This document shows, in pieces, positions 1 through 64,000 of a stretch of 64,000 bases of DNA. The position numbers and the translations under genes are program-made. The DNA is taken from positions 96,001 to 160,000 of the forward strand of contig CBDCXV010000002.1 of NCBI GenBank assembly GCA_965223905.1, given 5' to 3'. The notes under the pieces were generated by a model. That model made no database searches and had not been told where the DNA came from. It worked only from the letters and a program-made list of their open reading frames with translations. This DNA is from Candidatus Latescibacterota bacterium (GTDB lineage Bacteria > Latescibacterota > UBA2968 > UBA8231). Numbering within the stretch: position 1 is the first letter of the stretch; every line of letters starts with the position of its first letter.

Positions 1-351
1 GACCTCCTCGACGCCGGGGACGAACAGATCCAGGTCAAGGTCAACGGCGTCGACGTGTTCCACCCCAACACCGGCGAGATCCGCAGCGACAGCGCCGACG
101 GCATCGCCTGCTGGTTCGTCGACAGCGACTACAACGAGGAGAGCTTCTTCGTCCGCCACGCCTACTTCCTCGGCGCCAACGATCCCTACAAGGCGCTGCG
201 GACGACGCTGAAGGCCGAGATCAACCAGGAAGCCTGGGAGACCCTGCACAGCGACATCTCCCGGCCTTTCTCCAAGCCGGCGTCGGGCCGGATTGGGGTG
301 AAGGTGATAAACCACTTGGGGGACGAAGTGATGAAGGTGTTTCGGGTGTGA
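1..351 (+). CDS. C-terminal part of a site-specific DNA methyltransferase (type III Mod-like), truncated by the window edge
   Basis: The frame is open from base 1 (DLLDAGDEQIQVKVNGVDVFHPNTGE...). 'IACWFVDSDYNEESFFVRHAYF' and 'GRIGVKVINHLGDEVMKVF' match the conserved C-terminus of large N6/N4 methyltransferases. Confidence 0.8.
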   Translation, partial: DLLDAGDEQIQVKVNGVDVFHPNTGEIRSDSADGIACWFVDSDYNEESFFVRHAYFLGANDPYKALRTTLKAEINQEAWETLHSDISRPFSKPASGRIGVKVINHLGDEVMKVFRV

Positions 352-364
352 GGGCGCATACTTG

Positions 365-853
365 ATGAAACCACGTGTATACATCGAAACAACGGTCATC
401 AGCTATCTGGCCGCCCGTCCTGCGCGTGACGTAGTCGTTGCCGGACATCAGCAGAGTACCCACGACTGGTGGGCGACTGCGCCGGAAAGGTTCGAGTTGG
501 TCATCTCCGAGTTGGTCCGCCAAGAGGCAGGGACCGGGGATCCTGACGCAGTTCGAGCCCGGCTCTCCGTGCTCACTTCACTTGCGCCGCTTGACGCAAC
601 TGCGGAAGCGCAGGAATTAGCCGAGAGGCTGATGAGTGCCGGGGCCGTGCCCGAGGAGGCAATGCGAGACGCCGCGCACATTGGTATCGCCGCGGCCAAC
701 GGTGTCGAATACCTCGTCACTTGGAATTTCCGCCACATCGCCAACGCCGTGACAAGGCCGCGGATTGAGTTTGTATGTCGGCAAGCTGGATTCGAATCTC
801 CCGTAATCTGCACTCCTGAAGAACTGCTGGAGGACATCAACGATGAGAAATGA
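365..853 (+). CDS. PIN-domain (VapC-like) protein
   Basis: N-terminal VYIETTVISYL and C-terminal DAAHIGIAA...YLVTWNFRHIAN...ICTPEEL, typical PIN motifs. Confidence 0.85.
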   Translation: MKPRVYIETTVISYLAARPARDVVVAGHQQSTHDWWATAPERFELVISELVRQEAGTGDPDAVRARLSVLTSLAPLDATAEAQELAERLMSAGAVPEEAMRDAAHIGIAAANGVEYLVTWNFRHIANAVTRPRIEFVCRQAGFESPVICTPEELLEDINDEK

Positions 854-1034
854 CCCTATCGTGGCTGAAGTCCGCGAAATACGGAACGAACTTGCCGCTC
901 AGTGCGGTTACGACCTCAAGGAGATCTTCCGAAGTGTCCGGGAACAACAGGCCAATTCGGGCCTGGAATACGTGCGCTACCCGGCCCGACGGGTGGTTCC
1001 AACGGAAGGCGCGCAAGCGCCGGATCCAGATTGA
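843..1034 (+). CDS. Small hypothetical protein, probable partner of the upstream PIN protein
   Basis: Overlaps the PIN stop. 'DPIVAEVREIRNELAAQCGYDLKEIF' resembles the small proteins commonly found after this PIN subfamily. Confidence 0.7.
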   Translation: MRNDPIVAEVREIRNELAAQCGYDLKEIFRSVREQQANSGLEYVRYPARRVVPTEGAQAPDPD

Positions 1035-1039
1035 AAGCC

Positions 1040-3331
1040 TTACACCCCCACCCTGAACTCCCCCCCGCCCGCCGGCACCACAGCTGAGGCGAAGGCACAG
1101 CCGCCCTCCCGCGGAAAGGCGACCCTGACGCGGCAGGGGTAGTCCCAGTCGGTCGCCACCCTGCCGTCGGCCTCTCCCTCTCCGGGGCGCCACTCGACGA
1201 CCTCCGCCCCACCGCCCGAGAAGCTGAGATCGGTGCCGGCCAGCACGGGCCCGTCGCCCCGCCAGGGGGCGATCCGCAGCAGCCGGCTGGCGTGCGGGGC
1301 AACGAGGCCGAGGTCGATGCTCTCGCCGGCGGCGGCCACCCCGATCGCTGCATCGGTGAAGAACTCCGTAACCAGGAAGCGGTCGGCCTGCAGCCCGCCT
1401 ACGACCTCCCCGGCAAGGCTCGCCTGCATCCGTTGCGGGGCGTCGCTCCAGTTTATAAGGGCGAGGGTGTTCCACGGTTCGAGGCCGCGGCACCGGGGCG
1501 TCACCCGGGTGACGAGCTGCGACGGGGCCACCGGCTCGAACGGGTCGAGCGGCACCGCGGGGGATCCGATCGAAGGAATGGCGTGGCGCAGCAGGGCGCG
1601 CCGGTCCTCGTCGAGATGGCGGAACGCCTCTCCCAGGCAGATGAGCTGGCCGCCGAGGTACTGGTTCAGAACCACGGTCCGCGCCTCGTCGTCGCTCAAC
1701 CTGCCGAGGGTGTAGGAGCCCATGGCCCCCTCGACCAGCGGCTCTTCTCGCCTCCGCAGCAGCATGGCGTCCGGGTCGACGTGCCAGAGCCGGTGCATCC
1801 AGGTGCGCAGCAGGTTCTGCTTGATGCGCGGCTTCATGACCTCCCACCAGCCGCGCACGTCGCTGCCGCTGCGCTGGGCGTCGGCCAGTCCGAGCGAGCC
1901 GCCGAAGTGCCCGCCGCAGACGCAGAGGTAGGCGCCCGGGCCGGCGCCGCGTCGGATCGCCTCCAGGCCGCGGCGATAGGCCTCGAGCCGCGTCGCCGAC
2001 GGGTCGCGGAAGCGGATGCCGGGGTTGTTGAAGATGCCGCGCATGAAATCGAACTTGTGGTAGCGGTAGCCCCAGTCGCGGGTCAGGGTGCGGTAGAGGC
2101 GATCGAGGTGGCCGCAGGCACCGGGGGCGGTGGTGTCGAGGACGTAGCCGTTCATGTACTCGTAGCGCTCTCCGTCCGCGGTCGTCGCCATCCAGTCGGG
2201 ATGTTCCCTGGCCAGCGGCGACTCCGGGTGGACGGTGTAGGGCGCCGTCCACAGCGCCGGGCCGTACCCCAAATCCGCGATTCGCGCGGCAGCCGCCTTC
2301 ATGCCGCCCGGCCACCTTTCCGGGTCGGGCTCCCAGTCCCCACGGGACCGCTCCCAGCCCCCGTCGATCAGGAAGAAATCCATCGGCACGCGCCGGGCCG
2401 CGAGATCGGCTATGTCCTGATCGAACAGCTCTTCGCTGTAGGATTCGCCGTACGCCGAGAAGGAGCACCATACCGCCGGCGGCGAGGGGGCCGGGGCGAC
2501 GTCGTGGTAGACGCCGACGCGGTCGGCGAATTCCGCGATCAGCCGGTTGGTTTCGCCGGCGGCGATCAGCAGCCACTGGCTCGCGCGCTGTTCGCCCGGC
2601 TTCACCTCCACGCCGTCGAGCTCGCATTCAGCAGTGAGCTGCTCCAGCCGGACGCCGCCCTCCTCTTCGTCGGCGAACTGCAGCAGGATGCGGGCCAGGT
2701 GCCCGGTCTGGCTGAGGTAGCCGATCAGCAGCGCCGCAGCCGCGCCCTCCCCCCGGGGGCGCAGCATGCAGAAGGGATCGGCGCGGATCAGGGTGGTCCC
2801 CTCGCCGGCCTCGGGGAGCGCCTCCCCCGTGGGGCCGACCGGTTTGACCGCCATCTCCAGATCGGCGTCGCCGACCCCGGGGCGGAAGGAGGTGGGGCCG
2901 TCGTTCTTGAAGCGCTTCTGCACGAGGACGTCCCAGCCCCCGGCGCCGCGGCCCGCCAGCAGCAGGCTCTCCGGTCCGTCGCATTGCAGCGGCATCAGCG
3001 CCCGCAGCCGGACCGGGCGTCCGCCGCGGTTGACCAGGACCTGCCGGACCGCGGCCGAGTCCCCGGAATGCGCCAGCCACACCTCCCGCCGGAGCTCGTA
3101 CCCGGGAGCTTCGAAGCGGTCGGCGACGACTGCACCGGCGACCCCGGCGAGCTCGAGCGGCTCTTCCTGGCGGCCGGCGTGCCGCCATTCCCGGGTCGGG
3201 GCCGGTTCGGCCTGGGGCGATGTCCAGGTGCTGCGGATGCTGGCGACCTCGCCCTGCTCAAGGGCAGTCGCGGTCAGCCGCCACGGCGCTGCCGCGGCCG
3301 GAAGGTCGATCTCGATTCGAGCCGTGGTCAT
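1040..3331 (-). CDS. Alpha-galactosidase-like glycoside hydrolase (GH36)
   Basis: 763 aa with FLIDGGW, GDWEPDPERWPGGMK, ALWTAPY, YHKFDF (nucleophile) and WHVDPD motifs. Confidence 0.85.
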   Translation of the reverse strand: MTTARIEIDLPAAAAPWRLTATALEQGEVASIRSTWTSPQAEPAPTREWRHAGRQEEPLELAGVAGAVVADRFEAPGYELRREVWLAHSGDSAAVRQVLVNRGGRPVRLRALMPLQCDGPESLLLAGRGAGGWDVLVQKRFKNDGPTSFRPGVGDADLEMAVKPVGPTGEALPEAGEGTTLIRADPFCMLRPRGEGAAAALLIGYLSQTGHLARILLQFADEEEGGVRLEQLTAECELDGVEVKPGEQRASQWLLIAAGETNRLIAEFADRVGVYHDVAPAPSPPAVWCSFSAYGESYSEELFDQDIADLAARRVPMDFFLIDGGWERSRGDWEPDPERWPGGMKAAAARIADLGYGPALWTAPYTVHPESPLAREHPDWMATTADGERYEYMNGYVLDTTAPGACGHLDRLYRTLTRDWGYRYHKFDFMRGIFNNPGIRFRDPSATRLEAYRRGLEAIRRGAGPGAYLCVCGGHFGGSLGLADAQRSGSDVRGWWEVMKPRIKQNLLRTWMHRLWHVDPDAMLLRRREEPLVEGAMGSYTLGRLSDDEARTVVLNQYLGGQLICLGEAFRHLDEDRRALLRHAIPSIGSPAVPLDPFEPVAPSQLVTRVTPRCRGLEPWNTLALINWSDAPQRMQASLAGEVVGGLQADRFLVTEFFTDAAIGVAAAGESIDLGLVAPHASRLLRIAPWRGDGPVLAGTDLSFSGGGAEVVEWRPGEGEADGRVATDWDYPCRVRVAFPREGGCAFASAVVPAGGGEFRVGV

Positions 3332-3615
3332 GGGAACCGGGGCGGCCTTTTCACCGCATCGCGCAAGCCGCTGATGCTGCGAAACCCCACCAGCATGCGC
3401 TCATCGTCGACGGCCGCCATCCGCCTGCACTCTGGGCGAGCGGGGAAACGGGAAATTCCAACGGATGATGCCATCCGCTTCCTCCGGGTCAATCCATTCT
3501 TCCTTTCCTTCATACCGGGAAGTTGCCGCCGCGAGGGCTCGGCGACTTCGGCTGGAGATCTCGTGTCGCGTCCCAGGAATTCCTTGCAATTTTTCAAGTT
3601 ATCCGTGGGACGCGA

Positions 3616-3864
3616 CTAGTGTATAGTCTCAGAGATAGCTATCATAATTCGAAGTTCTGGTGATCAGACTCGAAAGCAATTGGCCATAGTCTCAGCGGCG
3701 ATTCGATGCGGTTCCTTCGCCAAAATGAAGAAATTGGTCCGTCGAATTGAGCGATTTGCAGACCACTGGGACCAAAACGCTCGCTCCTTTGTCTGGAGGC
3801 CCACCGCAGAATCCGGGTAAAGATCAAACGACTTAATTCAGGAATCTCTGCGACGAGACACTAG
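3616..3864 (+). mobile_element. Internally deleted IS630-family remnant (MITE-like)
   Basis: Terminal IRs ctagtgtatagtctcagagat (3616-3636) and atctctgcgacgagacactag (3844-3864), 18/21 match. The interior translates to AIRCGSFAKMKKLVRRIERFADHWDQNARSFVWRPTAES...KIKRLNSGISATRH*, like an IS630 transposase C-terminus. AT-richer than its flanks. Confidence 0.75.
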
Positions 3865-3909
3865 CCCGGGGTTCAGAACTTCCCTGCTTGCCGGCGGCGC
3901 TGCACCTCA

Positions 3910-3984
3910 ACAGCCCGTTGAAAACGTCCATCCGGGCTGCGGCCTGCCCTTGCGGCCTCGCCTGCAGAGCAACTTAACGGGCTG
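3910..3984. repeat. Short element bounded by an inverted repeat
   Basis: acagcccgtt (3910-3919) and aacgggctgt (3975-3984), a perfect 10-bp IR. Confidence 0.45.
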
Positions 3985-4045
3985 TCAGGGCAACCCCTTC
4001 AACCTCCGGGCCCCGTCAATGGTCCCCCAACAGGAGGTTCGAGAC

Positions 4046-7000
4046 ATGAACAGATCGCGCACCCGGCTTCTCATCGCCGTTCTGGCCGGCCTTGGTTCGG
4101 GGCTCTGGGCGGATGAGCCGCCCCCCGAGCTCCACGACGGCGCCTACCTGCACGAAATCAGGACGGAAATCGAAACCCCCCACGTAAAGTGGCTCAAGCC
4201 CGGCGCCGGGCCTGCTCCGAAGGTCCTGTTCCTGGTCCACAGGGTGTGGGGAAATTCAACCGCCATGCGCTCTCGCGACGTGGTGGAAATATGGCAGCGC
4301 ATGGACCTCGAATACGAAGCTTTCGTCTTCATAACCAACGAGAGTGAACGCGACCGCTGGGAATACAACATCGCCGGTTCGAGCACCGGGGAGAAGAGGG
4401 AGGAGGCCATCCGCAAGCTCAAGGACGACTACGATGCCATCGTGCTCATCGACTTCGTCGTGGGCTGGCTGCCCGAAGAGGCTCAGAACCTGCTGCGCAG
4501 CAAGGTGCAGGCCGGATGCGGCCTGGTCCTGGCCAACAAAAGCGACGACTTCCCCTGGCCCCTGGAAGCGATCCCCGACAGCACCGGCTTCATGGAGGGC
4601 GTACCGCTCACGCAGATTCCCGCGTACGGGGGAGAGGCGCGGGCAATGGGGGAAGAGGTGCCCTCCTGGGAGGAGGTCGCGCCCGCGGTCGGACAGGCCT
4701 ACAGGTTCGGCCAGGGCCGGGTGGCCCGGATCAACCCCGGGCGCTACGGCGTCGACCCGGAGGACGAGACGCACCTGGAATACGGCTGTTCCCTCTACAT
4801 CCGCGCGCTGCAGTGGGTCGTACCCGGCCTGAAGCCGGCCTTTGCCTGGAATGATCTTCCCGAGGGGGCCGTGATTCCGCGGGCGGACCTGCCGCTGGAC
4901 GGGCTGCCCCTCACCGTCCACTCGACCCTGCCGCAGTCCGCGTCGGTCCGTCTCGACATGGCCATCCGCAACCGGTTCAACGAGGTGGAACACGAAAGCT
5001 GGTCGGAGCCGACCCTCGAACCGGGCGACAACGCCCTCGAGTACGCTCTGCCCCTGCTTCCCGCGGGCCGCCATTTCCTCGACCTGTGGGTCCGCTCCGC
5101 CAACGGCATCGAGCAGTACGGCAGCGTGGGTCTGACAGTGAGCTCGCCGGTGCGTATCGACAGCATCGTCTTCGATTCGCCGTTCCACCGGCTGGGAGAC
5201 GAGCACGCCGACGTGTCGGTTGCGCTGACCTCCTCGCTGGCCGAGGCGGCCGAGGTGCGCCTTACCGCGACCGACACCTATGGCCGGCTCATCGCCGACG
5301 TGACGGCGCCGGTTGCGGCCGGGGCGGCCGCGGTCGCGGTGCGGCTGCCGCTTTCGCTCACCGTTGCCATGGCTCAATGGGTTCGAGCAGAGCTTCGCAG
5401 GGATGGCCAGGTGCTGGACATGGACCAGGAGCTGCTCATCGTGGGGCGCAGCGGACCGCCGGAGTATCCCTCCATACTCTGGAACGGAACCGAAGGCGGG
5501 CTCCACGGTCTCCGGCAACTCCGCCGCCAGCGCCAGGCGGGTTTCAACCTGTGTTTGAGCCACGTCGATTTCCAGGGGAACACGGCTCGCACAGCAGCCC
5601 TGGCCGACATGCAGATGTTCATCTACGCGACTCACGTATCGTCGGTGTCCGATGGCGTGGAGGGCAAGGCCACCAACCCCGAGTACATGCGCACGTGGAA
5701 GGAGAAAGTGCTCGCGCGGACCCGGCACACCGCGCCCTACACCCCGTACGTGTACTCGCTGGGAGACGAATGTCACGCCGGCGGTGCGGAGCAGCCGTTT
5801 GCGCCCTCCGACGTGGCGGCTTTCCGGGAGTTTCTCAAGACCCGGTACCGCGACCTGGCCGATCTGAACCAGGTCTGGGGCACGGCCTATGCCTCCTTCG
5901 ACGAGATCGAGCCGGTGGACTGGGACATGGCCGAGGGCGCGGCGTTCCATCCGCAGAAACACGAGCGCGCCTCTTTCGTGGAAATGCTCTACGCGTGGAT
6001 GATGCACGAGATGGACGCGGCCCTGACCCGGATGGATCCCACCGCCCGGGTCGGCGCCGAAGGCTCACGGCCCGGCGACCTGGAGCTGACCTTGGAAGGG
6101 CTGGAAGTGTGGGGGCCGTACGCCGACCGGCGCTTCGACGTACTGCTGACCTCCCTGGCTCCCAGGGACCTGGTGCAGGGCATGTGGTGGGGAGGGTACC
6201 ACACCGGCAGCTTACCCCGGTGGAAGCGCATAGACAGGTTGTGGACCATGATCCTGGAGGGGGTGTGCAACACCAACTACTTCTTCGACGGCCTCACGGG
6301 TCATCACGAGGGCAACGCCAGCCCGGATCTGAGCTGGGCCGGCTACTTCGAGCGCAACATCCCGGAACTGCGCACGATCTACGAGGGGCCGGGGCCCCTG
6401 CTCTCGGCGGCCGGGATCCACGACAATGGCGTCGCCCTGCTGTGGTCTCAGGCCTCGGAGCATGCCGGGGGATTCTACGATGCCCATTGGAAATGGATCC
6501 CCTCCGGGCTGATGCCGTTTCCGCCGAGTCCGGACGAAATGAAAGGCATGTTCGCGCCGCTGGATGCCAGCGGGGTCAACTATCGCTTCATCACCGACCG
6601 TCAACTGGTCCGCGACGGGTTGAGCCCCGGCGAGGTCAAGCTGCTCCTGCTGCCCATGACCACGGCGGTCTCCCGCGCCGTCGCCGCGGAGCTCGAAAGC
6701 TATGTCGAACAGGGCGGAGTTCTGTTGTCGGTGGGCTCGTCAGGCCTGATGGACGAGCACTGCCGCATCCTGGAACGCGGCCGGCTCGACAGCCTGCTCG
6801 GCCTTCGGCGCGCGGGCCCCGCGGAGGCCGCGGAGGTCGGCTTCTCCGGCCGCTTCGACCTGCTTGGCACCCCGCTCGAGGTCGAGGTTCCCGGTATGAT
6901 CGCCGACGCCTCGCTGCGGCCCGACGGGGCGGCCGCGGTGGTCTCTGCCGGGGAGGTGCCGCTGTTGCTGGTCAAGGAGGTGGGCAAGGGCGCTGCCGTG

Positions 7001-7621
7001 TATCTGAACGGCTCCTTCGCCCACTTGGCCAGGCGCGGCGATCCAGGGGTGGACGCGGCCAGGGGCATGGTGTCTGCCCTGCTGGCCCGGGCCGGGGTGA
7101 CACGGCTGTTCGCGCTGGAGCCCCCCGAGGCCGCCCGCGCCTACGCCTTCACGCTCGGGGACGTCGTCCTGCTCTCGGTGATTCGCCGCGGGGATCTCAG
7201 CGTGCCGGCCTCCATCCGCCTGAACGCTTCCAGGCACCTGTACGATACCATGAGCGGGCGCTACATCGGACAAAGCCGGGCGATCCAGCTCGCGTCCGAG
7301 GGTCGGGGCTTCGAGCTCTACTGCCTGGCTGAAGACCGTCTTCCGGGCATTGCCCTGGACATCCCGGGCTCGGCATTGCGGGGTGAGATGTTGGGAATCG
7401 AGGCGCGGCTGCCCGGCGGCCGGGACCGCCTCGTGCGCATGGACGTGTACGATCCTGGCGGGAAGTGGCGCCCATACTACCGCCGCTTCGCCTCCATGGC
7501 CGGAGACAGCGCCGGGTTCACGGTGCCGTTCGCTTACAACGACCTGCCGGGGGCATGGACCGTCCGCGTTACGGATGTCGCGTCCGGCAGCTCCGAGGAG
7601 CATCGGGTCGCCCTGGAATGA
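4046..7621 (+). CDS. Large secreted beta-galactosidase-like glycoside hydrolase (GH42-like with trimerisation domain)
   Basis: RBS ggagg before ATG 4046 and a signal-peptide-like N-terminus. Contains YSLGDE, 'AFREFLKTRYRDLADLNQVWGTAYASFDEI' and 'LESYVEQGGVLL'. Confidence 0.75.
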   Translation: MNRSRTRLLIAVLAGLGSGLWADEPPPELHDGAYLHEIRTEIETPHVKWLKPGAGPAPKVLFLVHRVWGNSTAMRSRDVVEIWQRMDLEYEAFVFITNESERDRWEYNIAGSSTGEKREEAIRKLKDDYDAIVLIDFVVGWLPEEAQNLLRSKVQAGCGLVLANKSDDFPWPLEAIPDSTGFMEGVPLTQIPAYGGEARAMGEEVPSWEEVAPAVGQAYRFGQGRVARINPGRYGVDPEDETHLEYGCSLYIRALQWVVPGLKPAFAWNDLPEGAVIPRADLPLDGLPLTVHSTLPQSASVRLDMAIRNRFNEVEHESWSEPTLEPGDNALEYALPLLPAGRHFLDLWVRSANGIEQYGSVGLTVSSPVRIDSIVFDSPFHRLGDEHADVSVALTSSLAEAAEVRLTATDTYGRLIADVTAPVAAGAAAVAVRLPLSLTVAMAQWVRAELRRDGQVLDMDQELLIVGRSGPPEYPSILWNGTEGGLHGLRQLRRQRQAGFNLCLSHVDFQGNTARTAALADMQMFIYATHVSSVSDGVEGKATNPEYMRTWKEKVLARTRHTAPYTPYVYSLGDECHAGGAEQPFAPSDVAAFREFLKTRYRDLADLNQVWGTAYASFDEIEPVDWDMAEGAAFHPQKHERASFVEMLYAWMMHEMDAALTRMDPTARVGAEGSRPGDLELTLEGLEVWGPYADRRFDVLLTSLAPRDLVQGMWWGGYHTGSLPRWKRIDRLWTMILEGVCNTNYFFDGLTGHHEGNASPDLSWAGYFERNIPELRTIYEGPGPLLSAAGIHDNGVALLWSQASEHAGGFYDAHWKWIPSGLMPFPPSPDEMKGMFAPLDASGVNYRFITDRQLVRDGLSPGEVKLLLLPMTTAVSRAVAAELESYVEQGGVLLSVGSSGLMDEHCRILERGRLDSLLGLRRAGPAEAAEVGFSGRFDLLGTPLEVEVPGMIADASLRPDGAAAVVSAGEVPLLLVKEVGKGAAVYLNGSFAHLARRGDPGVDAARGMVSALLARAGVTRLFALEPPEAARAYAFTLGDVVLLSVIRRGDLSVPASIRLNASRHLYDTMSGRYIGQSRAIQLASEGRGFELYCLAEDRLPGIALDIPGSALRGEMLGIEARLPGGRDRLVRMDVYDPGGKWRPYYRRFASMAGDSAGFTVPFAYNDLPGAWTVRVTDVASGSSEEHRVALE

Positions 7622-7678
7622 GGTGCGAGCCTGCGCAGCGATCCTGGCGGGCGCGGAAACGGCCCGCCCCTCCTTTTC

Positions 7679-7713
7679 TTGCCTGCATCACCCTCATGCC
7701 TACAATGCAGGCA
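7679..7713 (+). promoter_or_regulatory. Sigma70-like promoter with an overlapping palindromic operator (toxin-antitoxin autoregulation)
   Basis: TTGCCT (7679-84), 16-nt spacer, TACAAT (7701-06), ATG at 7713. Perfect IR tgcctgcat (7680-88) / atgcaggca (7705-13). Confidence 0.6.
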
Positions 7714-8074
7714 TGGCCATCCTCAACATCCGCAGACTCAGCGACGACGTGCACGCCCGACTCCGCATCCGCGCCGCCCGGGCCGGCCGCAGCATGGAGG
7801 CCGAGGCCCGGGAAATCCTCGCCCGCGCCTGCGCCGGCGGTTACGACGCACCCGAGGGCGGCAGCCAGGTTCGGGACGCCGCCGGTCCCGGCCTTTCCCT
7901 CCACCTGACTCCCGGGCAGTTGCAGTCTGCGCAGCGCTGCCGCCAAGCGCCGGGGGACGACCCTGGAGGATCTCCTGCGGCAGCTCCTCGAGCGCGAGCT
8001 GGCTGCAGACGATGCAGGCCGGTGGAGACTCCGGAGGGGCCGCCTGGACACGCGACGAGATCCATCGTGTGTAG
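7713..8074 (+). pseudogene. FitA/Arc-like ribbon-helix-helix antitoxin, frameshifted
   Basis: Starts MAILNIRRLSDDVHARLRIRAARAGRSMEAEAREIL (FitA-like). A second RHH-like piece (AAAKRRGTTLEDLLRQLLERE) and an antitoxin-like tail (WTRDEIHRV*) lie in other frames. Confidence 0.65.
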
Positions 8075-8130
8075 TTCCTGCGCGCGCAATTCCGCGTGAA
8101 TTCGGCCGCTGACTTACGCGCGCAGGCACT

Positions 8131-8514
8131 ATGACCGGCCTCGTCTTCCTCGATACGAACGTCCTCATCTACACCGCCGACCGGCACGACCCCGTCCGTC
8201 AGCAACGCTGCCGTTCACACCTGAAGGCTTTGAGGGCATCGGGCCGCGCCGTCATCTCCACCCAGGTGCTGCAGGAGTTCTACGTGGTCGCCATTCGCAA
8301 GCTCGGCATCGCACCGCCGAAAGCGCGAGAAATCCTTCAGGCCATCGCCTGTCACCAGGCCGACTGGATCTCTTTCCGGGACGCCCTCATCATCGCCGCC
8401 GCCGGAAGCGCCGGCTGCGCCACTTTGCTCTCCGAGGACCTCAACGCAGGGCAGACCATCCGCGGCGTCCGCATCGAGAGCCCGTCGACCTGGAAAGTCG
8501 ACCCCGCCGCCTAG
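8131..8514 (+). CDS. VapC/PIN toxin, possibly with an internal deletion
   Basis: VFLDTNVLIY, ISTQVLQEFY, SFRDALIIAAA and LLSEDLNAGQ motifs. The segment before ISFRDA looks shorter than usual. Confidence 0.8.
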   Translation: MTGLVFLDTNVLIYTADRHDPVRQQRCRSHLKALRASGRAVISTQVLQEFYVVAIRKLGIAPPKAREILQAIACHQADWISFRDALIIAAAGSAGCATLLSEDLNAGQTIRGVRIESPSTWKVDPAA

Positions 8515-8623
8515 GCTACCGGCCGACCACCTCCCTGCTGCAACCCCCCATACAGAGCGAGGTCGCCTGGAGCCCTGCGCCCGTGGAGACAGCAGCGCAG
8601 GGACCGGATGCCGGCGCCGCCAC

Positions 8624-9634
8624 TCACTCCCGGGCGACGAACTGGATCCAGAGCGGAGCCCCGCCGACGTCGTGGCGCTCGAGCGTCTCGAGGGAGCCGT
8701 CGGACGGATCGATCCGGTACGAGACCAGCCGGTTCGAGTCCTGGCCCGCGGAGTAGAGGTAGCGTCCGCCCGGGGCGATGTCGAAGAACCGCGGCGTCGC
8801 CTCGGTCTCGAAGTTGCCCTTTGCGGTCAGCCTGCCGTCGCCGCCGACCTCGAACAGCGCCAGGGTGTCGTGGCCTCGGTTCGAGGCGTACAGGTGGCGG
8901 CCGTCCCCGGAGATCCGGATCTCGGCCGTGGACTTGCCTTCGAGATCGGTCCCTTCCGGCACCGTCGGGATCAGCTGAAACGGCTCGAGGGTTCCCCTGT
9001 CCGGGTCGAAGCGGAAGGCGGAGACGGTGCTGCCGTTCTCGTTGACGGAGTAGAGGAAATCCCCCTGCGGGTGGAAGACGAAGTGGCGCGGCCCTTCTTC
9101 GCTGTCCGGCCTGGCGACCGGCGGGTCGTTGGGGGTCAGCTCGCCGCTGTCTTCGTCGAAGCGGAACTGGTGGATGGAGTTCGCCGGGTTGGTGTGCGGC
9201 ACGAAGGCGAAGCGGTTGCTGCGGTCGGTCTGGATGCTGTGGGCGTGGGTCTCGGTGTCGAGCCACTGCAGCTGTTCCCCCACGGTTCCGTCGGCCTCGA
9301 TGCGGTGCGACGACACCCCGGCCGCCCCGTAGTAGGCGGCCAGCAGAAAGCGGCCGGTATTGTCGAGGCAGAGGTAGGGCGGGCCTTCGACGAGGGCCGC
9401 CGACCCCGTCCTGGTGAGGGCGCCCGAATCCTTGTCGACCTGGAAGCTGACGACCTCGCTGTTCGGACGCAGGCAGACGTACATCACCGTCTCCGCGGAG
9501 TTGGTCGCCACCGCTCCGGGAGCGCCGCCGAGGTCGATGTCGGACTGGGGGGTGAGCTTTCCCGAGTCCTCGTCCATGATGAAGTGGGACAGGAACTCGC
9601 TTCCAGAGTTCGAGACGTACAGGTGACGGGCCAT
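8624..9634 (-). CDS. pgl: 6-phosphogluconolactonase / lactonase family beta-propeller
   Basis: HAHSI, GPRHFVFHP, LYASNRGHDTLA and PRFFDI motifs. Confidence 0.85.
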   Translation of the reverse strand: MARHLYVSNSGSEFLSHFIMDEDSGKLTPQSDIDLGGAPGAVATNSAETVMYVCLRPNSEVVSFQVDKDSGALTRTGSAALVEGPPYLCLDNTGRFLLAAYYGAAGVSSHRIEADGTVGEQLQWLDTETHAHSIQTDRSNRFAFVPHTNPANSIHQFRFDEDSGELTPNDPPVARPDSEEGPRHFVFHPQGDFLYSVNENGSTVSAFRFDPDRGTLEPFQLIPTVPEGTDLEGKSTAEIRISGDGRHLYASNRGHDTLALFEVGGDGRLTAKGNFETEATPRFFDIAPGGRYLYSAGQDSNRLVSYRIDPSDGSLETLERHDVGGAPLWIQFVARE

Positions 9635-9764
9635 TTCATTGCTCCTTTCGATCGCTTGGGCGGCTCCGCAGAGCCGCAGGTTGGGATTTTCGTTTTATGA
9701 GTCTCGGCGCAGGTTTCTCATCCCCGCAATCCCGCCGCCACAGGCACGGCAGCTCCCGGGGGCG

Positions 9765-11093
9765 TCATTCCTCGATGCGCCGGCTTTCGAGGTAGTAGCG
9801 CTTCTCCTCCGCCTCGCCGAGGGAGAACGACTTCCTCGGCAGGGGGCCGTCGCGGAGGATGGTGCGGAACAGGCTCTGCTTGTCGAGGGCCTCGGTGAAG
9901 AACCCGACGTTGCCGGGCAGGCTGCCGAGCTCCTCCACCCGGTCGCCGCCGTGGATGTAGTCGACGCGGTGCCGGACTCCGGCGCCGCCGAGAAAGCTCT
10001 GCAGGGACGCCACCGCCAGCTGCTGCCGCGGCCGGTGGATGGTGGCGATACCGAGGCGGCGGTTGGCCACGAACGGCAGGTGCTGGGCGCCGCGGTCGAG
10101 CCCGGCGCGCGCCTTCTCCCACTGCTGCCGGTCCGCAAAATCGGTTACCTCGAGATGCGACCCCCGCGAGCGGCAGTGGTCGGAAAGCGACGACAGCAGC
10201 TGGTGCGCGTCCGCCTCGAAGACGACGCGATGGATCGGCTCGAAGCGCAGACCGGGGTCGTGCAGGTTGACCAGCTCCACCAGGGCGTAGCGGGCCGGGT
10301 GATCGGCCGGGGCCCCCTTGCGCCTCGCCTCCCCCCAGACCTCGCGGGCGGCCGCCAGCGAGTGATTGCCGTCGCCGACGGCGTAGAGCAGCGGGGCGGC
10401 TTCCCGGGAAGCGCCGTAGCGGGCGGCAAACCCTTCAGCGATGGCGGAGAGGCCGTCGATAACCCGGGCGATGCGGTCCGGCTCCCCGACGTGCCATCCA
10501 CGCAGATGGCCGCCCCCCATCATCAGCTCGAAGCCGTAGAGCAGGGGCAGCTCGTCCCGGCAGTCGAACAGCGGCTCGACCACGGTGCCCTCCGGGTCGT
10601 CGATCAACACCATGATGTGGGGCAGCTCCAGGGGCGCGCCGCGGCGGATTTCGATCCGGGGAGGCAGCCGCTCCGGATCGGTCGCCTCGGTGCTGCGGAT
10701 CAGGGTTTCGGCCCCCGGGGCGAAGCCGTACTGCTCCAGGTCGAGGCAGACCAGGAGCCCCTTGCGGGAGGGAGTGCGAGGGGTTTCGCGGTCGACGAGG
10801 ACGAACCCGGCCGGCAGCGGCTCGAGAACCCCTTCTTCGAGATATCCGCGAATCCGCCGGTTGATCCGCTCGATCCGCCGATGCCGGCCGGGATCGCCGA
10901 GATGGACCTCGGGAAAAACCGCGTGCAGCGTCGAGGGCTCGTTCCCCGCCAGCTCCTCGACCTGCCGCCAGTACTCCGGGTCGGTGGTATACTGGTCGCA
11001 GGCGATCACCGCCCAGCTCTCGAACGCCACGCCGGGGTGCGGCAGCAGTATCTCCGGAACCTGCAGGGCGACCTGCGGGTAGCCGAGCCTCAT
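9765..11093 (-). CDS. DUF1015 family protein
   Basis: WAVIACDQYT, IRSTEAT, LELPHIMVLIDDP, AVGDGNHSLAAA and LPRKSFSLGEAEEKRYYLE. Confidence 0.85.
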   Translation of the reverse strand: MRLGYPQVALQVPEILLPHPGVAFESWAVIACDQYTTDPEYWRQVEELAGNEPSTLHAVFPEVHLGDPGRHRRIERINRRIRGYLEEGVLEPLPAGFVLVDRETPRTPSRKGLLVCLDLEQYGFAPGAETLIRSTEATDPERLPPRIEIRRGAPLELPHIMVLIDDPEGTVVEPLFDCRDELPLLYGFELMMGGGHLRGWHVGEPDRIARVIDGLSAIAEGFAARYGASREAAPLLYAVGDGNHSLAAAREVWGEARRKGAPADHPARYALVELVNLHDPGLRFEPIHRVVFEADAHQLLSSLSDHCRSRGSHLEVTDFADRQQWEKARAGLDRGAQHLPFVANRRLGIATIHRPRQQLAVASLQSFLGGAGVRHRVDYIHGGDRVEELGSLPGNVGFFTEALDKQSLFRTILRDGPLPRKSFSLGEAEEKRYYLESRRIEE

Positions 11094-11094
11094 G

Positions 11095-11925
11095 CTACCA
11101 GTCCATCAGGCTGCGCAGGTATTTCACCGCCTTGGGGACCGCGGTGGCCTCGGCCTCGACGTCCTGTCCTTCGTAGACGACCGAGCACCAGCCGTTGTAG
11201 TCGACCCCTTTCAGAATCTCGAAGATGCGCGGGTAGTCGAGCCACTCCTCGGTTCCCGACTGGATGCGGTAGATCTTGCAGCGCACGTGCACGGCCAGGG
11301 GCGCGGTCTCGGCGATCGAGCCGTAGAAATCGAGGGCGGGATCTTCCCTGCCCCGCTGCCCGGAGGCGCCCGGGGACCCGATGTACTGCCCGGTGTCGAG
11401 GATGTGGGAGAAATACGGGTCGTCCACCTCTTCGATGATGCGCCGCACGTCCTTTCCGGTCCGCGTCACGCAGCCGTGGTTGTGGTTGTGCAGGCCGACG
11501 ACGACCCCCTGGCCGCGGCCGTGGGCGGCGACCTCCTTCAGGCAGGGGATCATCCGCGCCCACGTCGCCTCTTCGCTGTCCCCCTCGGGAATCCAGGCGG
11601 CGAACACCCGCACCAGGGGAATCCCCATGAAGGCGGCGATGTCGATTCAGTGTCTGGCCGCGGCGACCTGGGCGTCGAGCTCCTCCTCGCCGCGGACGCC
11701 GAAATCCGAGCTCACCCCGATGTAGGACAGGGCCAGGCCGTGATCGCCGGCGCGCCGGCGCAGCGCGCGCAGGTAGTCCGGCTCCTCCGAAGCGAAGCCC
11801 CGCGTGTGCAGGTCGACCCCGTCGAGGCGCAACTCCCGCGCCCGGTCGAGGAATTCTTCCAGGTTCAGGGTGCCGGCGGCGAACTCGTCCTTGTAGCTGA
11901 GGGACATGCATCCCAGCTTCAGCAT
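11095..11925 (-). pseudogene. Sugar phosphate isomerase/epimerase (xylose isomerase-like TIM barrel) interrupted by an in-frame TGA
   Basis: ORFs 11647..11925 and 11095..11628 are in the same frame: ...AAARH*IDIAAFMGIPLVRVF..., with the TGA at 11649-11647. HNHNH, LDTGQY and VYEG motifs are present. Confidence 0.75.
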
Positions 11926-12329
11926 GCGCTATCAACTCCTGGTGAATGATGGAGCGGTATGTCGGGAGAGACGGCAAGATAGGCCGCCCCCGTGACGGCT
12001 GCAAAGCGGTTCGTCGCTGGTTTTTGCAATGCCGCGGCGACCCTTTTCAACGGCAGCAGGGGGTGGTGCGAAACCTCCGCCCGCGGCCCTGTACGAGGGC
12101 ATAATACGCACGGGTGACATGGCGATTCGCCGGCGACATCAGATTGCACCTGCCATTGTTTGTCCCTATCGATAGGTCCGCGGCATCACGGATTTCTGCC
12201 GTCTCCGGAATCTCCGGCGAGCCCGCGGCCGCATGTCCGCCGATAATGAGGATCGAGGACATGGAAAACCGGACAACCAGGCAATCACCGGAGCACCGGT
12301 ACGCGCAGGCCAGCCCGCCAAAAGCCTGA

Positions 12330-13163
12330 ATGGAGCAGATGAAACACCCGAAAATCGATGAATCGGCAGATACGGCCCTGAGCGTGGAAGAAATCGAGTC
12401 CTTCCATCGCCAGGGATACCTGGTGCTCCCGGGCCTGATCGAGCCGGAGTACAACGCCCGCCTTATGGCGGAGGTGGACGAACTGGTGCGGCACCGCGAC
12501 GCCGGCGACCACCGCATGCTCGTCTCCTACCGCGAGATGGGCCTGCTGACCTCCCATCCCCCGGCGATGGCCGCGGTCGCCTCCCTGATGGGGGGATCCC
12601 GCTTCGCCATGCACCACATCCACTCGACCCGCTTCGACGGGGCCTCAGGCGTCGGCTGGCACCAGGATTACGAGCAGCACCCGCAGTGCAACCGCTCGCA
12701 CCTGATGGTGCACGTCTTCTACTACCTGAACGGCCTCAACGGAGAGATCGGCGACCTGCTCGTTCTGCCGCAGTCGCAGAACCTCGTGGTGCAGCGGGAC
12801 TTGAGAATCCTTGGAACTGCCGACCTGGAGGGGTCGCTCTGCCTCGACCACCTCGAACCCGGATCCGCGGTCGTCGTCCACTCCGCGGTCTGGCACGCAC
12901 GCCGTCCCAAACCGGGAGGCAGGGAGCGGCCGCGCTACTTCATCGACATCTCCTACTGCCAGAACGGGGTGCGCTGGCCGGCCTACCCGAACGTCGACGG
13001 GATCAACGCCAAGGCGCTGGAAACCGGGCTCGACCGCAACGGGCGCTACACCTTCCTCTACGACAGCTCCCGGTTCTACGACTACGGCGAGGTATCCGAG
13101 CGCTTCGAGGAAGCCAACCAGGGCAGCCTGGCGACGAAGCTGGTCCTTACCGAAACGGAATGA
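12330..13163 (+). CDS. Phytanoyl-CoA dioxygenase (PhyH) family Fe/2OG enzyme
   Basis: FHRQGYLVLPG, WHQD and the distal VWHA...R. Confidence 0.85.
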   Translation: MEQMKHPKIDESADTALSVEEIESFHRQGYLVLPGLIEPEYNARLMAEVDELVRHRDAGDHRMLVSYREMGLLTSHPPAMAAVASLMGGSRFAMHHIHSTRFDGASGVGWHQDYEQHPQCNRSHLMVHVFYYLNGLNGEIGDLLVLPQSQNLVVQRDLRILGTADLEGSLCLDHLEPGSAVVVHSAVWHARRPKPGGRERPRYFIDISYCQNGVRWPAYPNVDGINAKALETGLDRNGRYTFLYDSSRFYDYGEVSERFEEANQGSLATKLVLTETE

Positions 13164-13205
13164 CCGACCGGCAGCGGCAAGACTCCTGAGCCCGCGGCCT
13201 GCCTT

Positions 13206-14039
13206 CTATTCCGCCGGTTCATCCGGTGTCTCGGAGGAATTCCGTCCATCCGGTTCACAGTCGGCATCCCCTTCGTTTCCCGACAGTGTGCGGATGCGCC
13301 CGATGATCGCCTCCACGGTACGGGTCACCTCCGCGAGCAGGGCGGAACTGTCCTCCATGATCACCTCCGCCCCCTGGTACCGGTATCTCACCGCGTACTC
13401 CGTGAGCCACCCCAGGCGCTCGCCCGCGGAGGTGTCGTTCTCCCCCGGATGCCGGCGCACGATCGCCGCCAGCTGCGTCAGATCGTGAGTGTTCCGGTAG
13501 TCCGCGTCGAGCGCGGAGATCCAGCCCTTCAGGGCGTTTTCTATCGCCTGCTGGGCGTGAAAGCCTATGGCTTCCTGGGCGGAATTCGCCTTGACCAGGT
13601 CATCCAGAACCCGGAGCTCCCGCTCGGCATTGGCGACGCGCTGCCGTATGTCGGGCCAGTTGCTCGGGTCGGGATTGTCCCAGGTCACCTTGTCTCCATT
13701 CGCATCGAAGCCGTCGCGGACCGCCTGTCCGGCCACGTGGTTTCGCGCCCGCCGACCGTCGTGGAAGTCGGTCTCGCTCAAGTGCACGAGATCGACCTCG
13801 ACCGGGTCCCCGTACAGCTCCTCGACCTTGCGGTTGGCCGCGGCCCGGGTCCGCACGGACCTCTGCCCGTCCACCGGGCCGGGACCGGTTATGACCAGCA
13901 GGTCGATGTCCGAACCCGGGCTGAAGTCCCCCCGCGCCCGCGAGCCGAACAGGATGACGGTATCCGGGTGCACCGCCTCACCCACGGCCCGGGCGACTGC
14001 GAAGGCCTGCGGGTCTGGCGGCATCCGGTGCGTTTTCAT
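13206..14039 (-). CDS. Fused minimal nucleotidyltransferase-HEPN protein (start uncertain)
   Basis: ILFGSRARGD...SDIDLLV (MNT) followed by GFHAQQAIENALKG...THDL...RYRY (HEPN). Confidence 0.85.
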   Translation of the reverse strand: MKTHRMPPDPQAFAVARAVGEAVHPDTVILFGSRARGDFSPGSDIDLLVITGPGPVDGQRSVRTRAAANRKVEELYGDPVEVDLVHLSETDFHDGRRARNHVAGQAVRDGFDANGDKVTWDNPDPSNWPDIRQRVANAERELRVLDDLVKANSAQEAIGFHAQQAIENALKGWISALDADYRNTHDLTQLAAIVRRHPGENDTSAGERLGWLTEYAVRYRYQGAEVIMEDSSALLAEVTRTVEAIIGRIRTLSGNEGDADCEPDGRNSSETPDEPAE

Positions 14040-14189
14040 TGGAGACGGTTTCATGGCTGGAACTGCTACCTTCACGCTTCTCAAAAATTGGACCGGGCCC
14101 CTCCTGGTCCGTTACCTGAGCCGAGGCCTGCCGGGAGTATCCGCGTCCCGGGGCATCGGTGGCAGGAGGCCCTGTCTTTCAGCGCGGGA

Positions 14190-15635
14190 TCACTGCGGGT
14201 ACGAGGGCAGCTCCAGCCCCGACAGGTGCTGGACGATGCGGACGACCTGGCCGGCGTACCCGTACTCGTTGTCGTACCAGACGTAGAGGATGCACTGGCT
14301 GCCGGTGACGATGGTCGAGGTGGAGTCGACGATGGCGGTCTTCAGCGAGCCGATGAAGTCGCTGGAGACGACCTCGGGGGAGGTGATGTAGTCGATCTGT
14401 CCCTGGAGCGGAGAGTCGAGGGAGATGCCGCGCAGGTACTGGTTGACCTCGGCGGCGGTGGTGGAGCGGCCCAGGCCGAGGTTGAGGATCGCCAGGGAGA
14501 CGTTCGGGGTGGGCACGCGGATGGCGTTGGCCGTCACCTTTCCCTTCAGGTCCGGCAGCGCCTTGGCGACGGCGCCGGCGGCCCCGGTTTCGGTGATCAC
14601 CATGTTGAGCGGAGCGCCGCGGCCCCGGCGCGTCTTGCTGTGGAAGTTGTCGACCAGGTTCTGGTCGTTGGTGTAGGAGTGGATGGTGTCGATATGGCCC
14701 TGTTCGATGCCGAATCGGTCGGCCATCACCTTGAGCACCGGGACGATGGCGTTGGTGGTGCAGCTTCCCGCCGACAGCAGCCTCTCTTCGGGGCAGATGT
14801 CGCCGCTGTTGACGCCGTAGATGATGTTGGGGATGTCCCCCTTGCCGGGAGCGGTGAGGATCACCTTGTCCACCCCCTTCGCCCGCAGGTGCGTTCCCAG
14901 CCTGTCGCGGTCGCGCCAGACGCCGGAGTTGTCGACGACGATGGCGTTCTCGATGCCGTAGGCGGCGTAGTCCGCCTTGTCCGGCGAGTCGGCGTGAAGG
15001 ATGCGGATGAGGTTGCCGTTGACCACCAGGGCGTTCTCGTCGCGGTCGAGCTGCACCGTTCCCTTGAAAGGTCCGTGGATCGAGTCGCGCCGCAGGAGGC
15101 TGGCCCGCTTCTCCAGGTCCTCCCTGGTGCGCCGCTGCACGACGACGGCCCGCAGCCGCCACTTGTCGCCGCCGCCGCTGCGGTCGATGAGGATGCGCGC
15201 GAGCATGCGCCCGACCCTGCCGAATCCGTAGAGGACCACGTCGCGGGGTTCCGCCTTCAGCAGCTCCCTGCCGGCGTCGAGGCTGCCGAGCTCGGTGCGC
15301 AGAAAGGTCTCGAGGTCCTTGCCCGCGGGCTCGTTCTGGTAGCGCATGGCGAGCTTGCCGATGTCGACGCGGGAGGCGGCCGGCTGCAGCTTCCCGAGGG
15401 CCTCGAGCATCGCCGAGCTCAGCTCGACCGGCAGCTCCCGGTCGAGGAAGTGGCGGGCGAACCGGTGCGCCTTGAGGATGTCGATCGGCGAGCTGCGCAC
15501 CAGGGAGCGGCCGAAGACCGTCACCACGACCCCGTGCTCGCGGTACAGGTTACCGACGACGGGAACCATGCACTCGGCGACCGCTTCCCGTTGAACCCAT
15601 TCCTCGAAGTACGACTCGGCCTGTTGATCCTTCAT
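14190..15635 (-). CDS. gap: Glyceraldehyde-3-phosphate dehydrogenase, long form with N-terminal extension
   Basis: YGFGRVGR, GSCTTNAI, HSYTNDQNL, RVPTPNVS and WYDNEYGY. Confidence 0.92.
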   Translation of the reverse strand: MKDQQAESYFEEWVQREAVAECMVPVVGNLYREHGVVVTVFGRSLVRSSPIDILKAHRFARHFLDRELPVELSSAMLEALGKLQPAASRVDIGKLAMRYQNEPAGKDLETFLRTELGSLDAGRELLKAEPRDVVLYGFGRVGRMLARILIDRSGGGDKWRLRAVVVQRRTREDLEKRASLLRRDSIHGPFKGTVQLDRDENALVVNGNLIRILHADSPDKADYAAYGIENAIVVDNSGVWRDRDRLGTHLRAKGVDKVILTAPGKGDIPNIIYGVNSGDICPEERLLSAGSCTTNAIVPVLKVMADRFGIEQGHIDTIHSYTNDQNLVDNFHSKTRRGRGAPLNMVITETGAAGAVAKALPDLKGKVTANAIRVPTPNVSLAILNLGLGRSTTAAEVNQYLRGISLDSPLQGQIDYITSPEVVSSDFIGSLKTAIVDSTSTIVTGSQCILYVWYDNEYGYAGQVVRIVQHLSGLELPSYPQ

Positions 15636-15784
15636 GATCCGCTGCTCCCGTGCTCCTGTGTCCGCATCCAAGATACCGGCGCTGCTGCCGTCTTCTCGGC
15701 AATGCGGCTGAATCTATATTATGCGTTTTGGCGTTTCGCGGTTGCGATCCCTATCCGAACAACGGACATCCGGGCTACAAATCC

Positions 15785-16582
15785 ATGACCATCAGCACCC
15801 TGCATCCATCCTTCGACGATCTCGACACACGCCTCGCCGAAATCGAGGACCAGGGGTTCACGATCTTCCCCGGCTGGCTCGACCGCGCCTTCACCGCGGA
15901 GCTGCGCGCCCACGTCGACGCCGTCGCCGGACCGGTCGGCAAAACCCCCCGCAACGACCTGAGACACCCGATCCCCGGCGCGATCATGGGGCGCCTCGCC
16001 GCCAACCCGGCCACCATCGAGCTCGGGCGCCTGCTGCTCGGGGGCAACCCGGAGTTGCGCATGCGCGAGCAGGTGCTCATCCGCTCCGACCCGGAACCTC
16101 CGCCGTACGCACAGGAGCTCCGCTACCATATCGACGCCGCTTTCTGCCGCGCCGAGTTCGAGGCGGTTCCGAAGCAGGTCTACTACCAGATGCTCCACTA
16201 CCTGAGCACGGTGAAGCCGGGCGGCGCCGGCGTCCACATCGTCCCCGGTTCTCACAGGTTCTCCTACGCCACCCTGTTCGGCGACGACCCCGGGCGCGAC
16301 ACCGGCCCCCTCGACTCCAACACCTCCGGCGCCGGCCACCGCGTCGACGGCGTCGAGATCTGCGCCGAGGACGGGGACCTCATCGTCTTCAATCCCCTCT
16401 GCTTTCACTCGGCGTCCCAGAACCGGACCGACCGGCCCCGCTACGTGTACTTCACCTCCTTCTACGACACCTCGGCGGAGCGTTTGATCGAATTCGTCCG
16501 CCGCACCGGCTACCGCGACCAGTTCCCCGACTCGCTGCGGCAGGCGCTGCCGCCCGGGCTGCGGCCGCTGCTCTCCCCCTGA
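15785..16582 (+). CDS. PhyH family dioxygenase
   Basis: DQGFTIFP, YHID, IVPGSH and GDLIVFNPLCFHSASQN...R. Confidence 0.85.
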   Translation: MTISTLHPSFDDLDTRLAEIEDQGFTIFPGWLDRAFTAELRAHVDAVAGPVGKTPRNDLRHPIPGAIMGRLAANPATIELGRLLLGGNPELRMREQVLIRSDPEPPPYAQELRYHIDAAFCRAEFEAVPKQVYYQMLHYLSTVKPGGAGVHIVPGSHRFSYATLFGDDPGRDTGPLDSNTSGAGHRVDGVEICAEDGDLIVFNPLCFHSASQNRTDRPRYVYFTSFYDTSAERLIEFVRRTGYRDQFPDSLRQALPPGLRPLLSP

Positions 16583-16765
16583 AGCGGCCGCCTGCATGCG
16601 CTGGTGGGCTCCGTCACCCGGTTCGCCGAAGCTGTAGATCAGGCGCGGCACCCGCACCGGCCGGTGGTCAGCGAAACCACCCGGCTCGACTACCTGCCCG
16701 CGTGACCCGCATCCAACTCCGGGCGGCACACCCGCCCCTTTCCCGCACACACCTGAAAGGACCTG

Positions 16766-18364
16766 ATGAACCGACCCCCCGACTACCGCGTCATCTACAA
16801 CTGGGACGGGGCCCCGCACGGGTACTCTCCGGTCCCGCAAAGCCTCGAGGAGTTCCTCGAAGGCGTCTACACCCCCCTGGTCGACACCCAGGTCGACGCC
16901 CTTTTCTGGTGCGTCGGCGAGCACTCGGCGCGTTGGGACAGCGACTCCCTCGAGGTGGTCGGCGACCTGTACGGCCGCAGCTACGAAAGCGCCGCCGCCT
17001 ACACCCACACCGAGAACATCCGCCGCATGCTCGAGCGCGGCGAGGACCCGCAGGCCGCGGTCATCCAACGCGGGCGCGAGCTCGGCATCGCCGTGTACGC
17101 CTCGTTGCGCATGAACGACAACCACTTCAACGGCGCCCAGCGGTCCGCTCTCGCCACCCTTCACCACGGCGAGCTGACGGAGCTGCGCAGACAGCACCCG
17201 GAATGGCTGCTCGGGGAGCGCACCTCGGAGTGGTTCGCCCTCTCGTGGGACCTGTCGGTTCCCGAGGTGCGGCGCAACCGCCTCGACCACGTCCGCGAGC
17301 TGTGCGAGGGGTACGACTGGGACGGCATCGAGCTCGACTGGCAGCGCCACGGCTTCCACCTGCCCGCGGACGAGGCCTACCGCCTGCGCTACACCCTCAC
17401 CGACCTGCAGCGCGCCGCCCGCCAGGCGACGGACCGGGCCGGCGAGCAGCGCGGCCGGCCTCTCCACCTGGCGGCCCGGGTCGCCACCAGCCTCGAGGCC
17501 TGCGCCGACATCGGCTACGACGTCGAAACCTGGCTGCAGGAGGACCTCGTCGACCTGCTGATCGGCGGCGGCGGGGCGGCGACCGATCCCGCGGTCGAGG
17601 TCGAACGCTTCCAGGAGCTCTGCCGGCCGCGCGGCGTCCCCTTCTACCCCGGCTTCGACTCCGGCCTGCCCGACTCCTGGGTCGGCCCCGAGTCGTCCGA
17701 CCGCAAGAACCGCCTGCGCACGCGCGCCATCGCCGCGCGCCATCACCGCGCCGGCGCCGACGGCATCTACGCCTTCAACTGGCACGCCGGCGCCGAGGGG
17801 CCGCGGCGGCGCCTGATGTGCGAGGTCGGCGACCCGGCGGTCCTCGAGCGGCTGGACAAGATCTACGCCGTCACCCATCGCCACCTCGTCTACGAGGGGC
17901 CCTGGCGCGGAGCCTACCGCAACGACCGCCGCCGCGGGCAGGTGCCTGTGCCCCTGCGCCCGACCCTGACCGGACGCGGGCCCGTCGTCGACGTCGAGAC
18001 CGCGGAGTCGGGGGCGCCGCTGGCGGCCGAGCTGCGCCTGCACCTGACGGAGTGGGTGGAAGGGGACGAGGTGGGGGTGCGCTGGAACGGCGAGGAGCTC
18101 GGAGACCCGGTGGTCTCCTACAACCTGCCCGGCAGCGACGCCGACCAGCATTCGTTCGCCGTTCCGATCTCCCGGGTCAGCGGCGACGCCTGGCTGCGGT
18201 TTCCCCTCGACCCGGGGACGCTCGGCAGCGCCGTTCACAAGGTCGAGGCCATTCTCCGGAAACGGCACCCGCAGCTCGCCTGCGACCTCGTCCTCACCGA
18301 CGTCGAGATCGCCGTCGCCTGGTCGGAGGAGTACGCCGCCGGGCTGCTGCCTCCGCGGGGCTGA
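16766..18364 (+). CDS. Glycoside hydrolase-like TIM-barrel protein (GHL10-like)
   Basis: IYNWDG, ASLRMNDNH, YDWDGIELDWQRH and GADGIYAFN. Confidence 0.7.
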   Translation: MNRPPDYRVIYNWDGAPHGYSPVPQSLEEFLEGVYTPLVDTQVDALFWCVGEHSARWDSDSLEVVGDLYGRSYESAAAYTHTENIRRMLERGEDPQAAVIQRGRELGIAVYASLRMNDNHFNGAQRSALATLHHGELTELRRQHPEWLLGERTSEWFALSWDLSVPEVRRNRLDHVRELCEGYDWDGIELDWQRHGFHLPADEAYRLRYTLTDLQRAARQATDRAGEQRGRPLHLAARVATSLEACADIGYDVETWLQEDLVDLLIGGGGAATDPAVEVERFQELCRPRGVPFYPGFDSGLPDSWVGPESSDRKNRLRTRAIAARHHRAGADGIYAFNWHAGAEGPRRRLMCEVGDPAVLERLDKIYAVTHRHLVYEGPWRGAYRNDRRRGQVPVPLRPTLTGRGPVVDVETAESGAPLAAELRLHLTEWVEGDEVGVRWNGEELGDPVVSYNLPGSDADQHSFAVPISRVSGDAWLRFPLDPGTLGSAVHKVEAILRKRHPQLACDLVLTDVEIAVAWSEEYAAGLLPPRG

Positions 18365-18453
18365 ACCCCTCGCAGGGCTGCGGGCAGGACTGCGGCAGTC
18401 GATATTTCCGCAAACCCGCCGGCAGGGCCGGCGCGAAAAATGGCCTTACAGCT

Positions 18454-19254
18454 ATGGATCCTTTGAGGAAAGCACATAGTCGTGATCCGGTCGTGACCGT
18501 GGAAGGGCTGACTTTCAGCTACGGGGGCAGGCAGGTCCTGCACGGGATATCGTTCGCTCTGGAAAGAGGGGAGGTCGTCGGTCTACTGGGCCCGAACGGC
18601 GCCGGTAAGAGCACGACCATCAAGGTCCTGACCGGCATCCTTCCACCAGGCGGAGGGTCGGTTCGCGTGGCTGGCTGTTCCATGCCGACCGAGGCGATCG
18701 AAGCCAAAAAACGGATCGGATACGTACCCGAAGCCGCCGCCCTGTTTGAAAGCCTGTCGGGACAGGAGTTCCTGGAGCTCATGGGCCGCCTTCAGGAAGT
18801 CCCCGAAGAGGTTCTTCAGTCGCGAATTGGCCGATTCCTCAAGCAGTTTGACCTCGCCAACGACCGCCTGCGTCGTCTGGATGGGTACTCGAAGGGCATG
18901 CGCCAGAAGGTGCTCCTCAGCGCGGCCCTCCTTCACAATCCCGACGTGGTGATGCTCGACGAGCCCCTCTCGGGTCTGGACGTCAACACCGGGATCATGG
19001 TCCGGGACCTGATCGCCGCCCTGGCCGCGGAAGGCAAGACTATTCTCTACAGCTCACACGTCCTCGACGTGGTCGAGCGCGTGTGTGACCGCGCCCTGGT
19101 CATCCACGAAGGCCGTCTCATCGCGGACGGATCGCTGGAATCGCTGAAGAGTGCCACCGAGAGGGGCAGTCTCGAAGACGTCTTTCGGCAACTGACTCAT
19201 ACGGACGAAACGGTGAGTGGTGTTTCTGAAATCATAGAAGGTCTGCGGTCGTGA
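18454..19254 (+). CDS. ABC transporter ATP-binding protein
   Basis: Walker A GPNGAGKST, signature YSKGMRQK, Walker B MLDEP and H-loop SSH. Confidence 0.92.
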   Translation: MDPLRKAHSRDPVVTVEGLTFSYGGRQVLHGISFALERGEVVGLLGPNGAGKSTTIKVLTGILPPGGGSVRVAGCSMPTEAIEAKKRIGYVPEAAALFESLSGQEFLELMGRLQEVPEEVLQSRIGRFLKQFDLANDRLRRLDGYSKGMRQKVLLSAALLHNPDVVMLDEPLSGLDVNTGIMVRDLIAALAAEGKTILYSSHVLDVVERVCDRALVIHEGRLIADGSLESLKSATERGSLEDVFRQLTHTDETVSGVSEIIEGLRS

Positions 19255-20984
19255 GGGCTCGTCGTTCCAATCGAAGGTCAGCGGCCCTGGGGAGCCTTCA
19301 TTCCATCGCCAGGCGGTTCTTCCGCGGAACGGGGTTTGCCCGGCAGCTCGAACGGTGCGGGATCGATCCCCACCGATACTGGATCCTCGTCGATCTCTTC
19401 GGGACGCTCAGCAAACGGCAGGAAGTTCTCCGGATGGGCAGTCACGACACCATGCGTTTCTTTGCGATCGTCTGGTTCATTGGATCGAGCTGCATCAGCC
19501 TGTTGATGGCCTACTTCGGTGTTTCTCCTGGAATTTACCTGCTCGTTTTTGTCGGGCTGACCGTTTTTCAGCTCAGCCTGCTCTTAATCTCCGAGGTCGC
19601 AGAAACCCTGGTGAACCCGGTCGAGGGACTGATTCTGGCGCACCAGCCGGTGAACGGGGCCACTTGGTCGGGCGCAAAGCTGACCCACCTGATAAAGGTC
19701 GTCCTCTATGTCGTGGCGGGAGTGAATGGGGTGCCGGCGCTCGTCGGCTTTTTCCTTCCTCATACCAGCAGGTTCCTTTCCCTGGTCTACCCTGCCATGC
19801 ACTTTCTGATCGCTCTGGGGGTCGGGCTGGTCGTCGCGTTACTCTGCTGCAGCCTGTTCGGGTGGCTGATTCGCTTCATTCCCGTCCGGCGTCTCAAGGC
19901 GGCCGCGGCCATGGCTCAGGCCGTCCCCATGTTTTTCGCGTTCGGATTCAATCTTCTGAACCTGTTGGGAAAGGACCTTGTGAGTTGGCCAGCCTGGATC
20001 GACCTGCCCGAAGGATGGCTCGCCGTCGGCGAGGCCGTGCCGGGCGGGTTTCCGGTGATGCTGGGCGTCGCGGCCATTTCCGTCGCGATCGCTGGTACCG
20101 TATTCGGACTGCGGGCGCTTTCGAGTAATCATCTGATCCGTGTTTCGGGTCTGATGCACTCAGGTTCCAGGGTGCGGCGGCTGGAGTGGAGACGATGGAA
20201 GGTCAGTCCCTGGATTGCGAGGTTTACCGGCGGTCAAGCGAGCCGCGCCGGGTTTGCGTATCTGTGCCCCATGATGGTCCGGGACTGGCAGTTTCGGAAA
20301 AACATGGCCATGAGCATTCCGATCATACTCTTTGGCTCCCTTTATATGCTCGTCTACGGACTGGAGGTCTCTCCGTTTGCTCCAGGCTTTGCCTACACGC
20401 ACTTCCTCCCCCACTTGGCCGGATGGACGGTTCTCATTACGTGCCTGTGCCTGGCGTATGGCAATGACTACAAGGGCATCTGGTCGTTTTCCATCGTGCC
20501 GGATTCTTCCTTCCGTCCGTTTGCGAGGGGAATTCATGCGGCGCTCTGGCTCATGCTTGTCATCGTTCCCAACCTCTTCTGGCTGTTCCTGCTGGCGTGG
20601 TCCTGGGGCGTGAGGGATACCGTCTTATTCATCGCCTACAGCACGGCCGTTACGTCCCTGTACCTTGCAGTGGGCTTGAGGCTGATCGACGGTGTTCCCT
20701 TCGGTAAACAAAGGCCGCCGGAGCGAGGCGTGGTTACGCTCGAAATGATGTTTGGCTACCTCATCGTTATAAGTATCGCGATCGGGATCCAGTACGTTTT
20801 CTTCCGTTCGGCTGTTGCGGTCGCGGCCCTGACTGTAGTCGTGGGTCTGGGGACGTATTTCCTCACAAGAGCGTCACTTGCCAGGTTCGAATCCCGTATC
20901 TGGTTCCACCTGAACCCCGGCGCTTCGAAATCCAGGTTCCACTCATTACTTCGCCGTAGCACGGTGCCGTCGACCCTGCTTTGA
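19251..20984 (+). CDS. Multi-pass membrane protein, putative ABC exporter permease
   Basis: GTGA overlap with the ATPase gene and many hydrophobic segments. Confidence 0.75.
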   Translation: MRARRSNRRSAALGSLHSIARRFFRGTGFARQLERCGIDPHRYWILVDLFGTLSKRQEVLRMGSHDTMRFFAIVWFIGSSCISLLMAYFGVSPGIYLLVFVGLTVFQLSLLLISEVAETLVNPVEGLILAHQPVNGATWSGAKLTHLIKVVLYVVAGVNGVPALVGFFLPHTSRFLSLVYPAMHFLIALGVGLVVALLCCSLFGWLIRFIPVRRLKAAAAMAQAVPMFFAFGFNLLNLLGKDLVSWPAWIDLPEGWLAVGEAVPGGFPVMLGVAAISVAIAGTVFGLRALSSNHLIRVSGLMHSGSRVRRLEWRRWKVSPWIARFTGGQASRAGFAYLCPMMVRDWQFRKNMAMSIPIILFGSLYMLVYGLEVSPFAPGFAYTHFLPHLAGWTVLITCLCLAYGNDYKGIWSFSIVPDSSFRPFARGIHAALWLMLVIVPNLFWLFLLAWSWGVRDTVLFIAYSTAVTSLYLAVGLRLIDGVPFGKQRPPERGVVTLEMMFGYLIVISIAIGIQYVFFRSAVAVAALTVVVGLGTYFLTRASLARFESRIWFHLNPGASKSRFHSLLRRSTVPSTLL

Positions 20985-21094
20985 TTTTTCGATCTGGAGC
21001 CCGTGGAGCCCTCGGAAGGCTGCGGAAAACCATGGCCCGGCAGACACCTTGCCGCACAAGAACCCGCCGGCACGGCCGGCGCGAAAGGAGCCGG

Positions 21095-21661
21095 ATGAAA
21101 CGATTGTTCTGCACTATCACCCTGAGCTTCCTGGCGGTTGCCACCGCCGACGCCCAGGAGAAACCGCTTCCGCCGTCCGCGAAGCAGGTCCGCCCCGTGC
21201 TCGTCGGCGCCGCGCTTCCCTCTGCCGTTCTCACCGGGGACGACGGCAAGAGCCTCGATCTCGCCGCCGCGGTCGCGGAGAAGCCGGCGGTGCTCGTGTT
21301 CTACCGGGGAGGCTGGTGAGGGTACTGCAAGAACCAGCTAGTTGAGCTGGAACGGATCCACGCCCAACTGACCGCCATGGGGGTTCGGCTTTTCGCCGTC
21401 AGCCCGGATGAACCTTCCGCTGCCATGGCGACGCGCGCAGAGACCGGGGTCGGCTTTCCGCTGCTGTCCGACCGCGATCTGAAGCTGGCCTCGGGCCTTG
21501 GTATCGCCTACCGGAACCCCGACAGGCCGCCGCTGCCTGTTCCGTCCGTGTTCATAGTGGCAAAAGGTGGGAAGATCGCCTACCAGCATGTCGACCCGGA
21601 CTTCCGCGTCCGTATCGACAACGACATCATCCTGGCGATGGCAGGCAGTCTGGTGAAGTAG
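21095..21661 (+). CDS. Secreted peroxiredoxin-like (AhpC/TSA) selenoprotein with a UxxC motif
   Basis: RBS aaggag and a signal peptide. VLVFYRGGW-TGA(21317-19)-GYC continues in frame into ORF 21377..21661 (AVSPDE...FPLLSD...PSVFIV). A SECIS-like hairpin follows, and selA is in the window. Confidence 0.88.
21334..21350 (+). promoter_or_regulatory. Candidate bacterial SECIS element
   Basis: Hairpin CCAGCT-AGTTG-AGCTGG starting 14 nt after the UGA. The loop G lies 22 nt after the UGA. Confidence 0.6.
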
Positions 21662-21718
21662 CAGGCCGGGAGAAACCGTCCGGAGCCGGGCGCGAGGGGG
21701 CACCCGGGTGGCCCTGGA

Positions 21719-22600
21719 TCAGCGGCCGTTCCCCCAGCGGCTGGGGCGGATCCCCGCGGCCTGGCGCCGCATCCCGTCCGGCCGGTTGGGGACGTCGTAG
21801 TCGATTTCCCGCGTGTTCAGGCTGCGGAAGAACGGCTGGATGTGCTCGGGCAGGGTCGCCACCTGCTGCGGGTCGCGGTCCTCCTCGATGTCGTCGATCG
21901 GCCCGGCCCAGCAGGGGCGGTAGGCGATGGCGAGCATGCGCCGGTCGCGGTCGCTGTGATTGGGGAAGTTGCCGTGGAAGACGTTCTGGTTGATCACCAC
22001 GGCATCGCCGGCGCGGCAGCAGACCATCATCTCTTCGGGATGGCTGAGGAAGCGGTTGTAGGGATTGCCGTCGATGTGCATCGACAGGTGCGACCTCGGA
22101 ACCACCTTGAACGGCGAGCGGTCCGGGGTCTGGTCGTCGAGGTAGTAGAGCGCCCGCGCCAGCACCGGGGAGCTCGACTGCAGCCCGAAGATCTTCGAGC
22201 CGTACGGCTGCGCGTCGGTGTGCACGGCGATCCCCGGGTGCCCGGGCTGCGAGCATCCGTAGCCGCAGGAGGTGCAGATCAGGTCGTCCCCGAACAGCTC
22301 GGTGAGGAACCCGATCATCGGCGGGTGGGCGATGACGCCGATGGCGGTGGGAGAATCCGTCCACTGCACGTCGGAGCAACCGCGCTGATGGGGGCTGTAG
22401 TCGACCGCCCGCGTCGGCAGCTTCGCCAGCTCTTCCCGGATCCTGTCGAGGGTCTCGGGTGAGAGCAGGCCGGGGATGACGACGTACCCTTCCAGCTCGA
22501 TGGAGCGGATCTGTTCGGCCCGCGTCAGGCTCGCCCAGTCGGTCTCGTCCCGGCGGGCCCGCGCGATATCTTCCCTGCTGTTCGTGAACGACGTGTCCAT
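21719..22600 (-). CDS. PhyH family dioxygenase
   Basis: ELEGYVVIPG, VHTD, VVPRSH and GDAVVINQNVFHGN...R. Confidence 0.85.
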   Translation of the reverse strand: MDTSFTNSREDIARARRDETDWASLTRAEQIRSIELEGYVVIPGLLSPETLDRIREELAKLPTRAVDYSPHQRGCSDVQWTDSPTAIGVIAHPPMIGFLTELFGDDLICTSCGYGCSQPGHPGIAVHTDAQPYGSKIFGLQSSSPVLARALYYLDDQTPDRSPFKVVPRSHLSMHIDGNPYNRFLSHPEEMMVCCRAGDAVVINQNVFHGNFPNHSDRDRRMLAIAYRPCWAGPIDDIEEDRDPQQVATLPEHIQPFFRSLNTREIDYDVPNRPDGMRRQAAGIRPSRWGNGR

Positions 22601-22752
22601 GGCGGGGGTAAACAACCTTCGCGGAGCCGGCGAGTCAACCCCCCGGAGTCCCGGATCCGGCGTGACCGGGGTGGAACCTGCGGTGGTTATCTTTGCATGG
22701 ACGCCATCGACACCTATGGTCCATCCCGAACGATAAGAGACCCGATCGACCG

Positions 22753-23580
22753 ATGAGACTAAATGGGAAGCGAGCCTTGGTGACCGGCGCCGGCCGCGGC
22801 ATCGGCAGGCGGATCGCGCGGGCCCTTGCCGGTGAGGGGGCGAAGGTGGCCTTGCTGGCGCGCAGCCGCGATCAGCTGGAGGACGCGGCCCGGGAGCTGG
22901 AGCAGCTGGGCGCGGTCTGCCTGGCGGCCCCGGCCGATCTCGCCTCGGAAGCGCAGACGCGGGCGGCGTTCGGCGCCGTCCTCGACAGCTGGGGCGGGAT
23001 CGACATTCTCGTCAACAACGCCGCGATACTAGGTCCGGTGGGGCCGAGCCACACCCTCGATGCGGGCGCCTGGCTCGAGACCGTGCAGATCAACCTCGGC
23101 GGCTGCTTCCTCTGCTGCTCCCTGGTGCTCCCGGGGATGATCGAGCGTCGCTCCGGCAAGATCATCAACCTCTCCGGCGGCGGCGCGGTCGATCCGCGCC
23201 CGAACTTCAGCGCCTATGCCGCATCCAAGGCCGCCGTCGTCCGCTTTACGGAGACCCTGGCGGCCGAGGTCGCCGCGCACGGGATCGACGTCAACGCCAT
23301 CGCCCCGGGGGCCATCGACACCGACATGCTGCGCCAGGGGATCGCCGCCGGGGACGCCGCCGGCGCCGAGGCGGAGGAACTGCGCCGGATCGCCCGCCAG
23401 GGAGGCCAGGACCCGGGACGGGCCGCGGCCCTGGCCGTGCACCTCGCTTCCGCGGCCACCGACGGCCTTACCGGCCGGCTCATCAGCGCCCAGTGGGACG
23501 ACTGGGAGAACCTCGACCCGCGCGCCGTCATGGCGACCGACCTCTTCACCCTGAGGCGGATCTCCCCCGTCCGGGAGTAG
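22753..23580 (+). CDS. SDR family NAD(P)-dependent oxidoreductase
   Basis: TGAGRGIG, NNAA, YAASK and NAIAPG. Confidence 0.92.
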   Translation: MRLNGKRALVTGAGRGIGRRIARALAGEGAKVALLARSRDQLEDAARELEQLGAVCLAAPADLASEAQTRAAFGAVLDSWGGIDILVNNAAILGPVGPSHTLDAGAWLETVQINLGGCFLCCSLVLPGMIERRSGKIINLSGGGAVDPRPNFSAYAASKAAVVRFTETLAAEVAAHGIDVNAIAPGAIDTDMLRQGIAAGDAAGAEAEELRRIARQGGQDPGRAAALAVHLASAATDGLTGRLISAQWDDWENLDPRAVMATDLFTLRRISPVRE

Positions 23581-23586
23581 CGGCAG

Positions 23587-24612
23587 GTGAGCTACCGGGT
23601 CGGACTGATAGGAGCCGGAGGCGCCGGGTTCAGGCGAGCCGCGGCCCTGGCCGAGTGCCCGCAGTCGCAGCTGGTCAAGGTCTGCGACCTCGACCGGGTG
23701 GCCGCGGCGAGGGCGGCTGCCCCTGCCCGGGCGGAAGTTGCCCCGGCCTGGGAAGAGGTAGTCGAAGATCCCGCCATCGACATCGTCATCCTTTCGGCGA
23801 CCCACGACCAGCTCGCTCCGATCGGCTCGGCCGCGGCCGCCGCGGGCAAGCACCTTCTGTGTGAGAAACCGCTTGGGCGCAACCCGTCCGAGGTGGCCGG
23901 CCTGGTCGCCGCCGCGGCCGCGAGCGGGGTCTGCCTGGCGGCCGGGTACAACCACCGCTTTCACCCCGCGGTCGCCGCAGTGCGCGAGGCGGTGGATTCA
24001 GGCGGCCTGGGGGAACTCGATTTCATCCGCGCACGCTACGGCCACGGGGGCCGCCCGGGGTACGACCGCGAGTGGCGCGGCGACCCCGAAATAGCAGGAG
24101 GCGGCGAGCTGCTGGACCAGGGGGCGCACCTCGTCGACCTCTGCCTCTGGCTGCTGGGGGAGTTCGAGTCGGTGACCGGGTTCACCGAGCGCCGCTGCTG
24201 GGACATCGAACCGCTGGAAGACAACGCCTTCGGCCTGTTCCGCACCGGCAGCGGCCAGGTGGCCTCGATCCACGCCAGCTGGACCCAGTGGAAGAACCTG
24301 TTCAGCCTGGAGGTCTTCGGCAGCGAAGGGTACGCGATAGCCGAGGGGCTCGGCGGCTCGTACGGGCCGGAGTCGGTGCGCATCGGGCAGCGGCGGCCCG
24401 AGGGCGGACGGCCCCGCGAAACCGAAACTGTTTTCGACGCCGGCGACCCCTCCTGGTCGCTGGAGTGGACCGGCTTTCTGCAGATGCTGAAGGGAAAGCG
24501 GACATCCGGGGCCCACGGCGCCGATGCCCTGCGGACCATGCAGTGGATCTATCGCCTGTACCGCGCCTCGTCCGAGCGGCGCCCTGTTTCCGCGGCCGAG
24601 TCGGTGGCCTGA
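23587..24612 (+). CDS. Gfo/Idh/MocA oxidoreductase
   Basis: LIGAG, CEKP, GYNHRFHP and GGGELLDQGAH. Confidence 0.9.
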   Translation: MSYRVGLIGAGGAGFRRAAALAECPQSQLVKVCDLDRVAAARAAAPARAEVAPAWEEVVEDPAIDIVILSATHDQLAPIGSAAAAAGKHLLCEKPLGRNPSEVAGLVAAAAASGVCLAAGYNHRFHPAVAAVREAVDSGGLGELDFIRARYGHGGRPGYDREWRGDPEIAGGGELLDQGAHLVDLCLWLLGEFESVTGFTERRCWDIEPLEDNAFGLFRTGSGQVASIHASWTQWKNLFSLEVFGSEGYAIAEGLGGSYGPESVRIGQRRPEGGRPRETETVFDAGDPSWSLEWTGFLQMLKGKRTSGAHGADALRTMQWIYRLYRASSERRPVSAAESVA

Positions 24613-24743
24613 CGCGGTCCCGATCCGCCGGCCGCGTGGGAGAAACCTGCCCCGCGAACCTGTTTTTTCTCAAAATCCGCTGGAATTGCGTACATTGTGG
24701 CTTGTGAAACAGACCTGAAACATCCAACCAACCGGGATTCCGA

Positions 24744-24987
24744 TATGAGAGCGGATCAGCACGCAGCCCAGGCAGAACGCGTCTCCCTCGCGTACCGCCG
24801 ATTGGCTAACGCCATGATTCTCAGCACGTTACGGGAGATTTCGAAAAAGGTGGAAAGGGCGGAAGAGGTGCCGGAAGTCGATTTCGTCGAGAGCCGCCGC
24901 ATCGATCCGTGGTGCGAGCTGGCAGGGTTGGAGCCGGAGGTGGTCAGGAGCGCGGCCCGGCGAATCACCACCGAGCAAGTCTGTTGA
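24744..24987 (+). CDS. Small hypothetical protein
   Basis: 80-aa ORF (YRRLANAMILSTLRE...WCELAGLEPEVVRS) between an AT-rich upstream region and a strong terminator. Confidence 0.6.
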
Positions 24988-25009
24988 CGGACGCAGGAAG
25001 ATGCACTGG

Positions 25010-25046
25010 AAGCCCCGGGTCGATTCGCCCCGGGGCTTTTTTTTTT
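25010..25046 (+). terminator. Rho-independent terminator
   Basis: aagccccggg-tcgattcgc-cccggggctt followed by a T run, located between convergent genes. Confidence 0.85.
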
Positions 25047-25070
25047 GGCCAAATGGTTGCGGAGGCCGGC

Positions 25071-27317
25071 CTACCTGCCCGCGGCGAGACGCTTCCGGCT
25101 TTCCCAGTCGAGGACGCCGCGCACGACTTTCTCCGCATCGCGCTGGCGGAGCTGCTCGAAGCGCAGGGCCCAGGCGTGGTCGACGTAGGCGAGGTTGCGC
25201 AGCTCGACCAGCACCTTGACCGCGGCCGGGTTGTCGCGCAGCACCCTGAGACCCTGCCCGCGCACGCGGGAGCCGGCTCCGAGAGCCGGCAGCAGGGACT
25301 TCGCAAAGGCGCGGGAGGCGCGATCCTTGCGGCGGCCGTCGCGGCTCTCGTAGTAGAGCACCAGGGGCGCCCGCGGCGAGTTCTTGTCTATGTCGGCGTG
25401 GAACGAAAGGAAGATGCGCCGGGACTTCGGAGTGCCGGCGAACGCTTCCCTGGCGATACGCACGCGGGCGTCAAGTCCCTTGCGGCTGCCGCGCGGCCAC
25501 TGGTGGCGGGTGTTGGGCTTGTTCAGGGCGTAGCTGTTGTAGACCTCGTTCTTCTCGTTGACGAAGGTCTGCGACGGCGGCGCGCTGCCGCGGATCAGGT
25601 GGTTCGGACTCAGCAGCGTCATCGTCACCTTCGCTCCGTGCAGGCGCAGCAGCACGTAGGAGCGCAGGGCGATGTCGTGGACGTACTCGTCCTCGACGAC
25701 GTACAGCTTCCGGCCGTTGCCGTCGGTCGTGCGCACCACTGCCCCGGGATCGAGGCCGCCGTGCCCGGGATCGAGGACGATATGCCAGCCCTCGAGCCTG
25801 CTGCTCAGGCGGCCGGCGCGACCGACGGCGCGCTCGAACTGCTTCCACAGCTTGCGCGCCTGCCGGTAGGTCTTCAGCGGCGACGCCGGGTGGCCCTCGT
25901 AGTACTCGCGGCCCCGCTGCCGGTCCGCCCGCGGCCGCCGCGTGAAGTACGGCCCGTTTCCGACGTCGATGCGGCGCACGCCCCTGGGCGCCACCTGCAG
26001 ATCGGCCCAGTCGACGTCGGCGAGCTCCAGCCGTTCCCGGCGGGCCATCAGCGGCCTGACATTGAGCCTCTGCCCTGGGTGGATGACCAAGCTTCTCAGG
26101 TTGTTGAGCCGCTTCAGCTCTGCCACGCTCATCTGGTGAAGGCGGGCGATCTCGGTGAGGTTGTCGCCTCCTATTACCGTGTAGGTGCCGAGGCGCCGCG
26201 ATTTTTCCGGGCTGAGCACGAGCTCCTGGCCCGGATAGATGCGGTTCGACGTCAGCCCGTTCAGCTTCTTCAGCTCCGCCACGCTCATCGAGTAGGCGCG
26301 CGCGATCTCCCACAGGGCGTCGCCGCGCTCGACTATGTGCCGTGCCGACGGGGTGGCGCGCAGACGCAGCTTCTGCCCCACCAGTATGCGGTCCCCCTCG
26401 ATACCGTTGAGCTCCTTGAGGACGGCGAGGGCGATGTCGTAGCGGCGGGCGATGCCGGTCAGGTTTTCCCCGCGGCGGACGATGTGGATGCCCTCGTCGA
26501 CGGCAGAAGCGCGCAGACGCAGCTTCTGCCCCGGGCGGATGCGGTCGGATTTCAGGCCGTTGATTTGTTTGAGAAAGCTGACTCCTATGTCGAAGCGCCG
26601 GGCGATCTTCGACAGGGTATCCCCTCGGCGCACGACGTACTCGGTCACCTCCTCGGAAGCGGTTTCTCCCGCCCGCAGCCGCAGCCGCTGTCCGGCCCCG
26701 ATGCGGTCCCCGCGCAGGTTGTTCAGCTCCCGAAGCTCCCGCACCGGCACCCCCTCGGCCGCGGCGATATCCGAAAGCGTGTCCCCTCGCTTGACGAGGT
26801 AGGTGGCGGAGGACGCCGGGCGCAGGCGCAGCTTCTGTCCGGGGTGGATGACGGCGCCGTCGAGCTTGTTGATGCGCCTCAGCTCGCCGGGGGAGATCCC
26901 GTGTCGGGAGGCGATGGTCGTCAGGTTGTCGCCGCGGCGGACCACGTACCACTCGGCCGACCGCTCCTTGCGGACGGTGAGCTTCTGGCCGACCAGGATG
27001 CGGTCCCCCTCGATCCCGCTCCAGCGGCGCAGGTCGGCCACCGAAACCCCGTAGTGGCTGGCGATGTCGCTCAGGGTTTCGCCGCGGCGGACCGGGTGCT
27101 GCAGGGATCCCGCAGTCAGGCGGTCGCCCCCCATGGACGCCGTGCAGACCATTACGGCGGCGGCGTAGCGGAGTAGAGACAGCCGTGCAGATGCCTTGGC
27201 GGCAGCCGGCCAAAGGAGTTTCAAGCAGGAACGTCCGGTGGTTGCGGACGGGGAGCGGAGGGGTGCCCGAGCTGCGGAAGGGAGGGAGTTCTCGGGCACC
27301 GCTAAGTATAACCACAA
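25071..27317 (-). CDS. LysM x7 N-acetylmuramoyl-L-alanine amidase (start uncertain)
   Basis: Seven 'Y/HxVxxGD/ExLxxIA' LysM repeats, then Amidase_3 motifs VLDPGHGG, E, SFHAD and VLVEL. Confidence 0.9.
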   Translation of the reverse strand: MWLYLAVPENSLPSAARAPLRSPSATTGRSCLKLLWPAAAKASARLSLLRYAAAVMVCTASMGGDRLTAGSLQHPVRRGETLSDIASHYGVSVADLRRWSGIEGDRILVGQKLTVRKERSAEWYVVRRGDNLTTIASRHGISPGELRRINKLDGAVIHPGQKLRLRPASSATYLVKRGDTLSDIAAAEGVPVRELRELNNLRGDRIGAGQRLRLRAGETASEEVTEYVVRRGDTLSKIARRFDIGVSFLKQINGLKSDRIRPGQKLRLRASAVDEGIHIVRRGENLTGIARRYDIALAVLKELNGIEGDRILVGQKLRLRATPSARHIVERGDALWEIARAYSMSVAELKKLNGLTSNRIYPGQELVLSPEKSRRLGTYTVIGGDNLTEIARLHQMSVAELKRLNNLRSLVIHPGQRLNVRPLMARRERLELADVDWADLQVAPRGVRRIDVGNGPYFTRRPRADRQRGREYYEGHPASPLKTYRQARKLWKQFERAVGRAGRLSSRLEGWHIVLDPGHGGLDPGAVVRTTDGNGRKLYVVEDEYVHDIALRSYVLLRLHGAKVTMTLLSPNHLIRGSAPPSQTFVNEKNEVYNSYALNKPNTRHQWPRGSRKGLDARVRIAREAFAGTPKSRRIFLSFHADIDKNSPRAPLVLYYESRDGRRKDRASRAFAKSLLPALGAGSRVRGQGLRVLRDNPAAVKVLVELRNLAYVDHAWALRFEQLRQRDAEKVVRGVLDWESRKRLAAGR

Positions 27318-27366
27318 CTTGAGGATAGCGCAAAAAGAACAGGAGTCGTATTATCCTTCAATTAAT

Positions 27367-28773
27367 ATGAACGACGCGGTGAAATCGCTTCCCTCGGTGG
27401 ACGAGGTGCTGCGGCTCGAGTCGACGCGGCGGCTGGTGAGGGCCTGCGACCGGGGATACGTGGTCGAGGCGGTCCGCTCGGTGCTGCGCGGGGTTCGCGA
27501 CGAGTTGCTGGCCGCGGCTGGCGGCGAGGTCCCCTCCCGCGAAGAGCTGCTGGCGCGGGTGGAGACCGAGCTCGCCGGGGCTGTGCGCGCCGGAGGGGTA
27601 GCGAGCCTGCATCGCGCCGTCAACGCGACCGGCGTCATCCTGCACACCGGCCTGGGGCGGGCCCCCCTGCCCCCCGCGGCGCTCGCCGCGGTGATGGAGG
27701 TGGGGGAGAACTACTGCAACCTCGAGCTCGACCTGGAAACCGGTGAGCGGGGTACGCGGCTCGCCCACGTCGAGCGGATGATCTGCGAGGTCAGCGGGGC
27801 CGAAGCCGCGGTAGTGGTCAACAACAACGCCGCCGCCGTCCTGCTGCTGCTCAACAGTCTGGCCAGCGGCCGCGAGGTGATCGTTTCGCGTGGCGAGCTG
27901 GTCGAGATAGGGGGCGCTTTCCGCATGCCGGACATCGTCGCCGCCAGCGGCGCGCGCCTGCGCGAGGTCGGGACGACCAACCGCACCCATCTGGCCGACT
28001 ACGAGAACGCCGTCGGCGAGCAGACCGGCGCCATCCTCGCCGTGCACCCCAGCAACTACCGCGTCGAGGGGTTCACCGCCGCAGCCGGTTTGCCCGAGCT
28101 GGCCGCCCTCGGCGAGCGCGCCGGGGTGCCGCTGGTCTACGATCTCGGCGGCGGGGTTCTCGTCGACCTCGAGGACTGGGGCCTGCCGCCCGAACCGGTG
28201 GTCGCCGGCAGCCTGCGTTCCGGCGCAGGGGCGGTCACCTTCAGCGGCGACAAGCTGCTAGGCGGACCGCAGGCCGGGATCATCGCCGGCAGGGCCGACC
28301 TCGTTGAGCAGGCGGCCGGGAACCCGTTGATGCGGGCCCTGCGCTGTGACAAGCTGACCCTCGCGGCCCTCGCCGCCACCCTGCGCCTCTACCGCCTCGA
28401 CCCGGCCCGCCTCCGCGCCGCCCACCCGGTGCTGCGGATGATGACCGAGGATGCCGCCGCGGTGCGCCTCCGGGCCGAGGCCCTGGTCCGCAGTTTGTCC
28501 GACAGGGCGCGCTGCCGCCTCGTGGCGACCGTGGAATCGACCACCGCGGAATTCGGCAGCGGCGCTCTGCCGCTGGAAGAGCTTCCCAGCGCCGCGGTCT
28601 GCCTGCGCCCGACGTTCTGCAGCGCCGAGAGGCTTGCCCGGGCGCTGCGCACCGACCCCGAGGCCGTGGTCGGCCGCATTCGCAAGGAGGCCGTGCTGCT
28701 CGACATGCGCACGACGCGCGACGACGAGGTCGCGGCCGTCGCCGCCAGTCTCGAGCGGGCCGCTGCCGGCTGA
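27367..28773 (+). CDS. selA: L-seryl-tRNA(Sec) selenium transferase
   Basis: NATGVILHTGLGRAP, VVNNNAAA, SRGELVEIGGAFRMPD, EVGTTNRTH, FSGDKLLGGPQAG and RALRCDK. Confidence 0.96.
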   Translation: MNDAVKSLPSVDEVLRLESTRRLVRACDRGYVVEAVRSVLRGVRDELLAAAGGEVPSREELLARVETELAGAVRAGGVASLHRAVNATGVILHTGLGRAPLPPAALAAVMEVGENYCNLELDLETGERGTRLAHVERMICEVSGAEAAVVVNNNAAAVLLLLNSLASGREVIVSRGELVEIGGAFRMPDIVAASGARLREVGTTNRTHLADYENAVGEQTGAILAVHPSNYRVEGFTAAAGLPELAALGERAGVPLVYDLGGGVLVDLEDWGLPPEPVVAGSLRSGAGAVTFSGDKLLGGPQAGIIAGRADLVEQAAGNPLMRALRCDKLTLAALAATLRLYRLDPARLRAAHPVLRMMTEDAAAVRLRAEALVRSLSDRARCRLVATVESTTAEFGSGALPLEELPSAAVCLRPTFCSAERLARALRTDPEAVVGRIRKEAVLLDMRTTRDDEVAAVAASLERAAAG

Positions 28774-28783
28774 GGTGCGTCCC

Positions 28784-29215
28784 GTGACTCCCGTGATCGC
28801 GTTGCTGCTGCTGGCCCTGGGCGCAACCACCGGCTGCGGCGGGGGCGGCAAGGAAGGAAACGGCGGTCCGCCTCCGGGTCCGGACAACGGTGAGCCGGCC
28901 GCGGGGCGCATACTGCTGCAGAACTCGACGCCCTACTCGATACAGGTCGCCTACCTCAACGAGGTCGACCCGGTAGATGCCAGGGTGATCCGCACCGAAG
29001 TCGCCCCGGGAGAGCGGTCGGACGTCGGTCTGGAAGAGCTGCCGGGCGGTTGGACCGTGGTGCTCGATCTCGTGCTGGTGCTGGCAGACTCGGAGGAGAA
29101 CCGGGTGCGGCGCAAGGCGAACGTCACCGTCGACGGGGACGTGGTGGTGCACGTCGAGCTAAAGGATCCGGCCGATCCGTTCAGCGTGGAGATCGAGACG
29201 ATCCCTGTGGAATAA
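28784..29215 (+). CDS. Putative lipoprotein
   Basis: Hydrophobic stretch with a lipobox-like ATTGC. Its stop abuts the ATG of the next gene. Confidence 0.7.
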   Translation: MTPVIALLLLALGATTGCGGGGKEGNGGPPPGPDNGEPAAGRILLQNSTPYSIQVAYLNEVDPVDARVIRTEVAPGERSDVGLEELPGGWTVVLDLVLVLADSEENRVRRKANVTVDGDVVVHVELKDPADPFSVEIETIPVE

Positions 29216-32200
29216 ATGCTGCCTGTTGTAATCGGCTGTCTGATCGGGCTGCTCTCAGCGGCCGGCGCCGAGCCGCTGCTGGAGGGTCGGGTGCTTCTGT
29301 CCTCGGGCCCCCCGGTGGCCGGGGCCCGGGTGCGGCTGTTCGCCGAGCTGGGGCGCTCGCTGGGCGCCACCGCGGATGAGAGCGGCTATTTCGCCTTTCC
29401 CCTGAAGGCCCTGCGCCGTGCCGCGCCGCTGCCGGCGCGCCTGCACCTGGGTCAGAACTACCCCAACCCGTTCAATCCCTCGACCATCATCCCCTATCAG
29501 GTACCGGTGGCGACCCGGGTGCGCCTGGAGGTGTTCAACATCCTGGGTCAGCGTGTGGCGACCCTGGTCGACGGGGAGCGCCCGGCCGGCTTTCACACGG
29601 CGACCTGGAACGCGACCGATGCCTCGGGGCGAGGCGTGGGCTCGGGGGTGTACCTGTACCGCCTGCTGGGGGGCGGGGAGCGCCTGACGCGGTCGATGGT
29701 GCTGCTCGACGGCCCGGTGGTCGCGGCGGGTGGAACCGGTTCCGGCCAGGCAGGAGATCCCTGGAGTGGGGCGATTGGAGCGGCGGGGCAAGCTGCGGAC
29801 AGCGGGACGGATCCCTGGAACGGGGCGGTGGGCTCCACGGGTGAACCCGCTTCTGCGGGCCAACCCCCGGGCAGCCCGGCGGTTGGAGCGGTCTCCAAAA
29901 GTGGAGCGGATCCGTCCGGGTGGACGGAAGCGGAGGCAAGGGCGGCATTCACCACGGCGGGTACCGGTGCGGCGGCAGCGGGTTCGCTGGACGGAATGGA
30001 TCGAGTCTACGGGCTGACGGTCTCGGGACCGGGGCTGGTTGCCTGGGTCGACCCGGCCTTCCGGGTGGGGGCCGGGCGGGTCGAGATCCAGGTTCAAACG
30101 CTGGCGGACCTGCCTCGGGGCAAGGTGGCCTCAGGCGGCCTGCTGGGGGACGTCAACCGGGACGGGCAGGTCGATCTCGCCGACGCCCTGCTGGTCGCCT
30201 CGTACAGCGAGGACCCGACCCTGTCCCTTGCCAACGGCGATATCACCCTGGGGGACGTCAACCAGGACGGCCAGGTCGACCTGGCCGACGCCCGGCTCAT
30301 CGAGGCCTACCACGCCGACCCGTCCGACCCGTCGCTTCCGGAAGGGATCGGCTTTCCAGTGGGGGCCGGTACCCAGGCGCTGATGCTCTACTGGACGGAC
30401 GCGGACGGCGACCGCATTCAGCGGTCCCTCCTCGACGGCTCCGGGGTCGAGGACGTGGTCGACAGCGGCCTGGTCAACCCGCGCGGCCTGGCCGTGGACG
30501 AGGCCGCCGGCAAGCTCTACTGGACCGACTACGGCAGCGACAAGATCCAGCGCGCCAACCTCGACGGCTCTCAAGTGGAAGACCTGGTCACCGAGGGCCT
30601 GCGCATCCCCCTGGGTCTGGCCCTGGATGCGGGAGCGGGCAAGCTCTACTGGACCGACAACGGCAGCGACAAGATCCAGCGGTCCAACCTCGACGGCTCG
30701 CAAGTCGAGGACCTGGTCACCGGCCTGCAGACGCCGTTGAGCCTGGCTCTCGACACGGCCGCGGGCAAGCTCTACTGGACCGACAGCGGCGCCGACAAGA
30801 TCCAGGGGGCCAACCTCGACGGCTCCGAAGTGGAGGACCTGGTGACCACCGGCCTGGAGCTTCCCCGGGGGCTGGCCGTGGACGCGGCCGCCGGCAAGCT
30901 CTACTGGACGGACAACGGCACCGACATGATCCAGCGGGCCAACTTGGACGGCTCGCAGGTGGAAGACCTGGTCGCCAGCGGCCTGCACACCCCCCGGGGG
31001 CTGGCCCTCGACGTGGAGGCCGGCAAGCTCTACTGGACCGACAGCGGCACCGGCAGGATCCAGCGCGCCAACCTCGACGGGTCGCAAGTCGAGGACTTGG
31101 TGACCGAGGGCCTGCTGAGTCCGCGGGGCCTGGCCCTGGTCCGGACCGTTGCCGCCGCCGCAAACCGGGCCCCGGTCCTGGTGCCTATAGCGGACCGGAC
31201 CGCGGCGGCCGGCGACACCCTGACCCTGGCGGCGGCCGCCACCGACCCGGACGGCGACGCCCTGACCTACGCGGCTTCATCGAGCGACGAGGCGGTAGCC
31301 CGGGTCGAGGTGGCTGATTCTCTGCTGACGGTCTACGCACTGGCGATGGGCCGGGCCACGATCACCGCGACCGCCCGCGACCCGGAGGGCCTGGAGGCGG
31401 TGCAGCGCTTCGCCGTGCTCGTCGTCGGGGCCGGAAGCCTCGGGGCCGTCAACCGGCTCTACTGGACGGACGCGGAGGCGGACCGGATCCGGCGGTCTCA
31501 CCTGGACGGCTCCGGGGTGGAGGACGTCGTCGACAGCGGCCTGGTCAACCCGCGCGGCCTGGCTCTGGACGCAGTCGCCGGCAAGCTCTACTGGACCGAC
31601 TACGGCAGCGACCGGATTCAACGGTCCAACCTCGACGGCTCTCAAGTGGAAGACCTGGTCACCGCGGGACTGCGCATCCCCCTGGCCCTGGCCCTCGACG
31701 CGGCCGCGGGCAAGCTCTACTGGACGGACAACGGCACCGACCGGATTCAACGGTCCAACCTCGACGGAACCGAAATCGAGGATCTCGTCACCGGTCTGCA
31801 GACCCCGTTGGGGCTGGCCCTGGACGCGGCCGGCGGCAAGCTCTACTGGACCGACAGCGGCAGCGACAAGATCCAGCGCGCCAACCTCGACGGCTCTGAG
31901 GTCGAAGACCTCGTCACCACGGGTCTGCAGATCCCGCGGGGGCTGGCCCTGGACGGGGCCGCCGGCAAGCTGTATTGGAGCGACAACGGCACCGACCGCA
32001 TTCAACGGGCCAACCTCGACGGCACGGAAATAGAGGACTTGGTGACCACCGGTTTGGGCACCCCCCGGGGCCTGGCCCTCGACGTTTCTGCGGGCAAGCT
32101 CTACTGGGCCGACAGCAGCACCGACAAGATTCAGCGCGCCAACCTCGATGGCAGCGAAATCGAAGACTTGGTGACCGAGGGCTTGCTGAGTCCCCGGGGG

Positions 32201-35200
32201 CTGGCCCTGGCCCGGACCGCGGCCGGCGACAACCAGGCCCCGGAACTGGAGCCGCTGGCGGACCGCACCGCTGCCACCGGCGACTCGCTCACCCTCGAGC
32301 TTACGGGCAGCGACCCGGACGGCGACGCCCTGACCTACACGGCCTCCTCCGGCGACGAAGCGGTGGCCACGGCGGAAGCCGCCGATTCCCTGGTGACCCT
32401 GCGTCTGCTGGCCGTCGGCGAGACCGCCATCACCGTGACCGCCCGCGACCCGGGGGGCCTGCAGGCGATCCGGACTTTCACCGTCACCGTGCAGGCCTCC
32501 AACGAGCCCCCGCTCGCCGTGCCCTGGCTCTACTGGAGCGACGCGCGCACCGACCGCATCCAGCGCGCCGAGCTCGACGGCAGCGACCTCCGCACCCTGG
32601 TCGACGGCCTCGGACAGCCCCGGGACCTCGCCCTCGACCGGGACGGCGGCCGCATGTACTGGACCGACAGCGGCGCCGACAAGATCCAGCGCGCCCACCT
32701 CGACGGGTCGCGGGTCGAAGACTTGGTGACCGAGGGCTTGAAGGAGCCGTTCGGCCTCGCCCTCGATAAGGCCGGCGGCAAGATCTACTGGAGCGACTGG
32801 GGCAGCGACAAGATCCAGCGGTCCAACCTCGACGGCTCCGAGGTGGAAGACCTGGTCGCTACCGGCCTGAACGAGCCCTACGGCTTGGCTCTCGACCTTT
32901 CCGGCGGCAAGCTCTACTGGACGGACTGGGGCAGCGACCGCATCCAGCGGGCAAATCTCGACGGCTCCGGAGTCGAGGACCTGGTCACCGGGCTCAACCA
33001 GCCGCGGGGGATCGCCCTCGATTTGGGGGACGGCCGCATGTACTGGCCGGACTGGGGCACCGACAAGATCCAGCGCGCCCAGCTCGACGGCTCGGATGTG
33101 GAAGACCTGGTCACCGAGGGGCTGCAGACCTCCCAGGCGATCGCGCTGGATTTGGGCGGCGGCAAGATGTACTGGACCGACTACGGCACCGACAAGATCC
33201 AGCGGGCCAACCTCAACGGCTCCGAGGTGGAAGACCTGGTCACCTCCGGCCTGAAGGAGCCCTACGGCCTGACCCTGGGGGCCGGCCTTTCGGCGCAGGT
33301 CTTCAAGGTAGGGGGAGACTCGACGACCCTGAACCTGTCGGGCCGCTTCCGCGACCCGGAGGGGGGCGCCCTGACCCTCACGGTGTCTTCCAGCAACGAG
33401 GCGGTCGCCACCGCGACCCTGACCGATTCGGTGTTGACCATCGCTCCGGTAACCCCCGGCCAGGTGACGGTCTCGGTGACCGCCCGCGACGAAGGAGGCC
33501 GGGCTACGACCCTGCCGGTCCCGGTGACCGTGTACCCGACCAACCGTTCCCCCGTGGCCCAGACTGTGGACGACCGCAAGGTCCGCATCGACCGGCCGGC
33601 CCGGGTGGAGCTGTCGACCGCCTTCACCGACCCGGACGAAGGAGACGTGCTGACCTACGCGGCCACCTCGAGCAACGAGGCGGTGGCCACGGCAGCGGTC
33701 GAGGGGTCCGGGGTGGACATCGCTCCCAAGAGCCTCGGGCAGACGACCATTGCGGTGACCGCCCGCGACCCCGAAGGCCTGGAGGCGTCGCTGAGCTTCG
33801 GAGTCACCGTCGAGCCCAAGCCGCCGCCCAGGCCTCCCCGGCCCCCGCCCGGCTCGAGTGATAATGGCGGCGGCGGCGGTCCGGTAACCCCCCCGCCCCC
33901 GCCACCGCCTCCGCGGCCGCCCCCAGGTCCGAACAACGCCCCCACCTTCGACGAGGGCCCGGCCGCCACCCGCAGCGTCGCCGAAAACACCGGGGCGAAC
34001 CGGAACATCCAGCACCCGGTCCGCGCCACCGACGACGACGGACACCGCCTGACCTACCGCCTCTCCGGCACCGACGAGGCCCGCTTCGCCGTCGTCTCCG
34101 GCAGCGGGCAGCTGCGCACCCGGTCCGGGGTCGCCTATGACTTCGAGACGACTAACCGCTACAAGGTGACGTTGGAAGCCGACGACCCCTACGGCGGCAC
34201 CGATGCCATCGACGTGACCGTGCACGTGGCCGACGTCGACGAACCTCCCCAGGCCCCGGGCAGGCCTCAGGTCGACCCGGCTTCATCCACCAGCCTGACG
34301 GTAACCTGGACGGAGCCCGTCAACACCGGCCCCGATGTCCACGACTACGACGTGCAGTACCGCAAGAGCGGCAGCTTCCTCCCCTGGCCGCACACCGGCC
34401 CCGGCACCGCCGCCACGATCCCGGACCTGGACGTCAACACCCGTTACGAGGTGCAGGTGCGGGCGCACAACGACGAAGGCGAGAGCTCCTGGTCCGCCTC
34501 CGGCTTCGGGACCACCAGCGCCAACCAGCGGCCGGTATTCGACGAATCCGCTCCGACGCGCAGCCTCGACGAGAACACCACCGGAACACAAGACATCGGC
34601 GCCCCGGTGAGGGCGACCGATTCGGAGAACACGGCGCTGACCTACCGCCTCTCCGGAGGGGACGCGAGCTCCTTCACCCTCGACGAGACCAACGGCCAGC
34701 TGCGCACCCGCCCCGGCGTCGCCTACGACTTCGAGACGCAGAGCCGCTACTCGGTTACGGTGGAGGCAACCGACGAGCCGGGCGGCGGAACGACCGTCAC
34801 CGTGACCATCGAACTGATCGACGACGACAACGAGCGGCCGGACCGGCCCGACCGGCCCACGGTGACAGCCTCGACGCTGAACAGTCTATCCATTCGCTGG
34901 ACCGCCCCGGCCAACACCGGTCCCGACATCCACGACTACGACGTGCAGTACAGCGAAGACGGCGGCACCTTCGGCGACTGGCCGCACACCGGACCGGGCA
35001 CGAGCACGACGATCACCAGCCTGACCGCGGACACGCGCTACCAGGTGCAGGTGCTCGCGCGTAGCCCGGAAGGCGAGAGCCTCCGGTCCGAGTCGGTGGA
35101 GGCGAGGACCGTCGCCAACCAGGCGCCCACGTTCAGCGAAGGATCGCGCACCTCGCGCAGTCTGGACGAGAACACCGCCGGGACGAACGACATCGGCAAC

Positions 35201-38200
35201 CCGGTGACCGCCACCGACAACGACGGAGGGACGCTGGACTACCGGCTCGCCGGCACCGACGCGGCCAGCTTCGACCTCGACGCGAACGACGGACAGCTCG
35301 AGACCCGGTCCGGCGAGACCTACGACTACGAGGAGAAGGCCAGCTACGAGGTGACGGTGCGCGTCGAGGACGGCCAGGGCGGCAGCAACACCATCGAGGT
35401 GACAATTAACCTGAGAGACGAAACCGAACCGCCCGAGGACCCGGCAGCACCCAGCGTCTCGGCGGCCTCCTCTACCAGTTTGACGGTGACCTGGGCGGAG
35501 CCGGCCACCACCGGCCCCGACATCGACGACTACGACATCCAATACCGCGAAGGGGACAGCGGCAGCTTCACCTCCTGGTCCCACAACAGCGCGGAACGCA
35601 CCGCGACCATCACCAACCTGACCCCGGGCACGAGCTACCAGGTGCAGGTGCTCGCGCGCAACGACGAAGGAGCCAGCGACTGGTCCTCCTCCGGCACGGG
35701 AAGCACCGACCCCAATCAGCTGCCGGTGTTCACCGACGGGTCGAGCGCCACCCGCCGCCTCGACGAGAACACCACCGGCGTTGAGGACGTCGGCGATCCG
35801 GTCGGCGCTACCGACCCGGAGAACACTCCCCTGACCTACAGCCTCGGAGGCACGGATGCGGACGCCTTCGCCATCGACACGCGCAGCGGCCAGCTCCGCA
35901 CCGACCGCGACGAGACCTGGGACTACGAAACCAAGTCCAGCTATTCGGTGTCGGTGAAAGCCGAGGACGGCCACGGCGGCGAGCGCACCATCCCCGTGTT
36001 CATCGACCTGAACGACCTCAACGAGGCTCCGGAGTTCATCAGCGACGCGGCCTTCGAGGCCGCGGAGAACCAGACCTTTGCCGGCCTGGTGACCGCTCAG
36101 GACCTCGATAGCGGCGACCAGATCACAGACTACACCCCCACCGGCGGCGCCGACCGCGACCGGTTCGAGATCAACAGCGGGGGCGTGCTGATCTTCAAGG
36201 ATACCCCCGACTTCGAGAACCCCTCGGACGCGGGAAGGAACAACCAGTACAGCGTGGTGGTCACAGCCACCGGCGGCACCGGAGGGCGCGCACTGACCGC
36301 GGAACAAGCGATCACCGTCACCGTCACCGACGAGAACGAAGAGCCCGCCTTCACCAGCGACGATGCCTTCATGGTCCATGAAAACGAGCGGTTCGTCGGC
36401 CGGGTGACCGCCCAGGATGTCGACAGGGACGATGGCATCACCGGCTACGAGGTCGCCGGAGGGGCCGACGGGAGCCGGTTCGAGATCGCCAACACCAACG
36501 AGCTGCGCTTCAAGGAGAGTCCCGACGAGAAGCCCGACTTCGAGCGGCCATCGGATTCAGGGGGTGACAACGAATACAACGTGCTGGTAGAAGCCGGCGG
36601 CGGCACGGACACCCGAAAGCTGACGGCAACGCAAGCCGTCACCGTCACCGTGGAAGATGTGGATGAGCCGCCGGGCAAACCCGATCCGCCCACCGTGAGC
36701 GACGAGACCGAGAGCAGCCTGAGGGTGAGCTGGACCGAGCCGGCCAACACCGGCCCCGTCATCACCAACTACCACGTGCAGTACCGCCACACCGGCGCCT
36801 ACATCGCCTGGTCCGACAGCGGCGCGGCCCCGAGCCGCACGATCACCGGCCTGCGCTCGGGACGGACCTACCAGGTCCAGGTGCAGGCCAAAAACGACGA
36901 GGGGGAAGGACCGTGGTCCAATCCGGGCAGCGGGACCACCCTCACGGCCCCGACGGTTTCCAGCGTCGCCTTCACCTCGACGCCTGCCTCGGGGCAGAAC
37001 AACAACTACAAGAAGGACGACGTGATCGGCGTGACCGCGACCTTCAGCGAGGCGGTGACGGTCACCGGAACGCCGCAGATCGACCTGACCATCGGTTCCA
37101 CCGAACGCCAGGCCGACTACGAAAGCGGCTCTACAACGACCCAGCTCCTGTTCCAGTACGAGGTGCAGGCCAGCGACGAGGACGATAACGGCGCTTCCAT
37201 CAACGAAAATGGGCTCAAGCTCAACAACGGCCGCATCTTCCTGCTCAAGAACAGCACCACCGTCAACGCGGATCTGGCGCACGGGGGGCGCACCAATCAG
37301 TCCGCACACAAGGTCGACGGCGTCGCTCCGACCCTCACCAAAGCGGAGGTCAAGAGCGAGGAGCTGACCCTGGCGTACGTCGAGAGACTCGACGTCGCTT
37401 CGAAGCCGGCAACCGGGGACTTCGCCGTGACCGTCGACGGCGAGGCGCGAAGCGTCACCGCGGTAACGATGCACACCAGCGAAGTGGCCCTCACCCTCGC
37501 CTCGGAGGTGACGCCGGGCGAGACAGTGACGGTCACCTACACGCCGGGGACCAACCCGATCCGCGACCTGGCGCAGAACCCCGCCGGCGTCCTGAGCAAC
37601 CTGACGGCGGCGAACCGGACTCCGATCGGCAATGTCTGCAGCCGCACCGCGCAGGTGCGCAACGAGATCGTCAGGCAGGCTCCCGTAAGCACCTGCGGTG
37701 CCGTGACAGCGGAACACCTGGCGGAAATCGAGTACCTCTTCCTGTACGGCGAGAACATCTCGACACTGAAAGCCGGCGACTTCGCCGGGCTGACGGCCCT
37801 GGAACTCCTCGACCTGGGGAGCAACAGCATCAGCTCGCTGCCGGCCACCCTGTTCTCCGGGTTGTCGGCGCTGATCGCCCTCGACCTGTCCGACAACTCC
37901 TTCACCGCCCTGCAGGCCAACCGTTTCTTGGGGTTGACCGCCCTCGAAGACCTCTACCTGGACGGCAACGACCTCGCCAGCCTCGACGCCAACGCCTTCT
38001 CCGGGCTGACGGCGCTGATTGTCCTCGACCTGTCCGGGAACTCGTTGACCACGCTGTCGGCCAACCTCTTTTCCGGCTTGTCGGCACTGGAAGACCTCTA
38101 CCTGTTCGAAAACGAGCTCGGCAGCCTCGGAGCGAACCTGTTCTCCGGACTGACGGCGCTGACGGATCTCCTGCTGGCCGGCAACGACCTCGGCAGCCTC

Positions 38201-41200
38201 GACGCCAGCCTGTTCTCCGGGCTGACCTCGCTGGCCAGTCTCGACCTCTCCGATGCCGGAGTCACCATCCTGCCGGCGAACGGCTTCTCCGCATTGTCGG
38301 CGCTGGAAACACTCCACCTGGATTTCAACGATCTCGGCAGCCTCGACGCCAGCGCCTTCTCCGGGTTGTCGGCGCTCGAACGCCTCGACCTGACCAAGGC
38401 CGGAATCACCGGCCTGCCGGCCACGGTCTTCTCGGGCTTGTCGGCGCTGGAAGTAGCCCACCTGGACAGCAACGACCTCGGCGGCCTCGACGCCAGCCTG
38501 TTCTCCGGGCTGACCTCGCTGAGAGGACTCGACCTTTCCGATTCAGAGATCACCTCCGTTCCCAGCAACCTCTTTTCCGGGCTGACCGTGCTCGAGGTGC
38601 TCGACCTGGGCTACAACAAACTCAGCAGCGTGGACGCGAACCTCCTCTCCGCTCCGACGGAGTTGACCGTGTTCTCCCTGAGCGGCAACGACCTCACCAC
38701 GTTGCCGGCGACGCTCTTTTCCGGATTGACGGAACTGCGATGGCTGTATCTGAGGGAAAACCAGCTATCTACACTTCCGGACGGCCTCTTTTCCGGGCTG
38801 ACCGCGCTCACCAGACTCCGGCTCGAGGGCAACACGGTCGACCCCCTGCCCGTAAACGTCTCCCTGGAAGGGGTCGGGTCCCTGTTCCGGGCCGAGGCGC
38901 ACACCGCCGCCCCCTTCGAGCTGGTCCTGCCGCTGCGGCTGGCCAACGGCGAAATCGACAGCGGCGAAGAGAGCATCACAGTTCCCCAGGGCAGCATCCA
39001 AAGCGGGTTCCTCTTTGTATCCCGCACGGCCGGCACCAGCGCCGCCGTCACCGTCGATCTCGGCGTTCTGCCGGTACTGCCGGCGAGCGACAGGGGCTAC
39101 GTCTTCGTCCGATCCGGCGACCTGCCGGTGGAGGTGATCGCCGCCGAACAGGGGGTGGAGATCTATCCGGCGGAGCTGACCATGCCCGAGGACGACAGCG
39201 ACACCTACACGGTGGTGCTGACCTCGCGGCCGACCGCTGACGTGACGGTTTCGGTGACCGTTCCGTCGGGTGCGGATGTCACGGTGAACCCCTCTCCGCT
39301 CACCTTCACCGCCGACGACTGGGATACGCCGCAAACCGTGACGGTGACCTCCAGCGCCGACACCGACAGCGAGGACGACGAGGTCACCCTGAGTCACTCG
39401 GTAAGCGGCGGCTACCAGAGCGTGACCGTCGAGGACGTGGAGGTGAAGGTCACGGAGACGGACGTGACCACCAACAGCTCGCCGGTCTTCGCCACCACTT
39501 CCTTCGACGTGCAGGAGAACCAAACCCAGGTCGCCACGCTGGTCGCCACCGATGCCGACGCCAGGGACTACATCACCGGATACGAGATCACCGGCGGGAC
39601 CGATCAGGCCCTGTTCGAGATCACCAGCCGGGGCGAGTTGAGCTTCGCGGAACTGCCCGACTACGAACGTCCCGCCGCCAGGAACAACCTGTATGTGGTC
39701 AATGTCACCGCCACCAGCGGCATGGGCACCCGGGAACGGACCCGCGAGCAGCAGATTCTCGTTTCGGTGACCGACGTCGACGAGCCGCCGGGGCCGCCGG
39801 GGCCCCCCAGACTGGCACTCCCCTTCGTCTATTCCCGCATCATCGCGGTGACCCCGGGCAGGAGACCGCCGGCGAATACCGGACCGGACATCACCGCCTG
39901 GGAGATACAGTACCGCGTCAAGGACAGCGGCGACTTCGTCGGCTACACCCCGGACCCGGAGCCGGACTGGACGGAACCTGATTGGGTGGCGTTGATCAGA
40001 AACCTGAATCGAGCCACGACCTACGAGGTGCAGGTGGCGGCGAAGAACGACGAGGGGGCAGGCGAGTGGTCGCCCTCGGCGGAGATAGAGATCCCCAACC
40101 AGTCCCCGGTTGTCGAGGGCTCCATCGACGACGTGACGCTGCCTGTGGGAGGCGCGGTGGAGGTCGTGTCCGTGGATGAAGCCTTCGACGATCCCGACGA
40201 TCTGGTCCTGAATTTCACGGCGTCGTCGAACAACACTGCCGCCGCGCCCGTGCGGGTGAGCGGTGCCGAGGTCCTGGTCGATCCGCTGGCCGTCGGCACC
40301 GCGACCGTAACGGTAACGGCGAGCGATCCCTGGGGAGCGAGCGTCTCGACGACCTTCGGCGCCGACATCCGGACCCCGACCTTGTCGGCCCCCACCCTGA
40401 GCATCAGCGGCGACCTGTTCACACTGGAATTCAGCGATGACTTCACCGCCGACGAAACCCGGGCTTACGAGATCCGAATCCGGCAGAAGGAGCCCATTGG
40501 GAACTGGGCCACGGGGTGCTTTTCCGCAACCAACGACGAGAGTTCCCCCAAGACGGTAACGGTAACGGTGCAGGACCTGGTCTCCGATTTCTTCGAGCCC
40601 GGCAGCACCTACGAAGCCGACTACGGGTACCTCGGGGAGGATTGCACCGGCAGTCTGACGGGCGTGCGCTCGGCGGTCGCCGAGGCGACCGTGCCGGGGA
40701 CCCCCGAGTTCGACATCGAGCTCGTCTACGCCGGCGGCGCGCCGGCCCGCCGGGTCCAGTCGGCATTCGAGACCGCTGCCGCCCGCTGGGAACGGATCAT
40801 CGCCCAGGACATCCCCAACCACCGCTTGTCCGACAACCGGCGCAGCCTGTTGGAACGGCTCTATCCGGGGACCACCTCCCCCGAGGTCGTCGACGACCTG
40901 GTGGTCTACGTGGAAGTGGTCGAGATCGACGGGTTGAGCGGTACCCTCGGGCAGGCGGGACGGCTCGTCTGGCGAGTCCCGTCCTCGTTGCCGATCGCGG
41001 CCGGCATCGAGCTCGACCGGGACGACCTGCGTATCCTGACGGACCAGGAGTTGGGATCCCTCGTTCTGCACGAGCTCGGTCACACCCTGGGCTTCGGCCT
41101 CGGGTCGTGGGAAGACCACAATCTGCTGAAGAACCCGTCCCTCGACGTGAACGGCGATCCCATCGTCCCCGCCCCCGACACCTATTTCTCCGGTGCCAAT

Positions 41201-48374: not shown

Positions 48375-49280
48375 ATGACCCGGACTACGGATTTTCCCGT
48401 TGAAGAGATCCTGCAGTTGACTCCGGACGCCGGCGCCTGGCTGAGGGGGGAGGCGGAATCGCGCGGGCAGTCCATCGCTGAGATTCTCTGCAGCATGGTC
48501 GAGGAGGGCGCGGTCCCTGCTGCCACGCCACCCCTTTCCCCGGACCAGCTGGCGCGGTACCGCCGCGATGGCTACCTGCTGGTTTCCGGGCTGATTCCCG
48601 ACGACATGGCGGCGCGCGCCGAGCAGGCGATGTGGCGCTGCATCGGCTGCGATCCGGAGAGTCCGCCCCCCTCCTGGGAGGACGTTCCCGGAGACCTGCG
48701 GCTCTACAACGACTCCGACCTCAAGAACTGCTTCACCCCGGACGTCCTCGCCGCCGCGGCGCAGATCACCGGGGACGACCTGTCGACTTTCGGCAAGTCG
48801 GACACCCACCCCAAGACCAGTCACTCGGCCACCTACCTCGAAGCGGAAGCCGCGGGGGAGGACCTGAGCCGCTTCTATCGCTGGGACTGCGCCTACACGA
48901 TCAACATCATGCCGGGGAAGGGCGACAGGGGCGAACACCCGCATATCGATCACTCGATGGGCGACCACCACCACCGCACCTTCCCGCCGGTGTTCCGGGT
49001 AGGAGCCCTGATATTCCTGAACGACATCGGCCCGAACGGCGGCGGCACCCGGGTGTGGCCGGGATCCCACCGCGTTTTCGAGGAGCTCGCGCGCCGTTCG
49101 CCGCAGCGCTACGAGTGGAGGTCGGCCTTCATGGAGGAGATGGCCGAGCTGAACCCGGGAGTGCCCCTGAGCCTGACGATCTCGCGGGGAGACGTCCTCT
49201 TCCTGCATCACCTTCTCGCCCACGCCGGCAGCTGCAACGCCAGCGATCGCCCGCGCTTCGCGCTCAACATGAAATGGTAG
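48375..49280 (+). CDS. PhyH family dioxygenase with an N-terminal RHH-like extension
   Basis: YRRDGYLLVSG, PHID, VWPGSH and GDVLFLHHLLAHAGSCN...R. The first about 45 aa are CopG-like. Confidence 0.8.
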   Translation: MTRTTDFPVEEILQLTPDAGAWLRGEAESRGQSIAEILCSMVEEGAVPAATPPLSPDQLARYRRDGYLLVSGLIPDDMAARAEQAMWRCIGCDPESPPPSWEDVPGDLRLYNDSDLKNCFTPDVLAAAAQITGDDLSTFGKSDTHPKTSHSATYLEAEAAGEDLSRFYRWDCAYTINIMPGKGDRGEHPHIDHSMGDHHHRTFPPVFRVGALIFLNDIGPNGGGTRVWPGSHRVFEELARRSPQRYEWRSAFMEEMAELNPGVPLSLTISRGDVLFLHHLLAHAGSCNASDRPRFALNMKW

Positions 49281-49284
49281 ACCC

Positions 49285-50331
49285 ATGCCCGTAATCCAGC
49301 ACCAGCCCCTCCGCAAGCTCGCCTTCGAGATCTTCCGCGCCGCCGGACTCCCCGAGGAGGACGCCGGCATGGTCAGCGAGCACCTCGTCGACAGCAACCT
49401 CGCCGGCCACGACTCGCACGGGGTCTGGTGCCTGCCGCGCTATGTCCCCGCCATGCGCGAGAAGTACGTGACCTGGGAGGAGCGCGAGGTCCTGCGCGAG
49501 ACCCCCTGCCTGACGGTCATCGACTGCAAGGGGGGAAACGGCATCGTGGCGACGACGCGGGCCCTCGACATCGCCGTGGAAAAGGCGCGGCGGACCACCT
49601 TCGGCTTCACCGGCCTGCGCAACACCACGCACATCTGCCGCCTCGGCGACTACACGCCGCGGATTGCCGAACAGGGCATGATCGGGCTCGTCTGGCTCAA
49701 CGGCGGCGGCCTTTTCATGACCCCCAACGGCAGCTCCGACCGGCGCCTCTGCCCGGAGCCGATCTCCTTCGGCGCCCCGCGCCGGAACGGGCCCCCGTTC
49801 ATGCTCGACATGACGGTGACGACGGTGGCCGGCGGCAAGATCGAGCAGAAGATCGTGCGCGGAGACCCGATGCCCGACAACTGGGTGATCGACCGGACCG
49901 GCAGCTCCGTCAGCGACCCCCGGAAATACCACGACCACCCCGAGGAGACCGGGGTGCCTCCCCTGGGGTGGCCGCAGTTCGGCCACAAGGGAGCCGGCCT
50001 GGCGATGATGGTCGAGATGCTGGTCGGCCCGCTCTCCCATGCAGGCTGCACCAAGGGGCCGGGAAAGGGGGGCCAGGGGGTGATGGTGATGGCGATCGAC
50101 ATCGAGGCCTTCACCGACCTCGACACCTACAAGGACGAGGTGGAAGGGCTGCGGGACTGGGTCTGCTCGGCGCGGCCCCTGCCCGGCATCGAGCGGGTCT
50201 ACGCCCCCGGAGAGATCGAGGAGGAGTGCAGGCAGAAGCGCCTGCGCGACGGCATCGAGGTCCCGAAGCCGACCTGGGAGCAGATTGTCGCCACCGCGGC
50301 CGAGCTCGGCGTCGAGGTGCCGGCGGTTTGA
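49285..50331 (+). CDS. Ldh_2 (malate/L-lactate dehydrogenase-like) oxidoreductase
   Basis: GHDSHG, HICRLG, GHKGAGL and YAPGEIE. Confidence 0.88.
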   Translation: MPVIQHQPLRKLAFEIFRAAGLPEEDAGMVSEHLVDSNLAGHDSHGVWCLPRYVPAMREKYVTWEEREVLRETPCLTVIDCKGGNGIVATTRALDIAVEKARRTTFGFTGLRNTTHICRLGDYTPRIAEQGMIGLVWLNGGGLFMTPNGSSDRRLCPEPISFGAPRRNGPPFMLDMTVTTVAGGKIEQKIVRGDPMPDNWVIDRTGSSVSDPRKYHDHPEETGVPPLGWPQFGHKGAGLAMMVEMLVGPLSHAGCTKGPGKGGQGVMVMAIDIEAFTDLDTYKDEVEGLRDWVCSARPLPGIERVYAPGEIEEECRQKRLRDGIEVPKPTWEQIVATAAELGVEVPAV

Positions 50332-50359
50332 ACGGGAATCCTGTCCCTGTCCCGGTTTC

Positions 50360-51223
50360 TCATTCCCGGTTCTGAAACATCGGCGGCCGCTCCCTCAGGG
50401 CCGGATCCGCGAGCGCCTCGGCCAGCTCGTGAACTTTGCCGCGGTCCGCCCCCCGCCAGCGCAAATCGTCGAGACTCTCCGACAGCGGCACGTCGATGCT
50501 CTTGATCGATCGATCGCGGTAGTCCAGGGCCTCGGCGCGCCTCGCGGCAAACGTCTCTGCCAGCTTCTGCCTGCCGCGCACCTCCAGGCTCTCCCACTCC
50601 GCCGGGTCCTCCGGGAAATCCTCCAGGCGTCCGAACCGGCTGATGGCGGCAGCGGCTGACTTCCGGCCGAACCCCGCAATCCCGGGTATCCCGTCGGACG
50701 GGTCGCCCACCAGGCCCAGGTATTCCGGGATGAACCCGGGACCGACCCCGAATCTGGCTTTCACGCCCGTCTCGTCGGTCCGTTCCCGTTTGATCCGGTT
50801 CAGCAGGACCACCCTTTCACCGCGAACGCACTGCGCGAAATCGTTGTCGGAGGAGCAGATCACGATCTCATCGAGAACGGGATCGGAACGGAACCGATAA
50901 GCAGCCGTCGCAATGGCGTCATCCGCCTGGTACTCCGACATCTGCCAGAGCGTAACCCCCAGGGCACGCGCCGTTTCGAGCGCCGCGTCGTACTGGCTGT
51001 GGATGAGAACCGTGTCGCTCTCTTCGCGCGCCTCCAGCAACTGGACATCATCGAAGGCAATCGCCGCGTGCGTCAGCTCCGGCTCCCGCAGCAGTGCGGC
51101 CAGGGTGCGAAAGAGCGCCCGTACGGCAGCGACCTCCGCGCCGGAGTCGAGTTGTGCCTTCGGGGCGCCGTAATAGCAGCGGAACAACTCGAAGCTTCCG
51201 TCGATCAGATACAGAGCGGCCAT
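50360..51223 (-). CDS. 5'-3' exonuclease / flap endonuclease
   Basis: YLIDGS, QADDAIAT, SDNDF and LVGDPSDGIPGIAGFGRKSA (H3TH). Confidence 0.9.
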   Translation of the reverse strand: MAALYLIDGSFELFRCYYGAPKAQLDSGAEVAAVRALFRTLAALLREPELTHAAIAFDDVQLLEAREESDTVLIHSQYDAALETARALGVTLWQMSEYQADDAIATAAYRFRSDPVLDEIVICSSDNDFAQCVRGERVVLLNRIKRERTDETGVKARFGVGPGFIPEYLGLVGDPSDGIPGIAGFGRKSAAAAISRFGRLEDFPEDPAEWESLEVRGRQKLAETFAARRAEALDYRDRSIKSIDVPLSESLDDLRWRGADRGKVHELAEALADPALRERPPMFQNRE

Positions 51224-51275
51224 GTATCGCGAGTGGGGTTCACCCCCCGTGTGTCATGGGATTCGCACCCGGGTC

Positions 51276-51884
51276 TCACTGGCGGCGTTCCCGGAGATTC
51301 CGGTACTCCTCGGGTGTATCGATGTCTGCCAGAATCCCGGAGGCGGAGACCGGCACTGCCACCACGCATTCGGGGTGTCTCTCGACTACGCTGCGAGCGC
51401 CCCGGTCACCCGATATCGCCAGCAGCTCCTGTCTGTAGCCGCTGGCGAAGATCACCGGGTGGCCCCTGCGCCCCTCGTGCACGGGAAGCACGATGGCCGA
51501 CCTTCCGGCCTCGTCGAATCTCCGGCACAGCAGATCGACGAGGCCGGTGCTGATTCCGGGCATGTCCCCCAGGGCGACGAGATACCCCCTCGCCATGGCG
51601 TCCGCTGCCTCGATCCCGGTGCGCAGCGAAGCGGACATGCCGGCGGCGAAGTCGTTGTTCGTCACGACGCGAACGGGGTACGGCTCCAGCACGGCGGCGA
51701 CGGTTTCCGCCTCGTGACCGACCACGACGACGACTTCATGCAGCGCGGCGCCGACCAGGGCTTTCACCACGACTTCGAGAACCGGTCTGTCGCCCCACGG
51801 CAGCAGCAGCTTGTTCTCCGCTCCCATGCGGCTCGAGGTGCCGGCCGCCAGGACGACGGCTGAAATAGGGTATCTGTTGTGCAA
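51276..51884 (-). CDS. mocA: Molybdenum cofactor cytidylyltransferase-like nucleotidyltransferase
   Basis: LAAGTSSRMG.NKLL, GMSASL, LGDMP, GDRGAR and DIDTPEEY. Adjacent to xdhC. Confidence 0.8.
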   Translation of the reverse strand: MHNRYPISAVVLAAGTSSRMGAENKLLLPWGDRPVLEVVVKALVGAALHEVVVVVGHEAETVAAVLEPYPVRVVTNNDFAAGMSASLRTGIEAADAMARGYLVALGDMPGISTGLVDLLCRRFDEAGRSAIVLPVHEGRRGHPVIFASGYRQELLAISGDRGARSVVERHPECVVAVPVSASGILADIDTPEEYRNLRERRQ

Positions 51885-51918
51885 GAGAAGTGGGTGTTTC
51901 AGCGACGGGCACCCGCCC

Positions 51919-52971
51919 CTATTTGCGCGCCGTCCGCGACCGCTTCACCGCCACGACCTCGGCGAGGATGCTGAGGGCGATTTCCGCCGGGGTCTTGGCG
52001 CCGATGTCGAGCCCTATGGGCCCCTTGATGCGGTCGATCTCCGCCTCGGCGAACCCCGCCTCCTGCAATCGCGCCTTGCGTCTGGCGTGGGACTTGCGCC
52101 CCCCCAGCGCACCGATGTAGGCGACCGGCGCCTTGAGGAAACGGTGCAGGGCCTCGTCGTCGATCTTGGGATCGTGCGTCAGAACCGCGCAGTAGCAGTC
52201 CTCGTTGAGATCCCAGCCGTCCAGCAGATCGCCGGGCCATTTCGCCAACAGCTGAGACGGCTGCACGGGAAACCGCTCCGGCGTCGCGAACACCTCGCGC
52301 GGGTCGATGACCACGGTTTCGAAATCGATCAGCGCCGCGTACTGAACCAGGGGGAGGGTGATATGTCCGGCGCCGATCAGGAGCAGCTGGTCGCGCCGCG
52401 GGAACACCTGGGCGAAGACCGCCTCTCCAGCGACCTCGACGACGCGGCTCTCGCGGGTGGCGTACGCCTCGAGCCCGGAGGCCACTCCGGTTTCGGTCGC
52501 CGCGCCCCATGACCCGGTCACCTCTCCTTCCGGGGTGACCAGCAGGTGCGGGGGAGCCTCCCCCGGCCCCAGGCGGGTCAGCAGGACCGCCGGCCGGTTC
52601 CCCTCCACCCGTTCCCGGAGCTTTCTCCAGACCGCGGCGCTGCCCTCACCATCTGCCTGCGGCAGGTGCCGTTCGACCAGCACCGACACCTCGCCCCCGC
52701 AGGACAGCCCGACCGACCAGGCGGTCTCGTCGTCGACGCCGTAGGTCAGCTTTTTCGGGGCTCCCGTGGCCAGGACCTGTCCCGCCTCTTCGATGACGGA
52801 CCCCTCGATGCACCCCCCGCTGACCGAGCCGGCCACTTTCATCGCCGCGTCGACGATCATCGCCGACCCCACGCCGCGGGGAGAGGATCCCCAGGTCTCC
52901 ACCACGCGCGCCAGGGCGAACGGTCTCGCGCTCGCGTCCCACTCGACCAGATCGTTCCAGATATCCCGCAT
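51919..52971 (-). CDS. xdhC: XdhC/CoxI family Moco-insertion chaperone
   Basis: GSVSGGCIE, GLSCGG, LTHDPKID, YIGALG and PIGLDIGAKTPAEIALSI. Confidence 0.9.
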   Translation of the reverse strand: MRDIWNDLVEWDASARPFALARVVETWGSSPRGVGSAMIVDAAMKVAGSVSGGCIEGSVIEEAGQVLATGAPKKLTYGVDDETAWSVGLSCGGEVSVLVERHLPQADGEGSAAVWRKLRERVEGNRPAVLLTRLGPGEAPPHLLVTPEGEVTGSWGAATETGVASGLEAYATRESRVVEVAGEAVFAQVFPRRDQLLLIGAGHITLPLVQYAALIDFETVVIDPREVFATPERFPVQPSQLLAKWPGDLLDGWDLNEDCYCAVLTHDPKIDDEALHRFLKAPVAYIGALGGRKSHARRKARLQEAGFAEAEIDRIKGPIGLDIGAKTPAEIALSILAEVVAVKRSRTARK

Positions 52972-53037
52972 CCTATGCTCCCACCTTGATTTATGCCATG
53001 TCCGGAAGGCCTGGGAATATACGCCCCGCAGCACCGA

Positions 53038-53069
53038 TTGACAGCCCCGGACAACCTTATATATATAGT
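53038..53069 (+). promoter_or_regulatory. Candidate sigma70 promoter for the coxG-S-L-M genes
   Basis: TTGACA at 53038-43 followed 16-18 nt later by a TATATA tract, in the divergent xdhC/coxG gap. Confidence 0.5.
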
Positions 53070-53126
53070 AGCCCCCCTCGCCGCCGCGGACCGGTCCCGG
53101 CGGCACTTCTCAAGCGAGAAAACGGA

Positions 53127-53561
53127 TTGAATTTCGAAGGCACCCACAAGCTCCAGACCGACGCGGAATCGGCCTGGAACCTGCTCAACGATCCCGAAGT
53201 GCTGAGCCGCTGCACTCCCGGGGTGGTGAAGCTGATTTCGATAGAAGGCGAAAAATACGAGGCCGTCTTCGACATCAAGCTCGGCCCGATAAACAGCGGC
53301 TTCGAAGGCACCATCGAGGTCACCGACAAGGTGGCCCCGCAGAGCTATCGCCTGGTCGTCGAGGTCGACGGCAGGATCGGCACCGTAACTGCCGAGGGCT
53401 CCTTCGACATCAAGCCGGACGGCGACGCCTCGGTCGTATCGTTCGTCGGAAAGGGCCGCATGACCGGCGTGCTCGCACGCCTGGGACAGCGCGTCATGTC
53501 CGGTGTCGCGAGGTTGTTCACGGCGCAGTTCTTCCAGGCTCTCGAAAAGGAAATTGCCTGA
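53127..53561 (+). CDS. coxG: CoxG/SRPBCC family protein
   Basis: [16 protein letters not shown]...[15 protein letters not shown]...FF. The TTG start is inferred. Confidence 0.85.
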
Positions 53562-53610
53562 TACTCACACCGCTCCGGTTGGCTCCGGGGCGCCGACAGG
53601 AGGTTCACCT

Positions 53611-54072
53611 ATGGCGGTACCGATCGAGGTAACCGTAAACGGGCAGACTCACCAGCACGAGGTCGAGCCGCGCACCCTGCTCGTCAGCTACCTGCGCGAG
53701 ACCCTCGCGCTCACCGGGACCCACGTCGGCTGCGACACGAGCAGCTGCGGGGCCTGCACCATCGTCGTCGACGGCCAGGCCGTGAAGTCCTGCACCATGC
53801 TCGCCGCCCAGGCCGACGGCAGAGAGATCACGACGATCGAAGGGCTCGCCACGAATGGCGAGCTGCACCCGATACAGCAGGGGTTCCACGAGGAGCACGG
53901 CCTGCAGTGCGGCTTCTGCACCCCCGGCATGATCATGACGGCCTGGCAGATTCTCGAGGACAACCCGAGCCCCTCCGACGAGGAGATCCGGCACGGCCTC
54001 GAGGGCAACTTCTGCCGCTGCACGGGGTACGACAACATCGTCCGCGCGGTGCAGCACGCCGCCGCGAGCTAG
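53611..54072 (+). CDS. coxS: Molybdoenzyme 2Fe-2S small subunit
   Basis: [18 protein letters not shown] and CRCTGY, with RBS ggagg. Confidence 0.93.
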
Positions 54073-54091
54073 ACCCGGATCGACACTTTTC

Positions 54092-55246
54092 ATGGCCACG
54101 TACCTTCTCACGTGGAATCCGAAGCGAACCTCATGGGACGACCCAGAGGACGGCCTCGAAGCACTCGTTGAGGATTTCCATTACGGCGAGCGCCCCATCA
54201 CCGACTGGAGTTGTGGGAACACCAAACGCATTGAGGAAGGGGGTCGCGTATGGCACCTACGGCAAGGAGAAGACCCGGGCGGGCTATTCGCCTGGGGAAC
54301 TGTCGTCACTCCGACTTGGGAAGAACAGCACTGGGAAGATCCAACCAAGACCTCTCAATATATAGAATACCAAATGGACTGGATCGTGGATCCGGACACC
54401 GATCCCGATCAGATCATACCGCGTGCACGGCTGGATGATCCGCCGTTTAATTCCGTGCACTGGGACACACAACGCTCTGGAATCCACATTCCCGATGATG
54501 TTGCGAGCGCACTCCAGCAGGAATTGCCACGATGGTCAAGGCTGGTCCAGCTTGACCTCGCAACACCGGACGGCGACGTGGCCGGCAGTTACACAATTTC
54601 TGTCCCCGCCGCCGAGGAAGAGCGCCTCCGCGCAGAACTAGACACCCACCCGGAAGCGGAATACGGGGTACTCGACGGCTACGCCGACCACCTCGGCTTC
54701 GATCTCGATACGGAAGACTGGGACGGCTGGACGTGGCGGCCGCGGCAGATGACCGAAAACCTGGAAGCCAACGGCCAGGAGGGAAATGAACTGCAGGAGT
54801 CAGGGCAGGCGCAGAAAAGCCAAACAATCGAAGTGGGTAAGGAAGGTTCCACTCAGTTCAAAGAAAACCAAGAGACTTGCTTCGAGAATGCACCACAGAC
54901 TGTTGTTAAACCGCTACCTGTTCCCAAGGCACCCCGTACCAAAATAGCACCCAAGCAACAACTACCAGAGCCCACAGGGCAGGGTCTGAAAGCTCTACAC
55001 ATAGCTGGCAAGGCTACATGGTGGATGATCACCGCTACAGTCTACACGCTCAAAGCACTGCTTCAGGCTACATGGTGGATGATCCGAATGATGTGGAGGG
55101 TGTTGTGTAAAATAGCGTGGTGGACGTTTTCGGTGACTTGTTGGGCGATTGGTATCGCCTCCGTGTTGTTCTTTTTCGTAATGTGGGTTGCCAGTAAACT
55201 CTTCGATAAAGTCATTGAGGTGGGAACGCCAAAGAAGATGGAGTGA
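54092..55246 (+). CDS. Hypothetical protein: N-terminal EVE/PUA-like domain plus C-terminal Trp-rich transmembrane region
   Basis: TYLLTWNPKR...WSCGNTKRI...QRSGIHIP at the N-terminus, an AT-richer 3' half and a hydrophobic C-terminus. Confidence 0.65.
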   Translation: MATYLLTWNPKRTSWDDPEDGLEALVEDFHYGERPITDWSCGNTKRIEEGGRVWHLRQGEDPGGLFAWGTVVTPTWEEQHWEDPTKTSQYIEYQMDWIVDPDTDPDQIIPRARLDDPPFNSVHWDTQRSGIHIPDDVASALQQELPRWSRLVQLDLATPDGDVAGSYTISVPAAEEERLRAELDTHPEAEYGVLDGYADHLGFDLDTEDWDGWTWRPRQMTENLEANGQEGNELQESGQAQKSQTIEVGKEGSTQFKENQETCFENAPQTVVKPLPVPKAPRTKIAPKQQLPEPTGQGLKALHIAGKATWWMITATVYTLKALLQATWWMIRMMWRVLCKIAWWTFSVTCWAIGIASVLFFFVMWVASKLFDKVIEVGTPKKME

Positions 55247-55323
55247 CCGAAGCAGGCGCTACGGGGGACAGCCTCGGGCCAACAGAGAGAACGAACGATG
55301 AAAGAGGGAAAGGAGATATAGCC

Positions 55324-57690
55324 ATGAGCGTACTCGGACAATCCGTAAAGCGCGTGGAAGACTACAAGTTCCTCACCGGGAAGGGGCGCTACACCGACGA
55401 CATCGTCCTTCCGCGCATGACCTTCGCCTCGGTGGTGCGGTCTCCGCACGCGCACGCGAACATCAGGGGGATCGACTCCTCGGAAGCGGCCAAAGCTGAC
55501 GGCGTCGTCGCCGTCCTCAACGGCGAGGAGATGGCCGCGGACGGCATCGGCGGGCTGCCCGCCGGCTGGCAGGTCGACTTCAAGAACGGCGACACCATGA
55601 AGGAGCCGCCGCATCCGCCGCTGGCGGTCGGCAAGGTGCGCCACGTCGGAGACTCGGTCGCCGTCGTCGTCGCCGAAACCCGCGAGCAGGCCAGGGACGC
55701 CGCCGAGCTGGTCAAGGTCGACTACGAGGTCCTCGACGCCGTCGTCGACGTCGTCGCAGCCCAGGAAGAGGGGGCTCCCCAGCTGCACGAGGACGTCCCC
55801 AACAACGTCCCCTTCGACTGGGAGCTCGGCGACAAGGAGGCGACCGACGCCGCCATCGCCGGCGCCGCCCACGTCACCACCCTCGAATACGCCAACCAGC
55901 GCCTGATCCCCAACGCCATCGAGCCGCGCTGCGCCATCGGCGACTACGACGGCGCCCGCGACCACTACACCCTCTACACCTCCTCCCAGAACCCGCACGT
56001 CATACGGCTGCTGATGTCGGCCTTCGTGATGGGCCTCCCGGAGCACAAGGTGCGGGTGGTCTCCCCCGACGTCGGCGGCGGATTCGGCAGCAAGATCTTT
56101 CACTACGCCGAAGAGGTGATCGCCATGTGGACCTCGAAGCGCCTCGGGCGGCCGGTGAAATGGACCGCGGAGCGCAGCGAGAGCTTCCTGACCGACGCCC
56201 ACGGCCGCGACCACGCCACCAAGGCGGAGATGGGTTTCGACGGCGACGGCAACATCCTCGGCCTGCGGGTCAAGACCCACGCCAACATGGGGGCCTACTT
56301 CTCGACCTTCGGCCCCTGCATCCCGACCTACCTCTACGGCACCCTGCTGCAGGGGCTCTACAGGACGCCGGCGATCCACGTCGACGTCACCGCGGCCTTC
56401 ACCAACACGGTTCCCGTCGACGCCCTGCGCGGCGCCGGCCGGCCCGAGGCGACCTACCTGCTCGAGCGGCTGCTCGACCAGGGGGCGCACGAGACCGGCA
56501 GGGATCCGGCCGAGCTGCGGCGGCAGAACTTCATCCCGCCGTTCGACGGCGTCGAACAGCCCGGGTACGAGACCCAGGTGGCGCTGGTCTACGACAGCGG
56601 CAACTACGAAGCCGTCCTCGACAAGGCGCTCGAGAACGCCGGCTACGCCGCCCTGCGCAAGGAGCAGGAAGATGCCCGCGCCGAAGGGCGCCTGATCGGC
56701 ATCGGGTTCTCGACCTACATCGAGGCCTGCGGCATCGCTCCCTCCGCCGTCGTCGGCGCCCTGGGCGCGCGCGCCGGACTCTACGAAAGCGGCACGGTGC
56801 GGGTGCAGCCCACCGGCAAGGTGTCCGTCTACACCGGCAGCCACTCGCACGGCCAGGGGCACGAAACCACCTTCTCGCAGCTCGTCTCCGACAGCCTCGG
56901 CATCCCGATGGAGGACGTCGAGATCGTCCACGGCGACACCGAGCAGGTGCCTTTCGGCATGGGCACCTACGGGTCCCGGTCCCTGGCGGTGGGCGGCATG
57001 GCCATCACCAGGAGCCTGGAGAAGGTCAAGGAGAAGGGGGCGAAGATCGCCGCCCACCTGCTCGAGGCGTCGGAGGAGGACCTCGAGTACGTCGACGCCT
57101 CCTGGAAGGTGAAGGGGACCGACCAGTCGGTCGGTTTCGGCGACGTCGCCCTGACCGCGTACGTGCCGCACAACTACCCCGAGGGGCTCGAGCCCGGTCT
57201 CGAGTTCACCAGCTTCTACGACCCGGCCAACTTCACCTTCCCGTACGGGGCTCACATCGCCGTCGTCGAGGTCTGCCCCTACACCGGCATGGTGCAGCTG
57301 AGGCGCTACATCGCCGTCGACGACGTCGGCAACGTCGTCAACCCGATGATCGTCGACGGGCAGGTCCACGGCGGCATCACCCACGGCGTCGGACAAGCCC
57401 TGCTCGAAGGCGCGGTGTACGACGACAACGGCCAGCTCACCAACGGCTCCTACATGGACTACGCGATGCCGCGCGCCGACGACGTGCCGAGGTTCGAGAC
57501 CGACCGCACCGTGACCCCGTGCCCCCACAACACCCTCGGCGTCAAGGGAGCGGGAGAGACCGGCACCATCGGTTCGACGCCGGCGGTGGTCAACGCGGTG
57601 GTCGACGCCCTCTGGCATCTCGGCGTCCGCGACCTGCAGATGCCCCTTACCCCGCAGACCGTGTGGAAGGCCATGCAGGACGCGGCCTAG
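55324..57690 (+). CDS. coxL: Xanthine dehydrogenase/CODH-family molybdopterin large subunit (form II CoxL-like)
   Basis: [48 protein letters not shown] and GVKGAGE. Confidence 0.9.
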
Positions 57691-57707
57691 CATAGAGGAG
57701 ACAGGAA

Positions 57708-58568
57708 ATGATACCGGAAGCATTCGAATACCATCGTCCCGCCACCGTCGACGAGGCGCTTTCCCTGCTCGACGAGCACGGTGCCGACGCCAGCCTTCTG
57801 GCCGGAGGCCACAGCCTGCTGCCGGCGATGAAGCTGCGCCTTTCGGCGCCGGGCCACCTCATCGACATCGGCCAGATCGACGAGCTGCAGCAGATCTCGA
57901 CCGCCGGCGACGACGTCGTCATCGGCGCCGGGGCCACGCATCACGACATCGAGTCCTCCGACGTCGTCAAGGAGAAAGCCCCGTTGCTCGCCCAGGCAGC
58001 CGGCTCCATCGGCGACGTCCAGGTCCGCAACATGGGCACCATCGGCGGCAGCCTCGCGCACGCCGACCCGGCCGCGGACTATCCGGCCGCGGTGCTGGCC
58101 GCCAATGCGCGGATCCGCGTCAGGGGACCCGGGGGAGAACGCGAAATCGCCGGGTCCTCCTTCTTCGTCGAACTCTACATGACCAACCTCGCTCCCGACG
58201 AGATCATCCTCGACGTGCGGGTCCCGTCGCAGGGGGCCGGCACCGGCTCGTCGTACGCCAAGTTCCCCCACCCGGCATCCCGGTTCGCGGTCTGCGGCTG
58301 CGCCGCCTCGGTAACGAAGAACGGCGGCAGCTGCAGCGACGTCCGCGTCGGTTTCACCGGCATCGCCAACGCCGCTTTCAGGGACTCCGGGGTGGAGAAT
58401 GCGATGAACGGCAGCTCGGGGGATTCCGAGGCGATCTCGGCGGCCGCGGCCAACGCCGCCGCCGGCGTCGACCTGTTGAGCGATTCGTTCGCCGGGGAGG
58501 AGTACCGGCGGCACCTCGCATCGGTGCTCGCGATGAAGGCTCTCGGGGAGGCGGTCCGGGCCGCATAG
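57708..58568 (+). CDS. coxM: Molybdoenzyme FAD medium subunit
   Basis: LAGGHSLLPAMKLR and QVRNMGTIGGSLAHADPAAD. Confidence 0.92.
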   Translation: MIPEAFEYHRPATVDEALSLLDEHGADASLLAGGHSLLPAMKLRLSAPGHLIDIGQIDELQQISTAGDDVVIGAGATHHDIESSDVVKEKAPLLAQAAGSIGDVQVRNMGTIGGSLAHADPAADYPAAVLAANARIRVRGPGGEREIAGSSFFVELYMTNLAPDEIILDVRVPSQGAGTGSSYAKFPHPASRFAVCGCAASVTKNGGSCSDVRVGFTGIANAAFRDSGVENAMNGSSGDSEAISAAAANAAAGVDLLSDSFAGEEYRRHLASVLAMKALGEAVRAA

Positions 58569-58614
58569 GTCTGATTTGGCTGGCGCCCCGCAGTGGACGC
58601 TGGCATGACACAGG

Positions 58615-58650
58615 GGGCAGGCGCCGAGTCGAGCGCCTGCCCTTTTCATT
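58615..58650 (+). terminator. Rho-independent terminator after coxM
   Basis: gggcaggcgc-cgagtcga-gcgcctgccc-ttttcatt. Confidence 0.75.
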
Positions 58651-58735
58651 TCCGGAAGCGGATTCGCGATGCGGTTTGGGCCGGGCGCCTTCCCGGCAGG
58701 ACCGCTTGCAAGACCCGCCTCCGGATGGAGCATAG

Positions 58736-59581
58736 ATGAGCGAAATCAAACTGGCAGGGGCCCAGTGGAGCTGGGTCGGGGCGAGCCTGCGGGAGTCGGC
58801 CGGCATCTACAGGGCGCTCGGCATCGGCGCCATGGACCTCATCACCGCGCCCGGCATGCTGCTGGACGTCGGGGAGATCGAGACCGATCCCCAGGCAGTT
58901 GCCCGGCGGGTCGGAGAGGCGCTCGCGGGCGTCGAAGTCGAGCTCGTGAACCTCATGACACTGATCGGCACCGACTTCGAGGACCGGGCACTCAACTCTC
59001 CCGACGGGGCGATGCGCCGGCGCAACGCCGATTCGGTGGCGGCGCTCTGCGAGTTCGCCGCGGCCGCGGGCCTAAGGTCGATCACCCTGCTTCCCGGCGT
59101 CGAGCAGCCGGTGATGTCCCGCGAGGATGCCCAGGCGCTTGCCGCCGAAGCGCTGCGGGCCGCCGCGGAAACCGGAACCCGGACCGGGGTCGACGTGGTC
59201 TTCGAGCCGCACCGCGAGTCGGTGCTGGAAAGCCCCGCCGAGACCCTCGCCTTCATGCGGGTGAACCCCGATCTCAGGATCTGCGTCGACTACTCGCACT
59301 GCGTGTCGATCGGCTACAGGGAAGATGAGCTGCACCCGCTGCTGCCGTACGCCGGCCACGTTCACCTGCGACAGGGGGCCGCGGGTCAGATCCAGGCGCG
59401 CTGGGACGACGGGGAGATCGATTTCCCCGGACTGATGCGGCGGCTCGCCGAGCAGGGGTACGACGGCTACGCCACCCTCGAGTACGAGCACGAGGAGGTG
59501 TGGGACATGGACAAGGCCGACACCATGAAGGAGACGATCCGAATGAGGGACGCGGTTCGTCCATTCGTGGTTTCGCCGTGA
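58736..59581 (+). CDS. Sugar phosphate isomerase/epimerase (TIM barrel)
   Basis: FEPH, DYSH, HVHLR, GEIDF and GYDGYATLEY. Confidence 0.85.
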   Translation: MSEIKLAGAQWSWVGASLRESAGIYRALGIGAMDLITAPGMLLDVGEIETDPQAVARRVGEALAGVEVELVNLMTLIGTDFEDRALNSPDGAMRRRNADSVAALCEFAAAAGLRSITLLPGVEQPVMSREDAQALAAEALRAAAETGTRTGVDVVFEPHRESVLESPAETLAFMRVNPDLRICVDYSHCVSIGYREDELHPLLPYAGHVHLRQGAAGQIQARWDDGEIDFPGLMRRLAEQGYDGYATLEYEHEEVWDMDKADTMKETIRMRDAVRPFVVSP

Positions 59582-59588
59582 AGCTGGA

Positions 59589-59770
59589 GGCAAGGAGATG
59601 GTGTGGCTTCTGGCGGGCAGGGCGCAAGACCTGAACGGCCGGGACACGAAGGGCCGCATGTCGCTGCACCATTGCCATGTACGAGGGCGCCCTCGAGCGG
59701 CGGAGGTCCTGATCGTGCTCGGCGCCAAGGTGCGCATCCCAACCGCCAGAAGAGGACACCTCTGGGTGGT
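59589..59770 (+). pseudogene. Ankyrin-repeat remnant
   Basis: GKEMVWLLAGRAQDLNGRDTKGRMSLH / IAMYEGALE / AEVLIVLGAKV / NRQKRTPL across frameshifts. Confidence 0.55.
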
Positions 59771-59890
59771 GGAGTGAAGAGGTTGCCTGTTCTTCAGGAG
59801 GGGGTGAGGAGAGCGAAGGTCATGGAGACGGCCGCTGGAACCCCCTCTCCACTCGCGTCAACAGCACTGCCGTGTATACCAAAGTATACT

Positions 59891-60088
59891 CTAAACGAAA
59901 GCACCCAGAAAACCCTCGAAACTTGCAATATGGCCTGTTTCTTCCAACCTCTTCTTTACCCTCTCGTAGTACCGGTCATGCAAGAGGGGTTTGGAATTAA
60001 CAACCCTGAGCTTCGGATTAACCAGTGGAACCCAATGTTCGTATACTCTTTTCTCTCCATTCCCCTCAACAACCAAATATACATCCAT
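59891..60088 (-). pseudogene. Truncated partner of the AAA ATPase (TOPRIM-like N-terminus)
   Basis: MDVYLVVEGNGEKRVY starts 1 nt after the ATPase stop. Only 65 aa long and AT-rich. Confidence 0.5.
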
Positions 60089-60089
60089 T

Positions 60090-60860
60090 TCAATTAATGC
60101 CGGTGTAGAATGGATCATTGATGAGTTGTACAAAAGCTTTCTGCTTTGACTTACCATATTTTTCTTCAAATTCTGCTCCATCTTTGATGGATACCTTTGA
60201 GCCATTCCTGTGAAAGACTCTCCACGTCTTTACGGGCATGCTGTTAATCAGATAGGGGTGGTGCGTCGTAACCAGGAATTGGATATCTATACCATGAGTA
60301 GCCAAGAATCCGAGTAGCCAAGAATCCTGGAAGAAAATCAATGGCGTTTATTCCGAGGGAGTTTTCGTATTCGTCGATGATGTAAATCGAACCTTTTGGC
60401 AAGGTAAGTATGTCGGCAATGATCAATAAAACTTTCTGCATTCCCGATGAGAGCTCCAGCACTGGAATCTTCCTGTTTACTTTCATTTCCTTTATTAGGA
60501 ATACAGGGACTTGGCCTGGAGGCCTAATTCCCACTTCGCATTCCTTAATTGAAGGAAATACCTGTTCAAAGGTTTCTACCGCCAACTTATACAATTCAGG
60601 GAACTTCTTCTCCAAAAGAAACATTCTGGCACTAAGTGCGGGTTAAAGAAAAGGCATCAGAAGTTCGATTGATCAGATTCTCAAATTCTTCCATCGAACC
60701 CATAGGCTTACGCTTAAGCACTTCCTTTTCAATTTGGTTCTCACCACCATCATATTCCCAAAGATATTCATACTCGTCAGTTTCTACAGTTAACCTCCAA
60801 TGTCCAGAGATAAATGGCTGGCCGCGTACAATAGAGTTCGAAACAAGGTAGCCAGGGTGG
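60090..60860 (-). pseudogene. ABC/AAA_21-type ATPase remnant
   Basis: LSSGMQK, IYIIDEYENSL and LVTTHHPY are spread over different frames, and no Walker A is seen. A 16-bp tandem duplication lies at 60296-60327. AT-rich. Confidence 0.75.
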
Positions 60861-61121
60861 TTCAGCCGGGCAACTTTCCATGAGTCCGGAGTCGACTCCC
60901 GGATTTGTCGGTGTGGATAACGAATCGATTTCACAGCCACGGTGTCGCGAGACGAGATCCGCGATCTGCTGATCGCCCACGGTGCCAGGGCCGAGGAACA
61001 GCTCCCGCACCGCGTAATCGATTGACAAGTGCAGGTGAGGTGAAACTGCCGGCCCGTCAGAAAATCTTCATGGCCATCCCTTCCGGAGCGCCGATCACTC
61101 GTTCAGGAGAAACAGGTTCCC

Positions 61122-62198
61122 ATGGCTGACAAGGCACGCATCGCCATCATCGGCACCGGGTGGTGGGCGACGACCGCCCACTTCCCCGCTGTCCTCGCCC
61201 ATCCCCAGGCGGAGCTCGCCGCCGCCGCAGACCTCCGTCCCGAAATCCTGGCGAAAGCAGCGGAAGCATACGGCGTCGAACGCACTTACACCGACTATCG
61301 CGAGATGCTGGAGAAGGAGCGGCTCGACGGCGCCGTCGTCGCCGTCTGGCACGCGGAGCATTTCGACGTCGCCCGCACCTGCCTGGAGGCCGGCCTGCAC
61401 GTCATGCTGGAAAAGCCTATGGTGCTGCAGGCCGCCCAGGCGCGGGACCTGGTGGCGCTTGCCGGGGAGAAGGGCCGCGAGCTGATCATCGGCTACCCCT
61501 GGCACTTCACGCCGCAGACGCTGCGCGCCAGGGAGGTCGTGCAGTCGGGGCAGCTCGGCTCCGTCCTGCTCGTCAACTCCGTCTTCGCCTCGATGGTGCT
61601 GCAGTTCCTGCGCGGAGACGACCGGACCTACAGGCCGCACTTCGACTATCCGGTAATCGGCCCGGGGGATGTCTACGCCGACATCGAGCGGTCCGGGGGC
61701 GGCCAGGGCCACCTGCAGGTAACCCACTCCGCGGCGCTGGCGCTGTTCGTCACCGGTGCGCGGCCGGTGCGGACCACCGCCCTGATGGAGAACCTCGATG
61801 TCGCCACCGACGTCGTCGACGCCATATCGGCGCGCCTCGACAACGGCGCCCTCGCCTCGATCGCCAGCACCGGCGCCATCCGCCACGGCGACCCGGAGTG
61901 GCTGCGCACCGACATCATTTGCGAGCAGGGACAGGTCTCGCTCGATTCCACGGCGGGAACCGGAAGCATCACCCACCCCGACCACAGCGTCGAAACGCTC
62001 GAGCCGCTGGTCGGGGACGATGCGATCTATCCGATGCAGGCCACGGCCTCGAACCTGGTGGACGTAATCACGGGGGCCGCCGGGAACGGCTCGCCCGCGG
62101 AGGTGGGGTGGCGAACCGTCGAGCTGCTGGACTCGGCCTACCGCTCCGCCGCGGAAGGGGGGCGGCCGGTCGATGCGGAGGAGCTGTACTCCGATTAG
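61122..62198 (+). CDS. Gfo/Idh/MocA oxidoreductase
   Basis: IIGTGWW, LEKP and GGGQGHLQVTH. Confidence 0.9.
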   Translation: MADKARIAIIGTGWWATTAHFPAVLAHPQAELAAAADLRPEILAKAAEAYGVERTYTDYREMLEKERLDGAVVAVWHAEHFDVARTCLEAGLHVMLEKPMVLQAAQARDLVALAGEKGRELIIGYPWHFTPQTLRAREVVQSGQLGSVLLVNSVFASMVLQFLRGDDRTYRPHFDYPVIGPGDVYADIERSGGGQGHLQVTHSAALALFVTGARPVRTTALMENLDVATDVVDAISARLDNGALASIASTGAIRHGDPEWLRTDIICEQGQVSLDSTAGTGSITHPDHSVETLEPLVGDDAIYPMQATASNLVDVITGAAGNGSPAEVGWRTVELLDSAYRSAAEGGRPVDAEELYSD

Positions 62199-62436
62199 CG
62201 GTAACAGGGATTTCGCGGCAACTGCCGAGATGGGACCCGGGCCGGAGAGCCGCGAACCGGACGCAGAACCACCGGGTTTCAGGAATGCGAGCAGTCGTTC
62301 CGGGAACGCAGGGGGGGCAGCTGCTCTCGGGGTCTGTGTTCGTAGGAGGCCCGAATGATCGACATGGCCTGCCGCGGAGGCTGAAACCTCACCGCGGGCC
62401 TCGGTGTTCCCCCGCAGCCCGCGCCCCCCCAGGGAC

Positions 62437-63360
62437 TCAACCCGCCGGGCCGAAGTGCTCCCCCCAGCTTTTCCCGAGATCGGCGCCGGCTCTCTCCAGC
62501 ATCGCCAGCTCGGTTTCCGCCAGCGGCTCGTACCTGCAGGCCAGCTCGATGTTCTGCTCGATCTCCCGCTCGGTGTACATCCCGATCACGTTGACCGCCA
62601 CCCCGGGCAGGTCGAGGCAGTAGCGGAAGGCGCGCTCGTAGTCGGAAAAGCCGTGGACGGCCATGGCCGTCGGGCGAAAGCGCTCCTCCCCGTCGAGCTG
62701 GTACTTCATCCCCGAGGCGCCGCCATACACCTTCATCGCCGCGATCCCGGTGTTCTGCGCGCGCGCCAGCGGCAGCACCTTCTCCTCGAAGTTGTAGGTG
62801 TGGCGGTCCCCCGGATTCAGCGCGAACATGCCGACGTCGACGTCGGCGCTGTTCAGGATCCGCACGGAGTGGTCCGGCATGTGGTGCGCGGTGATGCCGA
62901 CGAAGCGGGTCATGCCCCGCCTCTGCGCCTGACGCAACCCTGCAAGCGACCCGCTGGCGGACAGCACCGCTTCCGGGTCGAGGTTGCCGACGCTGTGGAC
63001 GTAGACGAGATCGAGCTGGTCGATGCGCAGATCCTTCAGGCTCTGCTCGACGATGCGCAGGGCCTCGTCGTACTCCGCGGTGTGCGCCTTGCTGGCGAGG
63101 AACAGCCCCTCGCGGTGCTGCGGCAGGATCTCGCCGAGCTGGCGGTGGGCGCGGTCGTACGAGGGAGCGGTATCGAAATAGGTGATCCCCAGCTCGATGG
63201 CGCCCAGGTAAAGGGCGATGGCGTCGTCGTCCTTCATGCCCAGGCCGCCCGGGCCGGTCCCCAGACCCAGCACCGGGACCAGCTCTCCCGTCTTGCCGAG
63301 AAGGCGCTGCGGAATGCTCCGGGTCCCGGGGGTTTGCCTTGTTGCGTTGGTAACAGTCAT
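62437..63360 (-). CDS. Aldo/keto reductase
   Basis: LGKTG...LGLGT, YFDTAPSY, ASK and SLKDLRIDQLDLVYVH. Confidence 0.9.
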   Translation of the reverse strand: MTVTNATRQTPGTRSIPQRLLGKTGELVPVLGLGTGPGGLGMKDDDAIALYLGAIELGITYFDTAPSYDRAHRQLGEILPQHREGLFLASKAHTAEYDEALRIVEQSLKDLRIDQLDLVYVHSVGNLDPEAVLSASGSLAGLRQAQRRGMTRFVGITAHHMPDHSVRILNSADVDVGMFALNPGDRHTYNFEEKVLPLARAQNTGIAAMKVYGGASGMKYQLDGEERFRPTAMAVHGFSDYERAFRYCLDLPGVAVNVIGMYTEREIEQNIELACRYEPLAETELAMLERAGADLGKSWGEHFGPAG

Positions 63361-63791
63361 GATCCCTCCCCTTTCTGCATGCATGGCTTACCCGGCATTC
63401 CCGAGCTGCCGATCCCATCTACCGGATACCCCGCGTCTGTCCAGCCGCGGTAGCCTCCGTCCATGGAAATCACGTTGGCGTACCCCATCTTCCGCAAGCT
63501 GTCCGCGGCCAGGGCCGAGCGGTAGCCGCCCCCGCAGTACAGGACGATCTCCGCTCCGTAGTCGGGGAAGTGCTCCTCGACATCCCGTTCGATGATGCCG
63601 CGGCCGAGGTGAAAGGCCCCGGGCAGGTGCCCTTCCGCCCACTCGCTATCTTCGCGGACATCGACGAGATGGAAATCCTCTCCCGAATCGATCCGCTCCC
63701 TGATCGCGTCGGCGGTCGTCTCGCGGATGCGGCTCCTCGCGTCCTCTGCGAGTTTCTCGAACCGCTCGGTGTGTTCCTTGTGCAGGGCCAT
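63357..63791 (-). CDS. Rhodanese-like sulfurtransferase
   Basis: LVDVREDSEW..GHLPGA, YCGGGYRS and SMDGG. Confidence 0.9.
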   Translation of the reverse strand: MALHKEHTERFEKLAEDARSRIRETTADAIRERIDSGEDFHLVDVREDSEWAEGHLPGAFHLGRGIIERDVEEHFPDYGAEIVLYCGGGYRSALAADSLRKMGYANVISMDGGYRGWTDAGYPVDGIGSSGMPGKPCMQKGEGS

Positions 63792-64000
63792 GAAATCTCC
63801 TGTCGCGGAAATACGATTTCGTTCGGAATTCAGTTTCGTCCCAGAAGGTACCTCGTCCCTCTTCCGCCGGTCCATCCTCGCGCCCGGCAGCCGGATTCGA
63901 CGTTTCCTTCACCATGGTCTCCATCCGGACCGGCCGTCGCGCCCCGCCTCGGAAGGCATTGCCGGGCTTGCCCTGCAACCCGCCCTACTCCTCCAGCGAG

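Follow-up and report, generated by a model that had tools for sequence, protein, structure and literature searches.

A probable exported Prx-like UxxC selenoprotein of a Candidatus Latescibacterota bacterium, with an in-frame UGA and a conserved SECIS-type hairpin

The Prx-like selenoproteins have been known as a family since about 2004, and both their motif and their wide distribution are already published. In the Sargasso Sea set a ‘Prx-like protein’ was described in which a thioredoxin-like UxxC replaces the TxxC or TxxU of peroxiredoxins (PMC1088965, 2005), the GOS survey counts 225 selenoproteins against 2,740 Cys homologues for its ‘Prx-like 1’ (pfam00578, UxxC; PMC2398784), and a 2026 review gives the Prx-like thiol:disulfide oxidoreductase (PF00578, UxxC/UxxU, example WP_010940744.1) as a high-confidence prediction and also has an entry for UxxS under the cd02970 ‘peroxiredoxin-like family protein’ (PMC13188914). 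These three papers bear out the statement of a preliminary description of the DNA studied here, that Prx-like/AhpC-TSA selenoproteins already exist, and its term ‘hidden’ therefore holds for the annotation of the gene reported below but not for the family, which was in print. Close relatives of this gene might already be present in the supplementary sequence sets of GOS and Sargasso. The name ‘Latescibacter’ has no occurrence in the accessible text of the 2026 review (PMC13188914), and among the listed papers linking Latescibacter with selenocysteine none is on the Prx-like family, judged by title and the start of the abstract.

The gene lies in a window of 64,000 nucleotides, by which we mean the whole stretch of DNA that was analysed, from a draft genome of a Candidatus Latescibacterota bacterium (7.92 Mb in 11 contigs, 5.11% contamination), and all features given with window coordinates below are on the forward strand. 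We found that positions 21095-21661 encode a protein of 188 residues if the TGA at 21317-21319 is read as Sec (U75), with an ATG at 21095, a Shine-Dalgarno-like AAGGAG (21085-21090) 4 nt ahead of it, and a TAG stop at 21659-21661. U75 is the sole Sec of this translation and stands in the context VLVFYRGGW-U-GYC-KNQLVELE, the redox motif U-G-Y-C (UxxC) occupying 21317-21328. Translation with table 11 splits the frame into a fragment of 74 residues ending at 21319 and an ORF of 94 residues at 21377-21661 that starts at an ATG at 21377, and it is these two fragments that the public protein collection stores as separate entries, the read-through protein being absent. The protein cluster that holds the 74-residue fragment also contains 532-residue proteins unrelated to the selenoprotein, which we treated as a clustering oddity. 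The read-through translation matches the Pfam family AhpC-TSA at 1.3e-23 (83.7 bits, cut-off 26) over residues 37-163, so that the domain straddles the TGA, and it also exceeds the cut-off of Redoxin (3.5e-22, 79.2 bits). At the N-terminus a putative Sec-type signal peptide, MKRLFCTITLSFLAVATADA (21095-21154), is followed by QEKP; its start is basic, its core is hydrophobic (Kyte-Doolittle windows of 11 residues reach 2.18) and A-D-A precedes the likely cleavage site, which is placed after ADA from sequence only. All nine of the aligned Cys homologues likewise carry a hydrophobic N-terminal segment, and export of the selenoprotein would proceed through this predicted signal peptide. In our reading 21095-21661 is very probably one gene, whose product is an oxidoreductase with a thioredoxin fold, secreted or periplasmic, that belongs to the Prx-like AhpC/TSA branch and has an active-site Sec in U75-G-Y-C78.

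A comparison of the family profile with solved structures placed BCP-type proteins first. The BCP/PrxQ structures 2cx3, 3hjp and 2ywn match at 8.9e-17 to 3.4e-14 over nearly the whole mature domain, 2cx3 being the best at 8.9e-17, and in the profile alignment to 2cx3 C78 falls on the peroxidatic Cys, U75 on the Ser of F-S-P-V-C and R71 on the Prx Pro; U75 is thus in the register of the Thr/Ser of PxxxTxxC. Although these are the closest solved structures, the catalytic Pro and Thr/Ser of BCP/PrxQ are not retained in the selenoprotein, and a CxxC/UxxC takes the place of the single peroxidatic Cys. A canonical peroxiredoxin (PxxxTxxC) was ruled out, with Arg at the Pro site and Sec at the Thr/Ser site. 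Of the earlier label ‘peroxiredoxin-like’ we therefore keep the AhpC/TSA fold and drop any reading as a canonical peroxiredoxin, since a UxxC centre replaces TxxC, and the protein is a thioredoxin-like UxxC variant of the peroxiredoxin fold. With the described Prx-like UxxC family it has in common the PF00578 fold, UxxC in place of TxxC/TxxU and abundant Cys homologues, whereas its UGYC differs from the commoner form UPxC. As a proxy for the type member WP_010940744.1 we took a Geobacter MAG homologue (L195), which has the same FYRGxW-U-xxC motif and is 32% identical over 161 residues.

Other selenoproteins and thioredoxin-fold proteins resemble the protein in part. PrxU (PxxxTxxU) belongs to the same superfamily and is also a selenoprotein, and a canonical copy (FFYPKDDTPG-U-T) is encoded elsewhere in the source genome; however, in PrxU the Sec is the peroxidatic residue, whereas here it lies at the Thr site, three residues towards the N-terminus, with Cys at the peroxidatic site, and the NCBIfam model peroxi_PrxU gives 16.2 where 270 is required. 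Similar to ResA, TlpA and DsbE, which are exported (putatively so in our protein), the selenoprotein has a Trx fold and a motif of the W-C-x-x-C kind, in which those proteins have a nucleophilic N-terminal Cys, and the family profile finds PDB chains of ResA at 4e-9 to 2e-6. In the selenoprotein Sec replaces this Cys, all NCBIfam matches to ResA/DsbE fall below the curated cut-offs, and there are no cytochrome-maturation genes near the gene. Every NCBIfam match was in fact sub-threshold, the best being SelL_rel_redox (NF040769) at 38.2 bits against 120, with redoxin_TUGYCR (NF053656) at 16.4 against 100, and we assign the protein to none of the NCBIfam models. SelL-related proteins share the Prx-like fold and a Sec in the redox motif, but the score makes the selenoprotein a non-member, and it has one Sec, not two. 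A genome from the same class encodes a UxxU paralogue, FYRGPW-U-PK-U (L076).

We next consider the UGA codon itself. A large protein collection contains 692 homologues at E <= 1e-10, all of them Cys-type and the best only 38% identical; those that are named are titled peroxiredoxin-like or AhpC/TSA family protein, and the name ‘peroxiredoxin-like family protein’ of several of them presumably derives from cd02970. In 9/9 aligned Cys homologues the residue opposite U75 is the first Cys of FYRGGWCPYC, which is invariant; these homologues also carry an insert of about 21 residues that is missing from the selenoprotein. In 61 related genomes, with 42 matching frames, exactly one TGA was found in 34/42, no stop in 7/42 and a TAG in 1/42. 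In a scan of the phylum (168 genomes, 70 of them with a match at E <= 1e-15, giving 81 match rows) a single TGA was the sole stop in 74/81 rows, the others having two TGA (2), a TGA and a TAG (1), three other stops (1) or none (3), and for rows at E <= 3.2e-34 exactly one TGA was present in 41/41. The Sec-type sequences are related to one another, many of them belonging to a single genus, and the counts are accordingly non-independent. In each of the 29 orthologous loci that we inspected, the TGA occupies the same place within FYRGxW-U-xxC (the motif was located by a strict regular expression in 27 of 31 fetched loci and by a looser one in 2, while L050 and L051, where it was unlocated, enter no count). 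Identity to one congener is 109/113 after the TGA and 64/74 before it, to a second 94/113 and 60/74, and in a third comparison 54/108 residues after the TGA are identical. The part downstream of the TGA is thus conserved like the upstream part, which means that the UGA is conserved with coding on both sides of it, and the frame and TGA position are kept to about 33% identity. These observations agree with the preliminary description in its 188-residue frame with U at codon 75 and a normal C-terminus, in its split annotation, in its placement of the UGA at the first Cys of the family motif, and in the Cys/Sec homologue pairs that it proposed to look for.

Downstream of the UGA lies a hairpin at 21334-21350, formed by CCAGCU (21334-21339), the loop AGUUG (21340-21344) and AGCUGG (21345-21350). 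It is 17 nt long, with a short stem of 6 bp, a 5-nt loop and G at loop position 2; it starts 14 nt past the UGA, and its apical loop is 20 nt from the UGA. The energy is -7.8 kcal/mol for the hairpin alone and -8.9 kcal/mol for the same structure evaluated in context. The published criteria for a bSECIS, as the 2026 review quotes them, are a loop of 3-9 nt, a stem of 4-16 bp, a G within the first two positions of the loop, a UGA-loop distance of 16-37 nt and an MFE <= -7.5 kcal/mol (PMC13188914), and the values of the hairpin (5 nt, 6 bp, G2, 20 nt and -7.8 kcal/mol) all lie within these limits. When a 66-nt sequence was folded singly, z was -1.5, which is not significant, and the MFE structure favoured a rival helix containing the UGA; because of this the support for the hairpin comes from the comparison of genes. 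In a gap-free alignment of 29 orthologous sequences the helix columns 24-29/35-40 are paired in 98.2% of cells, two-sided changes occur in 3/6 stem pairs (C-G/G-C, G-C/A-U and C-G/U-A), the covariation score was reached by 0/500 shuffles, and controls with a slid 3' arm were at most 50.6% paired. RNAalifold recovered the same helix. Rfam searched at E <= 10 gave nothing at the hairpin and three chance matches, on the opposite strand only.

The stem overlaps the codons of Q-L-x-x-L, and CAGCUG is self-complementary. In some of the stem changes both arms keep their amino acid (CAG/CAA for Gln with CUG/UUG for Leu), and among Sec-type genes we found at least five distinct, perfectly complementary versions of the stem. 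Of 33 distinct Sec-type genes encoding QLxxL, 30 form 6/6 pairs, 2 form 5/6 and 1 forms 4/6, whereas in 43 Cys-type QLxxL genes from other phyla 6/6 pairs form in 2, 5 in 11, 4 in 14, 3 in 13 and 2 in 3; this comparison is given as plain counts owing to the kinship among the Sec-type rows. The QLxxL codons by themselves supply some of the palindrome: 11/43 Cys-type genes reach 5/6 pairs and 2/43 reach 6/6. Six Sec-type rows without QLxxL are outside the restricted count: five are regular-expression matches in non-homologous frames (L044, L046, L049, L054 and L111), and the sixth, L047, is a true orthologue with HLVQL and 5/6 pairs. G stands at loop position 2 in every homologous Sec-type row. 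At loci from other phyla a test in the fixed register gave 6/6 pairs in 20/80, and in the distant homologues that fail this register the SECIS, if any, is in another one. We regard 21334-21350, from the covariation, as a conserved SECIS-type element. The 6-bp hairpin with an AGTTG loop at SECIS-like spacing that had been suggested earlier thus gained support from covariation and from the 30/33 against 2/43 contrast, and the suggestion of a SECIS model for the lineage is sustained in that the covarying 17-nt hairpin is usable as a local descriptor.

The machinery for Sec insertion is encoded in the same genome, where selA, selB, tRNA-Sec and selD are all above curated or gathering cut-offs. selA, for L-seryl-tRNA(Sec) selenium transferase, lies in the window at 27196-28773 (TIGR00474 541.3 bits, cut-off 267.9; Pfam SelA 5.3e-140), 5.5 kb downstream of the selenoprotein gene and sharing no operon with it, close to the 6 kb first estimated. 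For selB 344.6 bits were summed within one frame of 645 residues (cut-off 242.25). The tRNA-Sec scores 72.6 bits, is called tRNA-SeC (tca) by ARAGORN and lies on a contig other than that of the window, within which no tRNA genes were found. selD (367 bits) has an in-frame TGA of its own at TCG-U-AAK, followed 11 nt past the UGA by a hairpin, GAGCCC-GGUC-GGGCUC, that resembles the one in the selenoprotein gene. The search for selB, selC and selD that had been recommended thus found all three. In addition to selD, at least four AhpC/TSA-fold genes of the source genome have an in-frame TGA.

How else might the TGA be explained? It is one base from TGC or TGT, the assembly is a draft with the contig number and contamination given above, and Cys-type homologues are far commoner in databases, all of which would suit a TGA that arose lately by nonsense mutation or by a wrong base call in a Cys codon; however, the same TGA recurs in 74/81 frames of the phylum and in at least 76 homologous loci of other phyla, the downstream part is conserved and a covarying hairpin follows, and we consider a pseudogene or assembly error the least probable of the alternatives, to the point of being hardly credible. 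A reading of the UGA as Trp, Gly or Cys, by a reassigned code or near-cognate suppression, is scarcely more probable. Some uncultured bacteria do reassign UGA, and Cys would be tolerable at position 75, but 6/8 neighbouring genes stop at TGA and 0/8 contain one in frame, including an ORF of 4128 residues, the position is that of a catalytic Cys and not a Trp or Gly site, and the genome has tRNA-Sec, SelA, SelB and SelD besides a SECIS-type hairpin specific to Sec-type genes.

That TGA is the commonest stop of the neighbourhood, and that both fragments are stored as separate public proteins, can also be taken to mean that translation simply ends at the UGA, leaving an exported peptide of 74 residues and perhaps a separate protein of 94 residues from the ATG at 21377. 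We think this very unlikely, if a little less so than the two readings above: each fragment holds just part of a Trx fold, the Pfam match crosses the TGA, the active-site motif would be severed between the W and the resolving Cys, and frame and TGA position have been conserved to the low identity noted above in a genome with the full Sec machinery. Partial termination beside Sec insertion is expected of any bacterial selenoprotein. With Sec insertion as the preferred reading, we conclude that the gene is a genuine yet ordinary selenoprotein gene and, judging from the comparisons above, that it is a new, unannotated member of the known and widespread Prx-like selenoprotein family.

From these data a route from codon to catalysis can be proposed. 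The 17-nt hairpin inside the N-Q-L-V-E-L-E codons would recruit SelB with Sec-tRNA(Sec), the UGA at 21317-21319 would then be decoded as Sec rather than as a stop, and the pre-protein would be exported by its putative N-terminal signal peptide. In CxxC proteins the N-terminal position is the nucleophile, and by analogy the U75 selenolate may attack a substrate disulfide (or a peroxide) in the periplasm, with C78 resolving the intermediate so that the cycle would pass through a selenenylsulfide; these catalytic roles of U75 and C78 are what we infer from related proteins. The activity is most likely that of a TlpA/ResA-like thiol:disulfide reductant, an assignment by analogy towards which we lean without firm conviction, and a thiol-dependent peroxidase is a possible but rather doubtful alternative. 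Gene context is uninformative here. The flanking genes encode an ABC-ATPase fusion, a 577-residue membrane protein without a Pfam match, and PhyH, SDR and GFO/IDH/MocA proteins, and among 12 of the 31 loci, picked for diversity (with rows for L025, L028 and L029), no conservation of neighbours was found outside the genus; the context therefore says nothing on substrate or reductant and we draw no inference from operons.

The family extends well beyond this genome. A scan for the pattern FYRGxW-TGA-xxC, with one genome per species, found at least 118 stretches, and 76 of the 80 examined encode homologues at 25-39% identity (at least 76 loci overall). By record title these come from Acidobacteriota, Poribacteria, Gemmatimonadota, Verrucomicrobiota, Desulfobacterales and a Geobacter MAG, as well as from Binatus, Methylomirabilota, Chloroflexi, Planctomycetes and several proteobacterial classes. 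The nearest named record is a Candidatus Latescibacterota MAG at 92% identity, a record of an uncultured Latescibacteria shows the motif that characterises the largest genus among the relatives, and a single-protein search for related loci matched one locus.

What is known of selenoproteins in general is left unchanged by the gene at 21095-21661. Its meaning is more local: the gene and its orthologues are split by an annotation error, and the redox proteome and selenium dependence of a poorly studied lineage are underestimated as a result. The covarying 17-nt hairpin provides a local SECIS descriptor for the re-annotation of related genomes, and the contrast between Sec-type and Cys-type QLxxL genes is a clear case of an RNA element constraining synonymous codons. 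More tentatively, we speculate that this Latescibacterota lineage could form a selenium-dependent clade that has so far gone unrecognised. In it, Prx-like UxxC proteins destined for export would have taken the place of nearly all the Cys forms and split into several groups of paralogues, of the types W-U-GYC, W-U-PHC, FF-U-GGC, GT-U-GFC and UxxU, with one shared compact SECIS (a 6-bp stem and an NG[G/U]NN loop, 14 nt past the UGA) that is embedded in the QLxxL beginning of the active-site helix and puts a constraint on it. If this were true, the clade would offer a clean natural series for studying the joint evolution of a SECIS and a protein helix, and Cys-type genes that still bear the hairpin (L120) would be recent Sec-to-Cys reversions.

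The genome that carries the window holds a second Prx-like selenoprotein candidate (L067; contig C1, positions 116626-117084, minus strand), which reads FYRGFF-U-GGC-KVQLGQL at its redox motif and is 34% identical to the main selenoprotein of the window. Its hairpin, CCAGCU-AGGUC-AGCUGG, lies 14 nt after the UGA in a design shared with the main gene, and we found that it is kept in the orthologues of congeners, including one (L074) in which the stem reads CCAACU/AGUUGG, a compensatory change. In the same genome TGA occurs in 4/18 PF00578 matches in all, and two further AhpC/TSA-fold frames on the minus strand (L275, C1, 280556-280921, and L276, C11, 984803-985153) each contain one in-frame TGA; one of the pair has the canonical Sec-peroxiredoxin motif FFYPKDDTPG-U-T (PxxxTxxU) and the other a TlpA-like GNT-U-PYC. 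The selD gene (C10, 1272233-1273156, plus strand) is a selenoprotein gene too, with its own in-frame TGA within TCG-U-AAK and a hairpin, GAGCCC-GGUC-GGGCUC, 11 nt after the UGA.

Among Cys-type homologues, L120 (FYRGGW-C-GFC-QKQLVEL), whose record (CAVYXZ010000005.1) bears the title of an uncultured Chloroflexia MAG, still has a perfect hairpin, GCAGTT-GGTCG-AACTGC, in the SECIS register, which may be the relic of a recent Sec-to-Cys change. Besides L120, L133 alone showed 6/6 pairs among the 43 Cys-type QLxxL genes compared. The sole close Cys-type copy found in the phylum scan (L057; genome G072, C305, 4075-5052; FYRGGW-C-GYC-NRQLAGLQ) is 38% identical to the main selenoprotein and lacks the hairpin, with 4/6 pairs in that register.

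At 90% identity, the 74-aa N-terminal fragment of the main gene was grouped in cluster 2 (P0135, P0138 and others) with 532-aa proteins in which no similarity to the selenoprotein was found, and their grouping is probably a clustering artefact. Elsewhere on the plus strand of the window, 29216-41602 is one uninterrupted frame of 4128 aa that contains no in-frame TGA, and at E <= 0.001 Pfam matched none of three long ORFs, of 779 aa (13449-15788), 577 aa (19251-20984) and 755 aa (24909-27176). Of these, the 577-aa ORF resembles a polytopic membrane protein; there is a 4-nt overlap between it and the stop of the ABC-ATPase fusion gene that lies upstream.

In genomes of the same class there is a homologue whose redox motif, FYRGPW-U-PK-U-QVQL (UxxU), contains two in-frame TGAs: L076 (G097, C1, 5178052-5179011), and also a locus in G122 (C10, 2934-3293). 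This UxxU resembles that of SelL-type proteins and is possibly a diselenide centre.

Follow-up and report, generated by a model that had tools for sequence, protein, structure and literature searches.

An EVE-fold reader protein with a predicted transmembrane tail in place of an HNH domain, encoded between coxS and coxL in a bacterial cox operon

The 64,000-nucleotide stretch of DNA that we analysed (the window) carries between coxS and coxL a 384-amino acid ORF (54092..55246, + strand; protein P0001) which derives directly from an EVE-HNH gene at this same chromosomal site through replacement of the HNH domain, a line of descent that goes beyond what an earlier note on this DNA had proposed. 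Judged by its sequence, P0001 is not an EVE-HNH/McrA-like type IV enzyme but is descended from one. Our best and still tentative reading is that it is a tail-anchored, nuclease-free type IV restriction derivative which probably acts at the membrane. The span 54073-55323 comprises the ORF and the spacers on either side of it, of 19 nt from the coxS stop (54072) and of 74 nt up to the coxL ATG (55321), and the features of this region are as follows:

53611..54072, + strand: coxS-like [2Fe-2S] small subunit, the upstream host gene (Pfam Fer2_2 8e-35, Fer2 5.2e-08)
54073..54091, + strand: 19-nt spacer from the coxS stop to the ORF start, holding CGGAT, which also flanks the insert in genome G011 (alignment)
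54092..54535, + strand: EVE-like (PUA superfamily) reader domain, residues 1-148 (AF2, Foldseek, VIA, family residues)
54536..54757, + strand: small alpha/beta middle domain, residues 149-222 (pLDDT 56-80)
54758..54904, + strand: acidic/polar disordered linker, residues 223-271 (pLDDT 32-48)
54905..54988, + strand: Pro-rich segment KPLPVPKAPRTKIAPKQQLPEPTG, residues 272-299, start of the replacement (homology to HNH forms stops here)
54989..55129, + strand: Trp/Arg/Lys-rich amphipathic juxtamembrane helix, residues 300-346 (helix, pLDDT 74-93)
55130..55207, + strand: predicted transmembrane (TM) helix, residues 347-372 (Kyte-Doolittle)
55208..55246, + strand: short C-terminal end DKVIEVGTPKKME and stop codon (alignment of three TM forms)
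55247..55320, + strand: replaced intergenic spacer with AAGGAG before the coxL ATG (alignment)
55321..57690, + strand: coxL-like molybdopterin large subunit, the downstream host gene (Pfam MoCoBD_2 3.7e-90, MoCoBD_1 8.6e-78, Ald_Xan_dh_C)

The neighbours of the ORF are coxG, coxS, coxL and coxM (the last matching Pfam FAD_binding_5 at 2.4e-53), and the claim of the earlier note that the gene splits coxS from coxL is borne out by a second genome of the same genus, G012, in which the site is empty and the two genes lie 61 nt apart. The gene had also been described as foreign-looking, and it is compositionally foreign to the cox operon, with a GC content of 0.50–0.60 over 54050-55400 vs 0.64–0.71 in the surroundings, and GC3 values of 0.61/0.72/0.54/0.57 for the four parts of the ORF vs 0.94/0.94/0.89 for coxS/L/M. 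The host genes themselves are very similar to those of the third genome of the genus, G011 (98.7% amino acid identity for coxS; 98% for coxL, with a dS of 0.084). No Shine-Dalgarno-like run was seen by eye in 54073..54091, no defence island surrounds the gene, and no partner gene is present at the locus, which is flanked by the cox genes that also border the empty site. A promoter and terminator scan of 52900-55500 found nothing beyond shuffle expectation on the + strand (one promoter-like site on the minus strand, and two terminator-like sites vs 2.1 expected). RNA-library contigs X9 and X10 cover coxS and the start of coxL and not the tail, over which there is no RNA contig, and because these are contigs this is uninformative either way; X10 (54045-54349) bridges coxS into the gene and carries a G011-like allele, with DNA carry-over being possible.

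We are confident that residues 1-148 form an EVE/PUA-fold reader, as the earlier note had suspected, since the modelled structure is a PUA-like pseudobarrel matching solved EVE structures. The AF2 model has a pLDDT of 88–98 (about 97), and Foldseek matched it to 2ar1 (4.7e-06), 2eve (3.8e-05), 5j3e (6.5e-05) and 6yex (1.1e-03), with TMt values of 0.58–0.64 for the EVE-domain matches 2ar1, 2eve and 5j3e. VIA placed 2ar1 at Z 12.9 (rmsd 2.6, 131 aligned), THYN1 at Z 11.3 and VcaM4I (6yex) at Z 9.9, and the YTH and ASCH RNA readers at Z 8.2–9.8, nearly equal to the EVE-DNA complexes. The motifs TYLLTWNP, WSCGN and QRSGI are all found in the ORF, all 15 near-invariant family residues are retained in the reader domain, and the family-invariant W8, N9, P10, W39, W124, Q127, S129 and G130 are kept, these positions being those of the family alignment; the pocket residues of VcaM4I are Y130, W82 and Q128 (PMC7897488). 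P0001 has no Pfam match of its own to EVE (PF01878) at E<=0.1 and 39 of 107 aligned homologues match this family at E<=0.01 (best 8.7e-07), which makes P0001 a divergent EVE branch linked to the others through its relatives. By sequence the reader has no detectable kinship with VcaM4I, a profile search with the N-terminal domain returning only 2eve at E 0.82. Measured against the HNH allele of G011, the EVE part has a dN/dS of 0.26 and is under purifying selection. It should be noted that the net charge of residues 1-145 is -18, the most acidic of the 106 EVE domains sampled (median -3; the EVE domains of the HNH sisters are at -13 and -12), and a strongly acidic EVE domain is odd for a DNA binder.

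The middle domain is the most conserved part of the protein, with pairwise identities of 0.80–0.85 among the five long forms. In the alignment it is common only to the 370-amino acid HNH forms and is missing from the ~265-amino acid EVE-HNH forms, and a search of the ESM Atlas with it gave no match. The acidic linker which follows stays homologous with that of the HNH forms as far as ...FE(G/N)A(R/P)QTV, with identities of 0.44–0.62 among the TM forms and a dN/dS of 0.86 vs G011. The net charge of residues 146-225 is -13.

Comparison of the three genomes of the genus, two of which have the insert, reveals how the present gene differs from its counterparts at the same site. G012 has nothing between coxS and coxL other than the spacer, G011 has an EVE-mid-HNH gene followed by the old spacer, and the present genome (G000) has an EVE-mid-TM gene followed by a new one. 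P0001 and the 370-amino acid HNH protein of G011 share 70% identity over residues 1-271, and homology to the HNH forms then stops directly after FEGARQTV, the point at which the HNH region of the short forms begins; the G000 spacer resembles that of G011 and G012 again only from ~15 nt before the coxL ATG. The earlier observation that no nuclease motif follows the reader holds, as the ORF has no match to PF01844 or PF13391, the Pfam scan found no HNH or other family at E<=0.1, no credible HNH remnant was found in the six frames of 54700-55400, and the alignment shows the HNH region to be replaced. A single HNH match (E=0.003, in a 701-nt database) fell on the minus strand, across the conserved start of coxL, and was dismissed. 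A relocated HNH domain was not found in G000 using the HNH part of G011 as the query (this genome is 93.6% complete). HNH alleles, TM alleles and empty sites are found together in the same samples, and C5-cytosine methyltransferases (PF00145) are found in 0/3 genomes of the genus, with the control positive in 9/14 genomes.

The hydrophobic, Trp-rich tail described in the earlier note is also recognisable, with 10.7% Trp in residues 301-384 and a single strongly hydrophobic stretch near 345-372 (Kyte-Doolittle up to 2.23; the 19-mer maxima in the three TM forms are 2.23, 2.38 and 2.01). All Kyte-Doolittle 19-mers >1.0 begin within residues 337-361, and 12 residues remain after the helix; this is also the case in P0004, and P0003 has three extra windows barely >1.0 (1.04–1.07) some 30 residues upstream in the Trp-helix region. 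On hydropathy alone, the protein is predicted to be tail-anchored, with its only TM helix near the C-terminus and neither a signal nor a TM segment at the N-terminus. The hydrophobic moment reaches 0.44–0.53 over residues 320-346, where Trp, Arg and Lys are grouped on one face, and R332, R336 and K340 are on the cytoplasmic side of the TM helix. Among the TM forms, identity in the Trp helix (0.77–0.85) and the Pro-rich segment (0.68–0.82) is on par with that of the EVE domain (0.69–0.77) and above that of the linker, and is just 0.36–0.58 in the TM helix, as is usual for an anchor. In the alignment of the three forms 65/112 tail columns are invariant, both tail indels are in frame, and TPKKME is invariant at the C-terminus. 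The strong conservation of the Trp/Arg/Lys helix and the Pro-rich segment suggests that they may be more than an anchor; one TM helix and an amphipathic helix are not by themselves a pore. VIA matches to the tail were to generic long helices (Z ~7) and were uninformative.

The EVE-TM fusion is found in three 90%-identity clusters containing six sequences (P0001/P0002/P0220/P0219, P0003, and P0004), and in DNA contigs from two further studies the tail is again linked to coxL (X3 covers 54712-55347 with 0 differences, and X5, of 1304 nt, runs from coxS to coxL with 29 differences), so that the chance chimera allowed for in the earlier note can be set aside. Between P0220 and P0001 there are 11 residue differences, none of them beyond residue 227, and residues 228-384 are identical. 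P0003 is without the first ~50 EVE residues, including TWNP and WSCGN, which could mean that this lineage can do without the reader or is losing it, or that the start of P0003 has been miscalled. Over the EVE part the closest sequence to P0001 is that of the HNH form P0005 (0.79 vs 0.69–0.72), and in our tree only the grouping of P0003 and P0004 is supported (97/95), with P0001 placed without support; used as a test of mosaic origin or cassette exchange, the tree supports a claim of neither a single fusion event nor repeated exchange.

The wider family consists mostly of EVE-HNH proteins, which are McrA-like type IV restriction enzymes, and as the earlier note had recognised, relatives of the N-terminal domain precede HNH nucleases (HNH or HNH_2 in 50 of the 107 homologues; 44 and 6, respectively). 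The HNH domains of the nearest sequence relatives match EcoKMcrA (6ghc, 7e-09), ScoMcrA (5zmm) and TagI (6ghs). The sensor fold is joined in other homologues to NOV_C, SRA and PD-(D/E)XK, and also to a phage protein named as RelA/SpoT-family, and stand-alone EVE domains (~140–165 amino acids, no effector) are common among the 150 representatives listed. No other strong TM segment was found among 217 family proteins examined, and no cox gene was present in the DNA examined around the EVE-HNH loci of other family genomes (L003-L006).

Searches with the tail (residues 272-384) returned only its own three clusters from a 5.8-billion-protein index (proteins of 30–210 and 211–672 amino acids), and nothing beyond these from JGI metagenome contigs and GTDB genome contigs. 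No relative was found in its own genome, as DNA or as protein, in phage and plasmid collections (tblastn, E<=1) or in the ESM Atlas, and among 168 genomes of the phylum the one match was G000 itself; with no relative outside the three clusters, there is no independent case of such an effector. The whole protein matched 0 families of PADLOC-DB v2 at E<=1 and gave empty results against NCBIfam and PHROGs, and a PDB phmmer match to an FKBP construct (0.061) was taken as chance. We found no description of an EVE-TM fusion in the literature, where supplements could list such architectures: 'transmembrane' is absent from the main text of PMC7641849 and PMC6765204, and the six uses in PMC11090510 are all on other proteins.

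The architecture of the EVE-TM protein, the exchange of its HNH domain, the recurrence of the fusion and the conservation of the tail are observed, and we infer for it a modified-base ligand, a role in defence and action at the membrane. An EVE-HNH (McrA-like, type IV) gene would have entered the genus by horizontal transfer and landed between coxS and coxL, and in the G000 lineage the region from the first HNH residues through to ~15 nt before the coxL start was then swapped for a low-GC piece encoding the Pro-rich stretch, the Trp/Arg/Lys amphipathic helix and the single C-terminal TM helix. This would yield a tail-anchored protein of the inner membrane, with the reader and conserved middle domain hanging in the cytoplasm on a ~75-residue disordered tether. 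The reader may recognise modified bases (probably 5mC/5hmC-like) in the DNA of infecting phages, and many readers on one heavily modified DNA would bring the tails together, with the gathered tails either perturbing the membrane (abortive infection) or holding the DNA there; this would be defence without a nuclease, read from the cox operon transcript. We regard the full version of this proposal, a single-polypeptide and nuclease-free 'type IV restriction' produced by an HNH-to-TM effector swap, in which heavily modified phage DNA clusters the tails to cause membrane collapse or pinning at the entry site, as rather unlikely to be correct in every part.

It is unlikely, in our view, that the gene is a disarmed remnant in which HNH was lost (e.g. 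because it was costly to the host) and unrelated DNA extended the frame to leave a functionless tail, with the gene persisting only by virtue of its place in an essential operon in which the new piece also supplies the coxL ribosome-binding site. Selection for coxL expression could preserve this DNA since the replacement includes the coxL spacer with AAGGAG, and the tail is an orphan in every search, is low in GC and biased in composition, and is without RNA evidence, while the EVE domain of P0003 is truncated. Against this, the frame has stayed open over ~112 codons in three forms with regional identities of 0.36–0.85, two in-frame indels and an invariant C-terminus, the pattern of conservation is protein-like with the Trp helix above the linker, the changes in P0220 all fall upstream of a tail that has none, and the EVE part is under purifying selection; furthermore, self-toxicity from 5mC is no evident motive for the loss given that PF00145 was found in none of the three genomes of the genus. 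A non-killing reader of modified nucleic acid, tethered to the inner membrane, has a similarly modest chance. It might trap incoming DNA or block its entry, shield against or antagonise the EVE-HNH enzymes that co-resident strains make, or serve as an adaptor to a partner whose gene lies elsewhere, leaving the membrane undisturbed. The frequency of stand-alone EVE domains indicates that a reader can work without a fused enzyme, and single TM helices typically serve as anchors, this one being less conserved than any other part of the tail and placed at the end of a long disordered tether; the co-occurrence of HNH alleles, TM alleles and empty sites would also suit such a role. However, the conserved Trp/Arg/Lys helix and Pro-rich segment hint at more than an anchor, and the locus has no partner gene.

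The least probable of the readings we considered is that P0001 reads modified RNA (tRNA, rRNA or mRNA) at the membrane and has no role in phage defence. The fold matches YTH and ASCH domains almost as well as it does EVE-DNA complexes, the domain is very acidic, and EVE domains were initially viewed as RNA-binding according to passages of PMC6765204. Nevertheless, the nearest relatives are fused to McrA-type HNH DNA nucleases, and the patchy distribution of this foreign gene, found in 2/3 genomes of the genus, fits defence genes rather than housekeeping ones.

Type IV restriction is understood as the combination of a reader and a nuclease. P0001 resembles the EVE-HNH/McrA-like enzymes such as VcaM4I in being encoded by a single gene with no methyltransferase beside it, in having an N-terminal EVE-fold reader, and in sharing its chromosomal site with the HNH allele of G011, but it differs in having a membrane tail in place of HNH, in having a ~75-amino acid middle domain and a long disordered linker which are missing from the ~265-amino acid forms, and in having a reader with no detectable sequence relation to that of VcaM4I. 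Passages of PMC7897488 describe the VcaM4I EVE domain as flipping 5mC/5hmC into a pocket and the protomers as dimerising via their HNH domains, and on that account loss of HNH would also remove the dimer interface of the family. The best structural matches to the reader are stand-alone EVE/THYN1-type proteins (2eve, 2ar1 and 5j3e), which are soluble and single-domain, whereas P0001 adds a middle domain, a tether, a TM tail and a nuclease-fusion ancestry.

Defence systems with a transmembrane effector driven by a nucleic-acid sensor include CBASS with its TM effectors. Another is the short Argonaute SiAgo with the membrane protein Aga2 (10.1101/2021.12.09.471704). If P0001 does act at the membrane, it would follow the logic of both, in which foreign nucleic acid is sensed in the cytoplasm and the output is a membrane effector instead of a nuclease. 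Neither has a sequence or fold relation to P0001, which unites sensor and membrane part in one chain that has a single TM helix and involves neither a second messenger nor a partner.

A reader with a conserved membrane tail for a nuclease would show modification sensing coupled to a quite different output, and the exchange of HNH for TM has a parallel in the effector swapping of CBASS, Thoeris and short Argonautes. The gene is of a defence type and lies within a metabolic operon, outside any defence island, and island-based discovery would miss genes of this sort. With close relatives holding an empty site, an HNH allele or a TM allele between one and the same pair of genes, the locus amounts to a natural experiment, and matched constructs of the three are therefore directly comparable.

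The protein that we refer to as P0001 is encoded between coxS-like and coxL-like genes:

54092..55246, plus strand: 384-residue open reading frame of P0001, between the coxS-like and coxL-like genes

The reading frame starts 19 nt after the coxS-like stop codon and ends 74 nt before the coxL-like ATG (55321), with a CoxG gene upstream, coxM downstream, and XdhC-like and MobA-like maturation genes on the opposite strand. All of the N-terminal motifs quoted in the earlier note were found in the translation, as were the acidic middle part and Trp-rich hydrophobic end described there (the net charge is -13 across residues 146–225 and 10.7% of the last 84 residues are Trp; residues 1–145 have a net charge of -18). 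The gene had also been described as foreign-looking, and it is compositionally foreign in both GC (0.50–0.60 vs 0.64–0.71 in the surroundings) and GC3 (0.54–0.72 vs 0.89–0.94 in coxS, coxL and coxM). No model in Pfam, NCBIfam, PHROG or PADLOC matched P0001. The gene is probably expressed via the cox operon transcript, as a sequence scan found no promoter-like or terminator-like signals of its own above background. A 306-nt RNA-library contig spans the end of coxS into the gene, with upstream variants like those of the sister genome G011, and no evidence of tail expression was seen among the RNA-library contigs. The operon itself may be that of a form II-like molybdoenzyme, judging from the coxL product (55321–57690) at the position of the motif that is AYXCSFR in true form I CO dehydrogenases and AYRGAGR in form II proteins.

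Empty, HNH and transmembrane (TM) states at one site provide an unusually clean natural comparison. In the sister species G012 the site is empty, with coxS and coxL contiguous and separated by 61 nt, so that the gene in the genome of the window (G000) does split the usual order as had been suggested. In the other sister, G011, exactly the same place is occupied by a 370-aa gene encoding the EVE domain, a middle domain, the acidic linker and an intact HNH domain, followed on its 3' side by the 3' part of the G012-type spacer. The G000 gene is collinear with this gene to residue 271 (70% amino acid identity), after which divergence is complete. At the protein level the break with the HNH forms falls directly after FE(G/N)A(R/P)QTV, the motif that begins the HNH region in short EVE–HNH forms (EGA..V.IN.YERN...), and the replacement continues past the stop codon and through a new spacer carrying AAGGAG, with similarity to G011 and G012 returning only ~15 nt before the coxL ATG. 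No credible HNH remnant was found in any frame of the replaced region, in agreement with the earlier reading that no nuclease follows the reader, and a search of G000 (93.6% complete) with the HNH part of the G011 gene found no relocated copy. A CGGAT pentamer that borders the G011 insert on both sides, and of which the empty site has a single copy, would fit a small target duplication or microhomology and is too short to prove either.

Between G000 and G011, dS is 0.45 in the inserted gene vs 0.08–0.22 in the flanking cox genes, which could reflect older alleles swapped by recombination or looser codon constraint in a foreign gene. Contigs from sequencing runs of other studies also differ at this site: one from run X3 joins the coxS stop, GAGGA and the coxL start as at an empty site, the same runs that yielded TM-tail contigs also contain empty-site joints, and other joints skip 54042–55369. 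Several spacer versions, with and without the insert, thus coexist in the same communities. The RNA libraries containing parts of the window (runs X9–X13 and X21, with small shares of 0.07–0.21, mostly over coxS) are labelled sponge metagenome, and the organism is therefore probably sponge-associated.

An exhaustive HMMER search for P0001 homologues (E ≤ 0.001) returned 1488 cluster representatives. Among the 150 matches listed, all but the nearest two (P0003, a TM form, and P0005, an HNH form) cover just the N-terminal domain, with the aligned stretch ending at ~99 to 187 of P0001. Many of these are proteins of ~265 aa and some are named at source as '5-methylcytosine-specific restriction protein A' or 'HNH endonuclease'. 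The alignment of 107 members includes 44 with Pfam HNH, 6 with HNH_2 and 39 with EVE domains (a few have NOV_C, SRA or PD-(D/E)XK instead), which upholds the proposed resemblance to the domain found ahead of HNH nucleases. The family profile matched the HNH domains of EcoKMcrA (6ghc, 7e-09), ScoMcrA and TagI, and on the N-domain side its sole match was 2eve (E 0.82). The AlphaFold2 model built from the 107-sequence alignment has a pLDDT of 88–98 across residues 1–148, and the suggestion of an EVE/PUA-like fold was confirmed when both Foldseek (2ar1, 4.7e-06; 2eve, 3.8e-05; THYN1 with 5mC DNA, 5j3e, 6.5e-05; VcaM4I, 6yex, 1.1e-03) and VIA-align (Z of 12.9 for 2ar1, 11.3 for 5j3e and 9.9 for 6yex) placed EVE structures first. 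P0001 keeps 15/15 near-invariant family residues (including W8, N9, P10, W39, W124, S129 and G130) and the reader domain looks intact; it is also the most acidic of 106 EVE domains sampled. It should be noted that P0003 starts at about residue 51 of this domain. P0001 clearly descends from the EVE–HNH family, but without the defining nuclease it does not count as a member. Among viral structures, the top match to the reader is a phage protein of 308 aa (BFVD A0A8S5TSM2, E 3.6e-09, 155 columns with 20% identity) that bears the name '(p)ppGpp synthetase, RelA/SpoT family'; this could be a case of the reader joined to a further effector, and the EVE fold with such various fused effectors fits a modular sensor.

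The membrane domain that had been proposed for the C-terminus is supported by hydropathy, which predicts a single strong TM segment at ~345–372 in each of three TM forms. The preceding helix has a hydrophobic moment of 0.44–0.53 with Trp, Arg and Lys on one face, and AlphaFold models residues 300–378 as one long helix (pLDDT 74–93) and residues 219–299 as disordered. Since P0001 lacks an N-terminal signal or TM segment and ends just 12 residues after the predicted TM helix, the simplest topology would be that of a tail-anchored protein with the remainder in the cytoplasm. Among 217 family proteins, the TM forms alone have a strongly hydrophobic segment that lies outside the HNH region, with weaker ones in P0121 and P0157.

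At 90% identity the EVE–TM fusions fall into three clusters (P0001, P0002 and P0220 with the fragment P0219; P0003; and P0004) from distinct contigs and sources, and no further relatives of the tail were found in proteins, genomes, metagenomes, phages, plasmids or the ESM Atlas. The tail is also joined to coxL on contigs from runs of two other studies (X3, 54712–55347 with 0 differences; X5, one 1304-nt contig that spans coxS to coxL and has 29 differences), and this recurrence answers the objection that the fusion might be a chance chimera. The reading frame is kept across the three diverged tails, whose two indels are both in frame and whose TPKKME end is invariant, and identity varies by region.

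Pairwise identity among the three TM forms, by region
EVE domain: 0.69–0.77
Middle domain: 0.80–0.85
Acidic linker: 0.44–0.62
Pro-rich segment: 0.68–0.82
Trp helix: 0.77–0.85
TM helix: 0.36–0.58

Such a pattern is that of a protein under constraint, with an anchor free to vary. The middle domain (54536–54757, residues 149–222), which is restricted to a clade of long forms, is the most conserved part, with 0.80–0.85 identity even to the HNH forms. Between G000 and G011, dN/dS is 0.26 for the EVE domain, 0.41 for the middle domain and 0.86 for the linker. The 11 amino acid differences between P0220 and P0001 all fall within residues 1–227; they occur in clusters that may represent recombination tracts, and so are not counted as independent events.

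The best-supported reading is that P0001 derives from a type IV restriction enzyme but has no nuclease, and that a cytoplasmic reader of modified bases would sit on a long flexible tether held by the conserved amphipathic helix and TM anchor. In the published VcaM4I structures (PMC7897488), base flipping by the EVE domain places 5mC/5hmC in a hydrophobic pocket and dimerisation is via the HNH domains; because enzymes of this class also dimerise through HNH, both association and output may have passed to the tail. P0001 might instead be a disarmed remnant retained through its operon position; the available evidence indicates that the fusion is real and maintained. YTH and ASCH readers come next in VIA-align (Z 8–10), and a reader of modified RNA is a further rival. 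For the nuclease-free derivative, the trigger would be the binding of multiple readers to a single, heavily modified DNA, with membrane perturbation or membrane tethering as the most likely output, we infer; the rival here is a non-lethal membrane-tethered reader acting as a trap, shield or adaptor. The idea that self-methylation drove the loss of the nuclease is unsupported, as no C5-cytosine methyltransferase, the one type searched for, was found in any of three genomes of the genus (the control was positive in 9/14 genomes).

P0001 is like known sensor-to-membrane-effector systems in logic only: in the short Argonaute system SiAgo/Aga2 a nucleic-acid sensor reportedly drives a membrane effector, and CBASS TM effectors also pair such a sensor with a membrane effector. 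We found no description of an EVE–TM fusion in the literature, and 'transmembrane' appears nowhere in the main text of an EVE survey (PMC7641849) or a PUA-nuclease screen (PMC6765204). The fusion is rare and its function putative.

Elsewhere in the window, a low-GC island with several short adjoining ORFs lies on the minus strand at 59890–60940 (GC is 0.44 across 60001–61000 vs ~0.67 around it). An ORF at 60247–60624 gives a hit to Pfam AAA_21 (1e-06, positions 225–281 of 304; 'putative AbiEii toxin' ATPase). This has the look of a foreign gene for a defence-type ATPase that has become fragmented. A second stretch of lowered GC (0.58–0.60) with strongly negative AT skew is found at 19001–21000.
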